Part shown: positions 1 through 64,000 of the stretch, piece after piece | Layout of the letters: every line of letters begins with the position of its first letter | Position numbering within the stretch: position 1 is the first letter of the stretch | From: Candidatus Nealsonbacteria bacterium | GTDB taxonomy: Bacteria; Patescibacteriota; Minisyncoccia; Minisyncoccales; JAGMDC01 | Length of the DNA: 64,000 bases | Direction of reading: 5' to 3' | Assembly: GCA_030612885.1 (NCBI GenBank) | Contig: JAUWMZ010000001.1 | Location: 68,032 to 132,031 of the forward strand | Position numbers and translations under genes: made by a program | The notes under the pieces: generated by a model | What the model saw: the letters and a program-made list of their open reading frames with translations, nothing else | Told to the model about the DNA's origin: nothing | Database searches by the model: none

Positions 1-85
1 GTTCCTATTCTATCCGTTGAACTACGAGGGCAGGATATATACATATACATATAATACAACAAAATTATCATTTGGTCAAACTACG

Positions 86-120
86 AGGGACAGGGGAGGG
101 ACAGTCCCTCCCCTGTCCCT
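86..120. repeat. REP-like GC-rich palindrome copy 1 (AGGGACAGGGGAGGGAC-A-GTCCCTCCCCTGTCCCT)
   Basis: 17-bp perfect arms around a central A. The same 35-nt core recurs at 29982-30016 and 30733-30767, flanking a Y1/HUH transposase-like gene. TTTGGTCAAA lies on both sides (71-80 and 127-136). Confidence 0.85.
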
Positions 121-137
121 CCCCTGTTTGGTCAAAT

Positions 138-160
138 CTTGCGGGAAGCCATCCCGCAGG
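138..160 (-). terminator. possible hairpin terminator after the pilus operon
   Basis: CTTGCGGGA-AGCCA-TCCCGCAGG stem-loop 3 nt beyond the stop of ORF 163..480. The U-tract is weak. Confidence 0.3.
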
Positions 161-162
161 AT

Positions 163-480
163 TTATTCTTCTTCTGACAAAGAAAGTTCTTTTTCAAACA
201 AATCCGGGTATTCTTTTGTATCGGTTTCATTAAATTTTATTTCCCGTTCTATCCATTTGTTGGAGACATTCTCTAAAACCTCTTTTTTAAATTGAATCGG
301 TTGTTTAGAAATCTGCGGTTCTTTTTTCTCAATTAAAATGCTGTATTTATAGAACAAAATCCCGCCAAAAATCAAGGCAAAGACAACCAAAGGCATAAAA
401 GAACGAAAAGCATGTTCTGCTAAGTTTCTTGGCAGTTTTTCAAAAAACTTTTTTAATTTATCTGTTCTTACTTTTTTCAT
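163..480 (-). CDS. small single-pass membrane protein at the distal end of the pilus operon
   Basis: 105-aa ORF with one hydrophobic span (PLVVFALIFGGILFY), tightly spaced after the pilO-like ORF. Confidence 0.4.
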   Translation of the reverse strand: MKKVRTDKLKKFFEKLPRNLAEHAFRSFMPLVVFALIFGGILFYKYSILIEKKEPQISKQPIQFKKEVLENVSNKWIEREIKFNETDTKEYPDLFEKELSLSEEE

Positions 481-488
481 AATAATTA

Positions 489-1013
489 TTATTTAGTATA
501 AACTTTCATAATTAAACCAGCCCGAATATCTTCTTCTTTTGTTTGTTTAATATTTAAATTAGAAATTTCAATAAGATAAGGAGCGGTTTCTATCTTTTCC
601 AAAAATTTCAGAATATTAGAAAACGAACCAATAAGAGATAATTGGTAATTGCTAAAATTCCATTTTTCTGATTCTGATTTTTTAGAAGAAGCAGCGGATA
701 TTTCAATTGCCAGAAAAGAATCTTTTGCCTTTTCTTCTAAAAACTCAATAAACTCAATAGGGGTTTCCTGATCAATAAACAAGTTATCAATTTTTTTTAG
801 TTCTTCTTGATGGCTCTGATAAAAATCTCTCAATTGATTAAAATTCTCTTTTCTCATCTGCAGTTCGGCAAAACTATTTTTTTGAAGTATAAAATCTTGG
901 GAATCTTTTTTAATATCAGACAGAAGAGGACAAATAATAAGAAATATAAAAATTAAAATGACTAAAGCAAAAAATACTAAAGAGGCATAAATTTTTTTAT
1001 TTAGAGGCATCAT
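489..1013 (-). CDS. pilO: PilO-like type IV pilus assembly protein
   Basis: N-terminal TM span followed by a coiled-coil region. Overlaps the pilN-like ORF by 4 nt in a pilM-pilN-pilO order. Confidence 0.55.
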   Translation of the reverse strand: MMPLNKKIYASLVFFALVILIFIFLIICPLLSDIKKDSQDFILQKNSFAELQMRKENFNQLRDFYQSHQEELKKIDNLFIDQETPIEFIEFLEEKAKDSFLAIEISAASSKKSESEKWNFSNYQLSLIGSFSNILKFLEKIETAPYLIEISNLNIKQTKEEDIRAGLIMKVYTK

Positions 1014-1558
1014 ATTTTAAAGTTTAAAGAAAAATCTATATCAATAGGTTTTGTCCAGGTAGATGGAGGAAAGTCAATTTTACCCTTGAAGAGCTCTTTT
1101 TTTTCTTCAAGATCGGTCTTAAATTCAGATAAAAGTTCCCTGGTAGGAGAAAAACCAGAAAGAGAAACTAAAAACTTACTATCTTTTTCTTTGCTGGGAT
1201 TGATGGAAATTGTCTTTAAATAAACCCCTGTAGGCAAAACAAATGAAAGTTCTTCTAATATCTCAATTAGGGAAATTTGATTTTGGTAAAAAAGCTCTAA
1301 TTCCAAAATATCTTCGTTGAGATATTTTGTCTCTTTTTCTAACTTTTCAATCTCTGAAAACTCCATTTCTTTCCTGGATTGGTTAACAAATTCTTTTTCT
1401 GTTTCAAACTGGCTAGAAACATAAATCTTTATGGAAAATAAAATTAAACTAAAAGAAACCAGAAAAAGCAAAACAAAAATTCCTAAAGTTATAACAATTT
1501 TATATTGTTCCTCTTTTAATAATTCTTTTTTATAATTTGGCGGGAGTAAATTAATCAT
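1010..1558 (-). CDS. pilN: PilN-like type IV pilus assembly protein
   Basis: Starts MINLLPP (INLLP signature), then a single TM span. Overlaps the pilM stop. Confidence 0.7.
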   Translation of the reverse strand: MINLLPPNYKKELLKEEQYKIVITLGIFVLLFLVSFSLILFSIKIYVSSQFETEKEFVNQSRKEMEFSEIEKLEKETKYLNEDILELELFYQNQISLIEILEELSFVLPTGVYLKTISINPSKEKDSKFLVSLSGFSPTRELLSEFKTDLEEKKELFKGKIDFPPSTWTKPIDIDFSLNFKI

Positions 1559-2684
1559 AATTAGTTATTCCGCGAAGGGCTGCACCAATAGCAGTAGTAT
1601 ATTTTAAAGATTCTTCTAACGGCATTTCTATTTCTTTGGAAATATTGATCCAAGGATTTCCTGATTGGGTTAAAGTTTTTAATTCAAGAGAGAGGAAGTT
1701 AGAAAGACCTTTTAAATTAGCTCCGCCGCCAGAAAGAATAATTTTTTCTACTCTTTCTCCGTTTTTAGAAATATGATTGGTAAATTCATGCGATTGATAA
1801 TAATCCAGATATGCATTTGTCTGCTCAATTAAATCAGTCAGAATAGGAATTAATGCCTCAAAAATTCTTTCTTCGCAAATAATTTCTTTTCTAAATCGTT
1901 TTTCGTTTCTCTTTCCTTTTAAATGAATTCTCTCCGGGCCTTTAAGCCCGTATTTTATTTTTAATTTCTCTGCTTTTTTAATATCAAGTTCTAAAGCTCG
2001 AGAAACAGCTTCGGTAAATTTTTGGCCAGAAATAGGAATAGAAGAAGTGAATCTTAAAGAATTATTTTTGAATATCATAAAGCCGGTCATGGCAGATCCC
2101 AAATCAATTAAAAGAACGGGAGCCGGGCTTTTCCCCTGCTTTATTAAAGCCCGGGCAATAGAGATGGAATCAACCTCCAACGCCTTAATCTGAAGCCCGG
2201 CTTTTTTAAAACAGGAAACATAACCATCTACTATCTCTTTAGGCATAGCCGCAAGCAAAACTTCAAGATAGCTCTGTTTGCTGTTCAAAGGAGAAATAAT
2301 CTGAAAATCAAGATAAACTTTATGGAGAGGAACCGGGATATAGTTTTCTGCTTCAAACCTAATAGCGCTTTCTATCTCTTCCTTTTCCATTTTCGGCATT
2401 TTAATTATTTGTAAAAACGCTTTTTCTTCTGGTAAAGAAGCAATTACATAATTCGTTTTTATTTTTTCCCCTTCAACATTGTTAATGGCTTTTCTTATAA
2501 CTTTTACTAAACCAGTTTCATTTTTAATTCTTCCTCCTTTTATTATCCCCGGTTTTATATCTCTCCGGCCAAAAGAAGCCAAAGCCAAACCATCACTCTT
2601 TTTCTTTAGCTTGATGAGCTTTAAAGACAAATCAGATATGTCTATGCCAAATGCTTCCGGATTGAGAGTTAAAAAATTAAACAT
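1551..2684 (-). CDS. pilM: PilM, actin-like ATPase of the type IV pilus platform
   Basis: 377 aa. N-terminus FGIDISDLSLKLIKLKK and an SGGGANLKGL motif are typical of PilM/FtsA-like proteins. Confidence 0.85.
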   Translation of the reverse strand: MFNFLTLNPEAFGIDISDLSLKLIKLKKKSDGLALASFGRRDIKPGIIKGGRIKNETGLVKVIRKAINNVEGEKIKTNYVIASLPEEKAFLQIIKMPKMEKEEIESAIRFEAENYIPVPLHKVYLDFQIISPLNSKQSYLEVLLAAMPKEIVDGYVSCFKKAGLQIKALEVDSISIARALIKQGKSPAPVLLIDLGSAMTGFMIFKNNSLRFTSSIPISGQKFTEAVSRALELDIKKAEKLKIKYGLKGPERIHLKGKRNEKRFRKEIICEERIFEALIPILTDLIEQTNAYLDYYQSHEFTNHISKNGERVEKIILSGGGANLKGLSNFLSLELKTLTQSGNPWINISKEIEMPLEESLKYTTAIGAALRGITNYD

Positions 2685-2696
2685 ATATTTTTATTT

Positions 2697-4016
2697 TTAT
2701 TCAACTTCTTTCCAGCTTATTACCTTCCAACCACCGGACGGTCCGCTGGAAAAACTAACGTCTTGAAGTCCAACTTCGTATTCAACTTCTGCGTTATTAT
2801 CAAGATAAATTTTGTACCCAACAACTTCTCTAACTTTCATATTATTACGCAACCGAATTAAACCGTCAGAAGTATAAAAAACTGCTCCTTCAGCATTGTT
2901 TTCTACATCAATAGCAGGGCTTGAAATATCTAAAGAAGAATTTGTAGAAAGAAGCATTATATAACTTCCTATTTCTCCGGACCCTTGTAGAATGACGCCT
3001 GGGCTAATATTAATTTTTCCATCAGATATAATTACACCGCTTGTTGAACCATAACCAGAATCTAGCCTTATAGTAGCATTATTTCCAATAATAATATCCT
3101 GTGTTACATAAATTGTTCCGGTTATTATTAAGGTGGCATTATTACTAACAGTTAAATTTCCTGTAATTTGTTGAGGTCCAAGGGATTTAGTTTCACCCAC
3201 GCCTACTGTGTAGTCCCCAACATAAATACAGCTTGGATTATTATTGCAATTTGCCTCGTCCTTCCAGTTGTTAATTTGTTCATCAGAAATGGGCATAGGA
3301 AGAGGATCAATTTGATTAGGTAAAGTTTTCAGTCCTCCGCCAGCAACACAATTTCCCGGAGTTCCTTCATCTCCCCAAGGAGGACCAGAAACATAAGTCA
3401 AGTCTCCTGCAATATTACAATCTTTACAGGTGTGAACTGTAGCATTTCCTCCAACCCATAACCATTCAATTTTTTTTCCATTATTAGCCACTATAATATC
3501 ATCAGTTATATTAAAACCTGCTCCAAATGCTTCACTTATATTAACAACATTCCCGTTTGAAAACACATTACCCTTAATCTTACTATTGGATTCCATTTCC
3601 ATCCCTCCATCACCAACTTGAGCTCCATAATGAAAAGAGATGCCTGTAGCGGCAATAGTTGCCACTACGCTAACTTTTCTAATGTATCCATCAATATTTC
3701 CCTCTGAAATTATCTCCCTGGTTCCGGCAATAATATCTCCTACATATCGAGTGGCTGTTCCTTCTCCTATATTCAAACTGCTGGGATTAGAAACAGGCAG
3801 TTCTATGTTTGTATTATTTCTTAGAAGTATATCTTCTATTCCTCCTTCTGCTATATAATAATTTTTTAAAGATTTGACAAAATTCTTAGTGAGCTGCCTT
3901 TCATTTAAAACTAAAGAGGAAAAAGCTAAAGTAATAATCAAAGAAAAAGACATTATAATAACAACAGTTGTAATTAAGGCAAATCCTTTTCCATTATTTT
4001 TAGATAAATTCTTCAT
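2697..4016 (-). CDS. large PilX-like minor pilin / pilus tip-associated protein
   Basis: N-terminus KGFALITTVVIIMSFSLIIT (PilX-N-like hydrophobic segment), followed by a Gly/Asn-rich, probably beta-rich domain. Confidence 0.5.
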   Translation of the reverse strand: MKNLSKNNGKGFALITTVVIIMSFSLIITLAFSSLVLNERQLTKNFVKSLKNYYIAEGGIEDILLRNNTNIELPVSNPSSLNIGEGTATRYVGDIIAGTREIISEGNIDGYIRKVSVVATIAATGISFHYGAQVGDGGMEMESNSKIKGNVFSNGNVVNISEAFGAGFNITDDIIVANNGKKIEWLWVGGNATVHTCKDCNIAGDLTYVSGPPWGDEGTPGNCVAGGGLKTLPNQIDPLPMPISDEQINNWKDEANCNNNPSCIYVGDYTVGVGETKSLGPQQITGNLTVSNNATLIITGTIYVTQDIIIGNNATIRLDSGYGSTSGVIISDGKINISPGVILQGSGEIGSYIMLLSTNSSLDISSPAIDVENNAEGAVFYTSDGLIRLRNNMKVREVVGYKIYLDNNAEVEYEVGLQDVSFSSGPSGGWKVISWKEVE

Positions 4017-4020
4017 TTTT

Positions 4021-4527
4021 TTAATATTTTCTTAGAGACCCGCTTGAGACCAAATTTATTTCTCTTTGATATTCTTCTTTTGAAGAACAATAACGAGCCG
4101 TAATCTCTATCCTTACTGAAGAACAATCCGTTAAAGAAGGCAGATAAGTAAAATTCAAATTAGTAATTTCTATTCTTTCTGATGTTAAAGATTGAGAATC
4201 TTGGCCTTCTCTTTTCAAATATAATCTTCCATTATCCAGATAAAAATCAACATAAGTTTTATTTTCTCCTTCAGGAGGATTTAAATTAGTTTCTAAACTA
4301 ATCTGGTTTGTAGTGGAGCTGGTTGGACTATAAACAGTTGAAGCATATTTGATTTCTGAAAGCATGCTATTTAAAGCAAAATGAGTATTGTTTAAAATCT
4401 CCTTATCAAACCGAGAGATATTATAAAACTCGGCCAGCCTTAATGCTCCGGTTAAAAGAGCTCCACTGATTATGGAAAAAACTGCTAAATAAACTAAAAT
4501 TTCAATAAGGGTAAAACTATTGTTCAT
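4021..4527 (-). CDS. prepilin-type N-terminal cleavage/methylation domain pseudopilin
   Basis: The N-terminus is MNNSFTLIEILVYLAVFSI, containing the FTLIE motif. Confidence 0.7.
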   Translation of the reverse strand: MNNSFTLIEILVYLAVFSIISGALLTGALRLAEFYNISRFDKEILNNTHFALNSMLSEIKYASTVYSPTSSTTNQISLETNLNPPEGENKTYVDFYLDNGRLYLKREGQDSQSLTSERIEITNLNFTYLPSLTDCSSVRIEITARYCSSKEEYQREINLVSSGSLRKY

Positions 4528-4532
4528 TTTGT

Positions 4533-5048
4533 CTAATAATTAAAATTAGTAAGATAAGAAATTAGGGTTACATCTTTATCTTTTCCGTTTTCCTGCCAAG
4601 TTACTATTGTAATAATTTTTCTAGAATTTTCGTCATCATTTACAGAATTGTAAACATCTTCAATGTCTCCGGTATCAGGATCTCGAGAGAGTTTTTTAAA
4701 AACAACTTTTCGATTGAAACGGTTGTTAATAGGGCCGGGATCAATAGAGGTTAATTCCCAGCTATTTCCTGAAATAATCGGATAATAAGTGTCATTAAGA
4801 TCAATATCAAACTCTCCAATCCCAGTTTTCCCATCATCTGCATCTATCCAAGCCACCTGGTCTCTGATATTACGAACTGCCTCTATCCCTTCTTCTGCTA
4901 AATAAGCAGCCTTCATTTCGTTCTTATTTTCTTTTGAAATCTTCAAAGACAAAACAGCAATTTCATAAAAACTTGTGCTTACTATTGTTAAAACAAAGAT
5001 GGCGATTATTAATTCTGCCGCACTAAAACCTTTTTGATGAAGAATCAT
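4533..5048 (-). CDS. pseudopilin (prepilin-type N-terminus)
   Basis: KGFSAAELIIAIFVLTIV motif. I prefer the internal ATG at 5048 over the tracked start 5105 because it removes the overlap with the upstream gene, whose stop is at 5050-5052. Confidence 0.6.
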   Translation of the reverse strand: MILHQKGFSAAELIIAIFVLTIVSTSFYEIAVLSLKISKENKNEMKAAYLAEEGIEAVRNIRDQVAWIDADDGKTGIGEFDIDLNDTYYPIISGNSWELTSIDPGPINNRFNRKVVFKKLSRDPDTGDIEDVYNSVNDDENSRKIITIVTWQENGKDKDVTLISYLTNFNY

Positions 5049-5049
5049 A

Positions 5050-5922
5050 TTATTGTAGTTCAGGTTCGCTTGTAAAAATTGATGTTCCCTTAAGTACCTG
5101 TCCATCTGGATTATAAATAATTAAACTGCCGGCCTCGCCGCTAATAGAAATAGTCAGGCTTTTATTATTATATCTTAAATCCCGATGAATAGAGAAAAGT
5201 GTATCAGGATTATTTAATCTGTGAGTGTGAATATGAAGTATCTGATCATCAGCGCCTACTGTTATTATCCCCTCCCAATTAAACTGGTCGCCTTCTATAA
5301 AATTACTAATTTTAATATCTTCAGTTGTTGCAGGATCGTCAAAAGTGAAAGTTATTATTTCATTAACAGTATCTATATTCCGGCTGTAAGTAAAATGTAT
5401 ATGCCGAGAATCAGTGAGCCGAGTATTTAAAGGTAAAAAATCCTCGCCTTTAATAGCTGCTTTACCAGAAGATTCTATTTTTATAATCCGGTATTTTTCA
5501 GAATTATTTTTAAGTTGAATTTTCACAGTGCCAAATTGGGAAGTATTGCCGGTAAGCCGAGCAAAAACTGCTTCACTGCCTCCTCCATTTAGGTCTAATC
5601 CTGAATCAAGGACAGGAATTTCAAGCCGGGAAGAAAGGCTATATATTTTATTATCAGAAGCAACGGGACTATAACTGCTCCCTTTAAATAAAACGCATTC
5701 CCCTTGTTCAAAATGAACTCCATAATTAGAAGCTCCCTCTGAAGCTAAAGTTTTTGATTGAGCTAAGCTCAAAGCATTTAAAATCATTTGAGCATTAGTA
5801 TCAAGGTCGCTTTGCCCGCGAAAAGAAAAATAAGAACCTACTGCAATTGAACATAAAATAACAATAATAGCTATTGCGACCAAAACCTCAATTAAAGTAA
5901 AAGATTCAAATTTTTTATTCAT
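5050..5922 (-). CDS. prepilin-type N-terminal domain pilin-like protein (290 aa)
   Basis: The N-terminus is MNKKFESFTLIEVLVAIAIIVIL, a canonical class III signal. Confidence 0.7.
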   Translation of the reverse strand: MNKKFESFTLIEVLVAIAIIVILCSIAVGSYFSFRGQSDLDTNAQMILNALSLAQSKTLASEGASNYGVHFEQGECVLFKGSSYSPVASDNKIYSLSSRLEIPVLDSGLDLNGGGSEAVFARLTGNTSQFGTVKIQLKNNSEKYRIIKIESSGKAAIKGEDFLPLNTRLTDSRHIHFTYSRNIDTVNEIITFTFDDPATTEDIKISNFIEGDQFNWEGIITVGADDQILHIHTHRLNNPDTLFSIHRDLRYNNKSLTISISGEAGSLIIYNPDGQVLKGTSIFTSEPELQ

Positions 5923-5944
5923 TGATAATTTATCATTAATAATT

Positions 5945-7159
5945 TTACATTTCTCCCATCATTGAATACATTGGCTGAATCATAGATACGGCGAAAAAGC
6001 CAACTGCTCCTCCAATAATGAGCATTAGAACTGGCTCTATAATGGAAGATAGGTTTTTGGTGGCATTAGAAACCTCTTCTTCATAAAAGTCAGCCATTTT
6101 CTCCAAAATATCTGATGTCTCACCGGTTTCTTCTCCTACCTTTATCATCTGAACAATGGTTAAGGGATAGATATCCGCATAAGACATTAAAGCATCAGAT
6201 AGTTTTTCTCCTTTTTCAACTTTTTTAGCTGCTTCCAATAATGCCTTTTTGTAATAAAAATTAGTTAAAGATTTAGAAGTAATCTCCAGTCCTCGAACAA
6301 TAGGGATACCAGCAGAAATTAAAGAACTTAGGGTTCTGGACGTAAAAGCAGTATTTGTCTTTTGAATTAAAGAAGAAATAACCGGGATTTTTAACAAAAG
6401 AGCGTCAAGATTCTTTTTTCCTTTTTTGCTTTTTAATGCTGTCCGAAAAAGAAAACCAGAAACAAGCAAAATCAAAATAAACAGATACCATTTTTCAACC
6501 ATAAAAGTGCCGAGAAAAATCACAAATCTGGTGGTAGCCGGCAATTCAATCTCTAAATCTGCAAAAACAGCTGCTAAGCTCGGCACAACAATAACAAGCA
6601 TTAACATTCCAATTCCAATCATAGCGCAAAGAATTACTGCTGGATAAATCATTGCTCCTATGATTTTTGATTTCAGCTCCACTTCCCTTTCTATCTGCCG
6701 AGTCAATGACTTTAAAACATCCTCTAATGTGCCTGATTCTTCTCCTGCCCTTACCATATTAGAAAAAAGTTCAGGAAAGATATTGGGAAATTTTTCCAAT
6801 GATTCAGAAAAACTCTTTCCTTTTATTATCTCTGTTTTTATTTTCAGCAAAGCATCTTTGAATTTTTTGTTTTTAGAAACAGAAGCCAAAGTATCCAAAG
6901 CCCCGGGAAGAGACATACCAGAGCTAATCATAATGCGCAAATTTCTGGTAAAAAACAATTTTTCTTTTGCGCTCACTCCTAAAAAAGGAAGAGAAATCTC
7001 CATCTTTTTTTTCTTTGTTTTTTCTCTTGTTTCTGCTTTAATTAAAATATAACCCTGGCCGCGTAAAATCCGAGCCAATTCGTATTCATCTTTGGCTTCG
7101 CTTTTTCCGGAATGCACCTCTCCCTTTAATGATTTAGCTGTATAAAAATAATTAGGCAT
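5945..7159 (-). CDS. pilC: PilC/GspF-family type IV pilus platform protein
   Basis: 404 aa polytopic protein with a duplicated GspF-like architecture and motifs such as MVRAGEESG and MIKVGEETG. Confidence 0.9.
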   Translation of the reverse strand: MPNYFYTAKSLKGEVHSGKSEAKDEYELARILRGQGYILIKAETREKTKKKKMEISLPFLGVSAKEKLFFTRNLRIMISSGMSLPGALDTLASVSKNKKFKDALLKIKTEIIKGKSFSESLEKFPNIFPELFSNMVRAGEESGTLEDVLKSLTRQIEREVELKSKIIGAMIYPAVILCAMIGIGMLMLVIVVPSLAAVFADLEIELPATTRFVIFLGTFMVEKWYLFILILLVSGFLFRTALKSKKGKKNLDALLLKIPVISSLIQKTNTAFTSRTLSSLISAGIPIVRGLEITSKSLTNFYYKKALLEAAKKVEKGEKLSDALMSYADIYPLTIVQMIKVGEETGETSDILEKMADFYEEEVSNATKNLSSIIEPVLMLIIGGAVGFFAVSMIQPMYSMMGEM

Positions 7160-7231
7160 TTTCTATTTATATATTTTAACATAATTGCTATTGTCTAACA
7201 ATAAAAAAAATGCTATACTCTTAAAAGAAAT

Positions 7232-7498
7232 ATGCCGATTACTAAATCAGCTAAAAAGGCATTGCGCCAAAATATCAGACGAAAAAAAAGAAACCTAATT
7301 TATAAAAATAAAATAAAAGACCTTATTAAAAAGGTCAAAGTTTTGGTTGGAGAAAAGAAAGTAAAAGAGGCGAAAGAGCTTCTGCCCCAGATTTATAAAG
7401 CATTGGACAAATCAGCTAAAAAAGGAGTAATCAAGAAAAATACAGCTTCCAGAAAAAAATCAAGAATCACCAAGATGATGAACCCTAAATCTCTGTAA
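7232..7498 (+). CDS. rpsT: 30S ribosomal protein S20
   Basis: The 88-aa protein is basic and starts MPITKSAKKALRQNIRRKKRN. Confidence 0.9.
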   Translation: MPITKSAKKALRQNIRRKKRNLIYKNKIKDLIKKVKVLVGEKKVKEAKELLPQIYKALDKSAKKGVIKKNTASRKKSRITKMMNPKSL

Positions 7499-8444
7499 CC
7501 AGCATATCCAAAGCTGTAATGGGTTCTATTTTTCCTGTTTTAATGTTTAAATCTGCCTCAAATAATCTCTGGTAGATTTTTTTTAATTCATCTAACCTAA
7601 ACTTTTTTGCCTGAAAAAAACTTTTTCTGACAACATAAGGATGAATGCCTGGAATCTTGGGCGGATAAAAAGATTGTTTTTCTGAAACAGAACTCTTTAC
7701 TGCAAGCAGGTTCCTAAATTGGAAAGTTATCATTGAAAAAAGATACAAAGGAGAATCACCTTTTTCTAAATGCTGATGTACTAAAGAAAGAGCCAGTTTT
7801 TTGTTTCTTAGAGCTATAGCGTCAATGGTTTTAAAAATATCTGTTTCAATCTTGGGCTTAACCAAAAGTTCAACATCCTCAACCGTAATAGTTGAAATTC
7901 CAGACCCGAGGTCGGGTCTCGGGTTACTTTTGTAGCTAATCAACTTTTTAATTTCATTTGATAATCGCCATAAGTCATCGCCGACATAATCAACCAGTAA
8001 TTCCAATGCCTTTGGTTCAATCTTTGCTTCGCAATTATCAAATTCTTTCTTAATCCAATTTTTTAATTTCAGGCCCTCTAATTGCCTGAATTCCTGGCAG
8101 CGGGCCTGCTTTTTAAGTAAATTTAAAAAACTGTTATTTTTAGGAAATTCCTCGTCTTCGTAAAATAAAATTATGTCTTTTAATTCTTTAATCTTTTTGA
8201 TGTTTTTGGAAAATTTTTCTTTAAAATCCTGGCTGGAAAAAGCATTTTTCAAAATAATTAATTTTTTCTCTTGAAACATTGAATTTACCTGAAGATGCCT
8301 TTCAAAATCCTCATATTCCTCTTCCTTAATGTCTAAGTATTTCAAATTCAATCCGCTTTTATGGATTTTTCTGTGACTTTCAACTATTTCTTTTAGTTTT
8401 TGTCCAGACCTGTATGTATCCGGACCGTAAAGGAAGATAATCAT
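7485..8444 (-). CDS. holA: DNA polymerase III delta subunit
   Basis: 319 aa. The N-terminus IIFLYGPDTYRSGQKL and overall layout are typical of HolA. Contains a GC-rich palindrome at 7902-7923 read in frame. Confidence 0.7.
   Translation of the reverse strand: MIIFLYGPDTYRSGQKLKEIVESHRKIHKSGLNLKYLDIKEEEYEDFERHLQVNSMFQEKKLIILKNAFSSQDFKEKFSKNIKKIKELKDIILFYEDEEFPKNNSFLNLLKKQARCQEFRQLEGLKLKNWIKKEFDNCEAKIEPKALELLVDYVGDDLWRLSNEIKKLISYKSNPRPDLGSGISTITVEDVELLVKPKIETDIFKTIDAIALRNKKLALSLVHQHLEKGDSPLYLFSMITFQFRNLLAVKSSVSEKQSFYPPKIPGIHPYVVRKSFFQAKKFRLDELKKIYQRLFEADLNIKTGKIEPITALDMLVTEI
7902..7923. repeat. GC-rich palindrome inside holA (AGACCCGA-GG-TCGGGTCT / CCCGAG-N7-CTCGGG)
   Basis: Overlapping perfect palindromes in an AT-rich gene, read in frame as NPRPDLGSG. 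Related 15-mer CGAGACCCGRMCTCG also occurs in rsmA at about 50931-50945. Confidence 0.7.
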
Positions 8445-8809
8445 TACTTCAGTATTTTCTTCAGCTTTTCAATAATTTCATTAGGGGTAAAATGAGCTTT
8501 AATTAGATAATCAACTGCTCCTAAATTTAACCCTTTTTCTATATCCTCTTTCTGGCCCAAATTAGATAAAATAATAATCGGTATTTGAGAGAGTTCGGGA
8601 TTTTTCTTAATCTGGGCTAAAACCTCAAAACCGTCTATGCCCGGTAAAATAAGGTCAAGCAAAACCAAATCTGGTTTTTCTTCTTCAATCTTCTTCACCC
8701 CTTGTTCTCCGTCAATTGCTTCCGGCACTTCATAACCTTCACTGGTTAATTTTTTGACAATTAACTCTCTTAAAAATTTGTCATCTTCTACAATGAGAAT
8801 TTTTTTCAT
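8444..8809 (-). CDS. single-domain response regulator (CheY-like receiver)
   Basis: 121 aa with DD...D...K receiver motifs (ILIVEDD, LVLLDLILPGIDG). Confidence 0.85.
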   Translation of the reverse strand: MKKILIVEDDKFLRELIVKKLTSEGYEVPEAIDGEQGVKKIEEEKPDLVLLDLILPGIDGFEVLAQIKKNPELSQIPIIILSNLGQKEDIEKGLNLGAVDYLIKAHFTPNEIIEKLKKILK

Positions 8810-8813
8810 AATT

Positions 8814-9179
8814 TTAACCTATTTGTTTTTTTACTTTTTCAATTACCTCCATGGGGTCAAATTCGGTCTTAATCAGCCAATCCCTGGCTCCTAACTCCTT
8901 TGCTCTTTCTAATTCCACTTCCTGGCCGGAATTAGAAATAATCACCACAGGAATATTTTTTAAACTTTCGTCTTCCCGCATTTCTTCCATAACCTGAAAG
9001 CCGTCTTTCTTGGGCATAACAATATCAAGCAAAACAAGGTCAGGCATTACCTTTCTCATTACTTCAAGCCCTATTGCTCCGTTTTCAGCAATGGAAACAT
9101 CATACCCTTCGGCTATTAATTTTTTTTGAAGCAAACTAAGAAGAACTTCTTCGTCTTCAATAATTAAAAGTTTTTTCAT
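8814..9179 (-). CDS. single-domain response regulator (CheY-like receiver)
   Basis: 121 aa and paralogous to the adjacent receiver (LLIIEDE, LVLLDIVMPKKDG). Confidence 0.85.
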   Translation of the reverse strand: MKKLLIIEDEEVLLSLLQKKLIAEGYDVSIAENGAIGLEVMRKVMPDLVLLDIVMPKKDGFQVMEEMREDESLKNIPVVIISNSGQEVELERAKELGARDWLIKTEFDPMEVIEKVKKQIG

Positions 9180-10627
9180 ATTGGTAGTTTAAAGCAAAAA
9201 GTAGACCCCTCGCCTTCTTTGGATTCAAACCAAATCCGACCTTTGTGAGCTTCAACAATGTTCTTGGCAATATAAAGGCCTAAGCCCGTACCTTCAGTAT
9301 CTATTCTCATTACATTAGCCCCCCGGAAAAATTTAGAGAAAACCCTGTCTAACTGGTCGCCGGGAATGCCTATACCAGTATCTCTTACACAAAGCTCTAT
9401 ACTCATATTAGCACTTCTTAAAGAAACTGTCACCTCTCCTTTGGAAGGAGTGTATCTAATGGCGTTTTCCACCAGATTTTGAATAGCCAGGCTTATTTTT
9501 TCATTATCTAATCTAATCTTAGGCAGTTTTTCTACCGGCTTTTCTAAAACAAGATTAATATCCTTTTGCTTGGCTCTCTCTTGAAAAGAATCAACTATGG
9601 ACTGGCATATTTCTTCAATGTCAAAAAGAAAGGCTTTAAAAACATATCTTCCTTCTTCAATTCTGGTAACATTTAAAAGGTCGTTAATCAAAGTAATCAT
9701 TCTTTCATTGCTCTTGTATGTCTTTTCTAAAAACTCTTTCTGCTTTTCACTAATGGCTCCCAGGTCGCCGTCCAGCAGCATCCTCAATGTCCACTTGACG
9801 GCTGATAAAGGCGTCCTCAGCTGATGGGCGGAAATACTTACAAACTCGGTCTTCATATTTTCAATCATTTTCTCCCGAGTGATATCATGCAGGTTGACCA
9901 GGGTTCCTATTTTTTCTCTGCCTCTTAAAATAAAAATTGCCGAAACCTCCAAAACTAAGTTTTTATGAAGCATTAATTCTTCTCTAAAAACTTCTTTTTT
10001 CTCTTTTCCCAAGATATTGACTAACTTTCCAAAATTTCCAAACTTGTGAAGTTCAGAAATATTTTTATTGGCTACTTCCTCGGTCTCAACATTGAGAAAC
10101 TCCTTTGCGCGAGGATTAATCAAAGAAAGATTATCCCCTTTGTCAAATACTAATAAGCCGTCGCTGAAATTATTAATAATATCCAGGGTCTTGTTCTTTT
10201 CCTCTTCTGTTCTTAAACGAGCTTCATTTAAATAAACATTAAAATTTCTCAAACTCTTTATGGTCTCATTAAATGTTTCTGCCAACTCTCCGATTTCTGT
10301 GCCAGAAGCAGCTGGAATGCTTACATCCAAATTCCCTTTTTTTATTTCCTGGCAGGCAAAAGTTATTTCTTTTAGCGGCTTTATAACCCTCCTTAAAAAC
10401 AAAAGCAGGACAACAACAAAAAGAAGTAATATGGCAAAAATAGTTAAAATATCTCGCTGCCAGATTTCTCCAATTATTTCATCTATCTCTGCCTGGCTTG
10501 GTCCCTGAACTGCTATTTTTGTCAAATCAGCCCTATTTTGGCTAAGGGAAAAAAATATCAGGCCCGAGCTTATCACGAGCAAAACAAGAGAAATAAAAAT
10601 AACCTTGGTATATATAGAACAACGCAT
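9176..10627 (-). CDS. sensor histidine kinase (TM-HAMP-PAS-HisKA-HATPase)
   Basis: H-box FVSISAHQLRTPL plus N/G boxes (NLVENAIRYT, DTGIGIP, GTGLGLYI). Overlaps the downstream receiver gene by 4 nt. Confidence 0.9.
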   Translation of the reverse strand: MRCSIYTKVIFISLVLLVISSGLIFFSLSQNRADLTKIAVQGPSQAEIDEIIGEIWQRDILTIFAILLLFVVVLLLFLRRVIKPLKEITFACQEIKKGNLDVSIPAASGTEIGELAETFNETIKSLRNFNVYLNEARLRTEEEKNKTLDIINNFSDGLLVFDKGDNLSLINPRAKEFLNVETEEVANKNISELHKFGNFGKLVNILGKEKKEVFREELMLHKNLVLEVSAIFILRGREKIGTLVNLHDITREKMIENMKTEFVSISAHQLRTPLSAVKWTLRMLLDGDLGAISEKQKEFLEKTYKSNERMITLINDLLNVTRIEEGRYVFKAFLFDIEEICQSIVDSFQERAKQKDINLVLEKPVEKLPKIRLDNEKISLAIQNLVENAIRYTPSKGEVTVSLRSANMSIELCVRDTGIGIPGDQLDRVFSKFFRGANVMRIDTEGTGLGLYIAKNIVEAHKGRIWFESKEGEGSTFCFKLPI

Positions 10628-10642
10628 AATAATGATAAATGA

Positions 10643-11533
10643 TTATGGCAAACGTTCTGTCAAGCTGTAAAAATTATATTCTTTCAAAAGCTCTATCATC
10701 TTTTCTTTATTATAATCTTTCCACTGACATTTTTCCAAATTAAAATCCACAGGCGCGTCCATACGCGCTTTTGCCAAGTCATAAGATAAAAACACCTGGT
10801 CCTTGTAATCCAGTAAAAGCTCTTTAACTTTTGGCTTCAGGTCCCAGGCCTCACCTTTTTCTATGGTTTTATAAAGCTCATCAACACTGCCGTATTCTTG
10901 AAGCAGTTCAGCCGCTCTCTTTTTGCCGATGCCAGCGGCGCCCGGAATATTGTCAGAAGGGTCGCCGGCCAATGCCTTAAAATCAACTACCTGTTTTGGC
11001 AAAATCCCAAACCGTTCTTTTACTTTTTCCTCATCATAAATAACCGTTTCCTTTATGCCCTTGCCCAAAGTATAAACCTTAACGTTTTTATTAACCAGCT
11101 GGAGAGCGTCTAAATCGCCGGTTAAAATATAAATTTCAATCTCTGGCTCTGCCAGCTGGCGGAACTGCTCTTGGGCTTCTTTAGCAATAGTAGCAATCAA
11201 ATCATCTGCCTCAAATTCTTGTTTTTCAAAAATGGAAACATTAAAACTTTTTAAAATTTCCTTTATTTTGGGAATTTGGGCATAAAGATCTTCCGGCGCT
11301 TTAACCCTTTTTGCCTTGTAGCCGGCAAACTTTTTTTGCCGAAAGCTCGGTGCCGGAAAATCAAAACAAGCAGTAATATAATCCGGCTTTAATTCTTTTA
11401 AGGTTTTTAAAAAAACTAACAAAAAGCCGTAGACTGCATTAACCAACTCTCCTTTTTTTGTTGTCAACGGAGGCAAAGCATGATAAGCCCGATGAACCAA
11501 AGCATTACCGTCAATAATAACTAATTTCATCAA
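10643..11533 (-). CDS. stand-alone 5'-3' exonuclease (Pol I N-terminal / FEN-like)
   Basis: VIIDGNALVHRAYHALP and GDPSDNIPGAAGIGKKRAAELL (H3TH) motifs. No polymerase domain is present. Confidence 0.85.
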   Translation of the reverse strand: MMKLVIIDGNALVHRAYHALPPLTTKKGELVNAVYGFLLVFLKTLKELKPDYITACFDFPAPSFRQKKFAGYKAKRVKAPEDLYAQIPKIKEILKSFNVSIFEKQEFEADDLIATIAKEAQEQFRQLAEPEIEIYILTGDLDALQLVNKNVKVYTLGKGIKETVIYDEEKVKERFGILPKQVVDFKALAGDPSDNIPGAAGIGKKRAAELLQEYGSVDELYKTIEKGEAWDLKPKVKELLLDYKDQVFLSYDLAKARMDAPVDFNLEKCQWKDYNKEKMIELLKEYNFYSLTERLP

Positions 11534-11554
11534 TAATAAATGAATGATTAATAA

Positions 11555-13912
11555 TTACTTCAACTCCCTTATTTTGTCTCTGACATCCTCGTTATCCGGA
11601 TTCAATTCCAAAACCTTTTCAAACTCAGTAATCGCCTTTGCTTTTTCTCCTTTTGAGCTGTAAGCCACCCCAAGAGAGTAATGGGCATTGGAATGATTTG
11701 GTATCAAATTAACCACCATTTCAAATTGAGAAATTGCCTCATCTACCCTATCCTGATTAAAATAAAGCCGTCCAATCTGAAAAAGAATTTCTGCGTTAAG
11801 AGGAAAGGAACCTGCTAAATCTTCTAACTTGGCAATCGCGCCGGCAATATTTTCTTCTCTTTCCTCCATCAAAGCTATTTGAAGCGAAGCACCGATATAG
11901 TTGCTTTTCAGTTCCTCACCTTTTCTAAATGCTTCTTTTGCCTCATCGTTTTTCTCTGAACCCAAATAGACCTTTCCTAATTCAGTATAAAGAATAGGGT
12001 TGTTCGGCTCTAACTCAATAGCTCTTTGAAAAGATTTTTCCGCCCATTCCAGAGAGCCGGTAACCATACCTCTGATATCCCGATAAATAACTCCTAATGT
12101 TTCCCAAGCCACTACGCTGTTGGGACTGATTTCCGAAGCTCTTTTTGCCTCATCAAGGCATTTTTTTATTTTCTCCTGGGCTTGAGCCACATCCTGCTCT
12201 TCTCCGGGCTTCATTGCTTCAGCTAAAACCTCGCTTAAATAAAAACGGGCTAAAACTATTCTATACTGGCTAAAATGAGGATTTAATCTCTTTGCTTCTT
12301 CCAATAAATCAGTATTTATAGCTACGCCTGTTTGTACTGCCTGGCCATACTTCATATCAGCCCGATAAAACTTCTGGCCAATATAAAAGCTGCCCAATAT
12401 CCCTAAGCCGAAAATAATCAAACAAGATGTCAGCACCAGGCTCATCTCTGGAAAATTCTCAAAAGAAATCTTTTTCTCTTTGACTGGCGACTGCCAGGAA
12501 ACCACTGCTATTGCCAAAACCAGCCAGAAAGTAAATGCTAAAGTTGTATTCTGATAATAAAGCAGCTGTCCCACAAACAAAGCCAAAAAAGTCATTAACA
12601 AAGGCATTGTTAAATTATTTGAGATTTGGGATTTAATGCTTTTCAAGAAAACTAGAGAAATCAGCAAAAACAAGCCAATGATGCTCAAATAAGCCAAAAA
12701 GCCCAATATCCCTATGGTGCTTAATACCTCTACAATATAGCTTCCCGGACGGTCAAACCTAATCTGCCAGAAAGGACTTTCATTAAACTCAAGCGGCTTT
12801 TGCTTGGAGAAATCGTGAAAGAAAGTGCCTATGCCTGAACCTATAGCCGCATTTTTTAGATTATCAGTGACAGTGTTAAATCCAATCTTCCAGGAAGTTT
12901 CTTGGCTTAAAACTTCTTCTCTTACCAAGGGCCCCGCTTTAAATTCTTCCTGCATCACCTTAGAAAAATCAACATTTAAACCAACCACTGCAATAATAAC
13001 AAAAAATATCGGCACTAAGAGGCGGTTAACGTTTTCTTTAAATATCCTTGCTGTTAAAGCCATTGCTAAAAACAAAACCAAAGTTATAAGCAAAACCAGC
13101 CAAGCTGAAGAAAAATCAACCATAACCAAAATCCCCAAACCAAGAATTAACAAGACCCAAATCTTCATCTGCTTCAATCCCTTTGAAGAGCAAAGAAGCA
13201 ATCCGATACTTAAAACCGTTAATACGGCAACAAACATAGCTAACGCCTCCAAACTGTTGGCTATCGGATTAAATGTTTTTAACGACATTACTTGAGATAA
13301 TGCTAAATTATTAGTAATTAATGATATTTTGCTCCAAACCCCCAAAATTGACAAATAACCTATTAACATCACAAAAAACCCAGAAGCTAAAAACGTTTTC
13401 AATAACCCCTGAACACTAATCAATGATGAATTATCATTCCCCACTGATTTTTTATCAGTTTTCAATGATAAATGATTAATGATTAATGCTCCATTATTCG
13501 TTATTAAAAAATAAAGCGCTCCCAATGACAACAAGCCAATCAATCCATCGCTAAATTTCCCATAAAAACCAAATAAACTGGACATTTTATCCACCGAGAA
13601 AATAGCTGAAAAAACAGCTATTGCTAAAAATGCCAGTATCGGCAAGTCCAATGGCGTTCGTTTAAATCGTATTTCCTTGTCAACAACAACCATTTTTGCC
13701 AGCCAGGCAAAAAGAGCAATGCTGACCAGAAAAGACAATAAATACTGCTTGTTAAACTCAAACGCCTCAAAACTAAAAGGCATAAAGAAAAGAGGCAGCA
13801 GAAAAACAAGCAGATAAATGCTTCCTCTTAAAACACGGTTAAATATATTTGACATATTTGACATATTTGACATATACTTTTTTTTGAAAACCGTCCTCAG
13901 GCAATTAATCAA
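11555..13912 (-). CDS. polytopic O-antigen ligase-like membrane protein with C-terminal TPR repeats
   Basis: About 10 hydrophobic spans followed by repeated TPR-like units (NAHYSLGVAYSSKGEKAKAITEFEKVLELNP). The start is ambiguous because of three tandem in-frame ATGs. Confidence 0.6.
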   Translation of the reverse strand: MINCLRTVFKKKYMSNMSNMSNIFNRVLRGSIYLLVFLLPLFFMPFSFEAFEFNKQYLLSFLVSIALFAWLAKMVVVDKEIRFKRTPLDLPILAFLAIAVFSAIFSVDKMSSLFGFYGKFSDGLIGLLSLGALYFLITNNGALIINHLSLKTDKKSVGNDNSSLISVQGLLKTFLASGFFVMLIGYLSILGVWSKISLITNNLALSQVMSLKTFNPIANSLEALAMFVAVLTVLSIGLLLCSSKGLKQMKIWVLLILGLGILVMVDFSSAWLVLLITLVLFLAMALTARIFKENVNRLLVPIFFVIIAVVGLNVDFSKVMQEEFKAGPLVREEVLSQETSWKIGFNTVTDNLKNAAIGSGIGTFFHDFSKQKPLEFNESPFWQIRFDRPGSYIVEVLSTIGILGFLAYLSIIGLFLLISLVFLKSIKSQISNNLTMPLLMTFLALFVGQLLYYQNTTLAFTFWLVLAIAVVSWQSPVKEKKISFENFPEMSLVLTSCLIIFGLGILGSFYIGQKFYRADMKYGQAVQTGVAINTDLLEEAKRLNPHFSQYRIVLARFYLSEVLAEAMKPGEEQDVAQAQEKIKKCLDEAKRASEISPNSVVAWETLGVIYRDIRGMVTGSLEWAEKSFQRAIELEPNNPILYTELGKVYLGSEKNDEAKEAFRKGEELKSNYIGASLQIALMEEREENIAGAIAKLEDLAGSFPLNAEILFQIGRLYFNQDRVDEAISQFEMVVNLIPNHSNAHYSLGVAYSSKGEKAKAITEFEKVLELNPDNEDVRDKIRELK
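13847..13873. repeat. tandem 9-mer x3 (ATTTGACAT; minus strand ATGTCAAAT)
   Basis: Three perfect head-to-tail copies giving MSNMSNMSN at the 5' end of the gene. Confidence 0.9.
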
Positions 13913-13915
13913 GCA

Positions 13916-13985
13916 TTAAATAAATAATAAATGAATGATTACTGATAAATGATAAGTGATAAGTGATTAATGATTAATAATAATT
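13916..13985. repeat. intergenic TGAT/TAAT-unit tract (TAATCATTAATCA family)
   Basis: Sequence aatgaatgattactgataaatgataagtgataagtgattaatgattaataataa. The same family occurs after many genes in the window. Confidence 0.8.
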
Positions 13986-14014
13986 GGAAATTGAAAATTA
14001 TCTCTGGTTTGGTA

Positions 14015-15184
14015 TTAAATCTCAAATCCATAAACAACATTTTTTAGCAAACTATAATTGAGCGAAACTACTCTGAAAAAATCTATGTTTATTGCTTTGC
14101 TAATCCTTGCTAATTTATTCACATCTGTCCGGCTGGGATTGGTTTTAACTTCAAAAGATTTTTTTTTGTCAAGAATAAAATCAATTTCCGCGCCTGTCTT
14201 TCTCTGATAATAATTAACTTCACCATTCAACCTTAAACCTTGAAAAACATTCTGTTCAAACAGCGATCCCTTACTGATACTGGTTATATTACCAACTAAT
14301 CCTGAATCACAAAAATAAACTTTGGGTATTTTTCTAATTTCCACATCCCGGCTTTTACTAAAAGGCCTTGCTAATTTTATAAAGTAAGTGGCTTCTAAAA
14401 ATGACAAATAATCATAAATAGTCGCCCTTGAAACATTTAATTCTTGGGATATTTTTTTAATATCCAGCTTATTGCCTGTCCGCTCCGCTAACAGTAAAAT
14501 CAAATCCCTTACTTTGTCTGTTTTTCTAAAATCGCTTAATTGTTTTATTTCTAATTGAAAATAAGAAGTAAAAATATCATTCAGTGCCTGTTTTTTTTCT
14601 TTTATTGATTTTTTTTCTATCACCTGAGGAAATCCGCCAAACTTTAAAAACTCATCATAATAGCGAAAAAGGGTTTTAAAAATCGCCTCGTTAATTTGAG
14701 AATGTTTTGATGGAATTTTTAGATTTATTTGTTTTAATTGTAAAAATTCATGAAAGTCAAAAGGAAATAATTCAAAAACATATTTTCTGCCAGCTAATGA
14801 TTCGGAAAATAAATTTTTTAGATAAAAGCTTGCTGAACCGGTAAGAAAAAATTTGACTTTGTAATGATCTATAAAATATTTTACTATCTGCGGTATATTT
14901 TTAATGAGCTGAATTTCGTCCAAAAAGACAAAAGCTTTTTTACTAAAATCTATACCTAATGTTTCTAAAGAAAATTTAATTTGTTCAAAATTTTCCTCGT
15001 TAAAATATTTTTGATTCAAGGGATTTTCTAAATCTAAAAAAAGTTTGTTCTTATGGTCGATTTTATCATAAATAAAACTAAGAAGCGTGGTTTTGCCTGT
15101 TCTTCTCATTCCTGTAATAATAATAGCTTCTTTGGAATCTAAATATGGTTCTATTTTATTGTATAATTTTCTTTTTACTATCAT
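14015..15184 (-). CDS. AAA+ ATPase with DUF4143-like C-terminal domain
   Basis: Walker A GMRRTGKTT, Walker B VFLDEIQ, and a C-terminal VYFCDSGL segment typical of the AAA_14/DUF4143 family. Confidence 0.8.
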   Translation of the reverse strand: MIVKRKLYNKIEPYLDSKEAIIITGMRRTGKTTLLSFIYDKIDHKNKLFLDLENPLNQKYFNEENFEQIKFSLETLGIDFSKKAFVFLDEIQLIKNIPQIVKYFIDHYKVKFFLTGSASFYLKNLFSESLAGRKYVFELFPFDFHEFLQLKQINLKIPSKHSQINEAIFKTLFRYYDEFLKFGGFPQVIEKKSIKEKKQALNDIFTSYFQLEIKQLSDFRKTDKVRDLILLLAERTGNKLDIKKISQELNVSRATIYDYLSFLEATYFIKLARPFSKSRDVEIRKIPKVYFCDSGLVGNITSISKGSLFEQNVFQGLRLNGEVNYYQRKTGAEIDFILDKKKSFEVKTNPSRTDVNKLARISKAINIDFFRVVSLNYSLLKNVVYGFEI

Positions 15185-15250
15185 AATATAATCTTACACA
15201 AAGCAATACTATGTGTCAAGTATAACTTAACATAATATATAATTGTAAAT

Positions 15251-16345
15251 TTACTCAGTTGGTTCCTCGGTTGGTTCTTCAGGCGGTTCTGGCTCTGGCT
15301 CTGGCTCAATATTACAAACGCTGTCATACCAATAACCTCCAGCTTCAGTACATTCTGATTCATCAACACACAAATCAAGGTTTTCTGAATCGCAGACCGG
15401 CCCTGGCTCAACGCCGTCTTCAGGAGGCGTGGTTGTATCGGTTGGAGGAATATCTGGCGGAATAACCGGCTCTGGTTCTGATTCAAACAATGGCTCGCTG
15501 TTGCAAACATTGTTATACCAATAACCTCCAGCTTCAGTACATTCTGAATCATTTGTACACAAATTAAGGTTCTCTAAATCGCAAACTGGCTCTGGTTCTG
15601 GCTCTGGCACAAATGCGATTTCCGGCGCGGGTTCAACGGGTGTGGCCTCTAATTCTGGCTCTGGTTCAGGTTCAGGCGATTGATAATCCATCATTAATAA
15701 TTCATCGTTTATGTCTGACGGTTGAGAAACTTGGGCAATCTGGACAAATTCATCAACTGCTTGCTCAACAACTAATTCATAGCCAGGCAAGACCTTGTTT
15801 TTTATATCTAAAACCAAACTAACTAAACCAGTGTATTCAGTTGTTTCAACAATTTCAGTTTTGCCTTTTTCTATTTCAGCCGTCTGAACCTCTTTCAAAT
15901 AAGCTAATTCATAATCTGCTATCTCACCAAGTTCTTCTGTTAAGTATAAACCTAAATCTTTGTCACCAAGAGCGGCTTTAGAAACAGTCATTGTGGCGCT
16001 TTTAGCTAACGGCTGCCAGACATTATCTTTGATGCCCAGAGTATTGAACGAGTAGTCAATATAGTAATTCTCTTCATCTTTTGAAACAGCATTAATGGTC
16101 ATCGCTAAATCAAAGGTATCTAAATCAGCAGCTAAAAGCTGGGTGTTGTCTATACCTGTTTGGGTAATAATCTCCTCGCCAATAATAGCATCGTGTAAAT
16201 CTTCTGAAGCAAAGATGGCTCCGCTGAAAACAAATACTAAAATTAAGCCAATAGTAAAGGCGTTGTGGTATTTAATGAAGTCAATTACTCTATTCATTAT
16301 GGCGCTTTCCTTTATTAAGTTGTTTTGTTTTGTTGTTTTTTTCAT
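15251..16345 (-). CDS. secreted/anchored protein with PE-rich linkers and a duplicated 4-Cys module
   Basis: N-terminal hydrophobic anchor. Two near-identical modules: CDLENLNLCTNDSECTEAGGYWYNNVCN and CDSENLDLCVDESECTEAGGYWYDSVCN, separated by (EP)n linkers. Confidence 0.6.
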   Translation of the reverse strand: MKKTTKQNNLIKESAIMNRVIDFIKYHNAFTIGLILVFVFSGAIFASEDLHDAIIGEEIITQTGIDNTQLLAADLDTFDLAMTINAVSKDEENYYIDYSFNTLGIKDNVWQPLAKSATMTVSKAALGDKDLGLYLTEELGEIADYELAYLKEVQTAEIEKGKTEIVETTEYTGLVSLVLDIKNKVLPGYELVVEQAVDEFVQIAQVSQPSDINDELLMMDYQSPEPEPEPELEATPVEPAPEIAFVPEPEPEPVCDLENLNLCTNDSECTEAGGYWYNNVCNSEPLFESEPEPVIPPDIPPTDTTTPPEDGVEPGPVCDSENLDLCVDESECTEAGGYWYDSVCNIEPEPEPEPPEEPTEEPTE

Positions 16346-16349
16346 ATTT

Positions 16350-16377
16350 TTGTAAGTGAAATTATTTATGGTATAAT
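16350..16377 (+). promoter_or_regulatory. sigma70-type promoter with extended -10 (TTGTAA-N16-TGgTATAAT)
   Basis: The -10 box lies at 16372-16377 and is preceded by TG. The predicted start, near G16385, is the first base of a 12-bp helix. Confidence 0.5.
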
Positions 16378-16384
16378 TTTAATT

Positions 16385-16593
16385 GTGGTGGGGATGGCGT
16401 AGCACGAGGCCAGGATTATCACCCATGGCTTTCGGGGTGCAAATCCCCGCATCTCCACCACTTAAAAGTTATCCACAGTTATTCTATTGACAAAATATTT
16501 TGATTTGCTATACTTAAATTGGATGATAATCCTGGATCTCGTACTACGTTAAGGTCAGTGAAAAGTTCTGCGAAAGCAGAGCTTTTTGTTTTT
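16385..16593 (+). ncRNA. candidate structured RNA locus: tRNA-like acceptor/T-arm module plus a complementary downstream segment and terminator
   Basis: GTGGTGGGGATG (16385-16396) pairs with CATCTCCACCAC (16450-16461). T-arm-like CGGGG-TGCAAAT-CCCCG lies at 16433-16449, followed by CATCTCC-ACCA. Segment 16396-16425 is complementary to 16520-16550. Terminator hairpin with a GAAA loop and U-tract at 16561-16593. Confidence 0.4.
16487..16514 (+). promoter_or_regulatory. internal sigma70-type promoter (TTGACA-N16-TATACT) between the inverted repeats
   Basis: Consensus -35 and near-consensus -10. The predicted start, near 16521, coincides with the first base of the right inverted repeat. Confidence 0.5.
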
Positions 16594-16650
16594 CTCAATC
16601 TGAATTTTCTTTCTCCCGCCATCTTTTTGTGAAAACTGGTGTTAATAAAT

Positions 16651-16699
16651 CTCTGTTGATGTCTCTGTTGATGTCTCTGTTGATGTCTGACATCAACAG
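16651..16699. repeat. three tandem 12-mers (CTCTGTTGATGT) plus one inverted copy forming a 9-bp hairpin
   Basis: Direct copies at 16651-16662, 16663-16674 and 16675-16686. CTGTTGATG (16677-16685) and CATCAACAG (16691-16699) are inverted. Confidence 0.9.
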
Positions 16700-16710
16700 C
16701 TACTCCTCTA

Positions 16711-16959
16711 TTAAATTATATCTAATTTATAGCCCAGATTGTAAAGAGAAATGCCATTTAGGATGGCTTTCGGCGAATAGGTTTTGTGAAGCATTGGCGA
16801 GGAACAAAAATATCTCTTACAGGTTTTACAATAATATTTTTGGACCCGACCTTCTCTTTTAAATCTTTGGCCCGCCTTTACTACATTTTTCCCTTCGCAA
16901 AAAACACATTTTTTCTCTTCGTAGTTTAAAAGTTTTTTAGTTTTATTGTTAAAATCCAT
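16711..16959 (-). pseudogene. truncated IS1/IS1595-type zinc-ribbon transposase N-terminal fragment
   Basis: 82 aa with CVFCEGKNVVKAGQRFKREGRVQKYYCKTCKRYF (CxxC...CxxC). It stops just as the expected HTH (LYNLGYKL...) begins, abutting the 12-mer repeat array. Confidence 0.5.
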
Positions 16960-16968
16960 AAACTTTAA

Positions 16969-17166
16969 TCATTCTGTTGGTAAAGTCGCTTGTCCTAATT
17001 CCAAAATAATATCTTCATTTTTACCAGCGACAATATCAACTTCTGTTTCTGCGATTAAATCGCTTTTAGTCACTTTAAAAATATGTTTGCCGGGACTCAA
17101 TAAAGCCATTACATCAGATAATTCCTTTTCATCGGATGGAGTATAGTGAAAATTATCAATTTTCAA
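16969..17166 (-). CDS. short hypothetical protein (possible domain fragment)
   Basis: This 65-aa ORF has no recognisable motif, so coding status is uncertain. Confidence 0.25.
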   Translation of the reverse strand: MKIDNFHYTPSDEKELSDVMALLSPGKHIFKVTKSDLIAETEVDIVAGKNEDIILELGQATLPTE

Positions 17167-17269
17167 TTATCAATTTTCAATCAAATCCCAATTTTCAATT
17201 ATCAAAACTTTTATTTCTAGAAGATCTGCTAATCTTTGAAAAAATTAAGAGTAACTCTTGAGCTTCTTG

Positions 17270-17578
17270 TCAAAGTTCTTTTATTTTTTCTCTGTGTTCT
17301 GGATTGCTTCTGATTAAAAGCCTTAACCAGTGTCTTGTTTCTTTTATTTCTTTTTTGCAAATACCTATTTTATGAATAAAATCTTTTTTACTTTCTGCTT
17401 CAGTAGCTTCGCAATAATTAGCGCCAGTTGAACCAGCCGAAGCAACTAACTGACTAATTATCCTCTTGTTAACCGCGTCTTCTTTTATCGTTCTCACAAA
17501 ATCAATCACTTTCTCAGCAAATCGGGCAGTTCTTTCTTCTAAATCATAATTAAAATTTTTGTTTGATAATTGGGTCAT
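17270..17578 (-). CDS. four-helix-bundle protein (23S rRNA intervening-sequence protein family)
   Basis: 102 aa. The pattern RFAEKVIDF...QLVASAGSTGANYCEA...DFIHKIGICKKEIKETRHWLRL matches the family signature. Confidence 0.8.
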   Translation of the reverse strand: MTQLSNKNFNYDLEERTARFAEKVIDFVRTIKEDAVNKRIISQLVASAGSTGANYCEATEAESKKDFIHKIGICKKEIKETRHWLRLLIRSNPEHREKIKEL

Positions 17579-17602
17579 TGAAAATTCATTGAAAATTGAA
17601 AA

Positions 17603-18052
17603 TTATTTCTCATCGCTACTTTTAAAATTTGCGTCATCTAATAAATCGGATTGATACGGAGGTAAAATCTTACTTTTTCTTAATCCAAAAACAAAATCAG
17701 ACCATTGAAAAGCAGCAAACATCATTACCATTACACCTGCGCCAGCAACAACTTTTATCCAAAGAGGAAAACCTCTTTTAGTAGATTCAAAACCTGATTT
17801 TTCAATTAACCTATAAAATTCCTTTCTAAATAAATTGCCTGCTGCGGTTTCATCTGCCTCTTTGAATAATTGGTTAAAAACATCATCAGGAAGACCCTTT
17901 AATATCGTGTATATACCTTTTGGATTCTTGATCAGGGTTTTTGTAAGGCCTGTAAATCCTTCTTTCAAAAAAATATCTGCGATTTTCATTGCCCCTGCTT
18001 TCTTAAGAGCAAGAACACATTTAGGACGAATTTTGGAATTGAAGTAAGTCAC
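17603..18052 (-). CDS. hypothetical membrane protein
   Basis: 149-aa ORF with one C-proximal hydrophobic span (VVAGAGVMVMMFAAF). Confidence 0.4.
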   Translation of the reverse strand: MTYFNSKIRPKCVLALKKAGAMKIADIFLKEGFTGLTKTLIKNPKGIYTILKGLPDDVFNQLFKEADETAAGNLFRKEFYRLIEKSGFESTKRGFPLWIKVVAGAGVMVMMFAAFQWSDFVFGLRKSKILPPYQSDLLDDANFKSSDEK

Positions 18053-18253
18053 GGATTTAGTTAATTTTTGGGGTTTAACAGATGGAAATTGAATTTTTGG
18101 CTTGTGCCCGCTGGCGGAGTTTTGGTTGGCGCCGAACTATTTTAATCTTAAAAATGCGGTGTTTTTTCTGGATTCAGTTTTTGTCAGACGCTTTTCCGAA
18201 ATGTGTCTGGTTTTTTGGTTTAACAATGGTATTTCCTCTCTCTTAATAATAAC

Positions 18254-19927
18254 TTACTGCCGATGTCTCGGTAGTCCTGCGAGATATAATCGCTGAATCT
18301 GTGTTACGCTCAACACCCTATTATAAATCCTGACCTCGTCGATTGCGCCGTTGAAACATAAAGCTCTGTTAGGTCTTAAATCTCCGATAGTCAATATATT
18401 AGTCCAGGGATTAGTACCAACGTTATTATAAGTGAGTTTTAGCACACTATTGACATATACCTTTGTAGTTGAACCACTAATTGCTGTTTGCACAATATGG
18501 AACCAATCCTCTGTATTGATATTTGCCCCAGAAGTCAAGGTACCATCTGAAGATGATTGATAGGCAAAGGAATAAATCTCTGTTCCCTGCACACAAAGCC
18601 AGAGAGGATACCCCTCTTCAGCACTTGCCGAAGAAGCTATAATCCCACAATTAAAACTAGTGCAATTTATTCTATCCGTTTTAATCCAACTTTCTGCGGT
18701 ATATTCATTTCCTATTCCTATGCTGCCGCAGTTAATGTAGTCGGAAGAGCCATTAAAATATAACCCGGGCGGTTTAACTGTTGGCTTGTTTGCTTCTGTT
18801 GTTTGAGTTCCGTGATTGGCGTTGCCGGATAAATCAAAGTATTTGGCAGTGGAAATATAGCTGTATTGCGGCGAAATCCAAAGAACTGGCATTGCGTCAA
18901 ATGTGGAGGGAGGAGCAGAATAATCCTGCCAAGTCGGTTCAGAGCCCGTTGGTTCTAAGGTTCCATTGTTTTCATAAACAGATTGGTCATTCGCGGCAGT
19001 GCCTGTCCCTTCATTCATAGAAACGCGAAGCACAAGATCAGACCGTTTTATATCCGCGCCAATGTCGTAATTATTAGCAATGGTTGCTGTAATGCTTACT
19101 CCGGAATTAATCGCGCTGATTGTTGCTGTTTCTTCGCTCGTACCATCACCAATCCAAATTTTATCGTTAACAGTAAATCCGGTTGTGCTTGCAACTTCAA
19201 TCACTACATCAGTTCCTGCTGTCTCTGCATTTGAAGTTGTGGTTTCAGCATCATTTGTTTCTACTTCTTTGCCATTGTATCTATCTTTAATTTCGCTTTC
19301 TGAAAGTGCCCTATCATAAATCCTGACCTCGTCTATTATGCCGTTGAAATAACCTTCCTGTTCCCCCTGGAGATAACCCTGTCCTATTTTTAACAGATCA
19401 TCCCCTGTTCCCAAACTTCCTGTGGCTGATGTGGAATTCTTTAATTCACCATCCAAGTATATCCTCTTTTGACTCCCATTATAGGTTGCTGCCAAATGAT
19501 GAAAACCTGAGGGAAAAGAGATTCCCGTAAGCCATGTAATGCGTGATGTTGTAAATCCTATCTCTCCATACCGCATTCCTATTCCATATTTTGCTGTACC
19601 CATGCTGTCATCTTTTGATACTATGACATGCCAAAAATACTGTGAATCCTGCTTAGCCCACGCCTCAATCGTAATCGCATCAGTGATATTCAAAGAGGGG
19701 TCGTTGCCGCAGTTGATGTAGTCGTTGTCGCCGTCGAAAGTTAAAGCAGTATCGCTCTTTTCGGAAGTAATCTTCAAAATATCTGACATATAACGGGCCC
19801 GGTCTGCTTCAAAAGATGCCTGGCGAGCAAAAACATAAAAGTGTTGGCCGAGCAATATGGCGCAGCAGATAGCGAATATTATAATTGGGATTGTTTTTTT
19901 GTATTCCATAGGAATATCGCTAAACAA
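18254..19927 (-). CDS. secreted LamG-like (concanavalin A-type lectin) repeat protein
   Basis: N-terminal anchor plus repeated LamG_3 signatures (LTFDGDNDYINCG...IDEVRIYDRALS and LYFNGSSDYINCG...IDEVRIYNRVLS). Confidence 0.8.
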   Translation of the reverse strand: MFSDIPMEYKKTIPIIIFAICCAILLGQHFYVFARQASFEADRARYMSDILKITSEKSDTALTFDGDNDYINCGNDPSLNITDAITIEAWAKQDSQYFWHVIVSKDDSMGTAKYGIGMRYGEIGFTTSRITWLTGISFPSGFHHLAATYNGSQKRIYLDGELKNSTSATGSLGTGDDLLKIGQGYLQGEQEGYFNGIIDEVRIYDRALSESEIKDRYNGKEVETNDAETTTSNAETAGTDVVIEVASTTGFTVNDKIWIGDGTSEETATISAINSGVSITATIANNYDIGADIKRSDLVLRVSMNEGTGTAANDQSVYENNGTLEPTGSEPTWQDYSAPPSTFDAMPVLWISPQYSYISTAKYFDLSGNANHGTQTTEANKPTVKPPGLYFNGSSDYINCGSIGIGNEYTAESWIKTDRINCTSFNCGIIASSASAEEGYPLWLCVQGTEIYSFAYQSSSDGTLTSGANINTEDWFHIVQTAISGSTTKVYVNSVLKLTYNNVGTNPWTNILTIGDLRPNRALCFNGAIDEVRIYNRVLSVTQIQRLYLAGLPRHRQ

Positions 19928-19967
19928 AACGCGAAATATTACTCGAAACTTACGCGAAATTTTAACA

Positions 19968-22900
19968 TTACTGTAGGTCTAATGATATGGCTACATTCAT
20001 GCTGGCATTTGGCGCGGAAAAGGTCTCCAGTTTGGCATGGATTTCTTTTGAAAAATCATCATCATAGAGCTGGAAAAGATCTGTAAATTCTGCAACTTTC
20101 ACTACTCCGGAATTATCAGCATGGTCGCCAGCAAGAGCAGTAAAATCAAGATTAGTTGCATCAGTGACCGTTGTAATTCTTACATTTTCAGCATCACCGT
20201 CTAAATATCTAATTAAATCATATTTAAGCAAACCTGAAGTGTTATCCACAAGATCTGTGGTATCTGTTTCGCTCGCGCCTCCGTTGGTTTCAGTGTAAGT
20301 AAGGTTAAAGTAGAAATCTTTGATTAACTCATCTTCAGTCATTGAATTAGAGTTATAAAAAGATAAGCGGAAATTGATATTGGTATCAGCTGTTGGGTCA
20401 TTGGAAATATAGAGCTGGATTTTTCTGACTACTGGATTATCTGTTATTAATCCAGTGATATTAGCTTCTTTTGTTTGTGCCAGAGTAAAGCCAGTAAAAG
20501 AGCCGGTTTTATTACTGGTATCGCCAAAGGAAATATTTCCCTCAACATAGAGATCGCTTTCAACAACCAAATTACCGTTAGTTGAAAGAGTGATGTTTGG
20601 ACAAGATACACTTCCAAAAGTACCGCCTGTACAGACCCACAGATTTTCATCAAGAATATAAATATCATCGCCGCCAGACCCGGTTAGACCAACAGACAAG
20701 TCGCCAGTAGCATCAACATACATTTCAGCGTAATTAGTATTGTCCTGCTGGGTTAAACGCAATTGAGGAATACTTGTAGTGCTTTCCAAAACATCTAATC
20801 TTCTATCAGGCCCGGTTGTGCCGATTCCAACGCTAGCGCCAGTAATCTCTAAATAATTATTAGTGTCGTCAAAAGTTAGAATAGGCCCGTTCACCTTGCC
20901 AATTGTTCCTCCATCAGGCATTGTAATATCATTTATGGTTAAATTGCCAGTTGTCCCGGAATCAAATATAGTCATTAAGCTATTAACGCCATCAGTTATT
21001 GACAAAGTGCCAGTGTCTCCGATGCTTATTGAAGGAGTAAGAGAAGTAAAGGTTAAAGAGCCGTCAGCTAATGTAGTAGTCGTGCCAGCCACCATTACCG
21101 ATGTGCCAAAGTATCCTGTTCTTGGCCTGGTTGCTCCAGAAGCGCCAATGTCATAGGTATTGTCAGCAGAGAATAATAACGAAGCAGTGTTGATGGTGAG
21201 AGTGTCTGGCGTTGGCGTGCTGTCAAAAACCAATCTTCCAGCTGCCGCGCCTAATCCAATCCAGGTATCATCAGCCATTGTAATATTGCCGCTTGCTGAA
21301 ACAGATAAAGCTCCAGCTGTTATGTTTCCAGTAGTAGTTATGTTTTCATCGCCAAAAGATATGTCGCCGCCAGTGGCAGTAAAAGTTAAATCACCATTGT
21401 TGTCCACTGCTACTGAAATATAATTAGAACTGTCATAGGCAACAGTGAGCTGAGGACTGTTGGCGGAGGTAATAGTTGCCTGGCCTCCATTGGCAATAAC
21501 AAAGTTGTCTGTGCCGTCTGTTTGGAAACGGGCAATATTGCCTGTGCCCTGCTGGTTGACCCGAAGGCCGTCTGATGAGGAGCTAACAGTGAAAATAGCA
21601 GCGCCGGAATAGGCCTGGGCGCCGGTAACCGTGAGGTCGCCGGTAACTGTCATATCGCCCTGGGCGCTAACATCTCCTCCGAAAGTAACATTGCCTGTTG
21701 ATTGAGTTAAAGTATTATTGATGGTCACTGGACCGCTAAAAGTAGAAGCGGCAGCTACAGTTAATTTGTCAGAAGAATCTCCGCCTAAGACAGTATCGTC
21801 GCCAACTGATAAATCATGAACAGCAGCGGAACCGGAAACGCCTAAGGAAGCAAAGGAGCCATGTCCGCCAACCTGAATTCCTTGGGAAGCAATATATATT
21901 GGAGCGCTGGAAACAACTGTTTGAGGAGGAGTGGCTTGAAGTTTTTTGGTGATTGCCTGGAGGTTTTCAATATCAGCTTCCCAGCCAGTGATTGCGGCTA
22001 ATTGAGTTTTAAATTCAGCCAATGATTCTTCGTCAAGAACTTTTAACTCTTTGGTGATTTCTTTAATAGGTTCTATCTGGGTGATTCTTTGGATCTCTTT
22101 TATAATTTCTTTTTGAGGCAGGCCTTCTCTTTCCATTTTTTCAATCCTTGCCTGAAGGACTTCTAATTTCTGTTTTATTTCCTCATCTGTTTTTTCTTTT
22201 TCAACAACGATTTCTTCTTTTTCTTCCGGCCTTTCTCCCCAAGGAGAAACAAGAAATTTGTATGCTTGGCTTAATTTTTTTTCAACAATGTCATTGGCGC
22301 TTTGATATCCTTGTTTAAAAGTAATACCAGTGTTAACTATTTTGTCACCGATGTTTGACGGCTCTTCTTTTATTATTTTGCTTACAATAACAGCCTGCTC
22401 TCCATACCATCGGCTGAATTTCTGAAAGATATTGAGGCCGTATTTAATATCATCGCTTGCTCCTTCAACTGCTTCTGCTAAAAAATACTTGGCATCTTCA
22501 CTCGTTAACAAAATACTCGCTCCTAAATTATAAAAAAAGTTTTTTGTTTCTGCTTCTAATGTATCTGATATTGCTATTATTCCCTGGCTCCATTCATCTA
22601 CTGATTTATTTATTTTTATTAAAGATTGGTTGAGAAATGTTTTAGAATTTACAATTGAACCGCCTATTGCTTTGGTTAAAATTGCTCTTACTGGAGGGAT
22701 TTCAATTTCAGGAAAAGCTAATTCAGGAAAAGCTATTTTTGGAATTTCTATTTTTGGCAATTTGACATCTGGGATTTCTATCTCTGGAATTTCTATATCA
22801 GAAATAAAAGCCATCGTGTCTTTAAAATCCTGTATCGGGTGCAAATCAATGTCTGGTATTGATATGTTTGGTATTGACAATCCAGGTAATTCAGGAAGCG

Positions 22901-23363
22901 ATGGTTTTTTAATTGATTTAAGGTTTGCAGCTATCTGATTACTGCCTATCCTCATCTCTTTTACAATGTTGAGCATAGTATCGGAAGCTGCGATAGATAG
23001 TTCTGTACCAGTTTTTATTAAAATGTCTTTGGACAGTAAAAGAGTGTCTTTATTAAAATCAAAAACAACTCCGATTGTAAGCAAAGAAAAAACCAAAACC
23101 CCTGCTATTGCGTATCGTAAAGCGTATCGGAGTTTTGGCTGCTTAAATATATTTGAAAACGATATTGCTGGTCTTTCAACTTTTTTGTATTTTCTTGAAT
23201 CGTTCTTTAGGTATTCATCCAGCCACTCTTTTTTGGTCACCCAGTTCCTGCCGAATTTAATTGCCTTTAGCTTCCCTTGTCTGGCTCTCAATGACAAATA
23301 CTCCTGTGAGTAATCGCAGTATTTTGTTGCTTCTTGTAAAGAGATGTAATCGTTTTCAGCCAT
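19968..23363 (-). CDS. giant (1131 aa) surface protein with N-terminal excisionase/MerR-like HTH, TM segment, coiled coil and Gly/Thr-rich beta-rich C-terminal region
   Basis: N-terminus ISLQEATKYCDYSQEYLSLRARQGKLKAIKFGRNWVTKKEWLDEYL, then TM span AIAGVLVFSLLTIGVVF. Followed by (E/K)IxIP short repeats and long G/T/S/N-rich tracts. Confidence 0.75.
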   Translation of the reverse strand: MAENDYISLQEATKYCDYSQEYLSLRARQGKLKAIKFGRNWVTKKEWLDEYLKNDSRKYKKVERPAISFSNIFKQPKLRYALRYAIAGVLVFSLLTIGVVFDFNKDTLLLSKDILIKTGTELSIAASDTMLNIVKEMRIGSNQIAANLKSIKKPSLPELPGLSIPNISIPDIDLHPIQDFKDTMAFISDIEIPEIEIPDVKLPKIEIPKIAFPELAFPEIEIPPVRAILTKAIGGSIVNSKTFLNQSLIKINKSVDEWSQGIIAISDTLEAETKNFFYNLGASILLTSEDAKYFLAEAVEGASDDIKYGLNIFQKFSRWYGEQAVIVSKIIKEEPSNIGDKIVNTGITFKQGYQSANDIVEKKLSQAYKFLVSPWGERPEEKEEIVVEKEKTDEEIKQKLEVLQARIEKMEREGLPQKEIIKEIQRITQIEPIKEITKELKVLDEESLAEFKTQLAAITGWEADIENLQAITKKLQATPPQTVVSSAPIYIASQGIQVGGHGSFASLGVSGSAAVHDLSVGDDTVLGGDSSDKLTVAAASTFSGPVTINNTLTQSTGNVTFGGDVSAQGDMTVTGDLTVTGAQAYSGAAIFTVSSSSDGLRVNQQGTGNIARFQTDGTDNFVIANGGQATITSANSPQLTVAYDSSNYISVAVDNNGDLTFTATGGDISFGDENITTTGNITAGALSVSASGNITMADDTWIGLGAAAGRLVFDSTPTPDTLTINTASLLFSADNTYDIGASGATRPRTGYFGTSVMVAGTTTTLADGSLTFTSLTPSISIGDTGTLSITDGVNSLMTIFDSGTTGNLTINDITMPDGGTIGKVNGPILTFDDTNNYLEITGASVGIGTTGPDRRLDVLESTTSIPQLRLTQQDNTNYAEMYVDATGDLSVGLTGSGGDDIYILDENLWVCTGGTFGSVSCPNITLSTNGNLVVESDLYVEGNISFGDTSNKTGSFTGFTLAQTKEANITGLITDNPVVRKIQLYISNDPTADTNINFRLSFYNSNSMTEDELIKDFYFNLTYTETNGGASETDTTDLVDNTSGLLKYDLIRYLDGDAENVRITTVTDATNLDFTALAGDHADNSGVVKVAEFTDLFQLYDDDFSKEIHAKLETFSAPNASMNVAISLDLQ

Positions 23364-23495
23364 AAACTAAGTGATATCCAATACTTAAATTAATTAATTA
23401 TTGATTATTTATCACTGATTATTACTCTATTTTCTTATAATCAAGAGGGCTTGTCAAATAGAAACTGTGGATAACTATCGGATGTCAAAAACACT

Positions 23496-23527
23496 AAAAA
23501 AACCGAGAATAGTTCTCGGTTTTTTTG
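23496..23527. terminator. bidirectional intrinsic terminator
   Basis: AACCGAGAA-TAG-TTCTCGGTT hairpin flanked by an A-run and a T-run, directly downstream of tsaE. Confidence 0.75.
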
Positions 23528-23547
23528 AATTGATTATTTATCACTGA

Positions 23548-24021
23548 TTAGTAATTATTTATGACGATTCTTCTGGTGTTTTCGCTGCCGAAATCAAACT
23601 TTATTTTGATAATGTTTTTGGGCAGGATTTTTTCTATTTTTTCTGGCCATTCTATGGCAACAATGTTTTTTGGATTGGAAATAATTTTTTTAAACCCGAT
23701 ATTAAAAATTTCCTCTGGTTTTTGAATACGGTAGCAATCAATGTGGAAGAAGTATTGATAATTGATCATTGGTAACTGATCATTAATCATTGATGGTAAT
23801 GGGAACTTTTTCATTATTATAAAAGTCGGGCTAAGGATTTTTTCTTTAATCCCCAGTCCCCTGGCAAAGCCCTGAACAAAAGTTGTCTTGCCTGCGCCCA
23901 AATCGCCGCTTAAAGCGATTACTAAAGCGCTTTTTTTTTGAGGAAGTTTTAGAATTTTTTTCGCCAAGCTCTGTCCCAGCTTTTTTGTTTGAGAAGAATT
24001 AGCGGTTAGATGTTTTTCCAT
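23548..24021 (-). CDS. tsaE: tRNA t6A37 modification ATPase TsaE
   Basis: GDLGAGKTTFVQGFARGLG and SPTF motifs. Carries an extra segment (PLPSMINDQLPMINYQY) encoded by a TGAT/TAAT repeat tract. Confidence 0.8.
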   Translation of the reverse strand: MEKHLTANSSQTKKLGQSLAKKILKLPQKKSALVIALSGDLGAGKTTFVQGFARGLGIKEKILSPTFIIMKKFPLPSMINDQLPMINYQYFFHIDCYRIQKPEEIFNIGFKKIISNPKNIVAIEWPEKIEKILPKNIIKIKFDFGSENTRRIVINNY

Positions 24022-24081
24022 ATTGACTATATTTGTTATTTGAGTTAATTTGAAATAATACTTATTAGCTTACTCTATTGT

Positions 24082-25404
24082 ATGAATAAAAAAATAACTG
24101 GTCAAATTGTAATATCATCGGCTAAGATTTCTGAGACGCAGAAGAAAGTAAAAAATATTTCTAATTTCAAAAAAAATATTGAAGCAGTTTTAGAAAAAAA
24201 CATTACTGAAATTTTGGAAAACATTTTAGTCGGTTCAATAAATTTAGATACTTCAGACATCCATATTGAGCCAAGAAAAAAAGATACAAAAATTAGAGTG
24301 AGAATTGACGGCATACTTCAAGAAGTTATTTCTCTCCAGACAGATATATATCAAGCCCTGTCTTCCAGAATCAAACTCTTAAGCGGTATAAAATTAAATA
24401 TTTCTGACCGTGCCCAGGACGGCAGATTTTCTATTATTTTTGAAAAAAGCGAGAAAGAAAAGGAAGACAAGACAATCATAGAAATCAGGACTTCCTTCCT
24501 GCCCTCTGAATACGGAGAGTCAATTGTTTTAAGAATTTTAAATCCTAAATCCCTGATTGAGCTTGAAGCCCTGGGATTAAGAAAGGATTTGCTGGCTACT
24601 TTTTTGAAAGAGATAAAAAGGCGAAATGGAATGGTTATTGTTACCGGTCCCACTGGTTCTGGAAAGACCACCACTCTTTATACTTTTCTAAAAAAAATTC
24701 AAAGACCGCAAATTAAAATCATAACCATTGAAGACCCGATTGAATACCATCTCAAAGGGGTTTCCCAAACCCAAGTGAAGCCGGAAAAAGGATATGACTT
24801 TGCCAATGGTCTTCGTTCTATTATGAGGCAGGACCCGGACGTCATTCTGGTAGGAGAAATCAGGGACTTGGAAACAGTAAAAATTGCTATTCAGTCAGCC
24901 CTGACCGGCCATTTAGTTTTGACCACCTTACATACTAATGATGCTGCCGGAACCATTGCCCGGTTAATTAATTTGGGCGCCAAAGCGAACAATATTGGAC
25001 CGGCTGTCAATGTGGTAATTGCCCAAAGATTGGTAAGAAAAGTTTGTCAGAAATGCGGTAGATTAGAAAATGCCTCTAAAATAGAAATTGAGAAAATAAA
25101 AAATGGGTTGAAGGGTATTTCCAAAGAAATTAAAGTTCCAAAAATTGGCACGGGGTTGAAGATTTTAAAAGCAAAAGGATGTAAAGATTGCAACCAAACT
25201 GGTTATAGAGGAAGGGTAGGAATTTTTGAAGCAATTTTAATTGACGAGGAAATAGAAAAATTTATTTTAGAAAATCTTTCTATTGCCGCTTTGAAAGAAA
25301 AAGCGCTGAAAAAAGGAATGGTAACAATGAAGCAGGACGGCTTGCTTAAGGTTTTAAACAAAGAAACCAGCATAGAAGAAGTAGAAAGGGTTACCGGAGA
25401 GTAA
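24082..25404 (+). CDS. pilB: PilB/GspE-family type IV pilus/secretion ATPase
   Basis: Walker A GPTGSGKTT, Asp/His boxes, and a tetracysteine motif (CQKCG...CKDCNQTGYRGRVGIFE). Confidence 0.9.
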   Translation: MNKKITGQIVISSAKISETQKKVKNISNFKKNIEAVLEKNITEILENILVGSINLDTSDIHIEPRKKDTKIRVRIDGILQEVISLQTDIYQALSSRIKLLSGIKLNISDRAQDGRFSIIFEKSEKEKEDKTIIEIRTSFLPSEYGESIVLRILNPKSLIELEALGLRKDLLATFLKEIKRRNGMVIVTGPTGSGKTTTLYTFLKKIQRPQIKIITIEDPIEYHLKGVSQTQVKPEKGYDFANGLRSIMRQDPDVILVGEIRDLETVKIAIQSALTGHLVLTTLHTNDAAGTIARLINLGAKANNIGPAVNVVIAQRLVRKVCQKCGRLENASKIEIEKIKNGLKGISKEIKVPKIGTGLKILKAKGCKDCNQTGYRGRVGIFEAILIDEEIEKFILENLSIAALKEKALKKGMVTMKQDGLLKVLNKETSIEEVERVTGE

Positions 25405-25471
25405 ACCCCGCACCTTTTATGGATAGTTTCGTTTTTTTTACACAAAGTGCAATCCATAAAAGGTGCGGGGT
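25405..25471. repeat. 20-bp perfect inverted repeat (ACCCCGCACCTTTTATGGAT / ATCCATAAAAGGTGCGGGGT) with 27-nt loop
   Basis: Starts 1 nt after the pilB stop and abuts the A/T run that ends the minus-strand sRNA candidate. Confidence 0.85.
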
Positions 25472-25607
25472 AAAAAAATAGCCCAAGGCTGGGGACAAAA
25501 CTTCAGTTTAAAACCATAGTTCAGAATTTTTCTGAGGAATAATCCGGCACTACCTGGATTATCCATTAACTAAGAGAAATTCCTGCGTCCCCAACCTTAG
25601 GCTATCT
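25472..25607 (-). ncRNA. orphan small RNA (about 130 nt), unknown family
   Basis: Consensus promoter immediately upstream on the minus strand. A 19-bp terminal helix (25587-25605 with 25478-25496) is perfect on the minus strand when two G-U pairs are allowed; on the plus strand these are C-A mismatches. The helix is followed by U6. Internal hairpins include AGGAAU/AUUCCU, UAAUCC/GGAUUA and UCAGAA/UUCUGA. Confidence 0.55.
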
Positions 25608-25610
25608 ACC

Positions 25611-26909
25611 TTGATTATAATGGATATTGTGAATTTGTCAACCCCAACACCAAACAAACATAGCTTTGTTGTAGCGCGGGGGTCAATCCTTTTGCTTTTG
25701 CTTGTTAGTTTTTTGTTTTTTGAAATCGGTTTTAAGGCCGATTTTATTTTAGCCGATGAATCGTTTAATGTAGTAATCAATGAAATTACCTGGATGGGCA
25801 CAAAAGAATTTTACAACGATGAGTGGATTGAATTATACAATAATAGCGATTCAGCTGTAAATCTTAGTGGCTGGACATTAAAAGCTGATGATGGCAGCCC
25901 GGAAATTGAACTCTCTGGCAGGATTTTGAGTAAAAGTTTTTATTTGCTGGAAAGGACTGATGACGAAACAGTGGCTGGTGTTTTGGCCGACCAAATCTAT
26001 AAAGGAGGATTGGCTAACAAAGGCGAATGTCTAAAGCTTTTTGATGAACAGGAAAATTTGATTGACAAAGTGGACTGCTCTGACGGGTGGTTTGCCGGAG
26101 ACAACAAGACCAAACAAACAATGGAAAGGTCTGTTGAGGTCAAGCTTCAACAGGTTCATTGGCAGACCAGCCAAGAGCCGGGCGGCACCCCAAAAAAACA
26201 GAATAGCCAACCAGCTGAGGAATCGGTTGAGGTCAAACCTCAACCGTTCCATCAACAGGAGGTTATTGATGTCAAACTTCAACAGCCTAATTATGGCGTA
26301 GTTTATCCTTCCGGGATAGTTGTCAACGAAGTGCTCCCCTCTCCTGAAGGCCCTGATGCAGAAAATGAATGGATAGAAATTTTCAATGAAAATAATCTTG
26401 AAGTTGACATTTCCGGCTGGAAAATTTCTGACACTGTCGGCAGTGTCAAGAGTTATATTTTTCCCAAAGGAACAAAAATTTCCGGCAAAGGATTCTTGCT
26501 TCTCAACAGGCCAAAAACAAAAATTACTTTAAATAATAGCGGTGAGGGATTAAAAATTTTTAATCCCAATGGAAAAATAGTTGATGAAATAAATTTTGGA
26601 AAAGCGCTTTTGGGACAGTCGTATAATAAGTTTGACTCTCAATGGCAGTGGTCAGAGAATCTAACTCCAGGCTCTGCAAACATCGCCTCATCGGTAAAAA
26701 AAGACCTTTTAGAAAACAGTTCCCCAGAAGTTATACAGAAAAATCTGGAGGAGAACAAAAATCCTCTTTTATTGTCTTCGCTGTTAGAATCTCCATTGTC
26801 AGAGAAAAACAAGAGTTCTATATTTAAATTGTTAATGATTGCTTTATCTATTAGTGTTTGTTTTGGGTTTTTAATTTTATTTCTAAAAAAGAAATTGAAA
26901 ACTGATTAA
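25611..26909 (+). CDS. lamin-tail-domain (LTD) x2 protein with signal anchor and C-terminal TM anchor
   Basis: Two LTD signatures (VVINEITWMG...NDEWIELYN...LSGWTL and IVVNEVLPSP...ENEWIEIFN...ISGWKI). The start may be the ATG at 25620. Confidence 0.8.
   Translation: MIIMDIVNLSTPTPNKHSFVVARGSILLLLLVSFLFFEIGFKADFILADESFNVVINEITWMGTKEFYNDEWIELYNNSDSAVNLSGWTLKADDGSPEIELSGRILSKSFYLLERTDDETVAGVLADQIYKGGLANKGECLKLFDEQENLIDKVDCSDGWFAGDNKTKQTMERSVEVKLQQVHWQTSQEPGGTPKKQNSQPAEESVEVKPQPFHQQEVIDVKLQQPNYGVVYPSGIVVNEVLPSPEGPDAENEWIEIFNENNLEVDISGWKISDTVGSVKSYIFPKGTKISGKGFLLLNRPKTKITLNNSGEGLKIFNPNGKIVDEINFGKALLGQSYNKFDSQWQWSENLTPGSANIASSVKKDLLENSSPEVIQKNLEENKNPLLLSSLLESPLSEKNKSSIFKLLMIALSISVCFGFLILFLKKKLKTD
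25614..25641 (-). promoter_or_regulatory. consensus sigma70 promoter (TTGACA-N16-TATAAT) on the minus strand
   Basis: The -35 box is the reverse complement of 25636-25641. The -10 box is the reverse complement of 25614-25619. Both are exact consensus hexamers. Confidence 0.65.
26133..26283. repeat. three copies of a palindromic 19-mer (GTTGAGGTCAAACCTCAAC-like) inside the LTD linker
   Basis: Copies at 26133-26151, 26226-26244 (perfect 8-bp arms) and 26265-26283, read as VEVKLQQ / VEVKPQP / IDVKLQQ. The core GAGGTCAAACCTC is shared with the hairpin at 28178-28206. Confidence 0.8.
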
Positions 26910-26947
26910 AAATTTGGTAAGATAAAAGTATAATAGATTAAAAAATT

Positions 26948-27682
26948 ATGTCAGGCCATTCCCATTTTTCAAGTATAAAACATAAAAAAGAGATTACTGA
27001 TGCCAAGCGGGGCAAGGTTTTTTCTAAATTAGCCCGGCAGATTTCTGTTGCTGTCAGAGAAAAAGGAAGCGACCCGGAAACCAATTCCGGTTTGCGTTTG
27101 GTTATTGAAAAAGCCAAGGAGTTTAATATGCCTAAGGACAATATAGAGAGAGCCATAAAAAGAGGAACAGGCGAATTAGCAGAAGAGAAGTTAGAGGAAG
27201 TAATTTATGAGGCATATGGTCCGGGTGGAATAGCTATTATTATTGAGGGAATTACTGACAATAAAAACAGGGCATTAGGAGAAATTAAGCAGATTTTAAG
27301 TCAGGCAGGAGGAAAGCTGGCTGACAGCGGCTCGGTAAAATGGATGTTTGAAAGAAAAGGAGCTATAATAATCATTTATCATTTATCATTGACCAATAAT
27401 CAGTCAAAAGAAGATTTAGAGATGAAAGCAATAGAAGCAGGCGCGGATGATATTTATTGGCATAATGATATATTAGATGTTTACACCAAACCCGAGAATT
27501 TGGAAAAGGTTAAGAAAAATTTGGAAAATCAAGGAATCAAGGTTGAGTCCGCCTCACTTGACTGGGTGGCAAAAGATGAAATTGAATTAGAAGAAAAAGA
27601 GAAAAAAGCAGCAGAAAGATTATTTGAATTATTGGACGAAAACGAAACAGTCCAAGAAATTTATTCTAATCTTAAAACATAA
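26948..27682 (+). CDS. yebC: YebC/PmpR-family transcriptional regulator
   Basis: The N-terminus reads MSGHSHFSSIKHKKEITDAKRGKVFSKLARQI, which is canonical for the family. The gene also contains an in-frame TGAT/TAAT repeat tract at 27366-27403. Confidence 0.9.
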   Translation: MSGHSHFSSIKHKKEITDAKRGKVFSKLARQISVAVREKGSDPETNSGLRLVIEKAKEFNMPKDNIERAIKRGTGELAEEKLEEVIYEAYGPGGIAIIIEGITDNKNRALGEIKQILSQAGGKLADSGSVKWMFERKGAIIIIYHLSLTNNQSKEDLEMKAIEAGADDIYWHNDILDVYTKPENLEKVKKNLENQGIKVESASLDWVAKDEIELEEKEKKAAERLFELLDENETVQEIYSNLKT

Positions 27683-27684
27683 AT

Positions 27685-28179
27685 ATGATTATTTTAGGCA
27701 TTGATCCGGGAACGGCCACAACTGGATATGGAATTATAAAAGCGAAAAATTTAAAGCAAAGAGCAAAAAATAATTTAAAATGCTTGAGCTATGGCTGTAT
27801 TAAAACCAGTCCGGAGTTTAGCGACGGCGAACGATTAAAAAAAATAAATTGGGAACTAAATAAAATAATTCGAGAATATAAGCCAAAAGTTTTAGCAGTG
27901 GAAAGCATCTTTTTCTTTAAAAACTTAAAAACTGCTATGCCGGTAAGCCAGGCAAAAGGAGTAATATTGTTTACGGCCGCCAAGAAAAAAATACCTGTTT
28001 ATGAGTTTACACCACTCCAAGTTAAAATGGCAATTACGGGCTATGGAAGGGCAGAGAAAAAAGAGATTCAGAAAGCGATAAAAAGCATTCTGAATTTAAA
28101 AGAAATACCAAAACCAGATGATGCGGCAGATGCTTTAGCCATAGCGGTTTATTATACAAATCTTGTAAAAACGAGTTAA
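27685..28179 (+). CDS. ruvC: Holliday junction resolvase RuvC
   Basis: The N-terminus is IILGIDPGTATTGYGII and a DAADALAIA motif lies near the C-terminus. Confidence 0.9.
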   Translation: MIILGIDPGTATTGYGIIKAKNLKQRAKNNLKCLSYGCIKTSPEFSDGERLKKINWELNKIIREYKPKVLAVESIFFFKNLKTAMPVSQAKGVILFTAAKKKIPVYEFTPLQVKMAITGYGRAEKKEIQKAIKSILNLKEIPKPDDAADALAIAVYYTNLVKTS

Positions 28180-28206
28180 TATTTAGAGGTCAAACCTCTA
28201 AATATT
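28178..28206. terminator. 13-bp stem hairpin overlapping the ruvC stop (possible terminator)
   Basis: AATATTTAGAGGT-CAA-ACCTCTAAATATT. The downstream T-run is weak. Confidence 0.4.
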
Positions 28207-28227
28207 GAAAAATTTTCACTACGGGGG

Positions 28228-28255
28228 TTGACAAAATTTCTAAAAAAAATATAAT
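28228..28255 (+). promoter_or_regulatory. consensus sigma70 promoter (TTGACA-N16-TATAAT)
   Basis: Exact hexamers at 28228-28233 and 28250-28255, about 100 nt upstream of the acidic-protein ORF. Confidence 0.65.
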
Positions 28256-28354
28256 AGTGATATAGATAGAAAAAGGTCGATGATAGTTAGAGTAGAAATT
28301 AAAAATCACTCTTTTTTTATTTAGTATAAAGAGAGTGATATTCTTTAAAAAATT

Positions 28355-28675
28355 ATGATTAACGAATTTATTAGTCAAGAAGAAGAAACTCCTAAAGAGG
28401 AAGAAAAAGAGGAAGAAAAAGAGGAAGAAAAAACTTCTTCTGAAGAAGTAACTAGTCAGGATACAGAAGAAGGAACTCCTGAAGAAGGCGCTACTGAAGG
28501 AGGAGAAGAAACTCCTAAAACTGAAGGAACTCCTGAAACTGGAGAAGGTGAAGAAGAGAAAGAAAAAGAAGGAGAAAAAGAAGGAGAAAAAGAAGGAGAA
28601 GAAAAAGAAGGAGAAAAAGAAGGAGAAGAGAAAGAAGAAGAGAAAGAAGAAGAGAAAGAAACTCCAGTTGTATAG
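28355..28675 (+). CDS. small, extremely acidic E/K/G/T-rich low-complexity protein
   Basis: 106-aa ORF bracketed by a consensus promoter and a good terminator. The opposite-strand F/S-rich ORFs are judged to be shadows. Confidence 0.55.
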   Translation: MINEFISQEEETPKEEEKEEEKEEEKTSSEEVTSQDTEEGTPEEGATEGGEETPKTEGTPETGEGEEEKEKEGEKEGEKEGEEKEGEKEGEEKEEEKEEEKETPVV

Positions 28676-28678
28676 TTT

Positions 28679-28707
28679 AAAAACTCCCACCTATGGCGGG
28701 AGTTTTT
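28679..28707. terminator. bidirectional intrinsic terminator
   Basis: ACTCCCACC-TAT-GGCGGGAGT hairpin with one mismatch, flanked by an A-run and a T-run. Confidence 0.7.
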
Positions 28708-28759
28708 AAACACGGGTTTGTGCTTAGCTAAGCTAAGCACAACTAAAAGCTAAGCACAA

Positions 28760-29974
28760 CTAAATAATTTTAACAAACTTTCTTTTGCCTGCCTGGATTA
28801 TCGTTCCTTTTTTTACTTTAATATCTTTCTGCCAGTCATTCTGAATTTCATTATCAATTTTCACTCCTTTTTGCAAAACCAATCTTTTAGCTTCTGATTT
28901 TGAGGAAGCTATTTTTGTTTTTACCAGTAAATCTAAAATATTATAAACCCCTGGTTTTAATTTGAAACCGGGTATTTTAGAAGGCAGTTTCTTTTCTTTA
29001 AAAATTCTATTAAATTCTTTTTCTGCTTTTTCTGCCACACTTTTATTGTGATACATAGTCACAATTTCTTTCGCTAAAATAGATTTTGCCTTTTTAGGGT
29101 TAAGTTTTTTGGATTTTATATCTTGCGCAATTTGTTTGATTTTGTTTAGGGGAATTTCTGTCCAATGGGTAAAACAAGAAGCAATAACTTCATCAGGCAA
29201 AGCCATTATTCTACCGTACATATTATTTGGTTTTTCGTCCAAGCTAATATAGTTTCCTTCGCTTTTTGACATTAACATTTTTTTTGTTTTTGGGTCTTCT
29301 AAGATTTCTTTTGCTATAACAAATTTTTGTTTCTTTTTGTAAATTTTCATCAAATCTCTTCCTACCAACATATTGAAAATTTGGTCACTCCCCCCTAATT
29401 CAATATCAGTGTCTAACTTTACGGAATCGTATCCTTGCAATAACGGGTATAAAAATTCATGGAAAAAAATTTCTTTTCCCATTTTCTTTCTTTTTCTGAA
29501 TATGTCCCTTGCCATTATCTTTTGGATGGTTATTTTACTCATTAAATCCATTATTTCTTCCAGTTTCATCTTTCCAAACCATTGACTATTGAAAGCAATC
29601 TTTACTGAATTTTTTTTAGAATTAAAATCTAAAATTTTCGCTGCCTGCCTTTGATAATTTTTGTAATTTTCCAAAATTTGTTTTTTAGAAAGTTGTTTGC
29701 GCACGGAAAGCTTTCCTGTTGGGTCTCCTATTCTCGCTGTGAAATCCCCAAATAATAAAGTAACTTGATGCCCTAATTTTTGAAACCGTTTTAGGATTAA
29801 TAAATTAGTTCCGTGGTCAAGATGTAAATTAGGCGCAGTAGGGTCAATGCCGAAATAAATTTTTAATTGTTTGTTGGATTTCAAAATTTCTTCCATTTTT
29901 CCTTTGGAAGGATAAATTTTTTTAATCGCTCTTGTTAAAACCTCTTCAATTTTTTTTGGATTGGTATCTATCAT
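28760..29974 (-). CDS. tyrS: tyrosyl-tRNA synthetase
   Basis: Class I motifs (PTAPNLHLDHG, KMLMSKSEGN as the KMSKS-like motif) and a C-terminal S4 domain (EAKRLVLQKGVKIDNE). Confidence 0.9.
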   Translation of the reverse strand: MIDTNPKKIEEVLTRAIKKIYPSKGKMEEILKSNKQLKIYFGIDPTAPNLHLDHGTNLLILKRFQKLGHQVTLLFGDFTARIGDPTGKLSVRKQLSKKQILENYKNYQRQAAKILDFNSKKNSVKIAFNSQWFGKMKLEEIMDLMSKITIQKIMARDIFRKRKKMGKEIFFHEFLYPLLQGYDSVKLDTDIELGGSDQIFNMLVGRDLMKIYKKKQKFVIAKEILEDPKTKKMLMSKSEGNYISLDEKPNNMYGRIMALPDEVIASCFTHWTEIPLNKIKQIAQDIKSKKLNPKKAKSILAKEIVTMYHNKSVAEKAEKEFNRIFKEKKLPSKIPGFKLKPGVYNILDLLVKTKIASSKSEAKRLVLQKGVKIDNEIQNDWQKDIKVKKGTIIQAGKRKFVKII

Positions 29975-30647
29975 AATTTTGAGGGACAGGGGAGGGACAG
30001 TCCCTCCCCTGTCCCTCTACGATATTTAGATGACGTGTCTTAAGAAAATATCCAGAAACGAGAAGGTCTTTGGCTAATTTCCGATATTCTTGTCTGGCTT
30101 TTTTAATATTATTAGAGACAAGAGATAAAATAAATTTATCCTGGGTAATTCCATCCTCTCTTAATCCAAGATGAACAGGATAACTATTCCAGGGGTCTCT
30201 CTCGGCTTCCTCTAAAAGTTTTGTCAAAATGCTTTTTGAAATATTTTGGTTATTAATACGCTGAAGTTTTTCCAGAACTTTATTTAGATTAATATAAATG
30301 GAAGTGGGTAAAAGAGCATTTTCTCCAAGTTGTTCTGCTTTAAATCTATCTTGGAACAAATGCCCTACCCGAGAATACTTTTTATTTATATGGAGACCAA
30401 AACTAGTATGGAGACTACCAATAAATTTACTAGGAGGAACTTCAGAAGTTTGTTCAATTAAATAATGAACATGGTTAGGAAGTAAATTATAGGCATGAAT
30501 GTTCACTGGATATTTTTTAAGAAATTCTTTAATTTTATAAAGATAAAATATAAAATCTTCTTTCCTGTGAAAGATATTTTCTTTAGCAACTCCTCTACTA
30601 AAAATATGCCAAAAACTTCCTTTATAAAATTTTCGTAGTTGTCTCAT
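29946..30647 (-). CDS. Y1 HUH transposase-like protein (IS200/RAYT family)
   Basis: FWHIFSRG, HUH motif LLPNHVHYLI, GHLFQDRFKAE and a Tyr-region (SIYINLNKV). I prefer the ATG at 30647 over the tracked 30725. The C-terminal residues are read through the REP palindrome and overlap the tyrS start. Confidence 0.75.
   Translation of the reverse strand: MRQLRKFYKGSFWHIFSRGVAKENIFHRKEDFIFYLYKIKEFLKKYPVNIHAYNLLPNHVHYLIEQTSEVPPSKFIGSLHTSFGLHINKKYSRVGHLFQDRFKAEQLGENALLPTSIYINLNKVLEKLQRINNQNISKSILTKLLEEAERDPWNSYPVHLGLREDGITQDKFILSLVSNNIKKARQEYRKLAKDLLVSGYFLKTRHLNIVEGQGRDCPSPVPQNYDRYQSKKN
29982..30016. repeat. REP-like GC-rich palindrome copy 2
   Basis: Same 35-nt core as 86-120. Lies 8 nt upstream of the tyrS start codon and inside the 3' end of the transposase-like ORF. 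Confidence 0.85.
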
Positions 30648-30726
30648 ATATAGAAAAAGATTTATGAACTGTCCTTTTCTTATCCCTTCTTTATTTATAA
30701 TAGCAAAATTATTAGAATTTGCCAAA

Positions 30727-30773
30727 CAAACAAGGGACAGGGGAGGGACAGTCCCTCCCCTGTCCCTTGTTTG
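30727..30773. repeat. REP-like GC-rich palindrome copy 3 (extended 23-bp arms)
   Basis: CAAACAAGGGACAGGGGAGGGAC-A-GTCCCTCCCCTGTCCCTTGTTTG, immediately upstream of the transposase-like gene. Confidence 0.85.
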
Positions 30774-30805
30774 CCAAATCAGGCAAAATCAATTAAAGTA
30801 AATAT

Positions 30806-32770
30806 ATGGTTAAAAGAGTTTATCATCGGAAAATTTTGGGAGAGACAAAAAGGATGAAGAGAATTAAAACAGTTTTAAAATTGTTTGTTTTTGCTTTTAT
30901 TTTTTTTGTGTTTTTTTGTTCGTTATTGTTTTTCTATTATGCTAAAGACCTGCCCAGACCGGAAAAATTTATGGAAAAACAGTTTATTGAATCAACAAAA
31001 ATCTATGACCGAACCGGCGAGGTTCTTTTATATAATATTTATGGGGAAGAAAAGAGAACTATAGTGTCTATAGAAAAAGTGCCAGAACAATTAATCCAAG
31101 CCGTCATCACAGCCGAAGACAGAAGCTTTTACAAGCATCACGGCATTGATTACAAAGGAGTTATGCGGGCAATATTAGTAAACTTTAAATTAAAAAAGCC
31201 GGCCCAGGGCGGCTCCACTATTACCCAGCAGTTGATCAGGTCCAGTTTTTTAACTCTCAGTAAAACTGCTGAAAGGAAAATAAGAGAGATTATTTTAACC
31301 ATAGAATTAGAAAGAAAATATACTAAGGACCAGATAATGGAATGGTATTTAAACCAAATCCCTTTTGGCTCTAATGCTTACGGCGTAGAAGCAGCCAGCC
31401 AGACCTATTTTAAAAAATCTGTTCAGGACTTGTCCTTGGAAGAATCAGCTATTCTTGCTTCTCTTATTTGCGGGCCGAGCCGTCTCTCTCCTTATGGCCA
31501 GAATAAAGACAGGTTGTTGGGAAGAAAAGATTATGTTTTAGAGGGAATGGCAGATGAGGGATATATATCAAAAGAAGAAGCAGAAGAGTCAAAGAAAATA
31601 GAAATATCCTTTGCCCCTAAACTTGTGGAAATTAAAGCTCCTCATTTTACTCTTTATGTTAAAAGCCAGTTAGAAAGAAAATATGGAGAAAAATATGGAA
31701 AAGAATTTTTAAAAGAAAACGGATTAAAGGTGTACACTTCTTTGGACTGGGAGCTTCAGCAATTAGCAGAAAAAGCAGTGGAAGAAAGAGCAAAAATTAA
31801 TGAAGGCTATCGGGCCTATAATGCTTCCTTGGTTGCTTTAAATCCGAAAAACGGCGAGGTTTTAGCAATGGTCGGCTCAAAAGATTATTTTGGTGAGTCA
31901 TATCCTGAAGGATGTAATCCGGAAAAGGACTGTCTGTTTACACCCAAATTGAATATTCCCATTTACGGCATTGGCAGGCAGCCTGGCTCTGCTTTCAAAC
32001 CATTTGTTTATGTTACTGTCTTTCAAAACGGCTATGACGATAAAACTATTGTTGTAGACGAACAAACAAACTTTGGTCTTTGGGGAGATGAAGAATATAT
32101 TCCTCAAAACTATGACGGAAAATTCAGGGGAGAAGTAACTTTAAGAGAGGCACTGGCGCAATCAATTAATGTGCCGGCAGTAAAAGTATTAGTGAATTTT
32201 TGCGGCTCTACGGTGCAGGAAAGTATTGAAAATAGTGTTCAGACCGCTCAAAAATTAGGCATTACTACCTTAAGGCCTTCTTATGGACCAGCTATTGTTT
32301 TAGGTGGCTGGGAAGTAAAATTACTGGAAATGACTTCTGCTTACGGTGTTTTTGCTACCGAGGGATTAAAGGTGCCGCCAGTGACTATTTTAAGAATTGA
32401 AGATGCTGATGGAAAAATAATTAAGGAAAACAAAAAAACTGCCCAAAGGGTTTTAGGTATTCAAGAAACCCGCCTGCTCAACGACATTCTTTCAGATAAT
32501 GAAGCCAGAGCGCCGCTGTTCGGTTTTAACTCCTCTTTATATATTAAGGGGTATGATACAGCAGTAAAAACAGGAACTACCGAAGAGTATAGAGATGCCT
32601 GGACTATTGGATACAGCCCTTCTCTGGTCTGCGGTGTCTGGGCGGGAAATAATGACAATTCTTCAACAAATAAAAAACCAGGGGTAACCCTGGCAGCTCC
32701 TATTTGGAAAGCATTTATGTTAGAAGCGCTTCAAAAATTCCCAAAACAAGATTTTCCGGCTAGTGATTAG
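30806..32770 (+). CDS. bifunctional penicillin-binding protein 1A (glycosyltransferase + transpeptidase)
   Basis: GT51 motifs are EDRSFYKHHGID and GGSTITQQL. Transpeptidase motifs are SAFKPF and KTGTT. Confidence 0.9.
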   Translation: MVKRVYHRKILGETKRMKRIKTVLKLFVFAFIFFVFFCSLLFFYYAKDLPRPEKFMEKQFIESTKIYDRTGEVLLYNIYGEEKRTIVSIEKVPEQLIQAVITAEDRSFYKHHGIDYKGVMRAILVNFKLKKPAQGGSTITQQLIRSSFLTLSKTAERKIREIILTIELERKYTKDQIMEWYLNQIPFGSNAYGVEAASQTYFKKSVQDLSLEESAILASLICGPSRLSPYGQNKDRLLGRKDYVLEGMADEGYISKEEAEESKKIEISFAPKLVEIKAPHFTLYVKSQLERKYGEKYGKEFLKENGLKVYTSLDWELQQLAEKAVEERAKINEGYRAYNASLVALNPKNGEVLAMVGSKDYFGESYPEGCNPEKDCLFTPKLNIPIYGIGRQPGSAFKPFVYVTVFQNGYDDKTIVVDEQTNFGLWGDEEYIPQNYDGKFRGEVTLREALAQSINVPAVKVLVNFCGSTVQESIENSVQTAQKLGITTLRPSYGPAIVLGGWEVKLLEMTSAYGVFATEGLKVPPVTILRIEDADGKIIKENKKTAQRVLGIQETRLLNDILSDNEARAPLFGFNSSLYIKGYDTAVKTGTTEEYRDAWTIGYSPSLVCGVWAGNNDNSSTNKKPGVTLAAPIWKAFMLEALQKFPKQDFPASD

Positions 32771-32823
32771 TGGTCATTAATCATTAATCATTAATCACTG
32801 ATTATTGATCAGTTATCATTGAT
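32771..32823. repeat. intergenic TAATCATTAATCA-family tract
   Basis: Sequence tggtcattaatcattaatcattaatcactgattattgatcagttatcattgat, between the convergent PBP and dnaN genes. Confidence 0.8.
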
Positions 32824-33993
32824 TTAGGTTGATTTAATCGGCATTATAACATAAAGATAGGTTGCGTCTCCTACTGGTTTTAAAACCGATGGTCCTTCTT
32901 CTCCGTTCATTTCAAAAATCACTTCAGAACTTTTTATATTAGCCAGTCCTTCGATTAAAAACCTCCAATTAAAAGAAACTTTTATTTCTTTGCCAGTGAT
33001 TTTGGAAAAAAGAGAAGATTTATTTTCTCCCAGTTCCGAACTTTGAGAGAAAATTTCTACCTCTTTTTTGGAAGGCACGGCTTTTAATCTGATTTCATTT
33101 GTCTTGCCGCTGAAAAGAGAAGCGGTTTTTATTTTATTCAGAAATTCGTTTCTATTTAAAATAAGCTGGGTTTCGTATTTTTTAGGGATAATTTCTTGAT
33201 AATCAGGATATTCTCCTTCAATTAAGCGAGACATAAGCTGAATTTGGGGTTTAGAAATTTCTGGAAACAATATCTCAAACAAAACTTGATTAGAGGAGAA
33301 ATAAATCCTGATTTTTTTGGAATCTATTTTTTTCGTCCCCTCACCCTCTTTTTCAGAAAAGATATTAAGAAGCTCCCTGCTCGCTTTTAATGGAAGAATA
33401 AAAGAATATCCTTTTTCTGAAATCAAATCACTATTGAGTTTATTTTCAAAATATAATGTTTTTTCTGCTAATCTAAAACTGTCAGTGGCGGTTATTTTTA
33501 ATTGCTCTTTCTGAAAATTAAAATATATTCCGGATAATTCTACTCTTGTCTGGTTAGGGGTGGTAAAGTTAATTACCTGGGAAATTCCTTCGTAGAAAGG
33601 AGCTGTTTTTATTTCTAAATAGTCATTAGTTTCAATTTTAGGAATAATAGGAAATTCTTCAGGGTCTTGCCCTTTAATTTGGGCTTTTTGATTTTTACAA
33701 TCAATATGGAGAACATTATTTTTAACTTCTAAATTTATTTTTTCTTCAGGTAGAAAATTAATAAAATCAGATAAAAGTTTGGCTGGTATGGCTATTTTTC
33801 CTGGTTTTTCTATTTTAGATAAAGCCCAGTATTTTATAGCTATTTCAAGGTCGGTAGTGATAAGATTTAAAAGATTATTATCTGTAGAAATTAAAACATT
33901 ATTTAAAATAGGAAGGGTAAGATTTTTGGTTGTTATTTTTTCTGTAATGTCTAATCCTTTTTTTAAATTTTCTTTTAGAATTATTATTTTCAT
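32824..33993 (-). CDS. dnaN: DNA polymerase III beta sliding clamp
   Basis: 389 aa with a three-domain clamp pattern (MKIIILKENLKKGL..., LKPVGD near the C-terminus), immediately downstream of dnaA. Confidence 0.9.
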   Translation of the reverse strand: MKIIILKENLKKGLDITEKITTKNLTLPILNNVLISTDNNLLNLITTDLEIAIKYWALSKIEKPGKIAIPAKLLSDFINFLPEEKINLEVKNNVLHIDCKNQKAQIKGQDPEEFPIIPKIETNDYLEIKTAPFYEGISQVINFTTPNQTRVELSGIYFNFQKEQLKITATDSFRLAEKTLYFENKLNSDLISEKGYSFILPLKASRELLNIFSEKEGEGTKKIDSKKIRIYFSSNQVLFEILFPEISKPQIQLMSRLIEGEYPDYQEIIPKKYETQLILNRNEFLNKIKTASLFSGKTNEIRLKAVPSKKEVEIFSQSSELGENKSSLFSKITGKEIKVSFNWRFLIEGLANIKSSEVIFEMNGEEGPSVLKPVGDATYLYVIMPIKST

Positions 33994-34227
33994 ATTTTTA
34001 TTTTAATTAGTAATAGTATATTACTATTACTAATTATTAATTAAATAAAATTTGTTGTTATTAGAGCTGTGTATTTCTTTTATTTTTACTTAATTTACTT
34101 ATAAATTTAGATGTGAATAAAATGTTGATAAAGAATAGCCTTTATTGTTTTGTTTTTTAACGCTTATTTTAATTCCTTTATTTCCATTTCTATTCCCTTG
34201 TTTTTCCTCTGTTTTTCCCCTGTATTT

Positions 34228-35586
34228 TTAAACAGAGTATATCCTTTGCTTTATTAAATTAACCTCTTCAAAAAGCCTTTCATTTTCTTTGATTTCTCTG
34301 GATATTTTTTCAAAAGCATGGATAGCTGTGGTATGGTCTTTTCCGCCGAACTTCCGGCCGATAAAAGGGAAAGAAGAATTTAAAGATTCTCTTAAAATAT
34401 ACATTGCTATCTGTCGCGGGAAGACAATTTCTTTTTTTCTTGAAGCGGCAATAAGGTCTTTTTCTTTCAAATCATAGAATTCAGCCACTGTTTGAATAAT
34501 TTTTTTAGGACTAACCATTCTTGTCGGAGCGGAAATTATGTTTTTTAAAAGTGTCTTAGCTATTTGGCAATCGGGAATTTGATTATTTAGTTTTTGATAA
34601 GCGATTAATCTGTTCAAGGCGCCCTCTAATTCCCTAACATTTTCTTTAATATTGGAACTAATATATTCTAAAACATCATCAGAAAGATTTATTCCTTTTT
34701 CCTGGGATTTAACTTTTAAAATAGCCATTCTTGTTTCATAGTCAGGAAAACCAATATCAGCAATCATTCCTCCTTCAAATCGGGAGCGCAACCGTTCCTC
34801 TAAGCTGGAGATGGCTTTTGGGGGACGGTCTGAAGAAAGGATTATCTGCCTGTTTCTTTCATATAAGGTATTGAAAATATGGAAAAATTCCTCTTGGGTT
34901 TTTTCTTTGCCGGCTAAAAACTGAATATCATCAATAATTAAGACATCAATTTTTCGGTGGTTATTTTTAAACTCCTCAATGCTGTGATTTTTAATTGAAG
35001 AAACAACACCAGAAATAAATTTTTCACAGGTAATATACCTTGTTTTCTTGTCTGGAAAATTTTTAATTGTTTTGTTGCCAATAGCTTGGATGAGATGAGT
35101 TTTGCCTAAACCTACTCCGCCGTAAACAAATAAAGGATTATAAATTGAGCCGGGATTTTTAGAGATAGCCCAAGCCGCAGCATGTGGAAGTTCGTTGTAG
35201 GGTCCCACTACAAAGTTTTCAAACGAATAACGAGGGTTTAGATTAGTGACTTTATCGGCTTTAAATTCTTCAAATTGGAGCTGTTCTTCGTCTGTGTAGT
35301 GGTTTGTAATTCGGGAGCGCTCTTTTTTCACTTCCAGTCCGGTCCTGGGTACTTCATATTTTATTTCTTTAACATTTTCATTTAAGCTGTGGGCAATTTT
35401 TAAAATGGTTTTATTGTATTTATTTTCTAACCATTCTTTAGAGAAATGATTAGGGACTGAAATCACGATTTTTCCTTCTTGTTTTAAAAGGATTTTAGTG
35501 TTTTTAAACCAGGTCGCAAAATTGGCCGGAGAGGTATTGAATTGAATTTGGGCAAGTATTGCTTGCCAGAGTTCTTCCTTGGTCAT
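34228..35586 (-). CDS. dnaA: chromosomal replication initiator DnaA
   Basis: GGVGLGKTHL Walker A, LIIDDIQF, and a C-terminal DNA-binding helix (GGKDHTTAIHA). The start is taken at the ATG at 35586; the tracked start 35619 reads through a repeat tract. Confidence 0.95.
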   Translation of the reverse strand: MTKEELWQAILAQIQFNTSPANFATWFKNTKILLKQEGKIVISVPNHFSKEWLENKYNKTILKIAHSLNENVKEIKYEVPRTGLEVKKERSRITNHYTDEEQLQFEEFKADKVTNLNPRYSFENFVVGPYNELPHAAAWAISKNPGSIYNPLFVYGGVGLGKTHLIQAIGNKTIKNFPDKKTRYITCEKFISGVVSSIKNHSIEEFKNNHRKIDVLIIDDIQFLAGKEKTQEEFFHIFNTLYERNRQIILSSDRPPKAISSLEERLRSRFEGGMIADIGFPDYETRMAILKVKSQEKGINLSDDVLEYISSNIKENVRELEGALNRLIAYQKLNNQIPDCQIAKTLLKNIISAPTRMVSPKKIIQTVAEFYDLKEKDLIAASRKKEIVFPRQIAMYILRESLNSSFPFIGRKFGGKDHTTAIHAFEKISREIKENERLFEEVNLIKQRIYSV

Positions 35587-35886
35587 ATCACCACTAATGA
35601 TACCACGAATTAGAATCACTAATATTCACTAATAGTTTATTTGTGATTGTCTTATTCGTGAGAATTAGTGATTAAAATTAGTGTTTTATTAGTGGTTTCA
35701 TCATATCACATTGTCAAAGAAAAATAAAATGAATGTAAAAACAAAACAATGTTTAATATCTGTTGATAAACTGGGGAAAAAATGTGCAATAGTTTGATAA
35801 TTAATAATCAATGATCAATAATAAATACATTGTTTTTTTTATTAAAATATGATAATGTTAAAATATTGAAATATTAAAATATTAAT

Positions 35887-36021
35887 ATGAGCATTACTTA
35901 TCAACCTAAAAAAAGAAAAAGAAAAAAAACCCATGGGTTTTTAATTAGAAAAAGAACAAAAGGAGGAAGAAGAGTTTTAGCGCAGAGGAGAAGAAAAGGA
36001 AGAAAGAAACTAACGGTATAA
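35887..36021 (+). CDS. rpmH: 50S ribosomal protein L34
   Basis: Hand-translated 44 aa: [44 protein letters not shown]. Absent from the ORF track because it is under 60 aa. Confidence 0.85.
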
Positions 36022-36023
36022 TT

Positions 36024-36362
36024 ATGTTGCATAAAGAAAATCGTCTTAAAAACAAGAGAGATTTTGACATAGCATTTAAAGAAGGGAAGGGATATAAGGA
36101 GGATTTTTTATTTTTGAAGGCTAGAAATAATGATTTAAAGTTTAGCAGATTTGGTATTGTAGTAGGCAAAAAAGTTTCCAATAAAGCTATAATTCGCAAT
36201 AAAGTCAAAAGGCGTTTAAGGGAAATATTGAAAAGGAAAATAGACAAGGTAGAGAAAGGCGTAGATATAATATTAATAACCCTTCCGGGTATAGAAAAAC
36301 AAGAGTTCAAGGATTTGGAAGAAAAAGTGGATAAGATTTTCAAAAAAGCAGAATTAATATGA
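36024..36362 (+). CDS. rnpA: RNase P protein component
   Basis: The 112-aa basic protein contains RLKNKRDFD and AIIRNKVKRRLRE motifs. It follows rpmH. Confidence 0.85.
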   Translation: MLHKENRLKNKRDFDIAFKEGKGYKEDFLFLKARNNDLKFSRFGIVVGKKVSNKAIIRNKVKRRLREILKRKIDKVEKGVDIILITLPGIEKQEFKDLEEKVDKIFKKAELI

Positions 36363-36568
36363 TTAAAAGTTTAATTTTAAAAATAGTTAGGTTTTATCAG
36401 AAGTTCATCTCTCCTGCTCTTGGAAAGCATTGCCGGTTTTATCCAAGCTGTTCAGAGTATTGTTGTTTAGCTATTCAAAAATATGGTATACTTAAAGGGT
36501 TGTTTTTTGGAATGAAAAGAATTTTAAGATGCCATCCTTTTAATGAAGGAGGAATAGACCTACCGTAA
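36359..36568 (+). CDS. yidD: membrane protein insertion efficiency factor YidD
   Basis: YQKFISPALGKHCRFYPSCSEY signature. Confidence 0.85.
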   Translation: MIKSLILKIVRFYQKFISPALGKHCRFYPSCSEYCCLAIQKYGILKGLFFGMKRILRCHPFNEGGIDLP

Positions 36569-36571
36569 AAA

Positions 36572-37321
36572 ATGTTTGAATTATTTATTTCATTTTTTCA
36601 TATTGTTCTTTATCAGCCATTGTTTAATGGTTTAATTTTATTATATCAATATATTCCGGGCCGCGATTTCGGCATTGCCGTAATTGTTTTAACTGTTTTA
36701 ATAAGATTGGTAATGTATCCCTTGGGCACAAAGGGCATTAAAACCCAAAAAGCTCTTTCTGAACTTCAGCCGAAAATGAAAGAAATTCAGGAGAAGTTTA
36801 AACACGACAAGGAAAAACAAGGCAGGGCAATGATGGAGCTTTATAAAAAAGAAAAAATCAATCCCCTCTCCGGTTGCCTGCCTTTATTAATTCAGCTTCC
36901 AATTATTATTGCCCTTTATCAAGTGTTTTTATCATTTAAAGAAGCGGGTCTGGGTCCTGACCAGCTTCAGTCCTTGTATCCTTTTATTCATTTTGCCAAT
37001 GACATTAGTACTTCGTTTTTAGGGATCATAGAACTTACAGAACCGTTTTGGCCATTGGCCATTTTAGTTGGTATTTTACAGTTTTTCCAGACAAAAATGA
37101 TAACCCCTAAACAAAAAGGCCTTTTTTCTAAATCAAAGCAGCAGGATACAATGGGACAGTTTTCAAGTATGATGCAAAAACAAATGCTTTACTTCTTCCC
37201 AGTATTTATTGTTCTAATTCTTTGGCGGTTAGCTTCGGTAGTCGCTTTGTATTTGCTTGTCTTTACTTTATTTAGTATTGTCCAGCAATATTTTACATTA
37301 AAGAAAACAAAAAATGATTAG
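36572..37321 (+). CDS. yidC: membrane insertase YidC (short form)
   Basis: Polytopic protein with PLGTKGIKTQKALSELQPKMKEIQEKFK and NPLSGCLPLLIQLPI motifs. Confidence 0.85.
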   Translation: MFELFISFFHIVLYQPLFNGLILLYQYIPGRDFGIAVIVLTVLIRLVMYPLGTKGIKTQKALSELQPKMKEIQEKFKHDKEKQGRAMMELYKKEKINPLSGCLPLLIQLPIIIALYQVFLSFKEAGLGPDQLQSLYPFIHFANDISTSFLGIIELTEPFWPLAILVGILQFFQTKMITPKQKGLFSKSKQQDTMGQFSSMMQKQMLYFFPVFIVLILWRLASVVALYLLVFTLFSIVQQYFTLKKTKND

Positions 37322-37781
37322 TGAAAAGGATTTAGAGATAATTAAAAAAACTGCTGAGGAATTTTTCAAAAAGATATGTTTTGAAGCAGAGATTAAAGTA
37401 AAATCCCTGCCTAACGAGGAAACGGTTTCTATTGATTTAGAAATGGAAGAGCCCCAGATTTTGATTGGCGAAAGAGGTCAGACCTTGGCCGAAATTCAGC
37501 ATTTATTAAAAGCGATGTTAAGAAGAAAAATAGCGGAACAGTTTTATATCAATGTTGATATTAATGATTACAAAAAGAAAAAAAGTGAGTATCTAAAAGA
37601 AATGGCTCGTTCAGCAGCTGATGAAGTGGCTTTGTCTAAAAAGGAAAGGATTCTTGGGCCAATGCCAGCCTATGAAAGAAGGATTATTCATTTGGAATTG
37701 GCCGAGCGAGAAGATATTATCTCTGATAGTATTGGCCAGGAACCGGAAAGAAGAGTGGTGATAAGGTCTTATTATCCGTAA
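37314..37781 (+). CDS. jag: Jag/SpoIIIJ-associated KH-R3H RNA-binding protein
   Basis: The R3H region reads YERRIIHLELAE, and the gene follows yidC. Confidence 0.8.
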   Translation: MISEKDLEIIKKTAEEFFKKICFEAEIKVKSLPNEETVSIDLEMEEPQILIGERGQTLAEIQHLLKAMLRRKIAEQFYINVDINDYKKKKSEYLKEMARSAADEVALSKKERILGPMPAYERRIIHLELAEREDIISDSIGQEPERRVVIRSYYP

Positions 37782-37830
37782 TCATTAATCATTAATCATT
37801 AATCATTAATAACTAATTACTGATTATCAA
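37782..37830. repeat. intergenic TAATCATTAATCA-family tract
   Basis: taatcattaatcattaatcattaatcattaataactaattactgattatc. Confidence 0.8.
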
Positions 37831-37832
37831 CC

Positions 37833-37859
37833 AAAAAAACCGCTGAGAGGCGGTTTTTT
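37833..37859. terminator. bidirectional intrinsic terminator
   Basis: A7-CCGC-TGAGAG-GCGG-T6 hairpin between the convergent jag and pilin-fusion genes. Confidence 0.75.
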
Positions 37860-37901
37860 GTAATATCATAATATGAAAAATTGGGTCTATCCCTATTTTT
37901 T

Positions 37902-39320
37902 CTATTCATTAGGTATTATCTGAAAAGAACTGGGCCTTTCCTTATCATTATTTGGATCTGGATCATAAACAGTGGTTCCTTTTAAGGTTGTGACACAACC
38001 AGTTTCATCTATTTCCCAATGTGCCTGGCATTTTAACTCATCCTGGGCATTAGATGGCGAACTAGTAGGAGGAAGTTCCATGGTTCTTAGAATAATTTTA
38101 TACTCGCCATTAATTCTGAAAGATAAAACGCGATTATCCCAGGTTCCTCCCTCAGGATGGGGATCATTAGAGAAATCTCCCATAAGCGCTCCAAGAGCGG
38201 GCTCTTTTACTAACTCATTTTCCTTACAATCAATTTCATCGTAAAAAGTAACATTGCCGGGATATTCCTTAGTAGTGTCAACAGTATATAAATGAAGAGA
38301 AGAAATTTCGTTATTTCCTACAGAGGAAAAATAAGTGCTCCCGTCACCTACAGACATGTCATCTACTGAAGTGGTAAGGTCTGTGGCAGGCCAGAGATCC
38401 CAGCAGACAGAAATATCTCCGCATCTTCCTTCATATCCAGGATCAGTGAAGAAAACAGCTCCCTTGCATATTTGTTCTGAAGGGTGCCTGATAATAACTG
38501 ATTGTGCTTTTTTGTTCCAGTCGTTGCCGAGATTGACTGTACTGCCAGAGAGATATAAGGGCGGTCTTAGATTAAGGTCAAAATCAGTTTCTTCGTAGAG
38601 ATAGATACCAGGTCTGTTCCAGAGAAAATCAATAGATTTTGTAAGAGGAATGGATTCCACGGTCTCAGTCCCGGTATTTGAAATTTCTTCTATATTTCCT
38701 TCAAATTCTTCATCATTATAAACAAAAACCGAAATTAATTCATCAGTATCACTAATAAATTTTATCCATCTGACGTCAAAATCTTTAAAAGCTGGAGTTT
38801 TTGCTGTACAATGTTTTTTCTTATTAGGGTCATCTATAGAACAATCATCTTCGGTTTCACATAGGTAGACTCCATTAACCGGCTTTAGCTCTTCCATTTC
38901 TTTTAAAATAACTAATTCAGGATTAATAGTAGTTAAAATTAAATAAGTCATCAACAAAAGTACTAAACCCACTATTCCTCCGAACATCCTGGACTTGGCG
39001 TCGCTAATTTTGGTTGGGTCGCCAGCTGAAACTAAATAAACAATTCCTCCCAAAACCATCACGGCAAAAGCCAAAATACCAGCAATTATTACGGAGAAAT
39101 TAAAAATATACCTTATGTATTCAGGCAGTTTGGTTTCTTCGGTCGGCGCTTCTCCCCCTATTTCAGGATATCCAATTTCTAAGCCCCCTTCAACAACAGA
39201 GAAACTACTGCAAAGCAGAATTAGCAAAGCAGCGAAAAAAAAGATGAAAATAATTTTTTGATGATTTTTGAGCATATTAAAAATTGCTGACGCCGAAGGC
39301 GATTCCCCATAGGGTTGCAA
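37902..39320 (-). CDS. VirB2/TrbC-like pilin-domain fusion protein, paralog A (472 aa)
   Basis: N-terminal about 130 aa contains a signal anchor plus two TM helices (PEYIRYIFNFSVIIAGILAFAVMVLGG...GGIVGLVLLLMTYLILTTINPEL). This part is closely similar to ORF 40358..41776. The C-terminal about 330 aa is a divergent extracellular domain. Confidence 0.55.
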   Translation of the reverse strand: MQPYGESPSASAIFNMLKNHQKIIFIFFFAALLILLCSSFSVVEGGLEIGYPEIGGEAPTEETKLPEYIRYIFNFSVIIAGILAFAVMVLGGIVYLVSAGDPTKISDAKSRMFGGIVGLVLLLMTYLILTTINPELVILKEMEELKPVNGVYLCETEDDCSIDDPNKKKHCTAKTPAFKDFDVRWIKFISDTDELISVFVYNDEEFEGNIEEISNTGTETVESIPLTKSIDFLWNRPGIYLYEETDFDLNLRPPLYLSGSTVNLGNDWNKKAQSVIIRHPSEQICKGAVFFTDPGYEGRCGDISVCWDLWPATDLTTSVDDMSVGDGSTYFSSVGNNEISSLHLYTVDTTKEYPGNVTFYDEIDCKENELVKEPALGALMGDFSNDPHPEGGTWDNRVLSFRINGEYKIILRTMELPPTSSPSNAQDELKCQAHWEIDETGCVTTLKGTTVYDPDPNNDKERPSSFQIIPNE

Positions 39321-39327
39321 TTAGTTC

Positions 39328-40365
39328 TTATTCTCCTTCGCAACAAAAGTAATTATTCATAAAACTTCTGATGGCTTCCTGGCATTCTAAGCTGTCTTTG
39401 TTTGTTTCGCAGATTGGCTGGATGTTTTCCTCTATAAATTGTTTATATAAAGCAGTTTCAGAAGCATAATAAGGATAGCAATGCGGGAAAGGAGTTATAT
39501 TATCTTCAAAATATCCTATAATATTAAGTTCACCCAAATATATTTTATCCAAAGCTGTTTCACAGCTCAAGACCTTCATTTTTGTTTTTATCTCTTGAAT
39601 CACAGACCCATAGCCAGTAAGGCATTCTTCTAATTTCACTCTGGAATTAAGGAGTTTATTTAGAATTTCCCATCTATTCGGGTCGTCTGGCAACAAGTTT
39701 TGAACATTGGTTAAATCTGAGATTCTATCTTTAGGGTTTGAGATTATCGCGGGTCTGTCTTTGAGAATATTATAATAACTTTCAATATTTCCAGAATGAT
39801 TCTCTATTTGATTATAGGCGTTGGTGATACTTCCAAAGTTGCAGGGAAAACCTTCGCAGGTTTGACATTTGCAGTATTTCCACCACAAAACACACCAACA
39901 TGTTGTTTCAGGAGGGTCACCGCTGGTCTCGCATTCTTCCTCACAACATTCTCCTGTGGTTTTTCTACAATCCGAGGTACAGGCGTCTGGGCAATTATTT
40001 ACACAATCCTGAGAATTATTGGTGCCGGGGCTGGTGAGGTCAATTAAGCGCCAGGCTTCATTTATTTCTAATCTTGCCTCTTCCCTCATTGATAATGCCT
40101 CATCTCTCATTGAGATAATTTGAAAGAAAATAATTTCTTGCTCGTCAATTATTTTTTGGGCGAGTAACTCAGCTTCATCAACAGCTTCACCAATAGGAAT
40201 TTTACCTTTTGGAAACTCGGCGTGTCTTATCTCTATAGTCGGGTCAACCACACACTCTCCTGAAGCAAAAATCTCTCTATTTTCATTATAGAATAAACTT
40301 ATAAATAAGCAAAACAAGAAAATAAAGAAAAGAAAAATAATTTTATTAATATTATTTTTATTCAT
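39328..40365 (-). CDS. secreted cysteine-rich protein
   Basis: Signal anchor IIFLFFIFLFCLFISLF. Dense Cys clusters (CVNNCPDACTSDCRKTTGECCEEECE...CWCVLWWKYCKCQTCEGFPC). The start is taken at the ATG at 40365. Confidence 0.5.
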   Translation of the reverse strand: MNKNNINKIIFLFFIFLFCLFISLFYNENREIFASGECVVDPTIEIRHAEFPKGKIPIGEAVDEAELLAQKIIDEQEIIFFQIISMRDEALSMREEARLEINEAWRLIDLTSPGTNNSQDCVNNCPDACTSDCRKTTGECCEEECETSGDPPETTCWCVLWWKYCKCQTCEGFPCNFGSITNAYNQIENHSGNIESYYNILKDRPAIISNPKDRISDLTNVQNLLPDDPNRWEILNKLLNSRVKLEECLTGYGSVIQEIKTKMKVLSCETALDKIYLGELNIIGYFEDNITPFPHCYPYYASETALYKQFIEENIQPICETNKDSLECQEAIRSFMNNYFCCEGE

Positions 40366-41776
40366 ATTCTTCTTTAGGGAAATAAAAAGTTGCTGGTTCA
40401 CCATCAAGATTATAGATATTACATAACCGACCTATATATTCTCCTTCTGTATTTAGGCCGTATTCAGTACATATTCCATCAGTTTCGTTTAGGCAATTAA
40501 ATTCTCTGCAGTATCTGTTGATATTAAAGTCCTTAAATTCTATTTTATCTATTTTTTCTCTTGATTTTTTATCCATAAATTGAGCCAAAGTTATCCTTTG
40601 TCCATAAGGGAATTTCGCTAATTCTTCAGCTTCTTTTAGATAATCAACTAAATCTTGAGTTGAATCATCTTTAAACCATTCAAACCGTAAAATTGCTTCT
40701 TCATAAGTTAAAAAAGTTGGAGTTACGCTTGGGTTCCATTCAGGAATGGGATAAGTTGCCTCAACAGGGTCGCCTAAATGAGAATTAGGTTCATAATATA
40801 TATATCCATCGTCATCCTCTGCTCCGTATATAAAGGCATTAATCTCAATTCTCTTTTCTTCCAGAGCTTTAATAATAGGAGGGATAATATTTCTCCTTAA
40901 ATTATTCATTTGAGCTCTATCTGGACAGGGATCGCCCTGACAGTTACAAGGATTGCAGTCGCCGCAAGGACAACTGCAACTTCCACAACCAGTATTTTGA
41001 AGCCCCTGAGAACAGCGAGCGCAATTACATTCATCAGCATATCCTTTTAATTCTTCAGATTTTTCTTTTAAATTTTCTGATAGAATTTTCAATTCTTCGG
41101 ACAACTCTGTTAATTTTTCACTTTTTATTTCTATAGCTGCTAATAATAATTCTATACAGTTTAAACGATCATGGTCTTTTAATAAATCTTCTTCTGTAAT
41201 ATCTCCATCTCCATTTTGGTCAATCATATTACCTTCATCATCATAATCGTAACAAACAACCATTTCAGCCTCTTCATCGTAGTTATAATTTTTATTTAAA
41301 ATATTTTCAATTAAAAGCCCAATAGGAATTTCTTGGTAATATGTTGTTTCTGTCTCTGGGGGGACATATTCCGGCGGTTCTGCTGGTTCAAATTCTTCTA
41401 ATTCTTCAAGTTTTAAAATAGCCAGTTCAGGATTGATAGTAGTTAAAATTAAATAAGAAGAAAGCAAAAGGACTAATCCTAAAATTCCAGCTAACATCCA
41501 GGATTTCGCCTCTCCAATTGCTGATGGAGAACCAAGGGAGAAAAACCAGCGGATTCCTCCAAATAGCAAAGCTGCAACAGCTAAAATCGCTCCCAAAATT
41601 ATAGAGAAATTAAAGATGTATCTTATATATTCAGGCAGGGTTGTGTCTTCAGTGGGTGCCTCTCCTGCTATTTCAGGATAGGTAAGTTCTTGGGCAGATA
41701 TTGAGAGGGCTAATAAGACCAAAAAAATCGATAAAACCAATAAAACCGATATTGTCTTTTTGTATTTTTTAATCAT
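40358..41776 (-). CDS. VirB2/TrbC-like pilin-domain fusion protein, paralog B (472 aa)
   Basis: Same N-terminal module as paralog A (PEYIRYIFNFSIILGAILAVAALLFGG...ILGLVLLLSSYLILTTINPEL). The C-terminal part differs and carries a Cys knot: CNCARCSQGLQNTGCGSCSCPCGDCNPCNCQGDPCPD. Confidence 0.55.
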   Translation of the reverse strand: MIKKYKKTISVLLVLSIFLVLLALSISAQELTYPEIAGEAPTEDTTLPEYIRYIFNFSIILGAILAVAALLFGGIRWFFSLGSPSAIGEAKSWMLAGILGLVLLLSSYLILTTINPELAILKLEELEEFEPAEPPEYVPPETETTYYQEIPIGLLIENILNKNYNYDEEAEMVVCYDYDDEGNMIDQNGDGDITEEDLLKDHDRLNCIELLLAAIEIKSEKLTELSEELKILSENLKEKSEELKGYADECNCARCSQGLQNTGCGSCSCPCGDCNPCNCQGDPCPDRAQMNNLRRNIIPPIIKALEEKRIEINAFIYGAEDDDGYIYYEPNSHLGDPVEATYPIPEWNPSVTPTFLTYEEAILRFEWFKDDSTQDLVDYLKEAEELAKFPYGQRITLAQFMDKKSREKIDKIEFKDFNINRYCREFNCLNETDGICTEYGLNTEGEYIGRLCNIYNLDGEPATFYFPKEEYE

Positions 41777-41779
41777 TTT

Positions 41780-42187
41780 TTAGTCGCTTTTTAATTCCAA
41801 AAAAACAAAAATAGTCCAGAAAGGCAGGGCGCCTAAGAAAGGAATTAGTTCTCCCAGGGCAGATAAGCCGAATCTTAATCCTCTTTTAGAACCTTTTTTT
41901 ACGCCTTTCTTTAACATCTTTTTTCTTTTTTCTATTGCTCTCCTATGTTCAGCTATTTTTTCAGTTACTTCTTCTTTTGCTTCTTCTTTTGATTTCTCGC
42001 CTTGAGAGCGCATAAGCAACCAGCCACCAAAAAAGAGAATGCCAATCCCATCAGGGATATAAGAAAGGATTTCACCAATTCCAAAAACCAGGTCTAAAAT
42101 TAGACAAATTACTCCTATTAAATCCAATATACCTGCCAAAAAGAGCATTAAAACTCCTTCCGGACTTAGTAAAGATAAAGAAGACAT
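41780..42187 (-). CDS. small polytopic membrane protein of the T4SS-like cluster
   Basis: The 135-aa protein has three or four hydrophobic spans and a basic central loop. It lies directly downstream of the VirB4-like gene. Confidence 0.45.
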   Translation of the reverse strand: MSSLSLLSPEGVLMLFLAGILDLIGVICLILDLVFGIGEILSYIPDGIGILFFGGWLLMRSQGEKSKEEAKEEVTEKIAEHRRAIEKRKKMLKKGVKKGSKRGLRFGLSALGELIPFLGALPFWTIFVFLELKSD

Positions 42188-42198
42188 ACGAAAGTTTT

Positions 42199-43974
42199 TT
42201 ATTCAGATAATTCTTTTTTCGCTTTTTTAATTTTCAGGACTTCTTCAGGAGAAGTGGTAATGATTTGTTCTTCGGCATAAGAAGCAACAACGCTGATTGC
42301 TACGTGTTTTTGGCCGGCGAAAAACAATCCCTCCCCTACTGCCGCTTCTAAGAGCATATATTTTTCTTCGTCGGTTAAATTAAATGTTTTTTGAACTACT
42401 TCAATAGTGGCTGGACTTTGTTTCATTAAAAGCTGTAAAGATGAATTAGCGATAATCGGCTGGCCGTATTCGGATTTCATAAAGTCAGATACGTCTTGGG
42501 TAATAGTAGTTACCCCTAACCAATATTTCCGCGCTCTTTTGCAAACTCCGAACAGGAAAGAGGCGCCATCTTCGGATTGCATTATCCACCAGGCCTCATC
42601 TACTACTAATATCCTTTTTTTGAGCTCGGCGCGAATTGAATTCCAGATATACCTCATTATGACATACATTGCCATCGGCTTGAGTCCTTCTTCCATATCT
42701 CTAATTCCAAAAACCACAAATTTATTCTTCATTGAAATATTGGAAGGTTGATTAAAGAACTGGGCATATGTTCCTTTAGTAAATTTTGTTAAACGTTTAA
42801 CCATGGATTCAGCTCCTTCCATTGTGTCCAGGACTGCTTCTAGATCTTCCATCAAAGGAATGTTTTGATTCCAGGCAGAAGGATCGCTTTCCGGAGTAAT
42901 GTCTTTGGCCGCATAAGTTTCAGTAAGCGCTCGGTCCATAATAGCGTCTTCTTCCGAGCTTAAGCCGCCAAGCATAATTCTTAATAATCCTACTAAATTT
43001 ATAATGTTTGAACGAAGCACGTCTTCGGGTTTTTCGTCTTCCCGGGGCATAGGCAGTTCAAAAGGATTGATATGGTTGGGAGAAGATAAAGAGACATTAA
43101 TATAAGAACCGCCTACGCTGTCAGAGAGGGTTTTATATTCGTTTTCCGGGTCAATAATAATACAGTCGGTTCCCAACATTAAAGAACGAAGAATCTCCAA
43201 CTTCACGAAAAACGACTTTCCCGCGCCCGATTTAGCGAATATAACCGAGTTCGCGTTCTCCAAACTAAAGCGGTCAAATAAAACCAAAGAACTATTGTGC
43301 TGATTAATTCCACAGAGAATCCCTTCGTTTGAAGAGAGGTCAAAAGAGATGAAAGGAAAGATGCTTGATAGAGGGTCAGTATTAATAGTAGTATGGATAC
43401 CCATCTGGTCTAATCCGTAAGGCGAGGAAGAAATAAATCCTTCTTTCTGCCGGTAAAGGGATGGTTTTATATAAACAAGACGGGATTCTAAAACAGAACG
43501 CAAATCTGTTTCAATGTCTCTTAATTTTTTTGAAGTGTCTCCGTAAATAGTAATATAGAGCCCAAACTTAAACATTCTTTCTTGAGCTGTTTGAAGACGG
43601 TCTCTCAGGGATTCAATGTCCCGATAAGCAGTTTCTAAAACCGGGTCTCGAATCAATCCTTTTTCTTCTCTTTCGGAAACTTCTGCTTCAATTTCAGTTA
43701 CTTTTTTCCTTAATTTATTTAAAATCATCTCTGTTTTAATGGGATGGATAAAGAAAGAGATATCCATTGGAGTATCTAAATTTATAATAGGTGAAAGCCA
43801 GCCAGTGGTGAGATATCTGGGATAACAGAAAATAAAAAAAGATTTAGCCAATTTTTCGCCTAAGCGGATATAATTGGGGTTAATTTCAATTGCAGAAGGA
43901 GCGATAATATCTACAACATTAATAACCTCTGGTTTAGGCACTTTTTCTTTTTTTTTGAAGAATGGTAGTTTCAT
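42199..43974 (-). CDS. VirB4/TraC-type type IV secretion ATPase
   Basis: Walker A FAKSGAGKSFFVK, IIIDPENEY, and Walker B LVVDEAWW. N-terminal YPRYLTTGWLSPII segment is typical of Gram-positive-type VirB4. Confidence 0.85.
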   Translation of the reverse strand: MKLPFFKKKEKVPKPEVINVVDIIAPSAIEINPNYIRLGEKLAKSFFIFCYPRYLTTGWLSPIINLDTPMDISFFIHPIKTEMILNKLRKKVTEIEAEVSEREEKGLIRDPVLETAYRDIESLRDRLQTAQERMFKFGLYITIYGDTSKKLRDIETDLRSVLESRLVYIKPSLYRQKEGFISSSPYGLDQMGIHTTINTDPLSSIFPFISFDLSSNEGILCGINQHNSSLVLFDRFSLENANSVIFAKSGAGKSFFVKLEILRSLMLGTDCIIIDPENEYKTLSDSVGGSYINVSLSSPNHINPFELPMPREDEKPEDVLRSNIINLVGLLRIMLGGLSSEEDAIMDRALTETYAAKDITPESDPSAWNQNIPLMEDLEAVLDTMEGAESMVKRLTKFTKGTYAQFFNQPSNISMKNKFVVFGIRDMEEGLKPMAMYVIMRYIWNSIRAELKKRILVVDEAWWIMQSEDGASFLFGVCKRARKYWLGVTTITQDVSDFMKSEYGQPIIANSSLQLLMKQSPATIEVVQKTFNLTDEEKYMLLEAAVGEGLFFAGQKHVAISVVASYAEEQIITTSPEEVLKIKKAKKELSE

Positions 43975-44004
43975 ATTTTGAGATAATTGTTCAATACTCT
44001 AACT

Positions 44005-44643
44005 TTATTCCTCAAATTCTGAGGGTATTTCCGGGTAATAACCAATTTCTGCTTGGTCAGGATGATGAAGTCCCCAGAAAAGTTCAATAATTTCCGAGGT
44101 ATTTAAGGGAACAGCTTTTAGACCGCACCTTCTTAACCCTAATATTACAAATTCCATTCTTTGTTCAAGTTGTGTTTTGCATCTTTGGAATTTTTCTTCT
44201 GTTAAAGCGGGAAGTTCTGGCGCTTTGAAAATTTTTTTTGTTTCTTCATTTTTTGCTTCTAAAAGGGTGAAAGGCACAATCATAAAAAAGGATTTATTCA
44301 TAATGGTGCCGGCTTTGACCAGGCTTTCTACGAATTCTCTATAGCCTGCTGTTTGAATTTGAAGCAATTCATCTTCTTGTTCTTTTTCTATCTTGCTCAA
44401 TTTTTCAAGATAACCAGTAATATTAAGGCGTCTGGACTGAATAAGAATTTGGCAGGAGAAATCCAGAGAGTTTAAGAAATTTTGAAACTGATAAATAATA
44501 GCGGATTTTTCGTCGTCAGCTTTCAAAGCAAAATTCAAAGAGGAAACCATTACTATTCCTCTTAATGACCTGTTTTTTAGGATAACAATCCCTTTTTTAA
44601 TTTGGTCTATTTGTAAGAAATCCTGAGTACTTGACTTCACCAC
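44005..44643 (-). CDS. T4SS-cluster protein of unknown function (212 aa)
   Basis: Soluble protein 30 nt upstream of the VirB4-like gene. The pattern IVMVSSLNFALKADDEKSAIIYQFQNFLNSL resembles accessory/N-domain proteins of Gram-positive T4SS, but the assignment is tentative. Confidence 0.4.
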   Translation of the reverse strand: MVKSSTQDFLQIDQIKKGIVILKNRSLRGIVMVSSLNFALKADDEKSAIIYQFQNFLNSLDFSCQILIQSRRLNITGYLEKLSKIEKEQEDELLQIQTAGYREFVESLVKAGTIMNKSFFMIVPFTLLEAKNEETKKIFKAPELPALTEEKFQRCKTQLEQRMEFVILGLRRCGLKAVPLNTSEIIELFWGLHHPDQAEIGYYPEIPSEFEE

Positions 44644-44703
44644 GAATATTTACGAATTTTAATCACGAATATTCACAAATAAAATATTAGTGAGAATTAA
44701 TGA

Positions 44704-44724
44704 TTCTAATTCGTGAGATTATTA
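44704..44724. repeat. 21-bp direct repeat, left copy (TTCTAATTCGTGAGATTATTA)
   Basis: Identical to 45143-45163. The two copies bracket the GxxExxY gene. Confidence 0.9.
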
Positions 44725-45099
44725 ACGGATGTTTATAATCCGTTTATATTTAATACTGTCTTTTGTAATAATAATCAAAATTCCTAATTTTAGTCCGCTT
44801 GCTTTTAAATAGCTTAAAATTTGTTTTATATCTTGGGTACGAAAAGAATTTGCCACTTTCAGTTCTAAAACTATTTTATTTTCTACTATAAAATCAAGAA
44901 AACACTTTCCTATACTTTCATTTTCATATTGTAATTTTATTTCTTTTTCTTTAATATGTTTTATTTTTGCTTTGTTAAACTCTAAAGATATCGCTCTTTG
45001 ATAATATCTTTCTTGATATCCATATCCTAATCTATTATATACTCTGAAAATTATCCCAATAATTTTATAACTTAAATCTTTATGTATTAAATCTGTCAT
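44722..45099 (-). CDS. GxxExxY protein (PD-(D/E)XK nuclease-like family)
   Basis: 125 aa. IIGIIFRVYNRLGYGYQERYYQRAISLEF and DFIVENKIVLELKV match the GxxExxY family pattern. Confidence 0.85.
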   Translation of the reverse strand: MTDLIHKDLSYKIIGIIFRVYNRLGYGYQERYYQRAISLEFNKAKIKHIKEKEIKLQYENESIGKCFLDFIVENKIVLELKVANSFRTQDIKQILSYLKASGLKLGILIIITKDSIKYKRIINIR

Positions 45100-45142
45100 T
45101 CAATAAAGATTATTCGTGATAATTAGTGATTGCTTCATTTTG

Positions 45143-45163
45143 TTCTAATTCGTGAGATTATTA
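45143..45163. repeat. 21-bp direct repeat, right copy (TTCTAATTCGTGAGATTATTA)
   Basis: This right copy is identical to the left copy at 44704-44724. Confidence 0.9.
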
Positions 45164-45171
45164 GTGGTGAG

Positions 45172-45588
45172 TTACTTTGTTTTGGTTTCGAGTTGAGTAG
45201 ACACTTCCCTAAGTTTGCCGCCGGTAACAACAATAGCAGAAGCTTTTTCTTTTTCTTCTCCTAATTTTGATTTCTTTTCTTTTTTTAATTTTAAAAATTT
45301 TGGCGGAATGTCTTTTCTCTCCCAAATATATAATTTAGGGGAAGAAGAAAACATAAAAAAATCTTTTAATAAAACCAAAATAGAGCGTCCTTGAATTTTT
45401 ACAAAAATTAAAACTAAAGCGCCACCTATTAAGAAAACAGTAACAATAATCAGTTGAGCTTGAGGAAGAACAAAATAAAGAAGAAAAACAATACCTCCGG
45501 CTATGCCGATTATTAAAAACTGTTTGAAGGTAAACGGTCCTACAATTTTTGCCTCACGATCAATAAATTTTGGAACAGTAAACTGCAT
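45172..45588 (-). CDS. PrgI-like T4SS membrane protein
   Basis: MQFTVPKFIDREAKIVGPFTFKQFLIIGIAGGIVFLLYFVLP matches the PrgI-family N-terminal pattern and is followed by a second TM span. Confidence 0.55.
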   Translation of the reverse strand: MQFTVPKFIDREAKIVGPFTFKQFLIIGIAGGIVFLLYFVLPQAQLIIVTVFLIGGALVLIFVKIQGRSILVLLKDFFMFSSSPKLYIWERKDIPPKFLKLKKEKKSKLGEEKEKASAIVVTGGKLREVSTQLETKTK

Positions 45589-45590
45589 AA

Positions 45591-45992
45591 TTATTCTACG
45601 AGTTCACGATAAACATCCTTTTTATTTATTTTTTCTTTTTCTTTAATGGAAGTTTCAGGGGTAGTTTTCATTGTATAAATTTCATTCAGTTCTTTTTTAA
45701 CCGGGAAGAAAATCATTCTCTCAATTTGGAAACCAATTTTTTCCACTATATCTTTTTTAAAATTCAGCTCTTTTTCCAAAGTATTTCTGAATTCTTCTGG
45801 AGGCAAAATCCCCAACAAGACATTGCCCGTTAAGCGGGCAACTTCAGGAATTTTTGTTTCTTCAATATTATTTCTTGAGCAGATACTATAAATATCATTA
45901 GCCGTTTTCTCAGCAAAAACTGCTTCCTTTAATTCTTCTGGAAGTTTTTCATATATTTTCCAAATTTGTTTTTTAGTGTATTCCTCTGGCAT
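45591..45992 (-). CDS. hypothetical soluble protein, first gene of the T4SS-like operon
   Basis: The 133-aa ORF overlaps or abuts the PrgI-like gene, and no motif was recognised. Confidence 0.4.
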   Translation of the reverse strand: MPEEYTKKQIWKIYEKLPEELKEAVFAEKTANDIYSICSRNNIEETKIPEVARLTGNVLLGILPPEEFRNTLEKELNFKKDIVEKIGFQIERMIFFPVKKELNEIYTMKTTPETSIKEKEKINKKDVYRELVE

Positions 45993-46203
45993 AGAATTTT
46001 ATCAACTTAATTTTATCACATTTTTCATTTTACCACACTTCTATTTTATCACAAATAAAAAATAAAAAAAACAACAGGTGTCAACATCCAACACAAAACA
46101 AAAAATTATCTTTAAAATTATGTATTTGTCCTTTGCGAAAGATTGCTTATAATAAAATTAGCGAAAGCAAGACTATGCCCGTCCTCGTCCAAATTTTCTC
46201 TTT

Positions 46204-46581
46204 ATGCCTTATCGTCATCAACAATTCGTCAATAGAGAAATATATCACATTATCATCAGGGGAATCGATGATAATTTAATCTTTAGGAACGCAGACGATT
46301 ATTATCGAGCTATTTTTTCTATCTATGAATTTAATAATGCTAACGCGGTAGAAATTTATAAAAGGCGCCGTGAAATTCAAACCATAAAAAAACATTTAAA
46401 GAACAAGCCGGGGGAGGCCGGGCCTCCCCCGAGCTTTTCGTTAGGATTTTGGACGCGTATACGCAGAAGATTTGACAAATTTGGTATAGATGCTATAATT
46501 ATGGCAGCACTCTACAATAGAATATATGATAAAGGCTATGCGATGAAAGTGCTGATAGAAAGTAAAAAAAATAGGAGGTGA
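46204..46581 (+). pseudogene. decayed Y1/RAYT-like transposase fragment
   Basis: N-terminus REIYHIIIRGIDDNLIFRNADDYYRAIFSI matches the family start, but no HUH motif follows. Interrupted by GC palindrome CGGGGGAGGCC-G-GGCCTCCCCCG at 46409-46431. Confidence 0.5.
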
Positions 46582-46591
46582 AAAAGAAAAA

Positions 46592-47731
46592 ATGGGATGG
46601 AAAAAAAGAATCGCTTTAGGGCTTGTATTGATAATAGCTCTCTGGTTGCTATGGGGAACAGTAGAAATAGTAAAATGGTGGGTATTGGTCATTATAGGAA
46701 TACCCATTACAGTAATAGCAGGTTTGTTGTTTGCCTATTTCTTTTTGGCTAAGCCCAGTCAGAACCGATGGTTTACTTTTGTAAAAGAAGGAACAGCAAA
46801 AATTGTTGTCCGAGGAGATAAATTCGAGAAAGCATTGATTCAGTGGGAAGGATATACTCTCAGCGAAGAAATTAAGAAAGACGGGAAAGGAAAGATAATT
46901 CAAGATAAGTGGGATATTATTAAAGGAGAAGAAAAAGGGCATCCTCTCGGTGGTTTCAGGTATTACGGATTTTGGCCCTTCAAAGATATGTATGCCTATG
47001 ATTTTGAATGGACAGGGGTAAAAGAAAACGGTGAAATTATCCATCATCCAAAAGAAACACTGGACTATATTCTCTTAAAAGACGATGTGTATTGGGCAAA
47101 AGTAGAACAAGCAGAGGATAAAGAATTATTGCCATTAGAAGTAGAGATAATTCTAACTATTAGAATTATCAATCCTTACAAGGCGTTATTCAATGTCCAG
47201 AACTGGTTAGAAATAGTGATAAACAGAATAAAACCTTGGGTTAGAGATGCTGTCACTCATGATACCTACGAGAATCTAATCAAACAGCCTGATCGGATAG
47301 GAGAAGAGATGTACGGGAAGTTAAAGGACGCAGGATTATTGGAGAACGAATTTATTGCTCGTTATGGAGTGGATGTCAGAAAAATCGAAGTGAAAGAGAT
47401 AAATCCGCCCAAGGAATACAGAGACGTAACTCTTAGAAAATATACAGCCGAACAAGAGAAAAAAAGAATTGTCATAGAAGCTGAGGCAGAGGCAGAAAGA
47501 TTAAATACCGTCTATGGTAAGATTCAGCAATTCGAGGATTTAGGGAGATTAGTCCGAACATTGGAAGCAGTGGAGAAAAGCCCCTTAGCCGCCAGTTTGA
47601 CTGTTCAGGCAGTTCCAGGACTTCCAGAAGCTCTAAAAGGAATTTTTGGAAAATCAGCAGATACAATAAGTCAGAAAGAATTCAGAGAACTGAAAGAGAT
47701 GGTTGAGAAACTAGTGAAAGAAAAAAAATAA
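46592..47731 (+). CDS. SPFH/band-7 (prohibitin-like) membrane protein
   Basis: Strong RBS (AGGAGGTG), two N-terminal TM spans, an SPFH-like core, and a C-terminal coiled coil (EQEKKRIVIEAEAEAERL). Confidence 0.65.
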   Translation: MGWKKRIALGLVLIIALWLLWGTVEIVKWWVLVIIGIPITVIAGLLFAYFFLAKPSQNRWFTFVKEGTAKIVVRGDKFEKALIQWEGYTLSEEIKKDGKGKIIQDKWDIIKGEEKGHPLGGFRYYGFWPFKDMYAYDFEWTGVKENGEIIHHPKETLDYILLKDDVYWAKVEQAEDKELLPLEVEIILTIRIINPYKALFNVQNWLEIVINRIKPWVRDAVTHDTYENLIKQPDRIGEEMYGKLKDAGLLENEFIARYGVDVRKIEVKEINPPKEYRDVTLRKYTAEQEKKRIVIEAEAEAERLNTVYGKIQQFEDLGRLVRTLEAVEKSPLAASLTVQAVPGLPEALKGIFGKSADTISQKEFRELKEMVEKLVKEKK

Positions 47732-47784
47732 ACAAATTCATTGGGGGAGTTATAATTTTTAGCTTCCCGTTTTTTTTATTCTTG

Positions 47785-49935
47785 TTAGAATTTTCTTCCT
47801 CCTACTTTTGGCTCTTTTGGTTTTTTTACTCCTGCTCTTCCTCCTATTTCTTTTTTTTCTTTCTTTGGTTTGATTTCTCTTTCTTCTAAAAACAATTCTT
47901 TTCTATCTTTTTCTAAAATATCTTCTCTATTTACTTCTCGTAGAAGTGTTTGTGTTCTATAATTTTTTGCTTCTGCTCGGGCAGGCGCACTTTCTTCAGC
48001 TTTTATTCTATTTCCGATTGATGAAAATCCAAGAGATTGAGCCCCTGAGCTGTTGAGATAATTAGGAACATTGGGATTGAAACTCTCCGGCTTAAGATAG
48101 TGATCTCTTCCATGCTCTTCAGCAAATGCCTGAAATTCATCAATAAATTCTCTTCCAAAATTTTTGCCCGCTGCTGAGATTTGGCTTCCTGCCCAGAATT
48201 TATGCATTGCCATTTGTGCATCTTTATCATGGATAGTAGATTTATCCATAAGCTCTATGTCTTTGGCACTTAACCCAGCTATTATTGCTTCAGTTGGTGT
48301 TTTAAATCCTGCGGTCGTTATGGCTTCTTTATCAAGCATTAAACCCGCTCTTTCTTTAACATTTTCATCAAATCCCTCTCCTATTTTTTTAGCTAAATAT
48401 GGGTAGGCATCACGAATTTTGGAAAATTCCTTGGGATCAATCTTTAATGCTTGTTTTCCAATTTTTATTACCAGTGATTCTAATTCTTCCTTTTCTAAAC
48501 CTAATTTTTTCATTTCTCTAATTTGTCCTTTTTCTATAGCAGTCTGTAATGTTCCGATGCGGTTTGCTTTGCTAGCTAAAGGATCTCTTATAACATTAAG
48601 ATTGGTTGAAGCAATTCTTCCTGAAGCTTTTTCTCGTGCCCCAGATATATCTTTTTTCTCTGACTCAGTAACAGTGGCAACAGCGCCTGCTCCTTTTCTT
48701 ATTGCCCATCCAGGTACCGCGTATGCTCTCTTACCCCATTTGCTTTTAGGACTATATGCTGATAATCTTTCTGCTCCTCTTAAAACCTTTGCCGGAACTC
48801 TTTCTTTTGCAAAAGTTCCTGCTTTTCTTCCTGCCCATCTTCCTGCTTGTGTGCCTCCGGTTTTCGCGAAGCCAATAATCTTATCTGCGCCCATTGCTCC
48901 GGTTTGTAATGAGGCAAAGAAGCCGACAATAAGAAAAAGAAGTGGTACGGTATATTGGAACAACACAGCAAATCCGCTAAGTCCCCCAGTAGGGTCACTG
49001 GTAAGGTTTCCTTTACTCATTTCTCCTATCAGCATATTTGATAAATAGATAAAGAAAGCAGCGGGAATTCCAATAATGCACCATTGAAAGAATTGTTTCC
49101 ACCACATATCCCAAACGCCTTTTAACGCCGGTAAGATATAACAGAAAAATGCCAAGGGAGACAAAATAATTAAAATCCAAAGAGCAACATACCTTACTGC
49201 AAATAAAAGAGCAAAAAGGAGAAAGATGATTGTTGCAACCAGATTAAAAACCACCAATACTATGCCTGCTCCGAGTCTTTCTCCTGGATCAAGATTTTCG
49301 TTAAACAAAGAACCGATTTGATAAGTCATTGTTTCAATAAAACTTCTGTCTAATGTCCCGGCTGTTAAAAAGTGATTCATTGCTACATTGGAAATATCAA
49401 TAAAAAAACCGCAGATTACCGGGGTGAAATTGATTAAAAGGGCAATGCCGATTAAAAGAGGCAAAAGTTTTTGCGCCTGATATTCTTTTATCCGTAATAT
49501 AGTAGCCAGGGCGACAATCACAAATCCGAGAACAATAAACATATTAGTAAAATCTCGGACTATTCCCCAACCTTCCTGTACGATAAGATTGTCAGGACCA
49601 GTGAAAGATATGTTTATAAAACCAGTACTGGTTACCCAGTTTAATAGGGCATAGGAGAGAACTAAAAAAGGTGTGGTGGCGGTCAACAAAGCTGATATTA
49701 TAAGAGATAAACCGCCGCTAAAGAAGTCCGTTGCTATGCCGGTTAAGCCATGCTGTTCAGGTGAGCCGAGAGGGTTAGTAAAAATTTGAAAAAAATTATC
49801 TATGTAGGTAGACCAAAAACCAGCTTGAGCTGGAACAGTGGGCAAGAACAATCCTAAACCAAAAATAATAAGAAATAACAAGACAATTGTTTTTTTAGAA
49901 AAAAAATGAGAGAATTTTTTAAGTTTTTGAAACAT
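47785..49935 (-). CDS. large polytopic membrane protein, VirB6/TrbL-like candidate channel subunit
   Basis: 716 aa with about 8 hydrophobic spans in the N-terminal half and a Lys/Gly-rich soluble tail. The assignment rests on context and topology only. Confidence 0.45.
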   Translation of the reverse strand: MFQKLKKFSHFFSKKTIVLLFLIIFGLGLFLPTVPAQAGFWSTYIDNFFQIFTNPLGSPEQHGLTGIATDFFSGGLSLIISALLTATTPFLVLSYALLNWVTSTGFINISFTGPDNLIVQEGWGIVRDFTNMFIVLGFVIVALATILRIKEYQAQKLLPLLIGIALLINFTPVICGFFIDISNVAMNHFLTAGTLDRSFIETMTYQIGSLFNENLDPGERLGAGIVLVVFNLVATIIFLLFALLFAVRYVALWILIILSPLAFFCYILPALKGVWDMWWKQFFQWCIIGIPAAFFIYLSNMLIGEMSKGNLTSDPTGGLSGFAVLFQYTVPLLFLIVGFFASLQTGAMGADKIIGFAKTGGTQAGRWAGRKAGTFAKERVPAKVLRGAERLSAYSPKSKWGKRAYAVPGWAIRKGAGAVATVTESEKKDISGAREKASGRIASTNLNVIRDPLASKANRIGTLQTAIEKGQIREMKKLGLEKEELESLVIKIGKQALKIDPKEFSKIRDAYPYLAKKIGEGFDENVKERAGLMLDKEAITTAGFKTPTEAIIAGLSAKDIELMDKSTIHDKDAQMAMHKFWAGSQISAAGKNFGREFIDEFQAFAEEHGRDHYLKPESFNPNVPNYLNSSGAQSLGFSSIGNRIKAEESAPARAEAKNYRTQTLLREVNREDILEKDRKELFLEEREIKPKKEKKEIGGRAGVKKPKEPKVGGRKF

Positions 49936-50209
49936 TAAGTTATTGTAAGAACCTGCCTCGTTAATACTCGGCAGAACCTTGTAATTGTTTCATTTGGTTG
50001 GAATACAAAAATAAGAACCTTTCGTCGCTTCGCTCCTCAAGAACCTTGATTCGTTAAGGTATAATTATATAATCTTGAATTAAATTTTTGCATTCCTCTC
50101 TTCCTTACAATTATAGCATAAAAATAAAGTATATGGATAGGGATAGAGTTGTGGATAAAAAAAACAGAGAGGTGAAAAATCCTCTCCTAATTTTTTTTTG
50201 CATATTTTT

Positions 50210-50524
50210 CTATGCTTTTTTCTTCAGTAATGCCTTTATTTGCAGTATGTCCAGTTTTATTAGTATTAACAGGATGGCAATTGCTGTTATTGCTGCTCCA
50301 AGTATCATTGCTATTCCGTAATTCGGCGTTAAGGGATCTTTATAACCGGCCGGAGGTCCGCTGGGGATTCCTAAACTTTTTGTGAATTCATCTAACTCAT
50401 CTTCGTCCATTTCGGTCCAGTCCTTTGCTGTAACTGAAGTAGTCATCGAAATTAATATCGCTATCATTAACGTAGCCAATATAGTCAAGCCAACTATTTT
50501 TTTCATTCTTCTCATTTCTATCAC
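50210..50524 (-). CDS. small secreted protein with C-terminal membrane anchor
   Basis: The protein has a signal peptide (KKIVGLTILATLMIAILISMTTSVTA) and a C-terminal TM span. Its promoter lies at 50619-50647. Confidence 0.4.
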   Translation of the reverse strand: MIEMRRMKKIVGLTILATLMIAILISMTTSVTAKDWTEMDEDELDEFTKSLGIPSGPPAGYKDPLTPNYGIAMILGAAITAIAILLILIKLDILQIKALLKKKA

Positions 50525-50618
50525 CTCCTTTTTCTTTACATATTTCTTTCAAATTCATTTCCGGTCATTCATTACATTATTTATTTTTAAATGACCATCA
50601 CTCATAACCTCTAATTTT

Positions 50619-50647
50619 AGAATAGCGATTTCAAGAGGCCTTGTCAA
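50619..50647 (-). promoter_or_regulatory. sigma70-type promoter (TTGACA-N17-TATTCT)
   Basis: Reverse complement of tgtcaa at 50642-50647 and agaata at 50619-50624. Shares the extended TATTCTAAAATTA with the promoter at 55919-55946. Confidence 0.5.
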
Positions 50648-50702
50648 CCCCCATACTAAAACAAACAGCGAATATCGTCTAGTAAAGGTCTAAAGCTCAA
50701 TG

Positions 50703-51617
50703 TTAGTCCCCTTTAAAGGTTTTTGTCAAATTGAGCCAGTCCTGGATGGTCAGGGTTTCAGCTCGCTGAGATGGTTGAATATTATTTTGAATCAGCCATT
50801 TTTTAATTTTTTCCTTGTCTAATTTCAGTTCTTTGACAAACTCAGGACAAGCTCCTGAAAAATTATTCAAAATCTGTTTTCTGGGATGAGAAAATCCAGC
50901 CTTTACAATCTTGAAGAACAAATCAACGAGTCCGGGTCTCGTTGTTAGTTTTTGAGGTTGAGGAGTTATTTTTATAATTGCGGAGTCAACCTTTGGTTCT
51001 GGCCAAAATGATTTTTTAGAAATGTAGTCAATAATCTTTGCTTGAGCGTAAAATTGAACCGAAACAGCTAAAATACTCATTTTTGGTGGCTTAGCGCCCG
51101 CCTCGCCCGCCGAGCGGGCTCGGCGAGGCGGGCAAATTCTTTGAGCCATTTCTTTCTGAACTATGAGAATCATCTGGCAAGGTCTCATCTGGCGATGTTT
51201 GACATCGCCAGCTTCATCAACAGCCTCAAGAAATTTTCTGATGACTGGCGCAGTTAAATAAAAAGGCAAATTACTAAGTATCTTGTATCTTATATCTCGT
51301 ATTTTGTATTTCAAAATGTCTTCTTGGACGATTTCAATATTTTGAAAATCCTTTAAGGTTTCTTTTAGAATCTCGCACATTTTTATGTCTTTTTCGCAAG
51401 CAATAACTCTTTTTGCTTTTCTTGCTATTTCTTGAGTTAAAGTGCCAATGCCTGGTCCGATTTCCAAAATAGTATCAAAAGGTTTTAAATCAGCTGATTT
51501 GATAACTTTTCTAACTACTGATTTGTCAATCAAAAAATTCTGGCCAAATTTTTTTGATGGTCTAATATTATACTTTTTTAAGATTTCTTTGATTGTTTTT
51601 TTTGATGCCAGATTCAT
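50703..51617 (-). CDS. rsmA: 16S rRNA (adenine1518/1519-N6)-dimethyltransferase RsmA/KsgA
   Basis: KKFGQNFLID, ILEIGPGIGTLT and SNLPFYLT motifs. Longer than usual because of GC-rich palindromic segments read in frame. Confidence 0.9.
   Translation of the reverse strand: MNLASKKTIKEILKKYNIRPSKKFGQNFLIDKSVVRKVIKSADLKPFDTILEIGPGIGTLTQEIARKAKRVIACEKDIKMCEILKETLKDFQNIEIVQEDILKYKIRDIRYKILSNLPFYLTAPVIRKFLEAVDEAGDVKHRQMRPCQMILIVQKEMAQRICPPRRARSAGEAGAKPPKMSILAVSVQFYAQAKIIDYISKKSFWPEPKVDSAIIKITPQPQKLTTRPGLVDLFFKIVKAGFSHPRKQILNNFSGACPEFVKELKLDKEKIKKWLIQNNIQPSQRAETLTIQDWLNLTKTFKGD
51096..51133. repeat. GC-rich nested palindrome inside rsmA
   Basis: GCCCGCCTCGCC (51096-51107) pairs with GGCGAGGCGGGC (51122-51133). 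There is an inner GCCCGC-CGA-GCGGGC hairpin. Read in frame as CPPRRARSAGEAG. Confidence 0.85.
51189..51211. repeat. 9-bp-arm palindrome inside rsmA (CTGGCGATG-TTTGA-CATCGCCAG)
   Basis: Perfect arms. Read in frame as AGDVKHRQ within a segment that is longer than in the E. coli KsgA sequence as I recall it. Confidence 0.8.
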
Positions 51618-51677
51618 AAGCTGTGGAAAACTAGTATTGACTTAATGTCTTGCTTTGATACCATAAGAAAATAACAT

Positions 51678-52685
51678 ATGAATAATAGTTTTTTTAAGTT
51701 AATCGGCTTAATGTTATCGCTGATTATTTTATTTGGAGCAGTTTTTCTTTATTTTGGAAATGATGTTAATAATTCTGTTTCCTTAATTAGTGATAAGGTT
51801 TCTAATGAGGGATTTTTTGTTGATTCAAGAAAAACTCCAAGATTAGAATCGCCGAATTTATATCTGATTGAAAAGAATAGCTTAATGGCTAGTTGTCCTG
51901 TGATGACGGTTGATCCTCAGGTTTTAGGCAGTTTTTTGGCTGGAGAATCTGATTCAGAAAACAGAAAAGATATTATTGAATATGTTGTAGAATCAGGCGA
52001 TGCTCTCTCTTCTATTGCCGAGAAGTTTAATATATCCTTAAATACGGTTCTTTGGGTTAATGATTTAGATAAAAATTCTAAAATTAAGCCGGGCCAAAAA
52101 CTGATTATTCTGCCGGTTTCCGGTGTTTTACATCTTGTAAAATCAGGTGATACTTTAAGCGAAATCGCTGAAACTTATAAAGCAAAAACAGGCGAAATAG
52201 CTGACCTTAACAGGCTTTCTGAAGACAGAGAAATTTTTGTTGGCGACCTTTTAATCATTCGTGATGGCAAGATGCCTTCTAAGAAGACATATTATGCTAA
52301 TATTCCTTTGACTGATTCTTATTTTATCTTGCCTACCCAGGGCTGGGTGACCCAGGGTCTTCATTGGTATAACGCTATAGATGTGGCTAATAAATGCGGG
52401 ACTCCTATTTTAGCGGCTGCTGGAGGAACCGTCCAGAGGATTGGCTATAATAACTGGCCAGCCGGCAATTATGTGAGAATTTTACATCCTAATGGCGTAG
52501 TAACTCTTTATGGCCATTTATCAAAAATTTTAGTCAAGCAAAACGAAAAAGTATCTCAAGGCAAGGTTATTGGATATATGGGAAGAACTGGATTAGCCAC
52601 TGGCTGTCATTTGCATTTTGACGTCAGAGGAGCGAAAAACCCTTTAGCCAAGTATCTGCTTGGTTCTGAAATTAGCTGGAAGTAA
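51678..52685 (+). CDS. LysM x2 / M23 family metallopeptidase
   Basis: The protein has a signal anchor and two LysM repeats (YVVESGDALSSIAEKFNISL and HLVKSGDTLSEIAETYKA). M23 motifs are HLHFDVR and GYMGRTGLATGCH. Confidence 0.9.
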   Translation: MNNSFFKLIGLMLSLIILFGAVFLYFGNDVNNSVSLISDKVSNEGFFVDSRKTPRLESPNLYLIEKNSLMASCPVMTVDPQVLGSFLAGESDSENRKDIIEYVVESGDALSSIAEKFNISLNTVLWVNDLDKNSKIKPGQKLIILPVSGVLHLVKSGDTLSEIAETYKAKTGEIADLNRLSEDREIFVGDLLIIRDGKMPSKKTYYANIPLTDSYFILPTQGWVTQGLHWYNAIDVANKCGTPILAAAGGTVQRIGYNNWPAGNYVRILHPNGVVTLYGHLSKILVKQNEKVSQGKVIGYMGRTGLATGCHLHFDVRGAKNPLAKYLLGSEISWK

Positions 52686-52755
52686 CTAATCACTAATCAT
52701 TGATCATTAATCACTAATAACTGATTATTAATCATTAATAATTGATAGCTGAACT
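52686..52755. repeat. intergenic TAATCATTAATCA-family tract
   Basis: ctaatcactaatcattgatcattaatcactaataactgattattaatcattaataattgat. Confidence 0.8.
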
Positions 52756-52760
52756 TTGGT

Positions 52761-54287
52761 TCAGTTTTCTTTTATTCTATACATCAGAGCTTCGGAAAGA
52801 TGGTCAAAAGAGATACTTTCTGACTGGTCTAAATCAGCAATAGTTCGGCTGACTTTGAGAGTGCGATGAAATCCGCGGGCAGAAAGTTTGCCGGAATCAA
52901 CATATTTTTTCAATAATGCCTGGGATTTCAAGTCAATTTGGCAGAATTTCTTAATTTCAGGAATTGACATTTCAGAATTAGTCAAACTCAACGAGAACCG
53001 TTCTCGCCCGCTCAAATTTTGCTTTGCAAAACTTAGGCGGGCTCGTTGAATTTGACGGGCTTTGATCACTTTTTCTCTTATTTCAGAACTGGAATTTTTT
53101 TCATCTTCAGCCACTAGCCTCTCATATTTCAGTTGAGGAACTTCAATAAAAAGGTCAATTCTGTCCATTAAAGGTCCGGATAGTTTTCTTCTATATTTAC
53201 TAATTTGAGAAGGGGTACAGGTACATTGTCTTTCCGGGTCTCCATAATAACCGCAGGGGCAAGGGTTAGAAGCAGCAACTAAGGTAAAGCGGGCTGGCAA
53301 GGTTAAGCGGTTTTTCGCCCGGAGAATGGTAATTTCCCCTTCTTCAATCGGCTGGCGTAAAGATTCTAAAACATCTCTGTGAAATTCTGGAAATTCATCT
53401 AAAAATAAAATGCCTCTGTGAGCTAAAGTGATTTCTCCGGGTCTGGGAGGATTGCCTCCGCCAATCAGGGCTGGTTCAGATGAAGCATGATGAGGCGAGC
53501 GAAAAGGCCTTAATTTAATTAAAGCCGTTCCCAAAGGCAGAAGTCCGCTGATGCTGTAAATTTTAGTGACTTCCAGGGATTCTTCAAAAGAAAGAGGGGG
53601 CAGGATAGAAGGAATGGCTTTGGCTAAAAGTGTTTTTCCAGCGCCAGGCGGTCCCAACATCAAAAGATGATGGCTGCCAGCAGCAGCAATTTCCAATGCC
53701 CTTTTAGCGTATCCCTGCCCTTTAATCCAGGCAAGGTCAACAGAATAGTTCTGTTCCTCCAAAAATTTTTCCTTGTCTGTTTGAAAAGAAGAAATCATTT
53801 TCTTTCCTTCCAAGTAATCAATGACTTCTTTTAAGGTTTCTACTCCGATTATTTTTATTGCTTCTGGCTTGGCATCAGAGGCATCATCTTCTTTAATTAA
53901 GTTTATTAAACCTGCCTCTGAAGCATTAGCTTTTGGCAGGATTATTTCTTTTAATCCGTTTTTCTTAGCTGCCAATACCAAGGAAAGAGTTCCTTTTATT
54001 GGTCTTAGCTTCCCGTCTAAAGCTAATTCTCCAACAAAAATTTTATTCCGAGCATCAAATCTTACTTGCTCAGAGGCAGATAAAAAAGCTAAAGCAATAG
54101 GCAGGTCGTATAAAGAACCTTCTTTTTTTAAATCAGCCGGAGCTAAATTTACTAAAACCCGAATGGGCTGGCTAAAAGGAGATTTAAATTTAGAACTGTT
54201 TATTGCTGAACCAACTCTTTCTTTTGACTCTTCAACCGCTTTGTCAGGCAGGCCGACGATATTAAGGGAGGCGATAATACCCCATCT
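52761..54287 (-). pseudogene. comM: comM (YifB-family Mg-chelatase-like competence ATPase), 5'-truncated by insertion
   Basis: Frame is open from 54287. Hand translation gives ...SLNIVGLPDKAVEESKERVGSAINSSKFKSPFSQPIRVLVNLAPADLKKEGSLYDLPIALAFL..., then GPPGAGKTL and ILFLDEFPEF. No start codon and no first 25-30 codons are present. A recombinase gene abuts it. Confidence 0.8.
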
Positions 54288-55840
54288 TCAATAGGAAACA
54301 TCTGCACTAATCGTTGATTATCTACTGGGACATATCCAGTTATCCACGCTTCACCCTTGCGTGAATCAAGTATTATTTTGTCAAGGATACAATTTAGAAA
54401 TTGTTGTTTTTGTTCAGGAGTTATAGATTCTAACCGTTGCATAACTAAACGAGAAAAATGTTTGACAGCCTCAATAAACATAGGTTTGCTAACTGCTTGT
54501 GTTAATTTACTTTCATTCTCTTTTATTTTATCTTCCAGTTCCTTTTCTATCTGAGTAAGTTCACTGATTTTCTTTAGAAATAATTCTTTAGGTATATTCC
54601 CCTCTGTATAAAGTTCTAATAGTTTATCTTTTTTATAATCTATTTTTTCTTTTTCTCTGGACCAATCTTTTTCCTCTTTTTCTAATAACTTTTGATTTTC
54701 AATAACTTTTTTAGTTAAAAGTGAAATACCACTAATAAGTATTTTAGGATTTTTTACTGCGTTGCTGACAGCAGTCCATACGCTATTATCTAACTGATTA
54801 ACCCTTACCATCTTTGCATTACAATCTTTAGGAAAGGGGAATTTTTTATGACGATTGTTGCATCTGTAATACTGATGACTTCTGACAGTCTCGCCTGTAA
54901 AACTTGACCCACACAATTTACATTTTATAAGTCCACTTAGTAAATAGAAATGTTTTCTGTCAGCATACGGCTTATAATTTTTTGATAATAGTTTCTGAAC
55001 AAATCTAAATTTCTCTTTAGATATTATAACAGGAAATTTAATAGGAATCCATTCGCTCCTATCTCTTTTTCTCCTTCCAGTTTTTATTGTTCTTTTATAT
55101 TTTTTTCCATTTTCAGTTTCCACGCTATAATTTTTACAATAATAACCTGTTCCAACACAAGACTCATTTCTTAAAATCCTTCCTACTACACTATTGTTCC
55201 ATTTTATTCCTCCTTTTCTAGGTTTAATACCCTTCAATGTTAATTCTTTAACAACCCTGCTCAAACTCTGAAATTTAATATAAAAGTCAAACATTAAAAT
55301 TACAATTTCTGCTTCTTTCTTGTTAATTTTATAATAACCCTCTTTTTCTGGAGTTTTTTTAATATAATCATAGCCAAATGGAGGAGTGCTTCCTACGATT
55401 CCTTTTTGTTTCGCCTTAAAAATTCTCCCCCTTCTGGTCCTTTCTAAAATCCTTTCTTTTTCGTATTCTGCTGTGGCACCAAGCACATTAAACATAAATC
55501 TTCCTTCTGGAGTGTCAGAGATTGGTTTATCACCTATAAAGATTTCTATGTTTGCTTTTTTAAACTCTTCAACTATAATCCCCTGCTGATAAAGGTTTCT
55601 GGATAACCGGTCCACCGAATGAACATATACGGCTTCAAATAAACCCTTTTTAACATCTCTCCTTAAACAATCTAAAGATGGTCTATCTAAACTCTCTCCA
55701 GAGTAGCCGTTATCTAAATATTCCTCAACAATTTCAAAATTCTTGCAGATTTCTCTTAATTCTGCTATTTGCGATTTAATTGTCTTTTGTTCTTCCTGTT
55801 TCTCGGTAGAAACACGACAATATAATGCTACTTTTTTCAT
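54200..55840 (-). CDS. large serine recombinase (integrase)
   Basis: The catalytic region reads VALYCRVSTEKQ and VHSVDRLSRN. A recombinase domain follows, then a zinc ribbon (CKLCGSSFTGE...YYRCNN) and a coiled coil. Confidence 0.9.
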   Translation of the reverse strand: MKKVALYCRVSTEKQEEQKTIKSQIAELREICKNFEIVEEYLDNGYSGESLDRPSLDCLRRDVKKGLFEAVYVHSVDRLSRNLYQQGIIVEEFKKANIEIFIGDKPISDTPEGRFMFNVLGATAEYEKERILERTRRGRIFKAKQKGIVGSTPPFGYDYIKKTPEKEGYYKINKKEAEIVILMFDFYIKFQSLSRVVKELTLKGIKPRKGGIKWNNSVVGRILRNESCVGTGYYCKNYSVETENGKKYKRTIKTGRRKRDRSEWIPIKFPVIISKEKFRFVQKLLSKNYKPYADRKHFYLLSGLIKCKLCGSSFTGETVRSHQYYRCNNRHKKFPFPKDCNAKMVRVNQLDNSVWTAVSNAVKNPKILISGISLLTKKVIENQKLLEKEEKDWSREKEKIDYKKDKLLELYTEGNIPKELFLKKISELTQIEKELEDKIKENESKLTQAVSKPMFIEAVKHFSRLVMQRLESITPEQKQQFLNCILDKIILDSRKGEAWITGYVPVDNQRLVQMFPIEDGVLSPPLISSACLTKRLKSQKKELVQQ

Positions 55841-55918
55841 AGTTTTTCTAATTTAAGACCCCGCTAAGCTGTTGGGCTGTGCGGGGTCATAAAATAAATA
55901 CCCAACAGCTTTAATTTT

Positions 55919-55946
55919 AGAATAATCAATTATAAAACAATGTCAA
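55919..55946 (-). promoter_or_regulatory. sigma70-type promoter of the recombinase gene (TTGACA-N16-TATTCT)
   Basis: Reverse complement of tgtcaa at 55941-55946 and agaata at 55919-55924. The leader contains interleaved hairpin arms at 55857-55910. Confidence 0.5.
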
Positions 55947-55972
55947 GGTGCTTATCTAAAATAAGCGTTTTT

Positions 55973-56095
55973 CTTACACCTCCTACACTTTACTATTTTT
56001 TGAGTTCAAATAAGCGGTGTAAGTCTTCAATGTAAGGGTTTAGGGGTGTAAGTATGGTCTTACACCATCAAACTCTTACACTGACGACTTACACT
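55973..56095. repeat. iteron-like array of the heptamer GTGTAAG/CTTACAC (at least 7 copies, both orientations)
   Basis: CTTACAC at 55973, 56059, 56075 and 56089. GTGTAAG at 56017 and 56046. TGTAAG at 56031. One inverted pair, GTGTAAG-N6-CTTACAC, spans 56046-56065. Confidence 0.8.
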
Positions 56096-56096
56096 C

Positions 56097-57533
56097 CTAT
56101 TTGATAGGATTTTGTTCGGTATTTTGTTGATTTTCAGGTGTTAGTGTAGGAAGTGTAGGAGATTCTGGAGTTTTGAAGTAGATATTATTTATTTTTACTA
56201 CCTCCTGTTTTTTAAATAAATAACGAACACCATCTTTGCCTCTTGGTTTTTTCTCAGCAGAAAGATTTAGTTTTTTGATTACCCGACCAATTTTTGATGC
56301 TCTCTGGCGAGAATTATCTTTGACTAAAAATAATCCATCGGGCATTCTTTGACTAATACATTTTGGAGACAGAATTATTTCCATTTTTTCGTTAAATTGG
56401 TTTAAGATACATCTTATTACACTTTCTTCAAATTCAGATGGCTCCCATTCTGAAAATCCATAAAGTGCTTTAAATCTTTTTTTGACATTTCTAATTTCAT
56501 TTTCTTTGCCACAAATCTTTAAAACAACCTGAAGAGGCAACCATAATTCCAGCTCCCTGCCTACCATAGTCTTTTTTTCTTTGTATTCTCTTTTACCTTG
56601 CTCATAAAAGAGCTTAACTAAATGAAAGTTATCAATTTGGATTTGATAAATTTTCCCTCTTTTTTCTTTCCATTTTTCGCTTTCTTCACCTGGTTCGTCA
56701 AAATTTTTTCCGCTTTTAAATAAAGGAATTACAATACATCTATCAATTAAATCTTCAGGCAATTCTCCTACCGAAGCGAAAGCTTTAGGACTGTAGGTCT
56801 CAAATTCTAAAATTTCTCTTCCCTTATTTTTGTCAAAATTTATAATTCTTCTTTTGCCCCCGCTTTTTTTATATGAGTCAGTAAAAATATCTAGGAGTTC
56901 TTCACTTTCTTTTCTTTTAAGTGATTCCGCTTGGTCCATTATGTAGGTTGCCCGTAGTGAATCCGCAGTATCACCTAAAGATGCCAAACTGGGTCTAGCT
57001 TTTATAGCATTAAAACAAACCTGTTTTAGAAAACTTAACAACTGGCTTTTTCCTGAACCCTTAGGACCTTTAACAAATAAAAAGGGATAAGCAGAAAAAA
57101 TTGGAAAAAAATATGTGCCCAGAATCCACGCTGTAATTAACAGATAATCATCTTCATTTTTTAATTCGGTATATTTTTTTAACAGTTCTTTAATTCCATC
57201 AAATACTTCCCTTGCTTTTTTTAATGTAATTATTCCTCTTGTTTGGCAGGATTTTATAAATTCATTCACTTCATTTATCCCCCACCTTTCCTCTATATGT
57301 GCAAGTTTTCTTCCCCGTTTTTCTATGTAGTATTCTTCTCCTTGATATTTAATAGTATCATCTCTGAAAATCTCTGGTATTTCACCCTCTTTCACAATTA
57401 AAAAAAAGTTTTCTTCTTCCTTATTTTTTGAGATAAACCGAAATCCCAGAATCAAAATATCGTTTTTAATATCTAATGAAGGGTGAAGAAACATACCTTC
57501 AAATCCTTCAATTTTATTTGTTTGATTTTCCAT
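56097..57533 (-). CDS. P-loop NTPase, candidate element replication/primase-helicase-like protein
   Basis: The 478-aa protein has Walker A VKGPKGSGKSQ and a Walker-B-like TYIMDQAE. Its function is inferred from mobile-element context only. Confidence 0.45.
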   Translation of the reverse strand: MENQTNKIEGFEGMFLHPSLDIKNDILILGFRFISKNKEEENFFLIVKEGEIPEIFRDDTIKYQGEEYYIEKRGRKLAHIEERWGINEVNEFIKSCQTRGIITLKKAREVFDGIKELLKKYTELKNEDDYLLITAWILGTYFFPIFSAYPFLFVKGPKGSGKSQLLSFLKQVCFNAIKARPSLASLGDTADSLRATYIMDQAESLKRKESEELLDIFTDSYKKSGGKRRIINFDKNKGREILEFETYSPKAFASVGELPEDLIDRCIVIPLFKSGKNFDEPGEESEKWKEKRGKIYQIQIDNFHLVKLFYEQGKREYKEKKTMVGRELELWLPLQVVLKICGKENEIRNVKKRFKALYGFSEWEPSEFEESVIRCILNQFNEKMEIILSPKCISQRMPDGLFLVKDNSRQRASKIGRVIKKLNLSAEKKPRGKDGVRYLFKKQEVVKINNIYFKTPESPTLPTLTPENQQNTEQNPIK

Positions 57534-57747
57534 TTTTTTTAATCTCCTTTGGTTTTAATTTCTCAAAATACTCTAAAATTTCTTTTGAGGAAATTAAAGT
57601 CTCAAAAGCTTTAAATAAGTGAAACTCCCCATCGTGTGTTGGATTGAAATTAAGATAAATTTTAAGATTTTCATCTTTCTTTTGATACATACTTCTTTTA
57701 ATCAAAAATCCGCTATTCGCTTGGCAGGCTCCACCATTTTTTGGCAC
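57514..57747 (-). CDS. small hypothetical protein
   Basis: 77-aa ORF overlapping the start of the P-loop gene. The real start is possibly the internal Met (MYQKKDENL). Confidence 0.3.
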   Translation of the reverse strand: MPKNGGACQANSGFLIKRSMYQKKDENLKIYLNFNPTHDGEFHLFKAFETLISSKEILEYFEKLKPKEIKKNGKSNK

Positions 57748-58032
57748 CCGCCCAGCGGATAACGGACTTGGGACTTATGGTGGAAATTGTGCCAGCGTTG
57801 GAAAATAAAAAATGGAAGTATTTTTACTCCCATTTTTCTTTAATTTCTAAAGAAAAAAGGGCTAAAAAATAAAAAACAAAAAATCTAAACAGAAATACTA
57901 ACGCTTCCTATTTATTTATGTGTTTTTTATTCTTTAGCCCTTTGTAGAAACTTACATCGGACTAAGGTCTTTTGCGACCTTTTACAAAAGACCTTTAAAA
58001 AAATGTATTTTTTTTATAACGAACTCAATTTT

Positions 58033-58060
58033 AGTTTAGCAAATAATAAAGATATGTCAA
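58033..58060 (-). promoter_or_regulatory. sigma70-type promoter (TTGACA-N16-TAAACT)
   Basis: Reverse complement of tgtcaa at 58055-58060 and agttta at 58033-58038. Faces the 57747/57533 genes. Confidence 0.45.
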
Positions 58061-58073
58061 GCCCTCCCCTTTT

Positions 58074-58253
58074 TTAGGTTCTACATTTTTTCAAAAAATC
58101 AATCAAACCTTTCTCTGAAATACGATAGGCTTTACGGCTTATCTTTACTGCTTTTAGCTTACCCGATTCTATTAAGCGATAAATAGTCCGCTCACTAACT
58201 CTTAACTTTTCAGATACCTCTTTTACAGTAAAAAAGTGATTTACTTTATCCAT
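58074..58253 (-). CDS. excisionase-family HTH DNA-binding protein (candidate recombination directionality factor or regulator)
   Basis: Hand-translated 59 aa: MDKVNHFFTVKEVSEKLRVSERTIYRLIESGKLKAVKISRKAYRISEKGLIDFLKKCRT. Not in the ORF track because it is under 60 aa. Confidence 0.7.
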   Translation of the reverse strand: MDKVNHFFTVKEVSEKLRVSERTIYRLIESGKLKAVKISRKAYRISEKGLIDFLKKCRT

Positions 58254-58454
58254 TATCTTATAATAAAGTTTTCTTGATAAATGTCAAATTAGTCGTATGG
58301 CAAAATAGTTGTCTATTGACAAATCTTTTAGGAGCCATAGAATGAAGATGTTAGGAATAGAGGTTTAGAGAAGTTTTTTAGTTTGGTATAATTATAAAGG
58401 AGTTAGAAACCGCTATTCCTAACAAATAGCTTCTCTTTCTAACTCCTTTTTTGT

Positions 58455-59393
58455 ATGAAAATAAAGATGAAAAATTATATTGTCTATCAAAGAGTTTCCA
58501 CTAAAGAGCAAGCAAAGGAAGGGATTTCATTAGAGGCAATGTTTAATTCCTGTATTAGGTATATCAAAAACCAAGACAATGGAAGATTAGTTAAGGTTTA
58601 TGAAGATGGAGGAATTTCAGGAGGTAGTATTAGTAAAAGACCAGCATTAAAAGAGTTGATAAAAGACATTGAGACGCAACGCTTATCCATTGATATAGTT
58701 TTAGTTTGGAATTTAGATAGGTTGAGTAGGAGCCGTAAGGACCTAGATTTCCTAAAGGATTTTTTTGACAAAAAGAAGATAGAACTCTATTCTGTTTCCG
58801 ATGGAAAGATTGACACTTCAACTGCTTCTGGAAATCTTACTTTCGGCATAAAGGGAGTTGTCTCACAATATTATCGTGATGATATTGCAGAAAAAACTCA
58901 TAACGCTTTATACAATAAAGCAACTAATGGAGAATTTAACGGGGGAATGCCTCCTTTTGGTTATTTACTTAATGAGAAAAATAAATATGTAATTGATGGA
59001 GAAAAATCCGAAATTATAAAATATATTTATCAAAGATTTCTTAAATTAAAATCCTTTTGTAAATTAGCGAAGGAATTAAGTGAAAAAGGAAAATTGTCTC
59101 CAAAAGGAAGAAAGTGGTCCGATGTTCAGATAAAAAGAATTCTAACTCATCCCGTTTATAGAGGGGCTTATTCTTGGAATAGGACCGGAAAAAGAAAAAT
59201 AAATGAAGAGAATTTGATTATAAGAGAAAATTCTCATCCAGCAATTATTAGTAAAGAATTATGGGATAAGGTCCAAAAAATCATCTCTTCTAAAAGTTCA
59301 ACTAAAATACAAAAACAAGAAAAGGATTATATTGTAGAAACCCCGTTATTTACCGATGGAAATAGGAATAGAGAATTAAAATATAAAATTTAA
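58455..59393 (+). CDS. serine recombinase, short form (resolvase + recombinase domains, no zinc ribbon/coiled coil)
   Basis: IVYQRVSTKEQ, VWNLDRLSRS, and a recombinase domain (PPFGY...HPVYRG...HPAIISKELW). Ends where large serine recombinases normally continue. Confidence 0.85.
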   Translation: MKIKMKNYIVYQRVSTKEQAKEGISLEAMFNSCIRYIKNQDNGRLVKVYEDGGISGGSISKRPALKELIKDIETQRLSIDIVLVWNLDRLSRSRKDLDFLKDFFDKKKIELYSVSDGKIDTSTASGNLTFGIKGVVSQYYRDDIAEKTHNALYNKATNGEFNGGMPPFGYLLNEKNKYVIDGEKSEIIKYIYQRFLKLKSFCKLAKELSEKGKLSPKGRKWSDVQIKRILTHPVYRGAYSWNRTGKRKINEENLIIRENSHPAIISKELWDKVQKIISSKSSTKIQKQEKDYIVETPLFTDGNRNRELKYKI

Positions 59394-59453
59394 TATTTAC
59401 TTTCTTTTCCAGTGGGGCTATTATTAAGTTAGAACAATTAAATATTCAAATTG

Positions 59454-59598
59454 CCTAAGTCCTTGTTTTAGGATATGGCATAAAAACCCGTCTAAGGTAT
59501 CAAGCTCCTCGTCAGAGCACCTTAGACGGGTTATATCCCGAAAGGGGTATAGGTAGCGAAAGCTATCGCTGGCGGGGAGCTTTGTATTTTCAACCAGC
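59454..59598 (+). ncRNA. candidate structured RNA with 11-nt GAAA-tetraloop receptor and two GAAA hairpins (unknown class)
   Basis: Receptor CCTAAG (59454-59459) / TATGG (59474-59478) around a UCCU-UGUUUU-AGGA cap. 12-bp hairpin 59487-59498/59519-59530. GAAA-capped hairpins 59532-59551 and 59552-59567. Loop AAGCTCC (59502-59508) is complementary to GGAGCTT (59576-59582). GCTGG/CCAGC pair at 59568-59598. Confidence 0.55.
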
Positions 59599-59621
59599 GA
59601 ATAAGACATCAATAAAAAATT

Positions 59622-60080
59622 ATGTTAGAAGAATTAAAAATAGGAATTAAAGAATTTTTATCTCCCAAAGTTTCTATAAAGAGAATAATAAGAGATACTA
59701 TAAAATACGGCATTACTCTTTTGATTTTATTTGGACTAGGATGGGCAATCGGTTTTTTATTGAGTGCTATTTTGGGATTACTTTTTATGTTCTCTTTTGA
59801 CCGAATTTGTAAATATAAATGGAAACAAATATTCCAAGAGAAGAAAAAGAGAACAATCCTATTAGTTATTTCTTTTATTATAGTAATTTTGGTAATAGAT
59901 ATGATTGATTATCAACATCAAAAAAATCAAGAGATTAGAGATTTTTGCACAAAAGCGTATATTATACAAGGAAGAGACAGAATTAAGTTTTTTAATTCAG
60001 TAAATGAATGTATAGATATTGTAAAAAGAGCAGGAGGAATAAAGGGCTTTCAACAGCTTTTAAAAGAAAGTTATAAGTGA
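59622..60080 (+). CDS. membrane protein of unknown function
   Basis: This 152-aa protein has three hydrophobic spans, and the structured RNA candidate lies immediately upstream. Confidence 0.45.
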   Translation: MLEELKIGIKEFLSPKVSIKRIIRDTIKYGITLLILFGLGWAIGFLLSAILGLLFMFSFDRICKYKWKQIFQEKKKRTILLVISFIIVILVIDMIDYQHQKNQEIRDFCTKAYIIQGRDRIKFFNSVNECIDIVKRAGGIKGFQQLLKESYK

Positions 60081-60120
60081 AGTTATAAAAAAATAACAAA
60101 CGAAGTAGTTAATAATAATT

Positions 60121-61353
60121 ATGCATAAGCAACAATCTAATGAGAAAGGGATTTCTGGATTACAAATATTGGTAATTTTTTGTTTTTTATTTTTATTGTT
60201 TTTGATTTTCTCTCCATCAAAAACTCCTGAAGAATATCCTGGAAGTCAACAAGAGCAACAACAAGTTATAAAATATACAGCGGTCAGTCTTAATTTTCGC
60301 TCAGTTGATAATATCAATAAAGTCCTTCGTGTCCTTGATAAAGGAACTCCAGTTATAATAGTTGAAGAAGGAGGAAAATGGACTTTAGTAGAAGTAGATG
60401 AACAACAAGGTTATGTAGCAACAAGATATTTAGCATCTGAAAAGATTGTGGAAGAAGAAAAAGAAGTGGTTTATTCTCCTCCACCAACAAATTCAAGAGT
60501 TGAGGAATTAGAACAGAAAGTTGAGGAATTAGAGAAAAAACAACAAGAAGCTCAAGAAAAGATGAAGAAAGAAAAAGAAGAATTGGAAAGACAAACTCAA
60601 GCACTTAAAGAACAATTACAACAACAACCTCAAGGAATTTATAAAACTTCAGAACTTGTAGAAGGATTAAGTGAATTGATAGTCGCAATAGGTTGTTTTG
60701 ATTATTCTGGAGACATTATGACTGGTTCAGGAGTTGTAATTGGTAAGGGTAAAGCATTGAGTTCTGATAGAGTAAGCACTGCGATTTTAACTAATTATCA
60801 CATTATCAAGAATGCTGATATGACGCTTGAGCATCCTTGTGCGGTAGGATACTCTCCTAACCCCACTAAAGGGCTTACTGATTTTTATTTTGCTAACCCA
60901 GTTTATTATCCTAGTATAATATCTGACTCTGAAATGGAATTGATAGATTTTTACTTTCTTAGCATAGAAGAAAAACTTAGAATACCTGAATACGGAGATA
61001 TTGAAATAATTCCTAATGCTTCTTTAGAGATTACCGAATATGTCCCTATTATTTGTGAAGAAGATAAAATAAAGGTAGGAGAAGAAATGATTGTTCTCGG
61101 TTATCCTTCTATCGGAGGAGATTATTTAACTGCCACAGAGGGAATAATTAGCGGATACGAAGGAAAGCATTACCTTACTACCTCAGCAAAAATAGAACAT
61201 GGAAATTCTGGAGGAGGTGCGTTTCTGAAATCATCTGGCTGCCTTACTGGAATGCCTACCTTTGTAAGGTTAGGTGAGATGGAAAGTTTTGCTCGGTTAA
61301 TAAATATGCCTGTGCTTGCACGAGATTATCTTTCAAAAATTTGGGATTACTAA
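60121..61353 (+). CDS. SH3b domain / coiled coil / trypsin-like serine protease
   Basis: Signal anchor, an SH3-like segment (LNFRSVDNINKVLRVLDKGTPVIIVEEGGKWTLVEV), a Q/E/K coiled coil, and a protease core with HGNSGGGAF. Confidence 0.7.
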   Translation: MHKQQSNEKGISGLQILVIFCFLFLLFLIFSPSKTPEEYPGSQQEQQQVIKYTAVSLNFRSVDNINKVLRVLDKGTPVIIVEEGGKWTLVEVDEQQGYVATRYLASEKIVEEEKEVVYSPPPTNSRVEELEQKVEELEKKQQEAQEKMKKEKEELERQTQALKEQLQQQPQGIYKTSELVEGLSELIVAIGCFDYSGDIMTGSGVVIGKGKALSSDRVSTAILTNYHIIKNADMTLEHPCAVGYSPNPTKGLTDFYFANPVYYPSIISDSEMELIDFYFLSIEEKLRIPEYGDIEIIPNASLEITEYVPIICEEDKIKVGEEMIVLGYPSIGGDYLTATEGIISGYEGKHYLTTSAKIEHGNSGGGAFLKSSGCLTGMPTFVRLGEMESFARLINMPVLARDYLSKIWDY

Positions 61354-61379
61354 ACTAAAAAGAAATGATTATTCTTTCT

Positions 61380-61850
61380 TTAATTAGCTAATTTAACTTC
61401 CTTTTTGCTTTGTTCAATCCTTAATTTTGCTTTTCTTAATTCCTCTTCTTCCTCTTTAGACAAAGATAACTCAAGGGTTTGCTTCTCAATCACTTCCCTT
61501 CCTTCTGTGGCTTTAATTTTATCCATCATTGTGGCTACAATATTTGAAGCTCCTTGCGGACTAGCTTTATGTTTTTTTAATCCTTTAATAACTTCCTCTT
61601 GCCCTAAACGAATAATTCTCCAGGCATTTTCAACGAATTCCTTTTGTCTCCATTTTCTTAATTTATTAAACTCATCAGGACTTATTGCTTTTTGATATTC
61701 AATAATGTCCTTAATATCTTGAACATTTATTTTTCTTTGTTTAGAAATCTCTTCCTCTGAAAAACCAACCATCCAATCAGTTAGGACATCTTCACGGGTT
61801 TTTATTCTAAAAATACTTCCCCTTCCAAATTTTTTACTTGGTCTTGGCAT
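61380..61850 (-). CDS. hypothetical protein (basic N-terminus, coiled-coil C-terminus)
   Basis: The ORF is 156 aa and no diagnostic motif was recognised. Confidence 0.35.
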   Translation of the reverse strand: MPRPSKKFGRGSIFRIKTREDVLTDWMVGFSEEEISKQRKINVQDIKDIIEYQKAISPDEFNKLRKWRQKEFVENAWRIIRLGQEEVIKGLKKHKASPQGASNIVATMMDKIKATEGREVIEKQTLELSLSKEEEEELRKAKLRIEQSKKEVKLAN

Positions 61851-62824
61851 AGAAATAAAAAATCCAAACCCGAACTATCAGATTTGGACTACTGACTTTA
61901 AAATTAAATCTTTAAAGTTATTTAAATGAAAAATTTTTCTCACGCATTTACCTCCTTTAGTTAAAAATTAAAACATTTGCTCTTTAATTATTACTGATTT
62001 TCTTTATTTATAGAGCTTATTATTTTATTATCATTGAAATAAAAGAAAGAGTCAACCTCTAAACTCTTATTTATGAATCTGAGAGATAGAGAAGGGAGAG
62101 AGGTATTAACTCATCACAGGTCCTCTATTAAAAAATACCATTTTCACACTTGCTCCCGATTAAAAATGACAAGATTAGCGTTTTTATACTTAAAATTGCT
62201 TAAAAAGGGAGCAATTTTTATTAGATTGGTCCACTTTATCCAACTAACGAGTTCTCGGTTGTTGGAGAAATACTTAAAATTATCTTATTTTTTATCTTTT
62301 TCGTATGTTTTTTATGAATCTGGGGGAAGGAAGGCAGGAGAATAATGCATTTTCAAACCCTAAACTTTTTTATTTTTAATTGTTTTATCATAAAAAATCT
62401 GTTTAAAAATAGTTTTTAATATATCAATACATAAAATAAAAAGATAGATTAAAACATAAGAAATAGACAAAAATAGATTTTTTTTATACTATTTTTAATT
62501 TAGTAAAAAAGCGATTAAAGTTAATAAGTTATATTTTGTTAAGGAATTTTAAAATACTCTTTTTATGTTTAAAAGAATGAAAAATCAATGAAAAACAGCA
62601 ATCGCCTATTGAAAAAGATATATCCATTTGATATGCTAAAGATAATAAAGATGCATCAAAATTACCTAAAAAGCTTAAAACTGTTTTAAAACTGTTTTTG
62701 AACTCCTTTTTATCGTCTCCGGTCCTGGACCGGGAATGTCAAAGGAGATTAAACCCCATTAAAGGGTAAGGAATTATGACTAAAAAACAAAAAAGGTCGG
62801 CTAATTTTTAAGTATTGAAAATTT

Positions 62825-63238
62825 ATGAACATATTAAATTTTATAAAATCTAACAAAAAAGAAATAGTAATCGCTTTTAGTTTCTTAATAGTGGGGATAA
62901 TTATTTCTCCTACTCCTGTAGAAATTGTAGAAAAACCAGTAATAAAAGAAGTAAAGAAAATAGAGTATTCTGAAACTTGTGAAAAGATACAAATAGAAAA
63001 TGGGAAACTGAAAAGACAAAATAATATTCAAAGACAAGTTATGGATTTAGATGATGAAATCATTTATTTAGGTAGTCAAGGAATGGGATATTGCTCTCAA
63101 ATGCTTGTTGCGGCTTCAGAATTTGATTACAATAAGTTAAATTATTTAACAGATAAAGTAGAATTATTAACCCCCCAGATGTCAGAGGCAGGAAATAAAA
63201 AACTCAAATTATTAGAGCAATTAGAAAATATAAAATAA
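62825..63238 (+). CDS. hypothetical single-pass membrane protein
   Basis: The 137-aa ORF has an N-terminal TM span (VIAFSFLIVGIIISP). Confidence 0.35.
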   Translation: MNILNFIKSNKKEIVIAFSFLIVGIIISPTPVEIVEKPVIKEVKKIEYSETCEKIQIENGKLKRQNNIQRQVMDLDDEIIYLGSQGMGYCSQMLVAASEFDYNKLNYLTDKVELLTPQMSEAGNKKLKLLEQLENIK

Positions 63239-63341
63239 AAATAAGGAGGGTGATGATATGATAGTTATACTAATGAAGCTAATTTCAACGAATAAGCTTT
63301 TTTAGGATAGAGGGTCGGCTTCCTCGTCTTAAAGAGAAAAA

Positions 63342-63752
63342 ATGAGAATTGATTTTGACAAATTAACAAAAGGAGTTTTAGTATTTTCACTTTTATTGAT
63401 AGCTTTTTCTATTTGCTATTACTATGTTATTTTTTTACCCCAAAAAGAAGGAGCGAGATTAGAGCAACAAAGACAAGAACAGTTAGCAAAAGAGGAACGA
63501 GAACGGCAGGCATTAGAACAAGAACATAAGGAGTATGTAGGTAAAAGAAAAAAAGATTGTTATAGCATATACGAAAAAGAAAGAGATAAATGGAATAATG
63601 TAGATGAGGGCTGGTATGATGAGGAGAAAGATGTTTGTAAAGTTAGATATACAACTGATAAATATAAAGGGGTGGATTGTGGGAAAGAATATGAGGGGCT
63701 ACCAAGTTTAATGTTGGAGTGCATGATGGGAGTATTCATAAAAGAGTATTAA
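63342..63752 (+). CDS. hypothetical single-pass membrane protein with coiled coil and Cys-containing C-terminal domain
   Basis: The 136-aa ORF has an N-terminal TM span (VLVFSLLLIAFSICYYYVIFL). Confidence 0.35.
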   Translation: MRIDFDKLTKGVLVFSLLLIAFSICYYYVIFLPQKEGARLEQQRQEQLAKEERERQALEQEHKEYVGKRKKDCYSIYEKERDKWNNVDEGWYDEEKDVCKVRYTTDKYKGVDCGKEYEGLPSLMLECMMGVFIKEY

Positions 63753-63765
63753 ATCATCAATAACA

Positions 63766-64000
63766 ATGGAAAACAAACTTTGGCATACAAATAAACTAAT
63801 CTGTGGTGATAATTTAGGAGAATTAACTAAACTTCCTAAAGAAAGCGTAGATTTAATTTATATTGACCCTCCATTTTTTACTCATAGGCAATATGAGGTA
63901 ATTTGGGGAGATGAGGCAGAAGTTAGAAGTTTTGAAGATAGATGGGAGGGTGGAATAGAACATTACATTAGTTGGCTAAAACCGAGAGTGCAAGCAATGT
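63766..64000 (+). CDS. DNA N4/N6 methyltransferase (partial, runs off the window)
   Basis: Hand translation gives MENKLWHTNKLICGDNLGELTKLPKESVDLIYIDPPFF..., containing a DPPF/Y-type motif. The ORF is still open at position 64000. Confidence 0.8.
   Translation, partial: MENKLWHTNKLICGDNLGELTKLPKESVDLIYIDPPFFTHRQYEVIWGDEAEVRSFEDRWEGGIEHYISWLKPRVQAM

What the first reader, a model, noticed from the sequence alone, without database searches (positions are those of the whole stretch)
16350..16593. tRNA-like acceptor/T-arm RNA interleaved with 30-bp inverted repeats that bracket a consensus promoter
From an extended -10 promoter, the predicted transcript starts with a 12-bp helix (16385-16396 with 16450-16461). 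This helix encloses a T-arm-like hairpin and ends ...CAUCUCC-ACCA, like a tRNA or tmRNA 3' end. There is no D arm or anticodon arm.

Segment 16396-16425 is complementary to 16520-16550. The about 95 bp between them carries TTGACA-N16-TATACT, whose start site falls on the first base of the right repeat. A strong terminator follows.

Three readings are possible:
- Two RNAs forming a repeat/anti-repeat-like duplex.
- An invertible promoter that, when flipped, would drive the Cys-repeat surface protein gene at 15251-16345.
- A decayed tRNA/att remnant.
Basis: seen in the sequence. Interest (0 to 1): 0.7.

Follow-up and report, generated by a model that had tools for sequence, protein, structure and literature searches.

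The report
tmRNA-like mini-RNA with antisense partner
This intergenic region encodes a 71-nt RNA that copies only the tRNA-like head of the ribosome-rescue RNA tmRNA, next to a second small RNA that can base-pair with it and unfold it; the pair is conserved in several candidate-phyla (CPR) bacteria and may be an RNA-only switch on ribosome rescue.

Summary
Positions 16390-16460 (+) fold as a tmRNA tRNA-like domain (TLD) without any coding part. It has a 7-bp acceptor stem with G3:U70, one hairpin, a T arm and ACCA. Its last 28 nt are identical to bona fide tmRNAs.

A consensus promoter at 16487-16514 starts a second RNA of about 75 nt (about 16520-16594). Its 5' end is antisense to nt 7-36 of the first RNA, and it ends in a terminator.

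The same layout (promoter, TLD RNA, promoter, antisense RNA, terminator) occurs in nine other loci (eight distinct): Saccharibacteria, Doudnabacteria and Uhrbacteria MAGs plus metagenome contigs.
- The sequences differ but the pairing is kept: 12 of 15 core pairs are compensatory.
- There are 28 G-U pairs against 4 C-A mismatches.
- The orientation is always the same.

This supports an RNA-RNA duplex. It argues against an invertible promoter or a decayed tRNA.

Best reading: an antisense-controlled tmRNA-TLD mimic, possibly an RNA-only toxin-antitoxin-like module acting on trans-translation. That function is inferred, not shown.

CDS-less tmRNA genes are on record, including three in Patescibacteria. 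I found no description of the antisense partner.

The parts
16350..16377 (+). Promoter P1: weak -35 (TTGTAA) and extended -10 (TGgTATAAT, 16369-16377). Predicted start at about 16384-16385.
   Evidence: 10/12 plus TG. A TGnTATAAT-like box lies 7-9 nt before the (G)UGGU leader in 8 of 10 family loci.
16385..16389 (+). 5' leader GUGGU. It is complementary to ACCAC (16457-16461) and extends the acceptor stem to 12 bp in the precursor. Presumed to be removed by RNase P.
   Evidence: (I7). (G)UGGU precedes G1 in 8 of 10 loci. The window encodes rnpA at 36024-36362.
16390..16460 (+). RNA1: a 71-nt, tmRNA-type tRNA-like domain with no coding region. Acceptor 5' strand 16390-96; D-loop analogue 16397-16405; hairpin 16406-16432 (loop AUUAUCAC); T arm 16433-16449; acceptor 3' strand 16450-56; ACCA 16457-60.
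   Evidence: Fold z = -4.6. Covariation: 94.7% of cells paired, 7 of 9 hairpin pairs compensatory. Own covariance model: 93 bits here, a single copy in the window, 80-94 bits in most CPR relatives (66.5 for L130). The last 28 nt are identical to standard tmRNAs L139 and L143.
16396..16425 (+). Target segment in RNA1: the last acceptor nucleotide, the D-loop analogue, the 5' strand of the hairpin, its loop and the first 3'-strand nucleotides. It pairs with RNA2.
   Evidence: Loop nucleotides that are unpaired within RNA1 covary with RNA2.
16469..16477 (+). Perfect DnaA-box sequence TTATCCACA in the spacer. Conserved only in the closest relatives (L157, L142). Role unknown.
16487..16514 (+). Promoter P2: TTGACA, 16 nt, TGcTATACT. 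It drives RNA2.
   Evidence: 11/12 plus TG. TTGAC(A/T) followed after 16-17 nt by a -10 box is present in all 10 loci, 4-27 nt after the CCA, always on the RNA1 strand.
16520..16594 (+). RNA2: an antisense small RNA of about 75 nt. The 5' antisense segment is 16520-16551 (core seed 16520-16535, a 1-nt bulge, then the second helix 16537-16550). It is followed by a short linker, a terminator hairpin 16560-16587 and a U tract to about 16594.
   Evidence: Predicted gain on pairing with RNA1 is -17.9 kcal/mol over the folded monomers; non-cognate pairs give mostly 0 to -10.

Best explanation
This is a self-contained two-RNA gene module.

RNA1 (16390-16460) is a tmRNA reduced to its tRNA-like domain. 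It is transcribed from P1 with a short leader. It folds into an acceptor stem (G3:U70, A73, CCA), a stub hairpin and a T arm. It is presumably matured by RNase P and 3' trimming. By analogy with tmRNA it should then be recognised by AlaRS, SmpB and EF-Tu.

RNA2 (about 16520-16594) is made from its own stronger promoter, and also sits on any read-through transcript from P1. Its single-stranded 5' end pairs first with the loop and 5' strand of the RNA1 hairpin. The pairing then extends through the D-loop analogue into the acceptor stem, giving a 25-31-bp duplex. That duplex cannot coexist with the tRNA-like fold.

RNA2 is therefore a cognate antisense 'off switch' or antidote for RNA1, acting by sequestration and probably by RNase III cleavage.

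The most likely biological role: RNA1 is a decoy that competes with full tmRNA for SmpB or the ribosome, so the pair behaves like an RNA-only (type I/VIII-like) toxin-antitoxin or regulatory module acting on trans-translation.

Shown: both folds, the homology to the tmRNA TLD, the conserved promoters and terminator, the covarying intermolecular pairing, and its strand and RNA specificity.

Inferred: processing, alanylation, SmpB binding, inhibition of trans-translation, and relative RNA stabilities.
For: RNA1 as a tmRNA TLD
- The acceptor, T arm and ACCA 3' end is identical over 28 nt to two genes that ARAGORN and RF00023 call standard tmRNAs (L139 at 147 bits, L143 at 113 bits).
- The 5' end GGGGAUG-GCGUAG-CA-CGAG parallels their GGGGAUG-ACUUAG-UUU-CGAC.
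- The T-loop variant UGCAAAU also occurs in more than 120 permuted phage tmRNAs.

Conservation
- A genome scan that did not ask for the partner RNA returned 6 CPR loci. All 6 have the P2 promoter, the antisense segment and the terminator. Four more loci came from the metagenome scan.

Intermolecular pairing
- In the 15-bp core, 94.7% of cells are paired and 12 of 15 pairs have changes on both sides. 0 of 500 shuffles reach this, and slid registers give 21-44% paired.
- Over the full duplexes there are 254 Watson-Crick pairs, 28 G-U pairs and only 4 C-A/A-C mismatches. This points to selection on + strand RNA.
- Cognate ddG is -12.6 to -30 kcal/mol. The two copies in one Uhrbacteria MAG do not cross-pair (-0.9 and -4.6).
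- In the predicted heterodimer the acceptor stem is opened.

No protein partner
- There is no conserved neighbouring gene and no conserved small ORF.

Literature
- A TLD-only molecule strongly inhibits tmRNA, perhaps by titrating SmpB (PMC4131195, citing Mao 2009).
- CDS-less standard-order tmRNA genes are recorded in phage DS6A and in 3 Patescibacteria genomes (PMC11915505).

Context
- Several loci lie in accessory surroundings: a PDC-S01 candidate defence ATPase and an IS1-type fragment here, a HepT/MNT pair, Fic with a transposase, and ORF6N elsewhere.
Against: - There are no expression, charging, SmpB-binding or toxicity data.
- I could not test whether these genomes also carry a full tmRNA or smpB. 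None is present in this 64-kb window.
- The junction before the T arm lacks the GGAC that precedes the T stem in the tmRNAs read here (L139, L002, L011; L143 has GGAA).
- The conserved leader pairs with ACCA and could keep the 3' end closed if RNase P does not cut.
- CDS-less tmRNAs in mitochondria are thought to aid rescue rather than poison it (PMC11915505).
- Some neighbours are plain housekeeping genes: KsgA, IleRS, MreB.
- The family census is limited to sequences with one exact T-loop and acceptor pattern, so its true distribution is unknown.
Confidence: 0.5

Rival explanations
1. RNA1 is a working minimal ribosome-rescue RNA. Like the CDS-less tmRNAs of mitochondria, it would act with SmpB and perhaps replace full tmRNA in these genomes. 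RNA2 would merely tune its level.
For: The tmRNA database paper lists a Patescibacteria group (9FT-COMBO-53-11) whose only recognised tmRNA gene lacks a tag frame. It argues that CDS-less organellar tmRNAs stay useful because they co-occur with SmpB (PMC11915505). All TLD identity elements are intact and conserved.
Against: About 78% of Patescibacteria genomes, a figure close to that of many other MAG-dominated phyla in the table, have a standard tmRNA. The strict pattern scan found the module in only a handful of MAGs. Two divergent, non-cross-pairing copies in one MAG and the lack of synteny fit an accessory element better than a core gene. Without a stop codon the RNA cannot release ribosomes by itself.
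Confidence: 0.2
2. RNA2 is the effector small RNA with other targets, and RNA1 is its tRNA-shaped sponge or stabiliser. Alternatively, the duplex exists to be cut by RNase III into defined products.
For: The pairing is symmetrical evidence and does not say which RNA controls which. RNA2 has the build of a trans-acting sRNA: a 5' seed, a small hairpin and a terminator. A 25-31-bp duplex is a plausible RNase III substrate (inference).
Against: The RNA2 seed varies freely between loci and tracks only RNA1. The strictly conserved parts are the tmRNA-like acceptor and T arm of RNA1, which a mere sponge would not need.
Confidence: 0.12
3. There is one precursor transcript from P1. The 30-bp helix is an intramolecular processing stem, as around rRNA, and the P2 'promoter' is incidental.
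For: No terminator separates RNA1 from RNA2, so P1 transcripts should contain both. The 216-nt transcript folds with the long helix at -72.6 kcal/mol, z = -4.9.
Against: TTGACA, 16-17 nt and a -10 box are conserved in all 10 loci, at variable distance from the CCA but at a fixed 1-7 nt before the antisense segment. The helix would destroy the conserved tRNA-like fold rather than flank it.
Confidence: 0.08
4. RNA1 and RNA2 form a new kind of two-piece tmRNA, with RNA2 as the message piece.
For: Two-piece tmRNAs held together by pairing exist (PMC11915505). Stop codons occur just after the antisense segment in 7 of 9 loci (from the sequences).
Against: RNA2 has no conserved reading frame. L125 and L127 have no stop codon before the terminator. 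RNA2 pairs with the D-loop analogue and the acceptor stem, which must stay free in a working TLD. A 28-bp helix closed by a 7-nt return linker cannot coexist with the acceptor/T stack (geometry, inference). The strand topology is opposite to tmRNA helix 2.
Confidence: 0.03
5. An invertible promoter (inverton): the inverted repeats are recombination sites, and flipping 16426-16519 would drive the surface-protein gene 15251-16345.
For: Inverted repeats flank a strong promoter next to a surface-protein gene.
Against: - Same orientation in 10 loci from different phyla and in 4 assemblies of this population.
- The upstream gene is not conserved.
- The nearest recombinases are serine recombinases 38-42 kb away in a T4SS-like region.
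- Arm mismatches are G-U 28 against C-A 4.
- Inversion would break the conserved tRNA-like RNA.
Confidence: 0.02
6. A decayed tRNA or tmRNA fragment left at an integration (att) site.
For: tmRNA 3' ends are common att sites. Many IMG/VR hits to the T-arm string lie at contig ends.
Against: Both acceptor strands are present and covary. The RNA has its own promoter and scores 80-94 bits across most CPR lineages (66.5 for L130). No integrase is adjacent.
Confidence: 0.01

Closest known systems
CDS-less, standard-order tmRNA genes ('Standard, no CDS'): mycobacteriophage DS6A TLD-only RNA, 3 Patescibacteria entries (9FT-COMBO-53-11 sp001772805), about 65-bp plastid genes of Mallomonadaceae (PMC11915505; PMC4131195)
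   Same: An RNA of about 65-72 nt made only of the tmRNA acceptor stem (G3:U70), the D-loop analogue, a stub helix and the T arm-CCA, in normal 5'-to-3' order. Solo relatives turned up here in a phage contig (L040, 55.7 bits) and in Acidobacteriota, Verrucomicrobia and gammaproteobacterial MAGs (L126, L129, L122).
   Different: Those reports, as far as the text I read goes, describe a single RNA. Here, and in nine related loci (six from CPR MAGs, three from unassigned metagenome contigs), the gene is coupled to a dedicated promoter-driven antisense RNA with covarying complementarity. The solo relatives have no such partner within 400 nt. I could not check whether the three Patescibacteria database entries are the same family.
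Standard tmRNA (SsrA, RF00023) and two-piece permuted tmRNA (RF04321, RF01849-51)
   Same: Identical T arm, acceptor and CCA. A related 5' end (GGGGAUG..UAG..CGA). Two RNAs held together by base pairing, as in permuted forms.
   Different: There is no resume codon, tag frame or pseudoknots. Rfam scores are far below threshold (15.4 against 47 bits) and ARAGORN is silent. The gene order is not permuted. The second RNA pairs against the TLD itself instead of completing it.
Antisense-RNA control and RNA-toxin systems: hok/sok-type (type I) and type VIII toxin-antitoxin pairs such as SdsR/RyeA and CreT/CreA (PMC10767807, PMC9458426, PMC10097628)
   Same: A structured, presumably stable RNA sits next to a small RNA with a single-stranded 5' seed. 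The antidote-like promoter is the stronger one. The pairs are cognate and non-cross-reacting, can be multi-copy, lack synteny, and often lie near other toxin-antitoxin or mobile genes.
   Different: No toxic peptide is encoded. Both RNAs are on the same strand as an inverted repeat, not overlapping antisense genes. No Cascade or CRISPR is involved. The putative toxin would be a tmRNA mimic, which has not been described for any toxin-antitoxin type. Toxicity is untested.
tracrRNA:crRNA repeat/anti-repeat duplex
   Same: Two separately transcribed RNAs form a duplex of about 25-30 bp with a bulge, a likely RNase III substrate.
   Different: No Pfam match to a Cas family among the window proteins scanned; repeat arrays were searched only in 16200-16800, and the related loci were not searched for arrays or cas genes. 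One partner is tRNA-shaped.
Invertible promoters (fimS, Bacteroides-type invertons)
   Same: Inverted repeats bracket a promoter beside a surface-protein gene.
   Different: Fixed orientation everywhere, no nearby invertase, RNA-type mismatch spectrum, and the arms lie inside conserved RNA genes.

Membership tests
tmRNA (SsrA), full-length | 7-bp acceptor stem with G3:U70, discriminator A and CCA (alanine identity) | tested here: met
   GGGGAUG/CAUCUCC-ACCA. G3:U70 is present in 9 of 9 aligned sequences.
tmRNA (SsrA), full-length | T arm (5-bp stem, 7-nt loop) abutting the acceptor 3' strand, homologous to tmRNA T arms | tested here: met
   The 28-nt string CGGGGUGCAAAUCCCCGCAUCUCCACCA is identical in the standard tmRNAs L139 and L143.
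tmRNA (SsrA), full-length | D-loop analogue without a D stem, with the 5' motif ..UAG..UUCGAC leading into helix 2, and GGAC before the T stem | tested here: inconclusive
   GCGUAG-CA-CGAG resembles ACUUAG-UUU-CGAC. But GGAC is replaced by CUUUC/UCUCC, which pairs with GAGG/GAGA.
tmRNA (SsrA), full-length | mRNA-like domain: a resume codon and tag reading frame ending in a stop codon | tested here: not met
   Only 36 nt lie between the acceptor strand and the T arm. ARAGORN finds no tmRNA. No Rfam tmRNA model reaches threshold.
tmRNA (SsrA), full-length | Pseudoknots PK1-PK4 and a long helix 2 | tested here: not met
   Replaced by a 9-bp hairpin with an 8-nt loop.
tmRNA (SsrA), full-length | Alanylation by AlaRS and binding of SmpB and EF-Tu | not testable with these tools
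   Needs biochemistry. No smpB gene was found among the window ORFs scanned.
CDS-less 'TLD-only' tmRNA genes (standard order) | About 65-75 nt, 5' and 3' TLD halves in normal order joined by a short stub, closer to tmRNA than to tRNA | tested here: met
   tRNA models do not match.
CDS-less 'TLD-only' tmRNA genes (standard order) | Inhibits or modulates trans-translation (shown for an engineered TLD-only molecule, Mao 2009 via PMC4131195) | not testable with these tools
   Literature analogy only.
tRNA | Cloverleaf with a D arm and an anticodon arm | tested here: not met
   ARAGORN finds none. There is no RF00005 hit even at E <= 10.
Two-piece (permuted) tmRNA | Permuted gene order: acceptor piece ending in CCA, then a coding piece starting with GGGG and carrying a tag frame | tested here: not met
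   The GGGG strand lies upstream of the T arm. The downstream RNA has no GGGG start and no frame. RF04321 scores 15.4 bits against a threshold of 47.
Invertible promoter (inverton) | Both orientations occur, and a site-specific recombinase is nearby | tested here: not met
   One orientation in 10 loci and 4 assemblies. The nearest recombinases are at 54-59 kb. Raw reads were not examined.
RNA-RNA toxin-antitoxin (type I/VIII-like) | Adjacent genes for a structured RNA and a complementary antidote RNA with its own promoter | tested here: met
RNA-RNA toxin-antitoxin (type I/VIII-like) | Toxicity of one partner, neutralised by the other; stable toxin and labile antitoxin | not testable with these tools
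   Inference from the published TLD-only inhibition and from the predicted structures.
RNA-RNA toxin-antitoxin (type I/VIII-like) | Type I only: a small toxic peptide ORF | tested here: not met
   No ORF is conserved beyond what the RNA sequence itself imposes.

The most novel reading that the evidence does not exclude
An RNA-only toxin-antitoxin or abortive-infection-like module whose 'toxin' is a chargeable mimic of the tmRNA tRNA-like domain. When the labile antisense RNA2 decays, for example after transcription shut-off, RNA1 refolds, captures SmpB, EF-Tu or stalled ribosomes, and blocks trans-translation. In small CPR genomes trans-translation may be the only ribosome-rescue route. This would be the first toxin-antitoxin system aimed at ribosome rescue, and the first use of a tmRNA fragment as a regulated effector.
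Probability: 0.25. Interest if true: 0.85.

Novelty: new variant of a known kind. Interest (0 to 1): 0.72.

Why it matters
tmRNA is treated as one nearly universal housekeeping RNA. Stripped-down TLD-only copies have been noted as curiosities in a phage, in organelles and in three CPR genomes.

Here such a copy is wired to a dedicated, co-evolving antisense RNA in several CPR lineages. This implies that the mini-tmRNA has an activity worth switching off.

That gives a concrete, protein-free two-gene system (about 250 bp) in which to test two questions:
- whether cells or their mobile elements deliberately throttle ribosome rescue;
- what CDS-less tmRNAs actually do.

It also flags a class of genes that ARAGORN and Rfam both miss.

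Tried and rejected
- ARAGORN and Rfam (gathering and E <= 10) on the window: no tRNA, tmRNA or other family match. The best sub-threshold hits are mascRNA at 21 bits and tmRNA_permuted at 15 bits.
- blastn of the module against 50,697 phage records: no match.
- Viral-contig scan for the T-arm string: more than 120 hits, nearly all permuted phage tmRNAs. They were useful only for showing where the T-loop variant occurs. Adding a 5' GGGG gave one solo phage TLD (L040) and two chance hits.
- Metagenome scan with the 28-nt 3' end: 24 loci. 18 were phage-type permuted tmRNAs, 2 were standard tmRNAs and only 4 were family members.
- Conserved neighbouring protein: none. Conserved small ORF (type I toxin): none.
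- Retron or DGR link, raised by a reverse transcriptase 385 nt downstream in L157: rejected. That RT sits with a bona fide Avd, so it belongs to a DGR. No RT is adjacent in the window or in seven of the other eight distinct loci; L130 carries only an RT fragment about 1 kb upstream.
- Replication-origin idea, raised by a perfect DnaA box at 16469: the boxes are not clustered here, and the dnaA/dnaN/rnpA/yidC origin region is at 33-37 kb.
- Antisense partners for the non-CPR solo TLD RNAs: none beyond shuffled controls. The one outlier (L126, -42.6 kcal/mol) is an irregular GC-rich match 365 nt upstream.
- Exact look-up of the surface protein: not on record. Neighbouring proteins gave four assemblies of the same population, all identical across 16350-16604.
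- Taxonomy look-ups for the database genus 9FT-COMBO-53-11 failed.
Full report
**1. What is in the sequence**

The 365-bp intergenic region 16346-16710 lies between a Cys-repeat surface-protein gene (15251-16345, minus strand) and an 82-codon IS1-type zinc-ribbon fragment (16711-16959, minus strand). It contains two promoter-like sites on the + strand that are the best two in a 1.2-kb scan:
- P1: TTGTAA, 16 nt, TGgTATAAT, ending at 16377.
- P2: TTGACA, 16 nt, TGcTATACT, at 16487-16514.

From P1 the transcript would start at about 16385 with GUGGU, followed by GGGGAUG (16390-96). These 12 nt pair with CAUCUCCACCAC (16450-61) (I7). The inner 7 bp form a tRNA-type acceptor stem with a G3:U70 wobble, followed by A-CCA.

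Directly 5' of the acceptor 3' strand is a 5-bp, 7-nt-loop T arm, CGGGG-UGCAAAU-CCCCG. Between the acceptor 5' strand and the T arm are only 36 nt:
- 9 unpaired nt (GCGUAGCAC);
- one hairpin (16406-32, loop AUUAUCAC).

The 78-nt RNA folds at -39.6 kcal/mol, z = -4.6. ARAGORN finds no tRNA or tmRNA in the window. Rfam has no match above threshold; the only relevant weak hit is tmRNA_permuted, at 15 bits on the T arm.

Segment 16396-16425 is complementary to 16520-16550: 26 Watson-Crick pairs, 3 G-U pairs, 2 C-A mismatches and 1 bulge. The duplex energy is -44.5 kcal/mol against -23 for shuffles. The right arm begins 4-5 nt after the P2 -10 box. It is followed by a hairpin (16560-87) and a U tract.

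**2. RNA1 is the tRNA-like domain of tmRNA**

The string GGGGTGCAAATCCCC-N4-CTCCACCA occurs exactly in more than 120 IMG/VR contigs. There it is the 3' end of the acceptor piece of permuted tmRNA genes.

The longer 28-nt string from the window occurs in two metagenome contigs. There it ends genes that both ARAGORN and RF00023 call standard tmRNAs, with tags DESKFRMAA and DNSQKTVSAPALAFAA (L139 at 147 bits, L143 at 113 bits).

Those tmRNAs begin GGGGAUG-ACUUAG-UUU-CGAC-AGGG and GGGGAUG-UAUCAG-CUU-CGAC-GG. The window RNA begins GGGGAUG-GCGUAG-CA-CGAG-GCC.

So both halves of the tmRNA tRNA-like domain (TLD) are present in normal order. Everything between them (helix 2, four pseudoknots and the tag frame) is replaced by a short hairpin.

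Such 'standard, no CDS' tmRNA genes are on record:
- 9 sequences in the 2025 tmRNA database, 3 of them from Patescibacteria;
- mycobacteriophage DS6A;
- organellar forms (PMC11915505).

A TLD-only molecule has been reported to inhibit tmRNA strongly, perhaps by titrating SmpB (PMC4131195).

**3. The two-RNA layout is a conserved family**

A scan of one genome per species used the pattern GGGG, 32-52 nt, GGGTGCAAATCCC, N5, CTCCACCA. This pattern says nothing about what follows the CCA. It gave 13 loci.

Six of them are from CPR MAGs:
- Saccharibacteria: L121.
- Doudnabacteria: L123.
- Uhrbacteria: L125 and L127.
- Two different copies in one Uhrbacteria MAG: L130 and L131.

All six show the window's architecture. 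The metagenome scan added L142, L155, L140 (identical to L125) and L157, a close relative of the window at 80% identity over 15754-16609.

Across the ten loci:
- a TGnTATAAT-type box lies 7-9 nt before a (G)UGGU leader in most;
- RNA1 is 69-72 nt;
- TTGAC(A/T), 16-17 nt and a -10 box lie 4-27 nt after the CCA on the same strand;
- the antisense segment starts 1-7 nt after that -10 box;
- RNA2 is 60-71 nt and ends in a hairpin plus U tract.

A covariance model of RNA1 gave these scores:
- 80-94 bits on most CPR members, and 66.5 on L130;
- one copy in the window;
- 41-68 bits on solo TLD-only genes in Acidobacteriota, Verrucomicrobia and gammaproteobacterial MAGs and a phage contig;
- only 21-31 bits on full or permuted tmRNAs.

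The solo genes have no complementary partner within 400 nt beyond shuffled expectation.

**4. Both structures are under selection, and the pairing is between RNAs**

On a 9-sequence alignment the RNA1 fold has 94.7% of cells paired. Seven of the nine hairpin pairs change on both sides. 0 of 500 shuffles reach the covariation score, and slid registers give 42-66% paired.

The 15-bp intermolecular core also has 94.7% paired, with 12 of 15 pairs changing on both sides. 0 of 500 shuffles reach this, and slid registers give 21-44%. The covarying columns include the eight loop nucleotides that have no partner inside RNA1. The signal therefore cannot be a by-product of the hairpin.

Over the whole duplexes (25-31 bp each) I counted 254 Watson-Crick pairs, 28 G-U/U-G pairs and 4 C-A/A-C mismatches. 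At the DNA level these two transition classes are equivalent. The roughly 7:1 excess of the RNA-tolerated class means the selected pairing is between + strand transcripts, not between DNA arms. In L142 five of the ten positions opposite the D-loop analogue are G-U.

RNAcofold predicts that the heterodimer is favoured over the two folded monomers by 12.6-30 kcal/mol for cognate pairs. For most non-cognate pairs the gain is 0 to -10. The two copies in one MAG do not cross-pair (-0.9 and -4.6, against -19.8 and -12.6 for their cognates).

In the heterodimer the D-loop analogue and the inner acceptor pairs are consumed. In addition, a 28-bp helix whose RNA1 strand must return to the T arm through 7 nt cannot coexist with the acceptor/T stack (geometry, inference). 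The tRNA-like fold and the duplex are therefore alternatives.

**5. Rejected readings**

*Invertible promoter.*
- The orientation is the same in all ten loci and in four independent assemblies of this very population, which are identical over 16350-16604.
- The left-hand gene is unrelated between loci.
- The nearest recombinases are two serine recombinases at 54-59 kb, beside a T4SS-like block.
- The mismatch spectrum is of the RNA type.

*Decayed tRNA or att remnant.* All helices are intact and covary across phyla.

*Type I toxin.* There is no conserved ORF.

*Retron.* The reverse transcriptase downstream in L157 belongs to a DGR, as shown by the adjacent Avd (NF033474). No RT is adjacent in the window or in seven of the other eight distinct loci; L130 carries only an RT fragment about 1 kb upstream.

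*Two-piece tmRNA.*
- RNA2 has no conserved frame.
- Two loci have no stop codon before the terminator.
- RNA2 pairs against the parts of the TLD that must stay free.

*Processing stem of a single transcript.* This is possible for P1 read-through RNA. It does not explain a consensus promoter kept at a fixed distance from the antisense segment in every locus.

**6. How it most likely works**

*Shown:* two adjacent same-strand genes, a tmRNA-TLD-like RNA and a promoter-driven antisense RNA, with co-evolving, locus-specific complementarity that excludes the TLD fold.

*Inferred:*
- RNA1 is cut from its 5-nt leader by RNase P. The window encodes rnpA.
- The leader-ACCA pairing may protect the 3' end during trimming.
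- Mature RNA1 is charged by AlaRS, since G3:U70 and A73 are the established alanine identity set, and binds SmpB and EF-Tu.
- Lacking a message, RNA1 cannot complete rescue. It would compete with full tmRNA, as the published TLD-only construct does.
- RNA2 is made from the stronger promoter and is also present on every P1 read-through transcript. It seeds on the RNA1 hairpin loop with its free 5' end, zips through to the acceptor stem, and inactivates RNA1. The resulting duplex is a plausible RNase III substrate.

The pair would thus behave as an RNA-only toxin-antitoxin-like or regulatory switch on trans-translation.

Supporting but weak context:
- there is no synteny;
- two orthogonal copies occur in one MAG;
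- several loci lie beside accessory genes, namely a PDC-S01 candidate defence ATPase and an IS fragment here, a HepT/MNT pair, Fic with a transposase, and ORF6N elsewhere. Other neighbours are housekeeping genes.

The main rival is that RNA1 is a useful minimal rescue RNA, as proposed for mitochondria, with RNA2 as its regulator. I could not test whether these genomes also carry a full ssrA.

**7. Novelty and verdict**

RNA1 alone is a new member of a known, rare kind: the CDS-less tmRNA. The dedicated antisense partner, its own promoter and the covarying duplex are, as far as the literature I could search shows, undescribed. No Rfam family or phage record matches.

I rate it a new variant of a known kind, with interest 0.72.

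The window itself is an ordinary chromosomal stretch of a low-GC, CPR-like bacterium. It carries type IV pilus genes and the dnaN-dnaA/rnpA-yidC origin region. The taxonomic label is an inference from gene content and from where the RNA's relatives occur.

Noticed in passing
window 59452-59567 (+): LOOT RNA (RF03000, 91.8 bits, E = 3e-16), immediately downstream of a serine recombinase gene (58455-59393). A second large serine recombinase is at 54200-55840 (-).
   Followed up: no
window 32824-37781: Chromosomal origin region: dnaN, dnaA (minus strand), then rnpA, yidC and jag/KhpB (plus strand). DnaA-box-like sites are at 34112-34131, 35761 and 36326. The cumulative GC skew bottoms out earlier, at about 20-24 kb, where gene orientation switches.
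   Followed up: partly
window 37902-45992: T4SS-like block: two T4SS_pilin-domain proteins, a TraG-like ATPase (42199-43974), PrgI (45172-45588) and a PD-(D/E)XK nuclease. Together with the serine recombinases it may be an integrated conjugative element.
   Followed up: no
window 14015-15184 (-): The AAA_14/DUF4143 ATPase two genes upstream of the RNA module matches the PADLOC candidate defence family PDC-S01 (E = 6e-62).
   Followed up: partly
window 16650-16699 and 16711-16959: Three tandem copies of TCTCTGTTGATG run into an 11-bp perfect palindrome (CTGTTGATGTC/GACATCAACAG). Next to it is an 82-codon IS1/IS1595-type zinc-ribbon fragment. Homology with the relative L157 stops at 16609, so this looks like the edge of an insertion.
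   Followed up: partly
window 16469-16477: A perfect DnaA box (TTATCCACA) lies between RNA1 and the -35 of P2. It is conserved, together with the 8 nt before it, in L157 and in the otherwise divergent L142, but not in the other family members.
   Followed up: partly
L157 (oriented with the RNA on +: about 3512-6764): A diversity-generating retroelement lies directly downstream of the RNA module in the closest relative: a 403-aa RT, Avd (NF033474) and a 564-aa protein with a lectin-like C-terminus. The window has only a four-helix-bundle protein (17270-17578) at the corresponding side.
   Followed up: partly
L130 3465-3533 and L131 4655-4725 (same Uhrbacteria MAG, JACPHX01): Two divergent copies of the module occur in one MAG. 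Their RNA2s are predicted not to cross-pair. The L130 copy has two mismatches in the acceptor stem and may be decaying.
   Followed up: partly
L132 4850-4929 and L133 174-252 (Sinobacteraceae/Nevskia MAGs): A tRNA-Ala-like gene with G3:U70, the tmRNA-type T loop UGCAAAU and an enlarged anticodon loop. ARAGORN calls it tRNA-??? with a 4-nt anticodon (ttat).
   Followed up: no
L040 10683-10753 (IMG/VR contig); also L126, L129, L122: Solo TLD-only tmRNA-like genes without an antisense partner. One is on a phage contig next to a tRNA-like gene. The others are in Acidobacteriota, Verrucomicrobia and gammaproteobacterial MAGs.
   Followed up: partly
window 15251-16345 (-): The surface protein has two near-identical Cys-rich repeats (VCD.ENL.LC...SECTEAGGYWY..VCN) separated by Pro/Glu-rich linkers. 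Contigs of other assemblies of this population break inside this gene.
   Followed up: no
window 29946-30725 (-): An IS200-like Y1 transposase gene overlaps the end of tyrS.
   Followed up: no

Follow-up and report, generated by a model that had tools for sequence, protein, structure and literature searches.

The window (the whole 64-kb stretch of DNA analysed here) carries, at the locus of interest, two protein-coding genes on the plus strand: one for an ATPase of the PilB/GspE family (24082–25404; Pfam T2SSE, E = 1.6e-113), hereafter pilB, and one for a surface protein with a lamin-tail domain, hereafter the LTD gene (25620–26909; Pfam LTD, E = 8.8e-30). Between them, on the minus strand, lies a predicted small RNA of ∼136 nt including its leader and tail (25472–25607, both ends being predicted), to which pilB is convergent and the LTD gene divergent. 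The neighbourhood of the RNA also contains comEA-like, dprA, comM and ruvB/C genes.

Upstream of the RNA the minus strand carries an exact (12/12) promoter match, in agreement with the initial annotation: the −35 hexamer TTGACA (25641–25636) is separated by 16 nt from the −10 hexamer TATAAT (25619–25614), which the called ATG of the LTD gene abuts. Exact TTGACA-N16–18-TATAAT sites number three in the 64-kb window, against 0.09 expected from shuffles. Among the homologous loci described below for which upstream sequence is available, 46 of 48 retain TTGACA without change, and a TAnnnT hexamer at a spacing of 16–17 nt is likewise found in 46 of 48. Read on the plus strand, the −35 hexamer codes for the ‘LS’ in the NLS at the N terminus of the divergent protein. 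The start of the RNA was placed 7 nt after the −10 hexamer and its 3′ end within a tract of six U residues (25472–25477, minus strand), which follows the closing helix in the manner of an intrinsic-terminator tail; a run of at least four U residues occupies this position in 39 of 49 complete homologues, and an A-rich leader is present at 36 of 50 loci. A conserved promoter on the same strand and at the correct distance, a 3′ stem followed by a U-tract, and the structure described below together support the view that the window copy is a small RNA gene, predicted to be transcribed independently from the minus strand.

The predicted RNA folds with unusual stability: its minimum free energy is −58.9 kcal/mol (z = −7.8), a value reached by none of 200 shuffled sequences, compared with −46.5 kcal/mol for the plus-strand mirror. 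The first and last 19 nt, ATAGCCTAAGGTTGGGGAC (25605–25587) and GTCCCCAGCCTTGGGCTAT (25496–25478), pair with one another to form the terminal helix that had been recognised previously, complete with the six U residues behind it; RNAfold lengthens this helix to 21 bp. Two positions in the helix are U·G on the minus strand and C·A on the plus strand, an asymmetry from which the minus strand had been proposed as the functional one.

Homologues were gathered by a pattern scan and a covariance model, all loci having come through one sequence pattern. From metagenomes and metagenome-assembled genomes of Patescibacteria we obtained 68 homologous loci comprising 52 distinct sequences, with scores of 60–152 bits; the window copy scores 152.5 bits with covariance model R1. 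The taxa in which the RNA occurs are Minisyncoccales, Nealsonbacteria and “Paceibacterota”. A separate PilB-based search of genome contigs returned five loci, which served to provide taxon names and are too few for a census. Weak model matches in two loci (L023 and L125; 22.6 bits), considered as possible paralogues, proved to be ordinary terminator region. Measured from the start to the end of the closing helix, members of the family are 119–135 nt long.

Covariation in related genomes had been proposed as a check on the RNA, and here the evidence is strong. In an alignment of the 52 sequences, fitted to a model built from seven members, double-sided changes occur at 30 of 45 base pairs, a level that none of 500 shuffles reaches. 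The covariation score in the same model-fitted alignment is 0.387, as against 0.205 for shuffles and 0.08–0.15 for slid controls; 92% of cells are paired, as against 36–58% in the slid controls. Over the family, G·U and U·G combinations (315) far exceed A·C and C·A combinations (77), which identifies the minus strand as the functional strand and extends to 52 distinct homologues the asymmetry first seen in a single helix. The comparative sequence data thus show the predicted RNA to be a conserved, covariation-supported structured RNA of the Parcubacteria/Paceibacteria (CPR), and the term ‘orphan’, under which it was originally listed, no longer applies: it belongs to a family that is both widespread and strongly covarying.

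The overall fold is a three-way junction made up of a long closing helix (P1), a near-invariant arm (P2–P3) in which two G·U pairs are invariant, and a weak hairpin (P4). P1 (5′ strand, 25586–25606; 3′ strand, 25477–25497) serves as both closing helix and terminator stem and is defined by the fold and by covariation: each of the 22 consensus pairs has undergone double-sided compensatory change, and pairing is seen in 94% of cells. Across the family it comprises 20–22 bp and ends in a G5/C5 clamp. P2, also defined by fold and covariation, is formed by GGAAUUUCUCUUAG (25570–25583) and UCAGAAAAAUUCU (25523–25535) and begins with an invariant G·U/G-C step; the G28·U89 pair is present in 50 of the 52 sequences, and covariation is evident at alignment columns 33/84 (UA in 29 sequences, CG in 18) and 35/82 (UA in 31, CG in 16). 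P3 is a hairpin (GGAUAAUCC...GGAUUAUUCC; 25536–25564) with a conserved base, in which G48·U74 is found in 49 of 52 sequences and columns 52/70, 54/68 and 55/67 covary. Its apical loop differs from member to member (GAGA, UCCG, GGAA, GUUU, UUUUUA and others), stable tetraloops taking one another's place. The register at the internal loop between P2 and P3 is provisional.

On its 3′ side the junction carries P4 (25498–25522), a short, weak hairpin that we assign tentatively. A hairpin based on ACUU/AAGU appears in most single-sequence folds (−1 to −7 kcal/mol), and L058, L061 and L063, three sequences that hardly differ from one another, have a compensatory ACUA/UAGU version; RNAalifold recovered P4 from neither alignment, the MAFFT sub-alignment included, so that the helix is drawn from single-sequence folds. 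The linkers of the junction are short. That between P1 and P2 (J1/2) measures 0–4 nt, the sequences of J1/2 and J4/1 are variable, and a 2-nt RA in J2/4 is the only linker sequence to be conserved. Conservation is concentrated within helices, with few conserved single-stranded nucleotides able to act as a seed.

The conservation of the arm can be set beside that of the neighbouring gene. Mean identity to the window copy is 74% in the P2–P3 arm; the corresponding values for pilB are 78% at codon positions one and two and 47% at third positions. For P1 the identity is just 59%, even though, as noted above, pairing is kept in 94% of cells. These comparisons suggest that the RNA itself is under selection, with P2–P3 conserved to the degree seen at the first two codon positions of pilB.

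Because its ends are inverted repeats of 19–21 bp, and because it sits between convergent transcription units in a window that has REP-like palindromes elsewhere, the locus could in principle be read as an element acting at the level of DNA: a MITE- or REP-type repeat, a palindrome to which a protein binds or simply a bidirectional terminator. We regard this as extremely unlikely. The element is present in a single copy in the 64-kb window and every homologue lies at the same pilB-adjacent site; it has no matches in viral contigs; and a consensus promoter is kept at the right place. Moreover, the internal helices covary, and neither the excess of G·U over A·C nor the invariant G·U pairs could arise from DNA symmetry. 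An association with phage was also considered and rejected, six pattern matches in IMG/VR being unrelated coding sequence with no match to the model.

As originally described, a perfect 20-bp inverted repeat lies behind the RNA (25405–25424 and 25452–25471, with a 27-nt loop), separating its 3′ end from the stop codon of pilB. L005 lacks the repeat; of the relatives examined with flanking DNA unlike that of the window, this is the closest (PilB 90% identical). In L006 an unrelated hairpin is found at the same position. Its absence from L005 marks the repeat as strain-specific and hence not a part of the RNA; it is probably an additional terminator for pilB or for the RNA.

The genes on the two sides of the RNA differ in their constancy. 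In every one of the 50 loci retrieved solely through the RNA pattern a PilB/GspE orthologue (58–100% identity) is convergent to the RNA, with the distance from the pilB stop to the 3′ end of the RNA ranging from −27 to +80 nt and falling between −10 and +20 nt at most loci. The divergent gene, on the other hand, varies: it encodes an LTD protein, a ComEA(HHH)-LTD protein or RuvB, sharing an MxNLS start, while the RNA is unchanged. The promoter of the RNA overlaps the first codons of whichever gene follows, and at most loci (37 rows) the downstream ATG lies inside the promoter spacer. Overlap between the RNA and either flanking coding sequence amounts to a few nucleotides at most.

These observations bear directly on the role first suggested for the RNA, that of a cis-antisense regulator overlapping the promoter region and start codon of the LTD gene. 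The promoter does overlap that start codon; the predicted transcript, which would begin at 25607 and run to lower coordinates, does not reach the ATG at 25620–25622 and so misses the LTD coding sequence. Since the divergent gene varies while PilB/GspE is constant (50/50), cis-antisense action specific to the LTD gene is not supported. Furthermore, an antisense RNA that is a perfect complement of its target needs no conserved fold, and a three-way junction with near-invariant helices therefore counts against such a role. The RNA could nevertheless overlap a hypothetical long 5′ UTR of the LTD gene or a transcript reading through from pilB.

It is on overlaps of this kind that a more general version of the original antisense proposal would depend. 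The strong promoter would fire into pilB, and the RNA would pair with pilB read-through or with a long downstream 5′ UTR, leading to cleavage by RNase III and to the uncoupling or repression of the flanking genes. The geometry is suggestive: the RNA is convergent with pilB and abuts or overlaps its stop codon in 50 of 50 loci, its promoter covers the downstream start codon in most, and the ∼20% of members lacking a U-run make read-through into antisense pilB conceivable; the plus-strand mirror, too, folds stably. Against this, the overlap with coding sequence is no more than a few nucleotides and the downstream target gene is not conserved. Moreover P1, P2 and P3 covary and retain invariant G·U pairs that would be mismatches on the plus strand, and P2–P3 is conserved in sequence like codon positions one and two, although the mechanism requires no conserved fold. 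We therefore consider interference or antisense action in cis to be an unlikely account of the family. The locus does resemble those of cis-encoded convergent antisense RNAs, in which the RNA gene is convergent with a protein gene, the 3′ ends abut or overlap and the promoter is strong and constitutive. RNAs of the RatA/txpA type are the 3′-overlapping antitoxin RNAs of type I toxin-antitoxin systems; unlike these, the RNA described here overlaps pilB by a few nucleotides at most, pilB is not a toxin, and the fold of the RNA body is conserved and covarying.

The plus strand at the start of the downstream gene is itself conserved, with ATTATG and TATTnTA motifs, but no −35 element is conserved across loci. 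A Shine–Dalgarno-like motif is missing from 44 of 49 genes checked; since the motif is so rare throughout these loci, its absence is uninformative as to whether the downstream mRNA is leaderless. Bidirectional promoters with a symmetric −10 element (TAnnnTA), and bidirectional intrinsic terminators between convergent genes, are known from published work on E. coli, and both find a parallel here. TAnnnTA is present in ∼39 of 48 loci, with the downstream ATG 8–9 nt past the mirrored hexamer, and P1 is situated between an A-rich and a U-rich stretch. The parallels are incomplete: the plus-strand promoter is a prediction and has no conserved −35, and the ‘loop’ of the terminator is in this case a conserved, structured RNA body of 90 nt.

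A search against known RNA families gave no match. At the Rfam 15 gathering score the only family detected in the whole window was LOOT (RF03000), at 59452–59567; at E ≤ 10, the interval 25350–25700 yielded only spurious miRNA-type matches on the hairpin at 25405–25471; and at E ≤ 1, five diverse homologous loci yielded nothing at the RNA. ARAGORN found no tRNA or tmRNA in the window. The absence of an SRP, 6S or tRNA signature, noted at the outset by inspection, is thus borne out by searches at permissive thresholds. In the literature on non-coding RNAs of CPR bacteria and Parcubacteria we found no description of this RNA, nor of any non-coding RNA specific to the CPR/Patescibacteria, and the family, judged by Rfam 15 and by this literature, appears to be new. 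LOOT RNA, present in the same window, offers a parallel of a general sort, being a multi-helix RNA of ∼120 nt that is recognisable by comparative analysis alone and whose function is obscure; it is already a curated family, and has no similarity to the new RNA in sequence or structure.

It is improbable, in our judgement, that the family belongs to a known class of housekeeping RNA as a highly diverged member or is its functional analogue; the candidates considered were an SRP RNA, a molecule resembling the Y RNAs and a miniature RNA of the 6S type with the ability to bind RNA polymerase. With 6S RNA (ssrS; RF00013, and 6S-Flavo, RF01685) the new RNA has several features in common: both are stand-alone RNAs with a strong sigma-70 promoter of their own and a long closing helix that joins the two ends, both have a G/C-rich clamp beside a central irregularity, and both are mostly double-stranded rods or Y shapes devoid of features suited to seed pairing with mRNA. 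Conservation of the family is class-wide, A/U-rich P2 lies beside the junction, and the 3′ side of the junction holds a segment of ∼25–30 nt with a small hairpin; 6S RNAs have a similar small hairpin segment on the 3′ side of the central bubble. However, 6S RNA is longer (∼150–200 nt), and neither 6S model has a match (E ≤ 10 over 25350–25700, E ≤ 1 for the five homologous loci). The two-sided central bubble, with at least ∼10 unpaired nucleotides on its 5′ side, is also absent: the 5′ side of the junction measures only 0–4 nt and P2 covaries, leaving no bubble resembling an open promoter.

The remaining housekeeping RNAs were rejected at the same thresholds for want of an Rfam match and on structural grounds. 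Bacterial Y RNAs (YrlA/Yrn1) are of similar size (∼110–130 nt), with a long terminal stem formed by both ends and a module of several helices, but their tRNA-like T and D loops have no counterpart in the new RNA; here both G residues of GGAUA are engaged in pairing and the loop of P4 is unconserved. Small SRP (4.5S) RNA is likewise comparable in size, dominated by a hairpin and furnished with an asymmetric internal loop in its long arm, but its conserved GNRA tetraloop and its symmetric and asymmetric loop motifs are absent: the apical loop of P3 is not conserved as a GNRA, and there is no match to RF00169. Both ffh and ffs have been reported as undetected in Parcubacteria (PMC4508563). As to 5S rRNA, RF00001 has no match at the RNA, and P1 measures 20–22 bp where 5S rRNA, with its loops A–E, has a helix I of ∼10 bp; parcubacterial 5S rRNA genes, moreover, are found by this standard Rfam model (PMC9297842).

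Several other candidates were set aside. A retron RNA (msr-msd) would be expected with a reverse transcriptase, and none of the called neighbourhoods contains such a gene, antisense pilB being all that lies downstream. A 42-aa open reading frame (25438–25566) crosses the terminator, and its ATG is missing from most homologues, which have UCGGAUA rather than AAUGGAUA. Likenesses seen by eye to the P5 helix of the TPP riboswitch, to the 3′ end of 16S rRNA (anti-SD), to K-turn and sarcin-ricin motifs and to a −10-like element (UAAACU) were inconsistent across the family. A conventional riboswitch or cis-acting leader was rejected because no gene follows on the same strand, the RNA running instead into the convergent 3′ end of pilB.

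Riboswitch-controlled antisense RNAs do exist, in Listeria and Clostridium, and by analogy the three-way junction might sense a ligand or signal, set its own termination and in this way govern antisense transcription into pilB. Such a scheme would fit with the nucleotides conserved around both junction and internal loop, with the use of P1 as the terminator stem and with the presence of nothing but antisense pilB downstream. A P1 of 20–22 bp with a G/C clamp is far too stable for ligand switching, however, no alternative (anti-terminator) pairing is conserved, and the linkers of the junction are short and mostly variable in sequence, so that a sensor of this kind is very unlikely.

On balance the evidence leans towards a stable, trans-acting structured RNA that is recognised by protein and represents a new family, with a promoter and terminator that would additionally bound pilB from the next gene. 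The scarcity of conserved unpaired nucleotides, the location of conservation in helices, the exchangeable loops and the independence from the upstream gene all favour action in trans through protein binding. The RNA would be expressed constitutively and strongly. P1 would have a double role, terminating the transcript and shielding its ends, and the product would act as a stable, almost fully double-stranded Y. A protein partner may recognise the helical faces GGAAU/AUUCU and GGAUA/UAYUCC, with their G·U pairs, together with the UUAG internal loop, in which case the RNA would be a component of a ribonucleoprotein, or a decoy, rather than a regulator that pairs with mRNAs through a seed.

A secondary role in cis is suggested by the pilB stop codon near the end of the RNA (50/50), the A-rich leader and the ATG in the promoter spacer: the RNA gene may delimit the pilB unit. 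A bidirectional terminator would be built from P1 with the A-rich leader and the U-tract on its two sides, and the −10 region (TAnnnTA) may, going by geometry, be shared back-to-back with a nearly leaderless downstream mRNA. The complete linkage to pilB (50/50) means that some of the function may be local (in cis) and not in trans.

A bolder possibility, which we offer tentatively, is that the RNA belongs to a class-wide housekeeping ribonucleoprotein, peculiar to the Parcubacteria/Paceibacteria (in which SRP is reported to be lacking), with a new function, perhaps as a regulator or cofactor linked to the type-IV-pilus/DNA-uptake ATPase or as a new kind of global regulator of RNA polymerase or translation; its gene would be housed in a compact module of bidirectional terminator, bidirectional promoter and leaderless mRNA.

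The CPR/Patescibacteria account for a large share of bacterial diversity and nearly all are uncultured. Given that minimal genomes retain little without reason, a perfect promoter, a covarying fold, strong conservation and an occurrence that appears to follow the PilB/GspE orthologue of this clade make the RNA a good candidate for a new class of functional RNA. It offers a concrete target for metatranscriptomics, ribonucleoprotein pull-downs and structural work, and its covariance model could enter Rfam for use in annotating Parcubacteria genomes. The locus also illustrates extreme genome compaction: a single intergenic stretch of ∼190 bp appears to accommodate an RNA gene with its promoter, the terminator serving two convergent units and the start codon of the gene that follows.

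The RNA gene lies on the minus strand between a convergent gene for a PilB/GspE-type T2SSE-family ATPase (24082-25404, plus strand; 440 aa; Pfam E = 1.6e-113), hereafter pilB, and a divergent gene for a surface protein with two lamin-tail domains (LTD; 25620-26909, plus strand). Its promoter comprises an exact -35 box (TTGACA, 25641-25636) and an exact -10 box (TATAAT, 25619-25614) separated by 16 nt, with a predicted transcript start at ∼25607, 7 nt past the -10. The first 19 nt of the transcript (25605-25587) pair with 25496-25478 in a terminal helix, which includes two U·G pairs that are C·A on the plus strand; a U6 tail (25477-25472) follows directly. A perfect 20-bp inverted repeat does lie at 25405-25471, and so every sequence-level statement of the initial annotation, namely promoter, helix, U6 and inverted repeat, is correct. 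Folding energy is -58.9 kcal/mol for the 136-nt minus-strand RNA (z = -7.8; none of 200 shuffles was as stable) and -46.5 kcal/mol for its plus-strand mirror.

The 64-kb window has only three exact TTGACA-N16-18-TATAAT sites, where shuffles predict 0.09. The other two (28228-28255 and 46472-46499, both plus strand) also carry TTGACAAA(A/T)TT, and each stands ahead of a ∼85-90-nt leader with a hairpin and then an ORF: 28355-28675 encodes 106 aa, extremely acidic and E/K-rich; 46592-47731 has a clear AGGAGG.

The RNA had been described as an orphan, which it is not. Homologous RNA sequence is present in six of six loci from PilB relatives at 66-90% identity (L005, L006, L008, L010, L011 and L012), at the same site and on the strand opposite pilB, each with a TTGACA...TAnAAT promoter and visible compensatory changes in the terminal helix. 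When metagenome contigs were scanned with a degenerate pattern drawn from the RNA core alone, at least 120 stretches matched; a covariance model (R1) recognised at least 68 loci at 60-152 bits, representing 52 distinct sequences among the matches listed. No viral contig matched R1, and no second copy was found in the 64-kb window, by this model included. The nearest named PilB relatives all belong to Minisyncoccales, “Candidatus Parcubacteria”, Nealsonbacteria or the Patescibacteria group, which places the host (window G+C ∼34%) in the Parcubacteria/Paceibacteria lineage of the CPR.

The predicted fold is a three-way junction. A closing helix, P1 (20-22 bp, with a G5/C5 clamp at its end), is joined by 0-4 nt to an inner arm made of P2 (GGAAUyUuUC with GAaAraUUCU), an asymmetric internal loop in which UUAG is conserved, and P3 (GGAUA... 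with ...UAYUCC), which is capped by interchangeable loops (GAGA, UCCG, GGAA, GUUU and others). A 2-nt linker (RA) leads to P4, a weak hairpin whose base is ACUU/AAGU. P4 is tentative: RNAalifold failed to recover it, and the sole compensatory change comes from three near-identical sequences.

A covariation analysis, as the initial annotation had proposed, bears this fold out. In the 52-sequence family alignment (A2) standard pairs fill 92.1% of cells and 30 of 45 pairs change on both sides, counts biased towards the structure because A2 was aligned to a model from seven members. The covariation score is 0.387, which none of 500 shuffles reaches (0.205 in shuffles), and sliding the partners by 1-3 columns lowers it to 0.08-0.15; these slid controls agree with the A2 structure, as does an independent MAFFT/RNAalifold analysis of the first seven sequences. 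Covariation is seen at all 22 pairs of P1, and double-sided changes at four pairs each of P2 and P3, most strongly at columns 33/84, 35/82 (the latter from RNAalifold), 52/70, 54/68 and 55/67.

The same alignment identifies the strand. G·U wobbles at 28/89 (50 of 52 sequences) and 48/74 (49 of 52) are essentially invariant, and counting every pair gives 315 G·U/U·G against 77 A·C/C·A, an asymmetry that DNA symmetry cannot produce. Together with retention of the promoter in 46/48 homologous loci and of a U-run after P1 in 39/49, this makes the window minus strand the functional molecule, as first assigned. The comparisons show a conserved, structured, independently promoted minus-strand RNA gene, and we regard it as very probably real and as belonging to a new family.

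Constraint differs between helices. Mean identity to the window copy is 74% for the P2-P3 arm; against the same reference, pilB codon positions 1 and 2 retain 78% and third positions, apparently saturated, 47%. P1 retains just 59% yet is 94% paired: the arm is held in sequence, P1 in pairing alone.

Rfam 15 returned nothing at the RNA locus at E ≤ 10 and nothing for five diverse homologues at E ≤ 1, in keeping with the initial failure to recognise an SRP or 6S signature. 6S RNA was ruled out as a family, since a two-sided bubble is missing and the length is insufficient. We consider an analogue of 6S or of another known class quite improbable. SRP RNA was rejected since the apical loop is unconserved and both ffh and ffs are reported missing in Parcubacteria (PMC4508563), and 5S rRNA since parcubacterial 5S genes are detected elsewhere by the standard model (PMC9297842). 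Y RNA, retron ncRNA, riboswitch, MITE and small ORF each lack a defining feature. Stand-alone structured bacterial small RNAs are a familiar kind of object; no description of this element was found in the searchable literature, and judged by that literature and Rfam 15 the family, its fold, its strict coupling to PilB/GspE and a promoter within the next gene's first codons are undescribed.

The coupling is striking in its regularity. Among the matches listed, which came from the RNA pattern with no pilB criterion, all 50 loci with enough flank have a PilB orthologue (58-100% identity) as their convergent ORF. In these 50 the distance between the pilB stop codon and the RNA 3′ end is -27 to +80 nt, mostly within 10 nt, and in many the stop falls inside or beside the complement of the U-tract. 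What the divergent gene encodes varies by locus (LTD protein, ComEA-like HHH+LTD protein or RuvB), so the suggested cis-antisense action on the LTD gene is not supported. In most loci the ATG of the divergent gene lies within the RNA-promoter spacer (37 rows share CAT at one spacer position); exceptions are L005, with the ATG beyond the -35, and the window, where it abuts the -10. The divergent proteins, cytoplasmic RuvB included, begin M-x-N/I-L-S-(R/S), with L-S encoded by the -35 box (window 25611-25641; e.g., L006 5543, L011 4462, L010 4476). These otherwise unrelated N-termini are alike because their first codons are the promoter spacer and -35, which suggests that genes have been swapped in behind a fixed promoter/start-codon module. 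In RuvB the motif is present as an N-terminal extension.

In ∼39/48 loci the plus-strand sequence of the -10 region is TATTnTA, a mirrored TAnnnT hexamer 8 nt ahead of the ATG, and the ATT just before the ATG is conserved. This geometry is compatible with a back-to-back promoter and a nearly leaderless mRNA; no plus-strand -35 is conserved across the homologous loci. The missing SD at the divergent gene is uninformative, since 44 of 49 called genes (L001, L005, L006, L008, L010-L012) have no SD-like motif within 20 nt upstream. At many called starts in these loci the ATG is immediately preceded by A/T-rich or TATAAT-like sequence, and the scarcity of SD-like motifs is consistent with the anti-SD motif being missing in some Parcubacteria (PMC9297842). 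An A-rich leader precedes P1 in 36/50 loci; P1, between leader and U-run, would have the layout of a bidirectional terminator.

The RNA is probably abundant and stable, given its perfect promoter and the long helix that locks both of its ends. Few conserved single-stranded nucleotides could serve as a seed, making action through mRNA base-pairing unlikely, and conservation is concentrated in helical boxes with invariant G·U, the apical loop being interchangeable. Such a pattern points most readily to a trans-acting RNA that is recognised by a protein and serves as a decoy or RNP component, a reading to which we give about even chances. Since pilB linkage is absolute and the promoter overlaps the start codon, the gene may additionally act in cis as a terminator/promoter boundary that separates pilB from the gene that follows; that its role is mainly in cis, by antisense or interference, we consider unlikely. 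For a bacterial radiation that has received little study, the family makes a solid candidate for a new class of functional RNA.

The hairpin at 25405-25471 is missing in L005, the closest examined relative with a flank unlike the window, and L006 has an unrelated hairpin at its site; judged from these flanks, it is a strain-specific extra, outside the RNA family. Other members carry extra G/C-rich hairpins, frequently starting ACCCC..., between promoter and P1 (∼30 nt; L052, L077) or, as in the window, between RNA and pilB stop (66-80 nt; L006, L052/L123, L055, L068). These may be small insertion-prone elements. A perfect palindrome, GAGGGACAGGGGAGGGAC-n-GTCCCTCCCCTGTCCCTC, at window 85-121, 29981-30017 and 30727-30773 (six arm matches versus 0 expected) resembles a repeated REP-like hairpin or terminator element.

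TsaE, YebC and RuvC genes adjoin the pilB/LTD region of the window. More widely, DNA-uptake and recombination genes surround the locus (comM-like Mg-chelatase, dprA, ruvB, ComEA-like HHH+LTD protein, yebC, ruvC; L008 1-2313, L006 5543-6550, window 26948-28179), so the 430-450-aa ‘PilB’ may be a competence-type ATPase. In L006, a Minisyncoccales relative, AbiEii toxin and DUF6922 genes, likely a toxin-antitoxin pair that the window lacks, are inserted beside tsaE (2604-3484). Cumulative GC skew has a minimum near 20 kb (window ∼18000-24100) and gene orientation switches at the tsaE/pilB boundary (24021/24082), which could mark a replication origin; skew switches again at 38, 46 and 58 kb and may merely follow gene orientation. 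A full-length LOOT RNA (RF03000; 91.8 bits versus a gathering score of 46.4) at 59452-59567 (plus strand) shares the contig with Patescibacteria genes. A 312-aa ORF (58455-59393, plus strand) precedes it by 59 nt; the N-terminus of this ORF, YQRVSTKEQ..., is serine-recombinase-like by eye, possibly placing the LOOT copy at the edge of an integrated element.

What the first reader, a model, noticed from the sequence alone, without database searches (positions are those of the whole stretch)
50925..51211. GC-rich palindromes inserted in-frame in rsmA (RPE-like behaviour)
In an AT-rich gene, three palindromic segments are translated in frame:
- A strongly GC-rich nested palindrome (51096-51133, read as CPPRRARSAGEAG).
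- CTGGCGATG-N5-CATCGCCAG (51189-51211, read as AGDVKHRQ).
- CAACGAG-N7-CTCGTTG (about 50929-50949, read as TTRPGLVD).

Compared with the E. coli KsgA sequence as I recall it, the first two fall in segments that are about 9-13 residues longer here. This resembles Rickettsia palindromic elements, which colonise coding genes without breaking the frame. I am not aware of this being described for this kind of genome.
Basis: partly seen in the sequence, partly recalled or inferred. Interest (0 to 1): 0.65.

Follow-up and report, generated by a model that had tools for sequence, protein, structure and literature searches.

The report
Hairpin mini-element inserted in-frame in rsmA
A 36-base GC-rich DNA hairpin has been inserted, exactly in frame, into the 16S rRNA methyltransferase gene of an AT-rich Patescibacteria (CPR) genome; the same 36 bases sit in other essential genes of other CPR bacteria, so small hairpins colonise protein-coding genes here much as Rickettsia palindromic elements do.

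Summary
The three palindromes exist. Two are far beyond chance; the third is weak.

Palindrome 1 (51096-51133) is a true insertion. It is exactly 36 nt (12 codons, PPRRARSAGEAG) between the Cys and Ala codons of RsmA's conserved QRIC|AKPP loop. The closest orthologues lack it. At least four separate RsmA lineages carry it at the same nucleotide. It differs by 0-2/36 nt between them, against about 34% in the flanking codons.

The same 36 nt occur in frame in gatB, gatC, valS, an RNase T-like gene and one unnamed gene. Both orientations and five of six reading frames are used. No frame contains a stop codon. The AlphaFold model places the insert in a disordered loop.

Non-coding copies lie next to small GIY-YIG nuclease genes at tRNA-Gln. 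Hairpins there share the same arms but measure 28-60 nt. Only the 3n-long version was seen in genes.

Palindrome 2 belongs to another dispersed hairpin family with co-varying stems. Palindrome 3 is not an insertion.

The window also holds RAYT-like transposases flanked by their own hairpins. The mobilising enzyme is unidentified.

Verdict: RPE-like or intragenic-REP-like behaviour, apparently undescribed in CPR. It is a new variant of a known kind.

The parts
50703..51617 (-). rsmA/ksgA (16S rRNA adenine dimethyltransferase), 304 aa; host gene
   Evidence: ORF. Pfam RrnaAD, E = 5.6e-48. 7322 homologues; the named ones are RsmA of Parcubacteria/Patescibacteria.
51096..51133 (-). Palindrome 1: the 36-nt inserted hairpin element CCCGCCTCG(C)CGAGCCCGCTCG(G)CGGGCGAGGCGGG plus the flanking G/C that extend it to 38 nt. 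It encodes PPRRARSAGEAG (residues 163-174).
   Evidence: Absent from P0002, P0003, P0004, P0006, P0026 and P0053. The empty site reads ATT TGC|GCC AAA.
51189..51211 (-). Palindrome 2: 10-bp perfect hairpin CTGGCGATGT/ACATCGCCAG with a TCAAA-type loop. It belongs to the 'GTCAAAC-loop' hairpin family and encodes AGDVKHRQ.
51171..51224 (-). Region around palindrome 2 with two diverged short tandem duplications (15 nt: 51171-51185 / 51186-51200; 12 nt: 51201-51212 / 51213-51224). These account for the +9 residues relative to P0002 and P0003.
   Evidence: Read directly from the codon alignment and the sequence. This is inference.
50924..50944 (-). Palindrome 3: CAACGAG-N7-CTCGTTG, encoding TTRPGLVD. 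It lies in the ancestral linker and is not an insertion.
   Evidence: It is identical in P0002. P0005 shows one compensatory pair. P0009 has GAGGCCGGGCCTC at this position.
50834..50854 (-). 21-nt in-frame extra segment (GACPEFV), a decayed copy of the GACPELVEG insert seen in P0002 and P0015
29946..30725 (-). RAYT-like Y1 (HUH) transposase gene. Pfam Y1_Tnp 47 bits (cut-off 23). Nearest NCBIfam is REP-associated tyrosine transposase, at 35 bits, below its cut-off of 80.
29981..30017 (.). Hairpin family A (GAGGGACAGGGGAGGGACAGTCCCTCCCCTGTCCCTC) at the 3' end of the RAYT-like ORF
30727..30773 (.). Hairpin family A copy immediately 5' of the RAYT-like gene
85..127 (.). Third copy of hairpin family A
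46204..46431 (+). Remnant of a second RAYT-like gene, ending in hairpin family B (CGGGGGAGGCCGGGCCTCCCCCG, 46409-46431). About 600 bp were deleted between two family-B hairpins that are still present in the syntenic relative L004.
26224..26246 (+). Family C hairpin CGGTTGAGGTCAAACCTCAACCG, in frame (VEVKPQP) inside ORF 25611-26909. A decayed copy lies at 26133-26151.

Best explanation
Palindrome 1 is a copy of a small hairpin element that spreads between sites and between Patescibacteria lineages. It is not ancestral RsmA sequence.

Shown:
- Exactly 36 nt are inserted between the Cys and Ala codons of the conserved QRIC|AKPP loop.
- The element is an imperfect palindrome: 9-12-bp outer stem, inner stem, and a 4-nt bulge that gives it an orientation.
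- It is 12 codons long and has no stop codon in any of the six frames, so any insertion into a coding sequence keeps the frame.
- The same 36 nt are in frame in six protein families, in both orientations, and also in non-coding DNA.

Inferred:
- It is transcribed and translated through, giving a disordered, Arg/Pro/Gly-rich surface loop that RsmA tolerates.
- Selection only filters where copies survive, namely loops and 3n length.
- Copying is done in trans by a structure- or sequence-specific DNA enzyme.

Which enzyme is not established. My leading candidate (about 0.35) is the small free-standing GIY-YIG nuclease. Its gene, next to tRNA-Gln, is preceded in all 8 contexts examined by a hairpin with this family's arms (diverged in L056), with the nuclease ORF intact in 7. 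The mechanism would be break-and-repair copying. The second candidate (about 0.25) is a RAYT-like Y1 transposase, like those in this window that carry their own hairpin families.

Palindrome 2 is a member of a second hairpin family. It has been at this RsmA position since before the window/P0002/P0003/P0026 split. It is kept or re-made perfect by compensatory or template-switch changes.

Palindrome 3 is ordinary linker sequence with a weak hairpin.
For: Insertion status:
- In the alignment of 26 and then 120 orthologues, PPRRARS[A/S]GEAG is absent from the closest ones (P0002 at 85%, P0003, P0004, P0006). It is present at the same column in P0005/7/8/10/25 and P0033.
- At DNA level it is a clean 36-nt indel at TGC|GCN.
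- P0053, with an empty site, is nested among filled relatives and has near-identical flanks.

Scattered distribution and recency:
- Filled alleles fall in at least 4 separate clades of an NJ tree of 124 RsmAs.
- Across 8 alleles the element differs by 0-2/36 nt (2.4%) and the flanking 120 nt by 34%. Third positions differ at 0-1/12 in the element against about 20/40 in the flanks.
- The only variation is one compensatory pair, C..G versus A..T.

Dispersal:
- The GTDB scan gave 7 hits, all Patescibacteria, one per genome.
- The JGI metagenome scan gave 24 hits.
- Hosts named by Pfam are GatB, ValRS, an RNase_T exonuclease and GatC, plus an unnamed protein carrying the element at one site in opposite orientations (L014/L025).
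- Five of six frames are used and none has a stop codon.

Structure: the insert lies in coil 162-181, with pLDDT below 50 at 168-175.

GIY-YIG link:
- L011, L029 and L030 carry the identical 36-mer inside a duplicated tRNA-Gln 5' half, just upstream of a GIY-YIG ORF.
- Homologues in further lineages (the L043 group, L053, L056, L058) show the same layout. Their hairpins have the same or nearly the same arms, CCCGCCTCG/CGAGGCGGG (diverged in L056), but other interiors and lengths of about 28-60 nt.

RAYT precedent: three RAYT-like genes (window 29946-30725, L004, L008) are flanked by their own hairpins, and two of them contain one in frame.

General pattern: most other lineage-specific RsmA inserts for which I have DNA are also near-perfect hairpins.
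Against: - No enzyme is tied to the element by anything but adjacency.
- No GIY-YIG gene and no tRNA lie in the window or near any coding copy.
- No RAYT in the DNA I hold is flanked by this hairpin family.
- Copy number is very low for a selfish repeat: one exact copy in each GTDB genome that had any, and no diverged copies in about 396 kb of held DNA.
- Most hits are in rsmA at one site and in one orientation. That could instead mean an rsmA-specific function, or old inheritance under DNA-level constraint.
- Only exact matches to this one variant were searched, so the site list is ascertainment-biased.
- Insertion flanks share little beyond a 5' G, often TG or TGG.
- The NJ tree is crude.
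- Translation through the hairpin is assumed, not shown.
Confidence: 0.6

Rival explanations
1. Ancient, vertically inherited RsmA insert. The hairpin entered rsmA once in a deep ancestor and is kept by selection on the DNA or RNA structure, or on the Arg-rich loop contacting rRNA. Most lineages then lost it precisely. Copies elsewhere are rare secondary events.
For: - The site and orientation are the same in every rsmA allele.
- One compensatory pair preserves the stem.
- Most database hits are in rsmA.
- P0009 carries a different or decayed 36-nt GC-rich segment at the same site.
Against: - It needs many independent, nucleotide-precise losses across the tree.
- It needs all 36 positions, third codon positions included, to stay frozen while flanking third positions are saturated. 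A structural constraint alone would allow many compensatory changes, and only one is seen.
- The identical 36-mer is in frame in five other protein families, in other frames and orientations, and in non-coding DNA.
Confidence: 0.15
2. RAYT-mobilised REP. The element is a repetitive palindrome of the REP type, cut and pasted as single-stranded DNA by a RAYT-like Y1 (HUH) transposase acting in trans. The window's own RAYT-like genes presumably do this for their own hairpins.
For: - The window encodes a RAYT-like Y1_Tnp protein flanked on both sides by hairpin family A, and the remnant of a second with family B.
- L008 has a RAYT-like gene directly downstream of rsmA, flanked by and containing family C-like hairpins.
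- The element is a 36-nt imperfect palindrome with a bulge, as Y1 substrates are.
- The insertion shows no target duplication.
- Intragenic REPs are documented in other phyla (PMC3733652).
Against: - No RAYT in the held DNA is flanked by this hairpin family.
- There is no conserved GTAG or CGTC tag beside the element.
- One exact copy per genome in the GTDB hits.
- Recurrent use of one rsmA site is not expected from a 4-5-nt Y1 target.
Confidence: 0.25
3. In-situ palindrome formation. The hairpins are not mobile. They are created and perfected locally by template-switch (quasipalindrome) mutation in a lineage with reduced DNA repair.
For: - Palindrome 2 overlaps native codons. The window differs from L004 by CCT to CAT, which perfects the stem.
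- At the same RsmA position, L012 has a 16-bp perfect stem whose left arm includes the conserved Leu-Glu codons.
- Stems co-vary among P0002, P0026, P0003 and the window around a constant GTCAAAC-type loop.
Against: - It cannot explain identical 36-mers at unrelated loci in unrelated genomes.
- It cannot explain 20-23-nt identities between family C copies in different genes.
- It is best seen as a process that maintains hairpins once present, and it fits palindrome 2 only.
Confidence: 0.1
4. The hairpin is not translated. It is bypassed by the ribosome or removed from the mRNA, like the GC-cluster 'byps' of Magnusiomyces mitochondria.
For: - It is a very stable GC-only hairpin (RNA fold about -34 kcal/mol) in an AT-rich gene.
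- A precedent is cited in PMC8811140.
Against: - Every coding copy is exactly 36 nt and stop-free, which bypassing would not require.
- Non-3n relatives (38 and 49 nt) were seen only outside genes.
- There are no matching take-off and landing codons at the borders.
Confidence: 0.03

Closest known systems
Rickettsia palindromic elements (RPE; Ogata et al. 2000, Claverie & Ogata 2003, recalled from my own knowledge; the short RPE-4/RPE-6 equal CGTC-tagged REPs per PMC3733652)
   Same: - Palindromic DNA inserted in frame into many unrelated, often essential genes of a small reduced genome.
- Lands in surface loops.
- Shows presence/absence between relatives.
- Has decayed copies.
   Different: - 36 nt here, against about 100-150 nt for RPE-1.
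- GC-rich in a 34% GC genome.
- One exact copy per genome in the GTDB hits, not tens.
- Near-identical across very divergent host lineages.
- Recurrent at one rsmA site.
- No sequence relationship was tested or is expected.
REP / RAYT systems (REPtrons) and intragenic REPs (Di Nocera et al. 2013, PMC3733652)
   Same: - A 20-40-nt imperfect palindrome.
- RAYT-like Y1 transposase genes flanked by cognate hairpins are present in this very window.
- REPs inside genes are documented in several phyla.
   Different: - No GTAG or CGTC tag.
- Low copy number.
- Mostly intragenic.
- This particular hairpin family was not found flanking a RAYT.
- The RAYT-like proteins score below NCBIfam's RAYT cut-off (35-40 bits against 80).
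Mitochondrial GC clusters of yeasts, including optional in-frame clusters in var1, and GC-rich palindromes flanking tRNA genes in Neurospora mtDNA (PMC8811140)
   Same: - Short GC-rich palindromes in an AT-rich compact genome.
- Optional in-frame inserts in a protein gene.
- Variable loops with conserved stem ends.
- Act as recombination and deletion hotspots (compare the RAYT deletion between two family-B hairpins).
- Association with tRNA genes.
   Different: - Organellar, with high copy number.
- Terminal AG/TAG repeats taken as target duplications, which are not seen here.
- Proposed to move at the RNA level or by gene conversion.
Free-standing GIY-YIG homing endonucleases in tRNA gene regions (e.g. 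phage T4 SegB, PMC2330249)
   Same: A small stand-alone GIY-YIG gene wedged against a tRNA gene, sporadically present (L030 keeps only a remnant). This would explain same-site recurrence if the nuclease cuts the empty rsmA site.
   Different: - No activity is known for these proteins.
- The thing that recurs at the rsmA site is a 36-nt hairpin, not the nuclease gene.
- No flank co-conversion is visible around the rsmA insert.

Membership tests
Rickettsia palindromic elements (RPE) | Palindromic repeat inserted in frame in protein-coding genes, in permissive surface regions | tested here: met
   - 36-nt in-frame insert in RsmA, GatB, GatC, ValRS, an RNase_T-like protein and one unnamed protein.
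- Low-confidence coil in the AF2 model.
Rickettsia palindromic elements (RPE) | Multi-copy within one genome (tens of copies) | tested here: not met
   - One exact match in each of the 7 GTDB genomes that had any.
- No diverged copy in about 396 kb of held DNA.
- Whole genomes were not available for an approximate-match census.
Rickettsia palindromic elements (RPE) | Sequence homology to RPE-1..8 and a Rickettsia host | not tested
   No RPE sequences were at hand. The host is Patescibacteria and the element is 92% GC in its stem, so homology is not expected.
REP / RAYT (REPtron) | 20-40-nt imperfect palindrome | tested here: met
   36-38 nt, with outer and inner stems and a 4-nt bulge.
REP / RAYT (REPtron) | Conserved unpaired GTAG or CGTC tetranucleotide at one end (PMC3733652) | tested here: not met
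   The flanks of 17 distinct flank contexts share no tag. CGTC occurs only inside the stem of the A/T variant.
REP / RAYT (REPtron) | Copies flank a RAYT (Y1 HUH transposase) gene | tested here: not met
   - tblastn with two RAYT-like proteins found such genes in the window, L004 and L008-type loci.
- These are flanked by other hairpin families (A, B, C), never by this one.
- The feature is met for families A-C.
REP / RAYT (REPtron) | High copy number, mainly extragenic | tested here: not met
   Low copy number. 6 of about 11 distinct sites are inside genes.
Homing element served by a free-standing GIY-YIG endonuclease | Adjacent GIY-YIG ORF | tested here: inconclusive
   - Met at the non-coding copies: L011 and L029, with a remnant in L030. 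The ORFs are PF01541 GIY-YIG.
- Met for family relatives in the other lineages examined.
- Not met at any coding copy, nor in the window.
Homing element served by a free-standing GIY-YIG endonuclease | Sporadic presence at one conserved site of a conserved gene, with sharp borders | tested here: met
   The same TGC|GCN site is used in at least 4 separate RsmA clades, with empty sites in the nearest relatives.
Homing element served by a free-standing GIY-YIG endonuclease | Endonuclease cleaves the empty site; co-conversion of flanks | not testable with these tools
   Cleavage needs biochemistry. No flank co-conversion is visible: flanking synonymous sites are as diverged as elsewhere, which argues against classical homing.
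Quasipalindrome / template-switch products | One arm is native sequence and the other is its inverted copy; mutations perfect the stem | tested here: met
   Met for palindrome 2 only:
- CCT to CAT perfects the stem relative to L004.
- The L012 stem includes native Leu-Glu codons.
- Stems co-vary.
Not met for palindrome 1, which has identical copies at unrelated loci.

The most novel reading that the evidence does not exclude
The 36-nt hairpin is a minimal, site-seeking mobile element of Patescibacteria whose home is a GIY-YIG nuclease/tRNA-Gln cassette. The nuclease, or a hairpin-specific partner, would copy the hairpin into a few conserved sites such as RsmA QRIC|AKPP. That would make it the smallest homing-type insert known. 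It would also make hairpin insertion a general source of loop-length variation in CPR proteins, since most lineage-specific RsmA inserts examined are hairpins.
Probability: 0.2. Interest if true: 0.85.

Novelty: new variant of a known kind. Interest (0 to 1): 0.66.

Why it matters
CPR/Patescibacteria genomes are tiny and gene-dense, and their proteins are known for odd insertions. This result gives a concrete DNA-level source for some of them. Short hairpin elements are 3n long and stop-free in all frames, so they can land inside essential translation genes without killing them.

Consequences:
- It extends the 'selfish DNA inside genes' phenomenon of Rickettsia and yeast mitochondria to a third, unrelated group of reduced AT-rich genomes.
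- It offers a marker of recent DNA exchange between distant CPR lineages, because the 36-mers are near-identical in hosts whose synonymous sites are saturated.
- It points to two testable enzyme candidates: a small GIY-YIG nuclease at tRNA-Gln, and RAYT-like transposases.
- It is also a practical warning for annotation and for structure or phylogeny work on CPR proteins. Such inserts should be masked.

Tried and rejected
- Peptide search for the six frame translations of the element in the 5.8-billion-protein database. Nothing scored at E <= 10, because the matches are too short. One search was wasted.
- Viral contigs scanned for the 30-nt core and for the tRNA-D-loop/hairpin junction: no hits. 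No evidence for a phage vector.
- Rfam on the window and on 8 element-bearing loci: only LOOT RNA and tRNAs, and no RNA family covers the hairpin.
- Diverged copies sought by blastn-short in all held DNA: none.
- Common target motif sought in the insertion flanks: only a 5' G (often TG or TGG). A possible resemblance between the rsmA site and the tRNA-Gln anticodon arm was judged too weak to use.
- GTAG tags next to family A hairpins: present at two of three copies but in inconsistent orientation, so not used.
- Assembly or amplification artefact: rejected, because the same insert is found in independent NCBI, ENA, JGI and Logan assemblies.
- Horizontal transfer of an rsmA segment by homologous recombination: rejected, because identity stops at the element borders.
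- Literature searches for any description in CPR/Patescibacteria found nothing relevant.
Full report
**1. What is at the coordinates**

The finding lies in a 304-aa ORF on the minus strand (50703-51617). The ORF is RsmA/KsgA (Pfam RrnaAD, E = 5.6e-48). Its named homologues come from Parcubacteria/Patescibacteria. The window is 34% GC.

All three palindromes are present.

| Palindrome | Coordinates | Anatomy | DNA fold z-score | Shuffles folding as well |
|---|---|---|---|---|
| 1 | 51096-51133 | 12-bp perfect arms, nested 8-bp pair | -3.8 | 0 of 200 |
| 2 | 51189-51211 | 10-bp stem, 3-nt loop | -5.8 | 0 of 200 |
| 3 | 50924-50944 | 7-bp arms, 7-nt loop | -2.5 | 7 of 200 |

It is not convincing on its own.

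The whole window has about ten distinct perfect hairpins with GC-rich stems. First-order Markov re-sampling of the window predicts 0.65 hits.

**2. Palindrome 1 is an insertion**

I aligned 26 and then 120 orthologues.
- The peptide PPRRARS(A/S)GEAG is missing from the closest ones: P0002 (85% identical), P0003, P0004 and P0006.
- It is present at the same column in more distant ones: P0005/7/8/10/25 and P0033.

At DNA level the difference is exactly 36 nt between the Cys and Ala codons: ATT TGC | CCG CCT ... GCG GGC | GCN AAR.
- Empty sites read ATT TGC GCC AAA.
- P0053 has an empty site, is nested among filled relatives, and has almost identical flanks.
- On a rough NJ tree of 124 RsmAs, the filled alleles fall in at least four separate clades.

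**3. The element is far more conserved than its host gene**

I compared eight filled rsmA alleles.
- The 36 nt differ at 0-2 positions (2.4%).
- The 120 flanking coding nucleotides differ at 34%.
- Third codon positions differ at 0-1 of 12 inside the element and at about 20 of 40 outside it.
- The single variation is a compensatory pair, C..G in the window and L012 and A..T elsewhere.
- Identity stops exactly at the element borders. Transfer of a larger rsmA segment is therefore excluded.

This pattern fits recent, repeated arrival. The alternative is an extraordinary constraint on every nucleotide.

**4. The same 36 nt are elsewhere**

Two exact-pattern scans were run.

| Collection | Hits | Notes |
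|---|---|---|
| One genome per GTDB species | 7 | All Patescibacteria, one per genome |
| JGI metagenome contigs | 24 | Most in rsmA at the same site |

Besides rsmA, which accounts for six different flank alleles, the element is in frame in other genes.

| Host | Locus | Peptide encoded |
|---|---|---|
| GatB | L010 | RPPRPTSGLVEAG |
| ValRS | L013 | PASPDERARRGG |
| RNase T-like exonuclease | L018 | PASTSPLVGRGG |
| GatC | L033 | SRLARRAGSSRR |
| Unnamed protein | L014 and L025 | Same site, opposite orientations |

- Five of the six reading frames are used, and none of the six contains a stop codon.
- Every coding copy is 36 nt long.
- The AlphaFold2 model of the window's RsmA (mean pLDDT 80) puts residues 162-181 in coil, with pLDDT below 50 at 168-175.
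- Relative to B. subtilis KsgA, this loop and the one holding palindrome 2 are each about 10 residues longer.

**5. Where the hairpin family lives outside genes**

Three non-coding copies (L011, L029, L030) share one layout.
- Each lies inside a partial duplicate of the 5' part of a tRNA-Gln gene.
- Each is directly upstream of an 80-90-aa GIY-YIG nuclease ORF. In L030 only a remnant of the ORF is left.
- The intact tRNA-Gln gene follows immediately.

I fetched homologues of that nuclease and their contexts in further lineages: the L043 group, L053, L056 and L058.
- All have the order GIY-YIG, then tRNA-Gln.
- All are preceded by a tRNA 5'-half copy interrupted in the D-loop (..TCTAATGG^TAGGAC..) by a hairpin.
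- These hairpins have the same outer arms, CCCGCCTCG/CGAGGCGGG, diverged to CCTGCCTCG/CGAGGCAAG in L056.
- Their interiors differ, and their lengths are about 28, 38, 38, 49 and 60 nt.

So length is free outside genes, while only the 12-codon version was seen inside genes. I searched for that version alone, so this contrast still needs a proper census.

**6. Other hairpin families and RAYT-like transposases**

The window encodes a Y1 (HUH) transposase at 29946-30725.
- Pfam Y1_Tnp scores 47 bits, above the cut-off.
- The nearest NCBIfam is REP-associated tyrosine transposase, at 35 bits, below its cut-off of 80.
- The gene is flanked on both sides by hairpin family A, and a third copy lies at 85-127.

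A second RAYT-like gene at 46204 is a stump.
- In the syntenic relative L004 it is intact (240 aa).
- There it carries hairpin family B in frame in its linker and again downstream.
- The window has lost the roughly 600 bp between the two hairpins.

In L008 a RAYT-like gene lies directly downstream of rsmA. It is flanked by, and contains in frame, family C-like hairpins.

Most other lineage-specific RsmA inserts for which I could get DNA are also near-perfect hairpins. Examples are EVEPPKEVQPR, HPVKPREAGIPPSAELFNRAG, LPAGRQG and HRASACGGEGKDEDKVLIAP.

**7. Palindrome 2**

Its sequence, CTGGCGATGTCAAACATCGCCAG, differs from an intergenic hairpin in L004, CTGTTGATGTCAAACATCAACAG, only by two compensatory pairs.

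At the same RsmA position, relatives carry hairpins with the same loop but other stems.

| Source | Hairpin at this RsmA position |
|---|---|
| P0002 (20 nt also at window 26224) | GGTTGAGGTCAAACCTCAAC |
| P0026 | TGTTGAAGTCGGACTTCAACA |
| P0003 (one mismatch) | CTGGCGATGTCAAACCTCGCCAG |
| L012 (16-bp stem that includes the native Leu-Glu codons) | GGAATTGTTCGGGGTCAGACCCCGAACAATTCC |

- The window's CCT to CAT change (Pro to His) perfects the stem.
- The extra nine residues look like diverged tandem duplications of each arm. This is my reading.

Palindrome 2 therefore belongs to a dispersed family that has long resided here. It is kept perfect by compensatory or template-switch change. It is not a clean recent insert.

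**8. Palindrome 3**

The segment has the same length as in hairpin-free relatives and in B. subtilis KsgA. P0005 shows one compensatory pair, and P0009 has the family-B core at this position. That is suggestive only.

**9. Mechanism**

Shown:
- The insertion is precise, 3n long and stop-free.
- It lies in a loop.
- Copies are dispersed and near-identical.
- The family is adjacent to GIY-YIG/tRNA-Gln cassettes.
- RAYT-like genes with cognate hairpins lie in the same genomes.

Inferred:
- The element is translated through.
- It is copied in trans by a DNA enzyme.
- Selection filters the sites where copies survive.

| Candidate route | My weight | For | Against |
|---|---|---|---|
| GIY-YIG nuclease | about 0.35 | Direct adjacency to this hairpin family; a long recognition site would explain same-site recurrence | No flank co-conversion; no nuclease gene near coding copies |
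| RAYT-like enzyme | about 0.25 | Known hairpin-moving chemistry, present in the window | Never seen flanked by this hairpin family |
| Vertical inheritance under constraint | about 0.15 | Same site and orientation in every rsmA allele | Needs many precise losses and frozen third positions |
| Translational bypass | about 0.03 | Very stable hairpin; a mitochondrial precedent | All coding copies are 3n and stop-free |

Pure in-situ origin is excluded for palindrome 1.

**10. Comparison with the known**

The behaviour matches Rickettsia palindromic elements and intragenic REPs (PMC3733652). It also closely parallels mitochondrial GC clusters. These include optional in-frame clusters in yeast var1 and GC palindromes next to tRNA genes in Neurospora mitochondria (PMC8811140).

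It is not a member of RPE or of tagged REP families.
- Size, composition and copy number do not fit.
- It has no GTAG or CGTC tag.
- It was not found flanking a RAYT gene.

Four literature searches found no description of this in CPR/Patescibacteria. I rate it a new variant of a known kind.

Noticed in passing
window 29946-30773 and 85-127: A RAYT-like Y1 transposase gene is flanked on both sides by the same 33-47-nt GC-rich hairpin (family A), with a third copy near the window start. This is a REPtron-like unit in a CPR genome.
   Followed up: partly
window 46204-46431 versus L004 14984-15817: A second RAYT-like gene is reduced to its first 70 codons. About 600 bp were deleted between two copies of hairpin family B that are still present in the syntenic relative. 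The intact relative carries the hairpin in frame in its own linker.
   Followed up: yes
L011 2997-3394; L029 610-995; L030 3990-4175; L043/L053/L056/L058 about 1380-1835: Small GIY-YIG nuclease genes sit immediately 5' of tRNA-Gln genes across Patescibacteria. They are preceded by a duplicated tRNA 5' half that is interrupted by GC-rich hairpins. Some loci have a second GIY-YIG gene 3' of the tRNA, behind a compound hairpin. I found no description of this cassette.
   Followed up: partly
L010 (gatB), L033 (gatC), tRNA-Gln loci: Two of the six protein hosts of the 36-mer are subunits of the Glu-tRNA(Gln) amidotransferase, and all non-coding cassette copies are at tRNA-Gln. This may be coincidence. 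No tRNA lies near the gat copies.
   Followed up: partly
L033 1636-1693: In gatC the element is flanked by an 11-nt direct repeat (TTTTGTGTTTT). No other site shows this. Whether it is a target duplication or a pre-existing repeat is unknown.
   Followed up: no
window 25611-26909, especially 26120-26250: A secreted or membrane protein ORF has a linker built of repeated VEVK(L/P)QQ-type motifs. These are encoded by family C hairpins (26224-26246 perfect, 26133-26151 decayed), next to a GC-rich island at 26161-26191.
   Followed up: partly
window 52761-55840 and 58455-59393, versus L004 7182-8777: The ComM-like Mg-chelatase gene is 406 aa here but 531 aa in the syntenic relative. Here it abuts large serine recombinase genes. 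In L006 the same gene is split around recombinase genes. This suggests an integrated element in comM.
   Followed up: partly
window 59452-59567: LOOT RNA (Rfam RF03000, 91.8 bits) lies between a serine recombinase gene and downstream small ORFs.
   Followed up: no
window 37902-49935: A type IV secretion/conjugation-like cluster (TrbL-like, TraC-like, VirB4/TraG-like ATPase, PrgI-like, T4SS pilin) lies next to rsmA. It is syntenic in L004, L042 and L006.
   Followed up: no
window 55857-55888 and 2123-2154: Two further GC-rich 8-9-bp hairpins. One is intergenic, upstream of the recombinase gene. The other is inside a PilM/FtsA-like ORF and shows no evident length change.
   Followed up: no
L014 (345-aa ORF) and L025: The unnamed host protein is studded with several other GC-rich, low-complexity segments (for example PPERLCRAGSRSGG and ERSERAQDD) that look like further translated repeat elements.
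   Followed up: no
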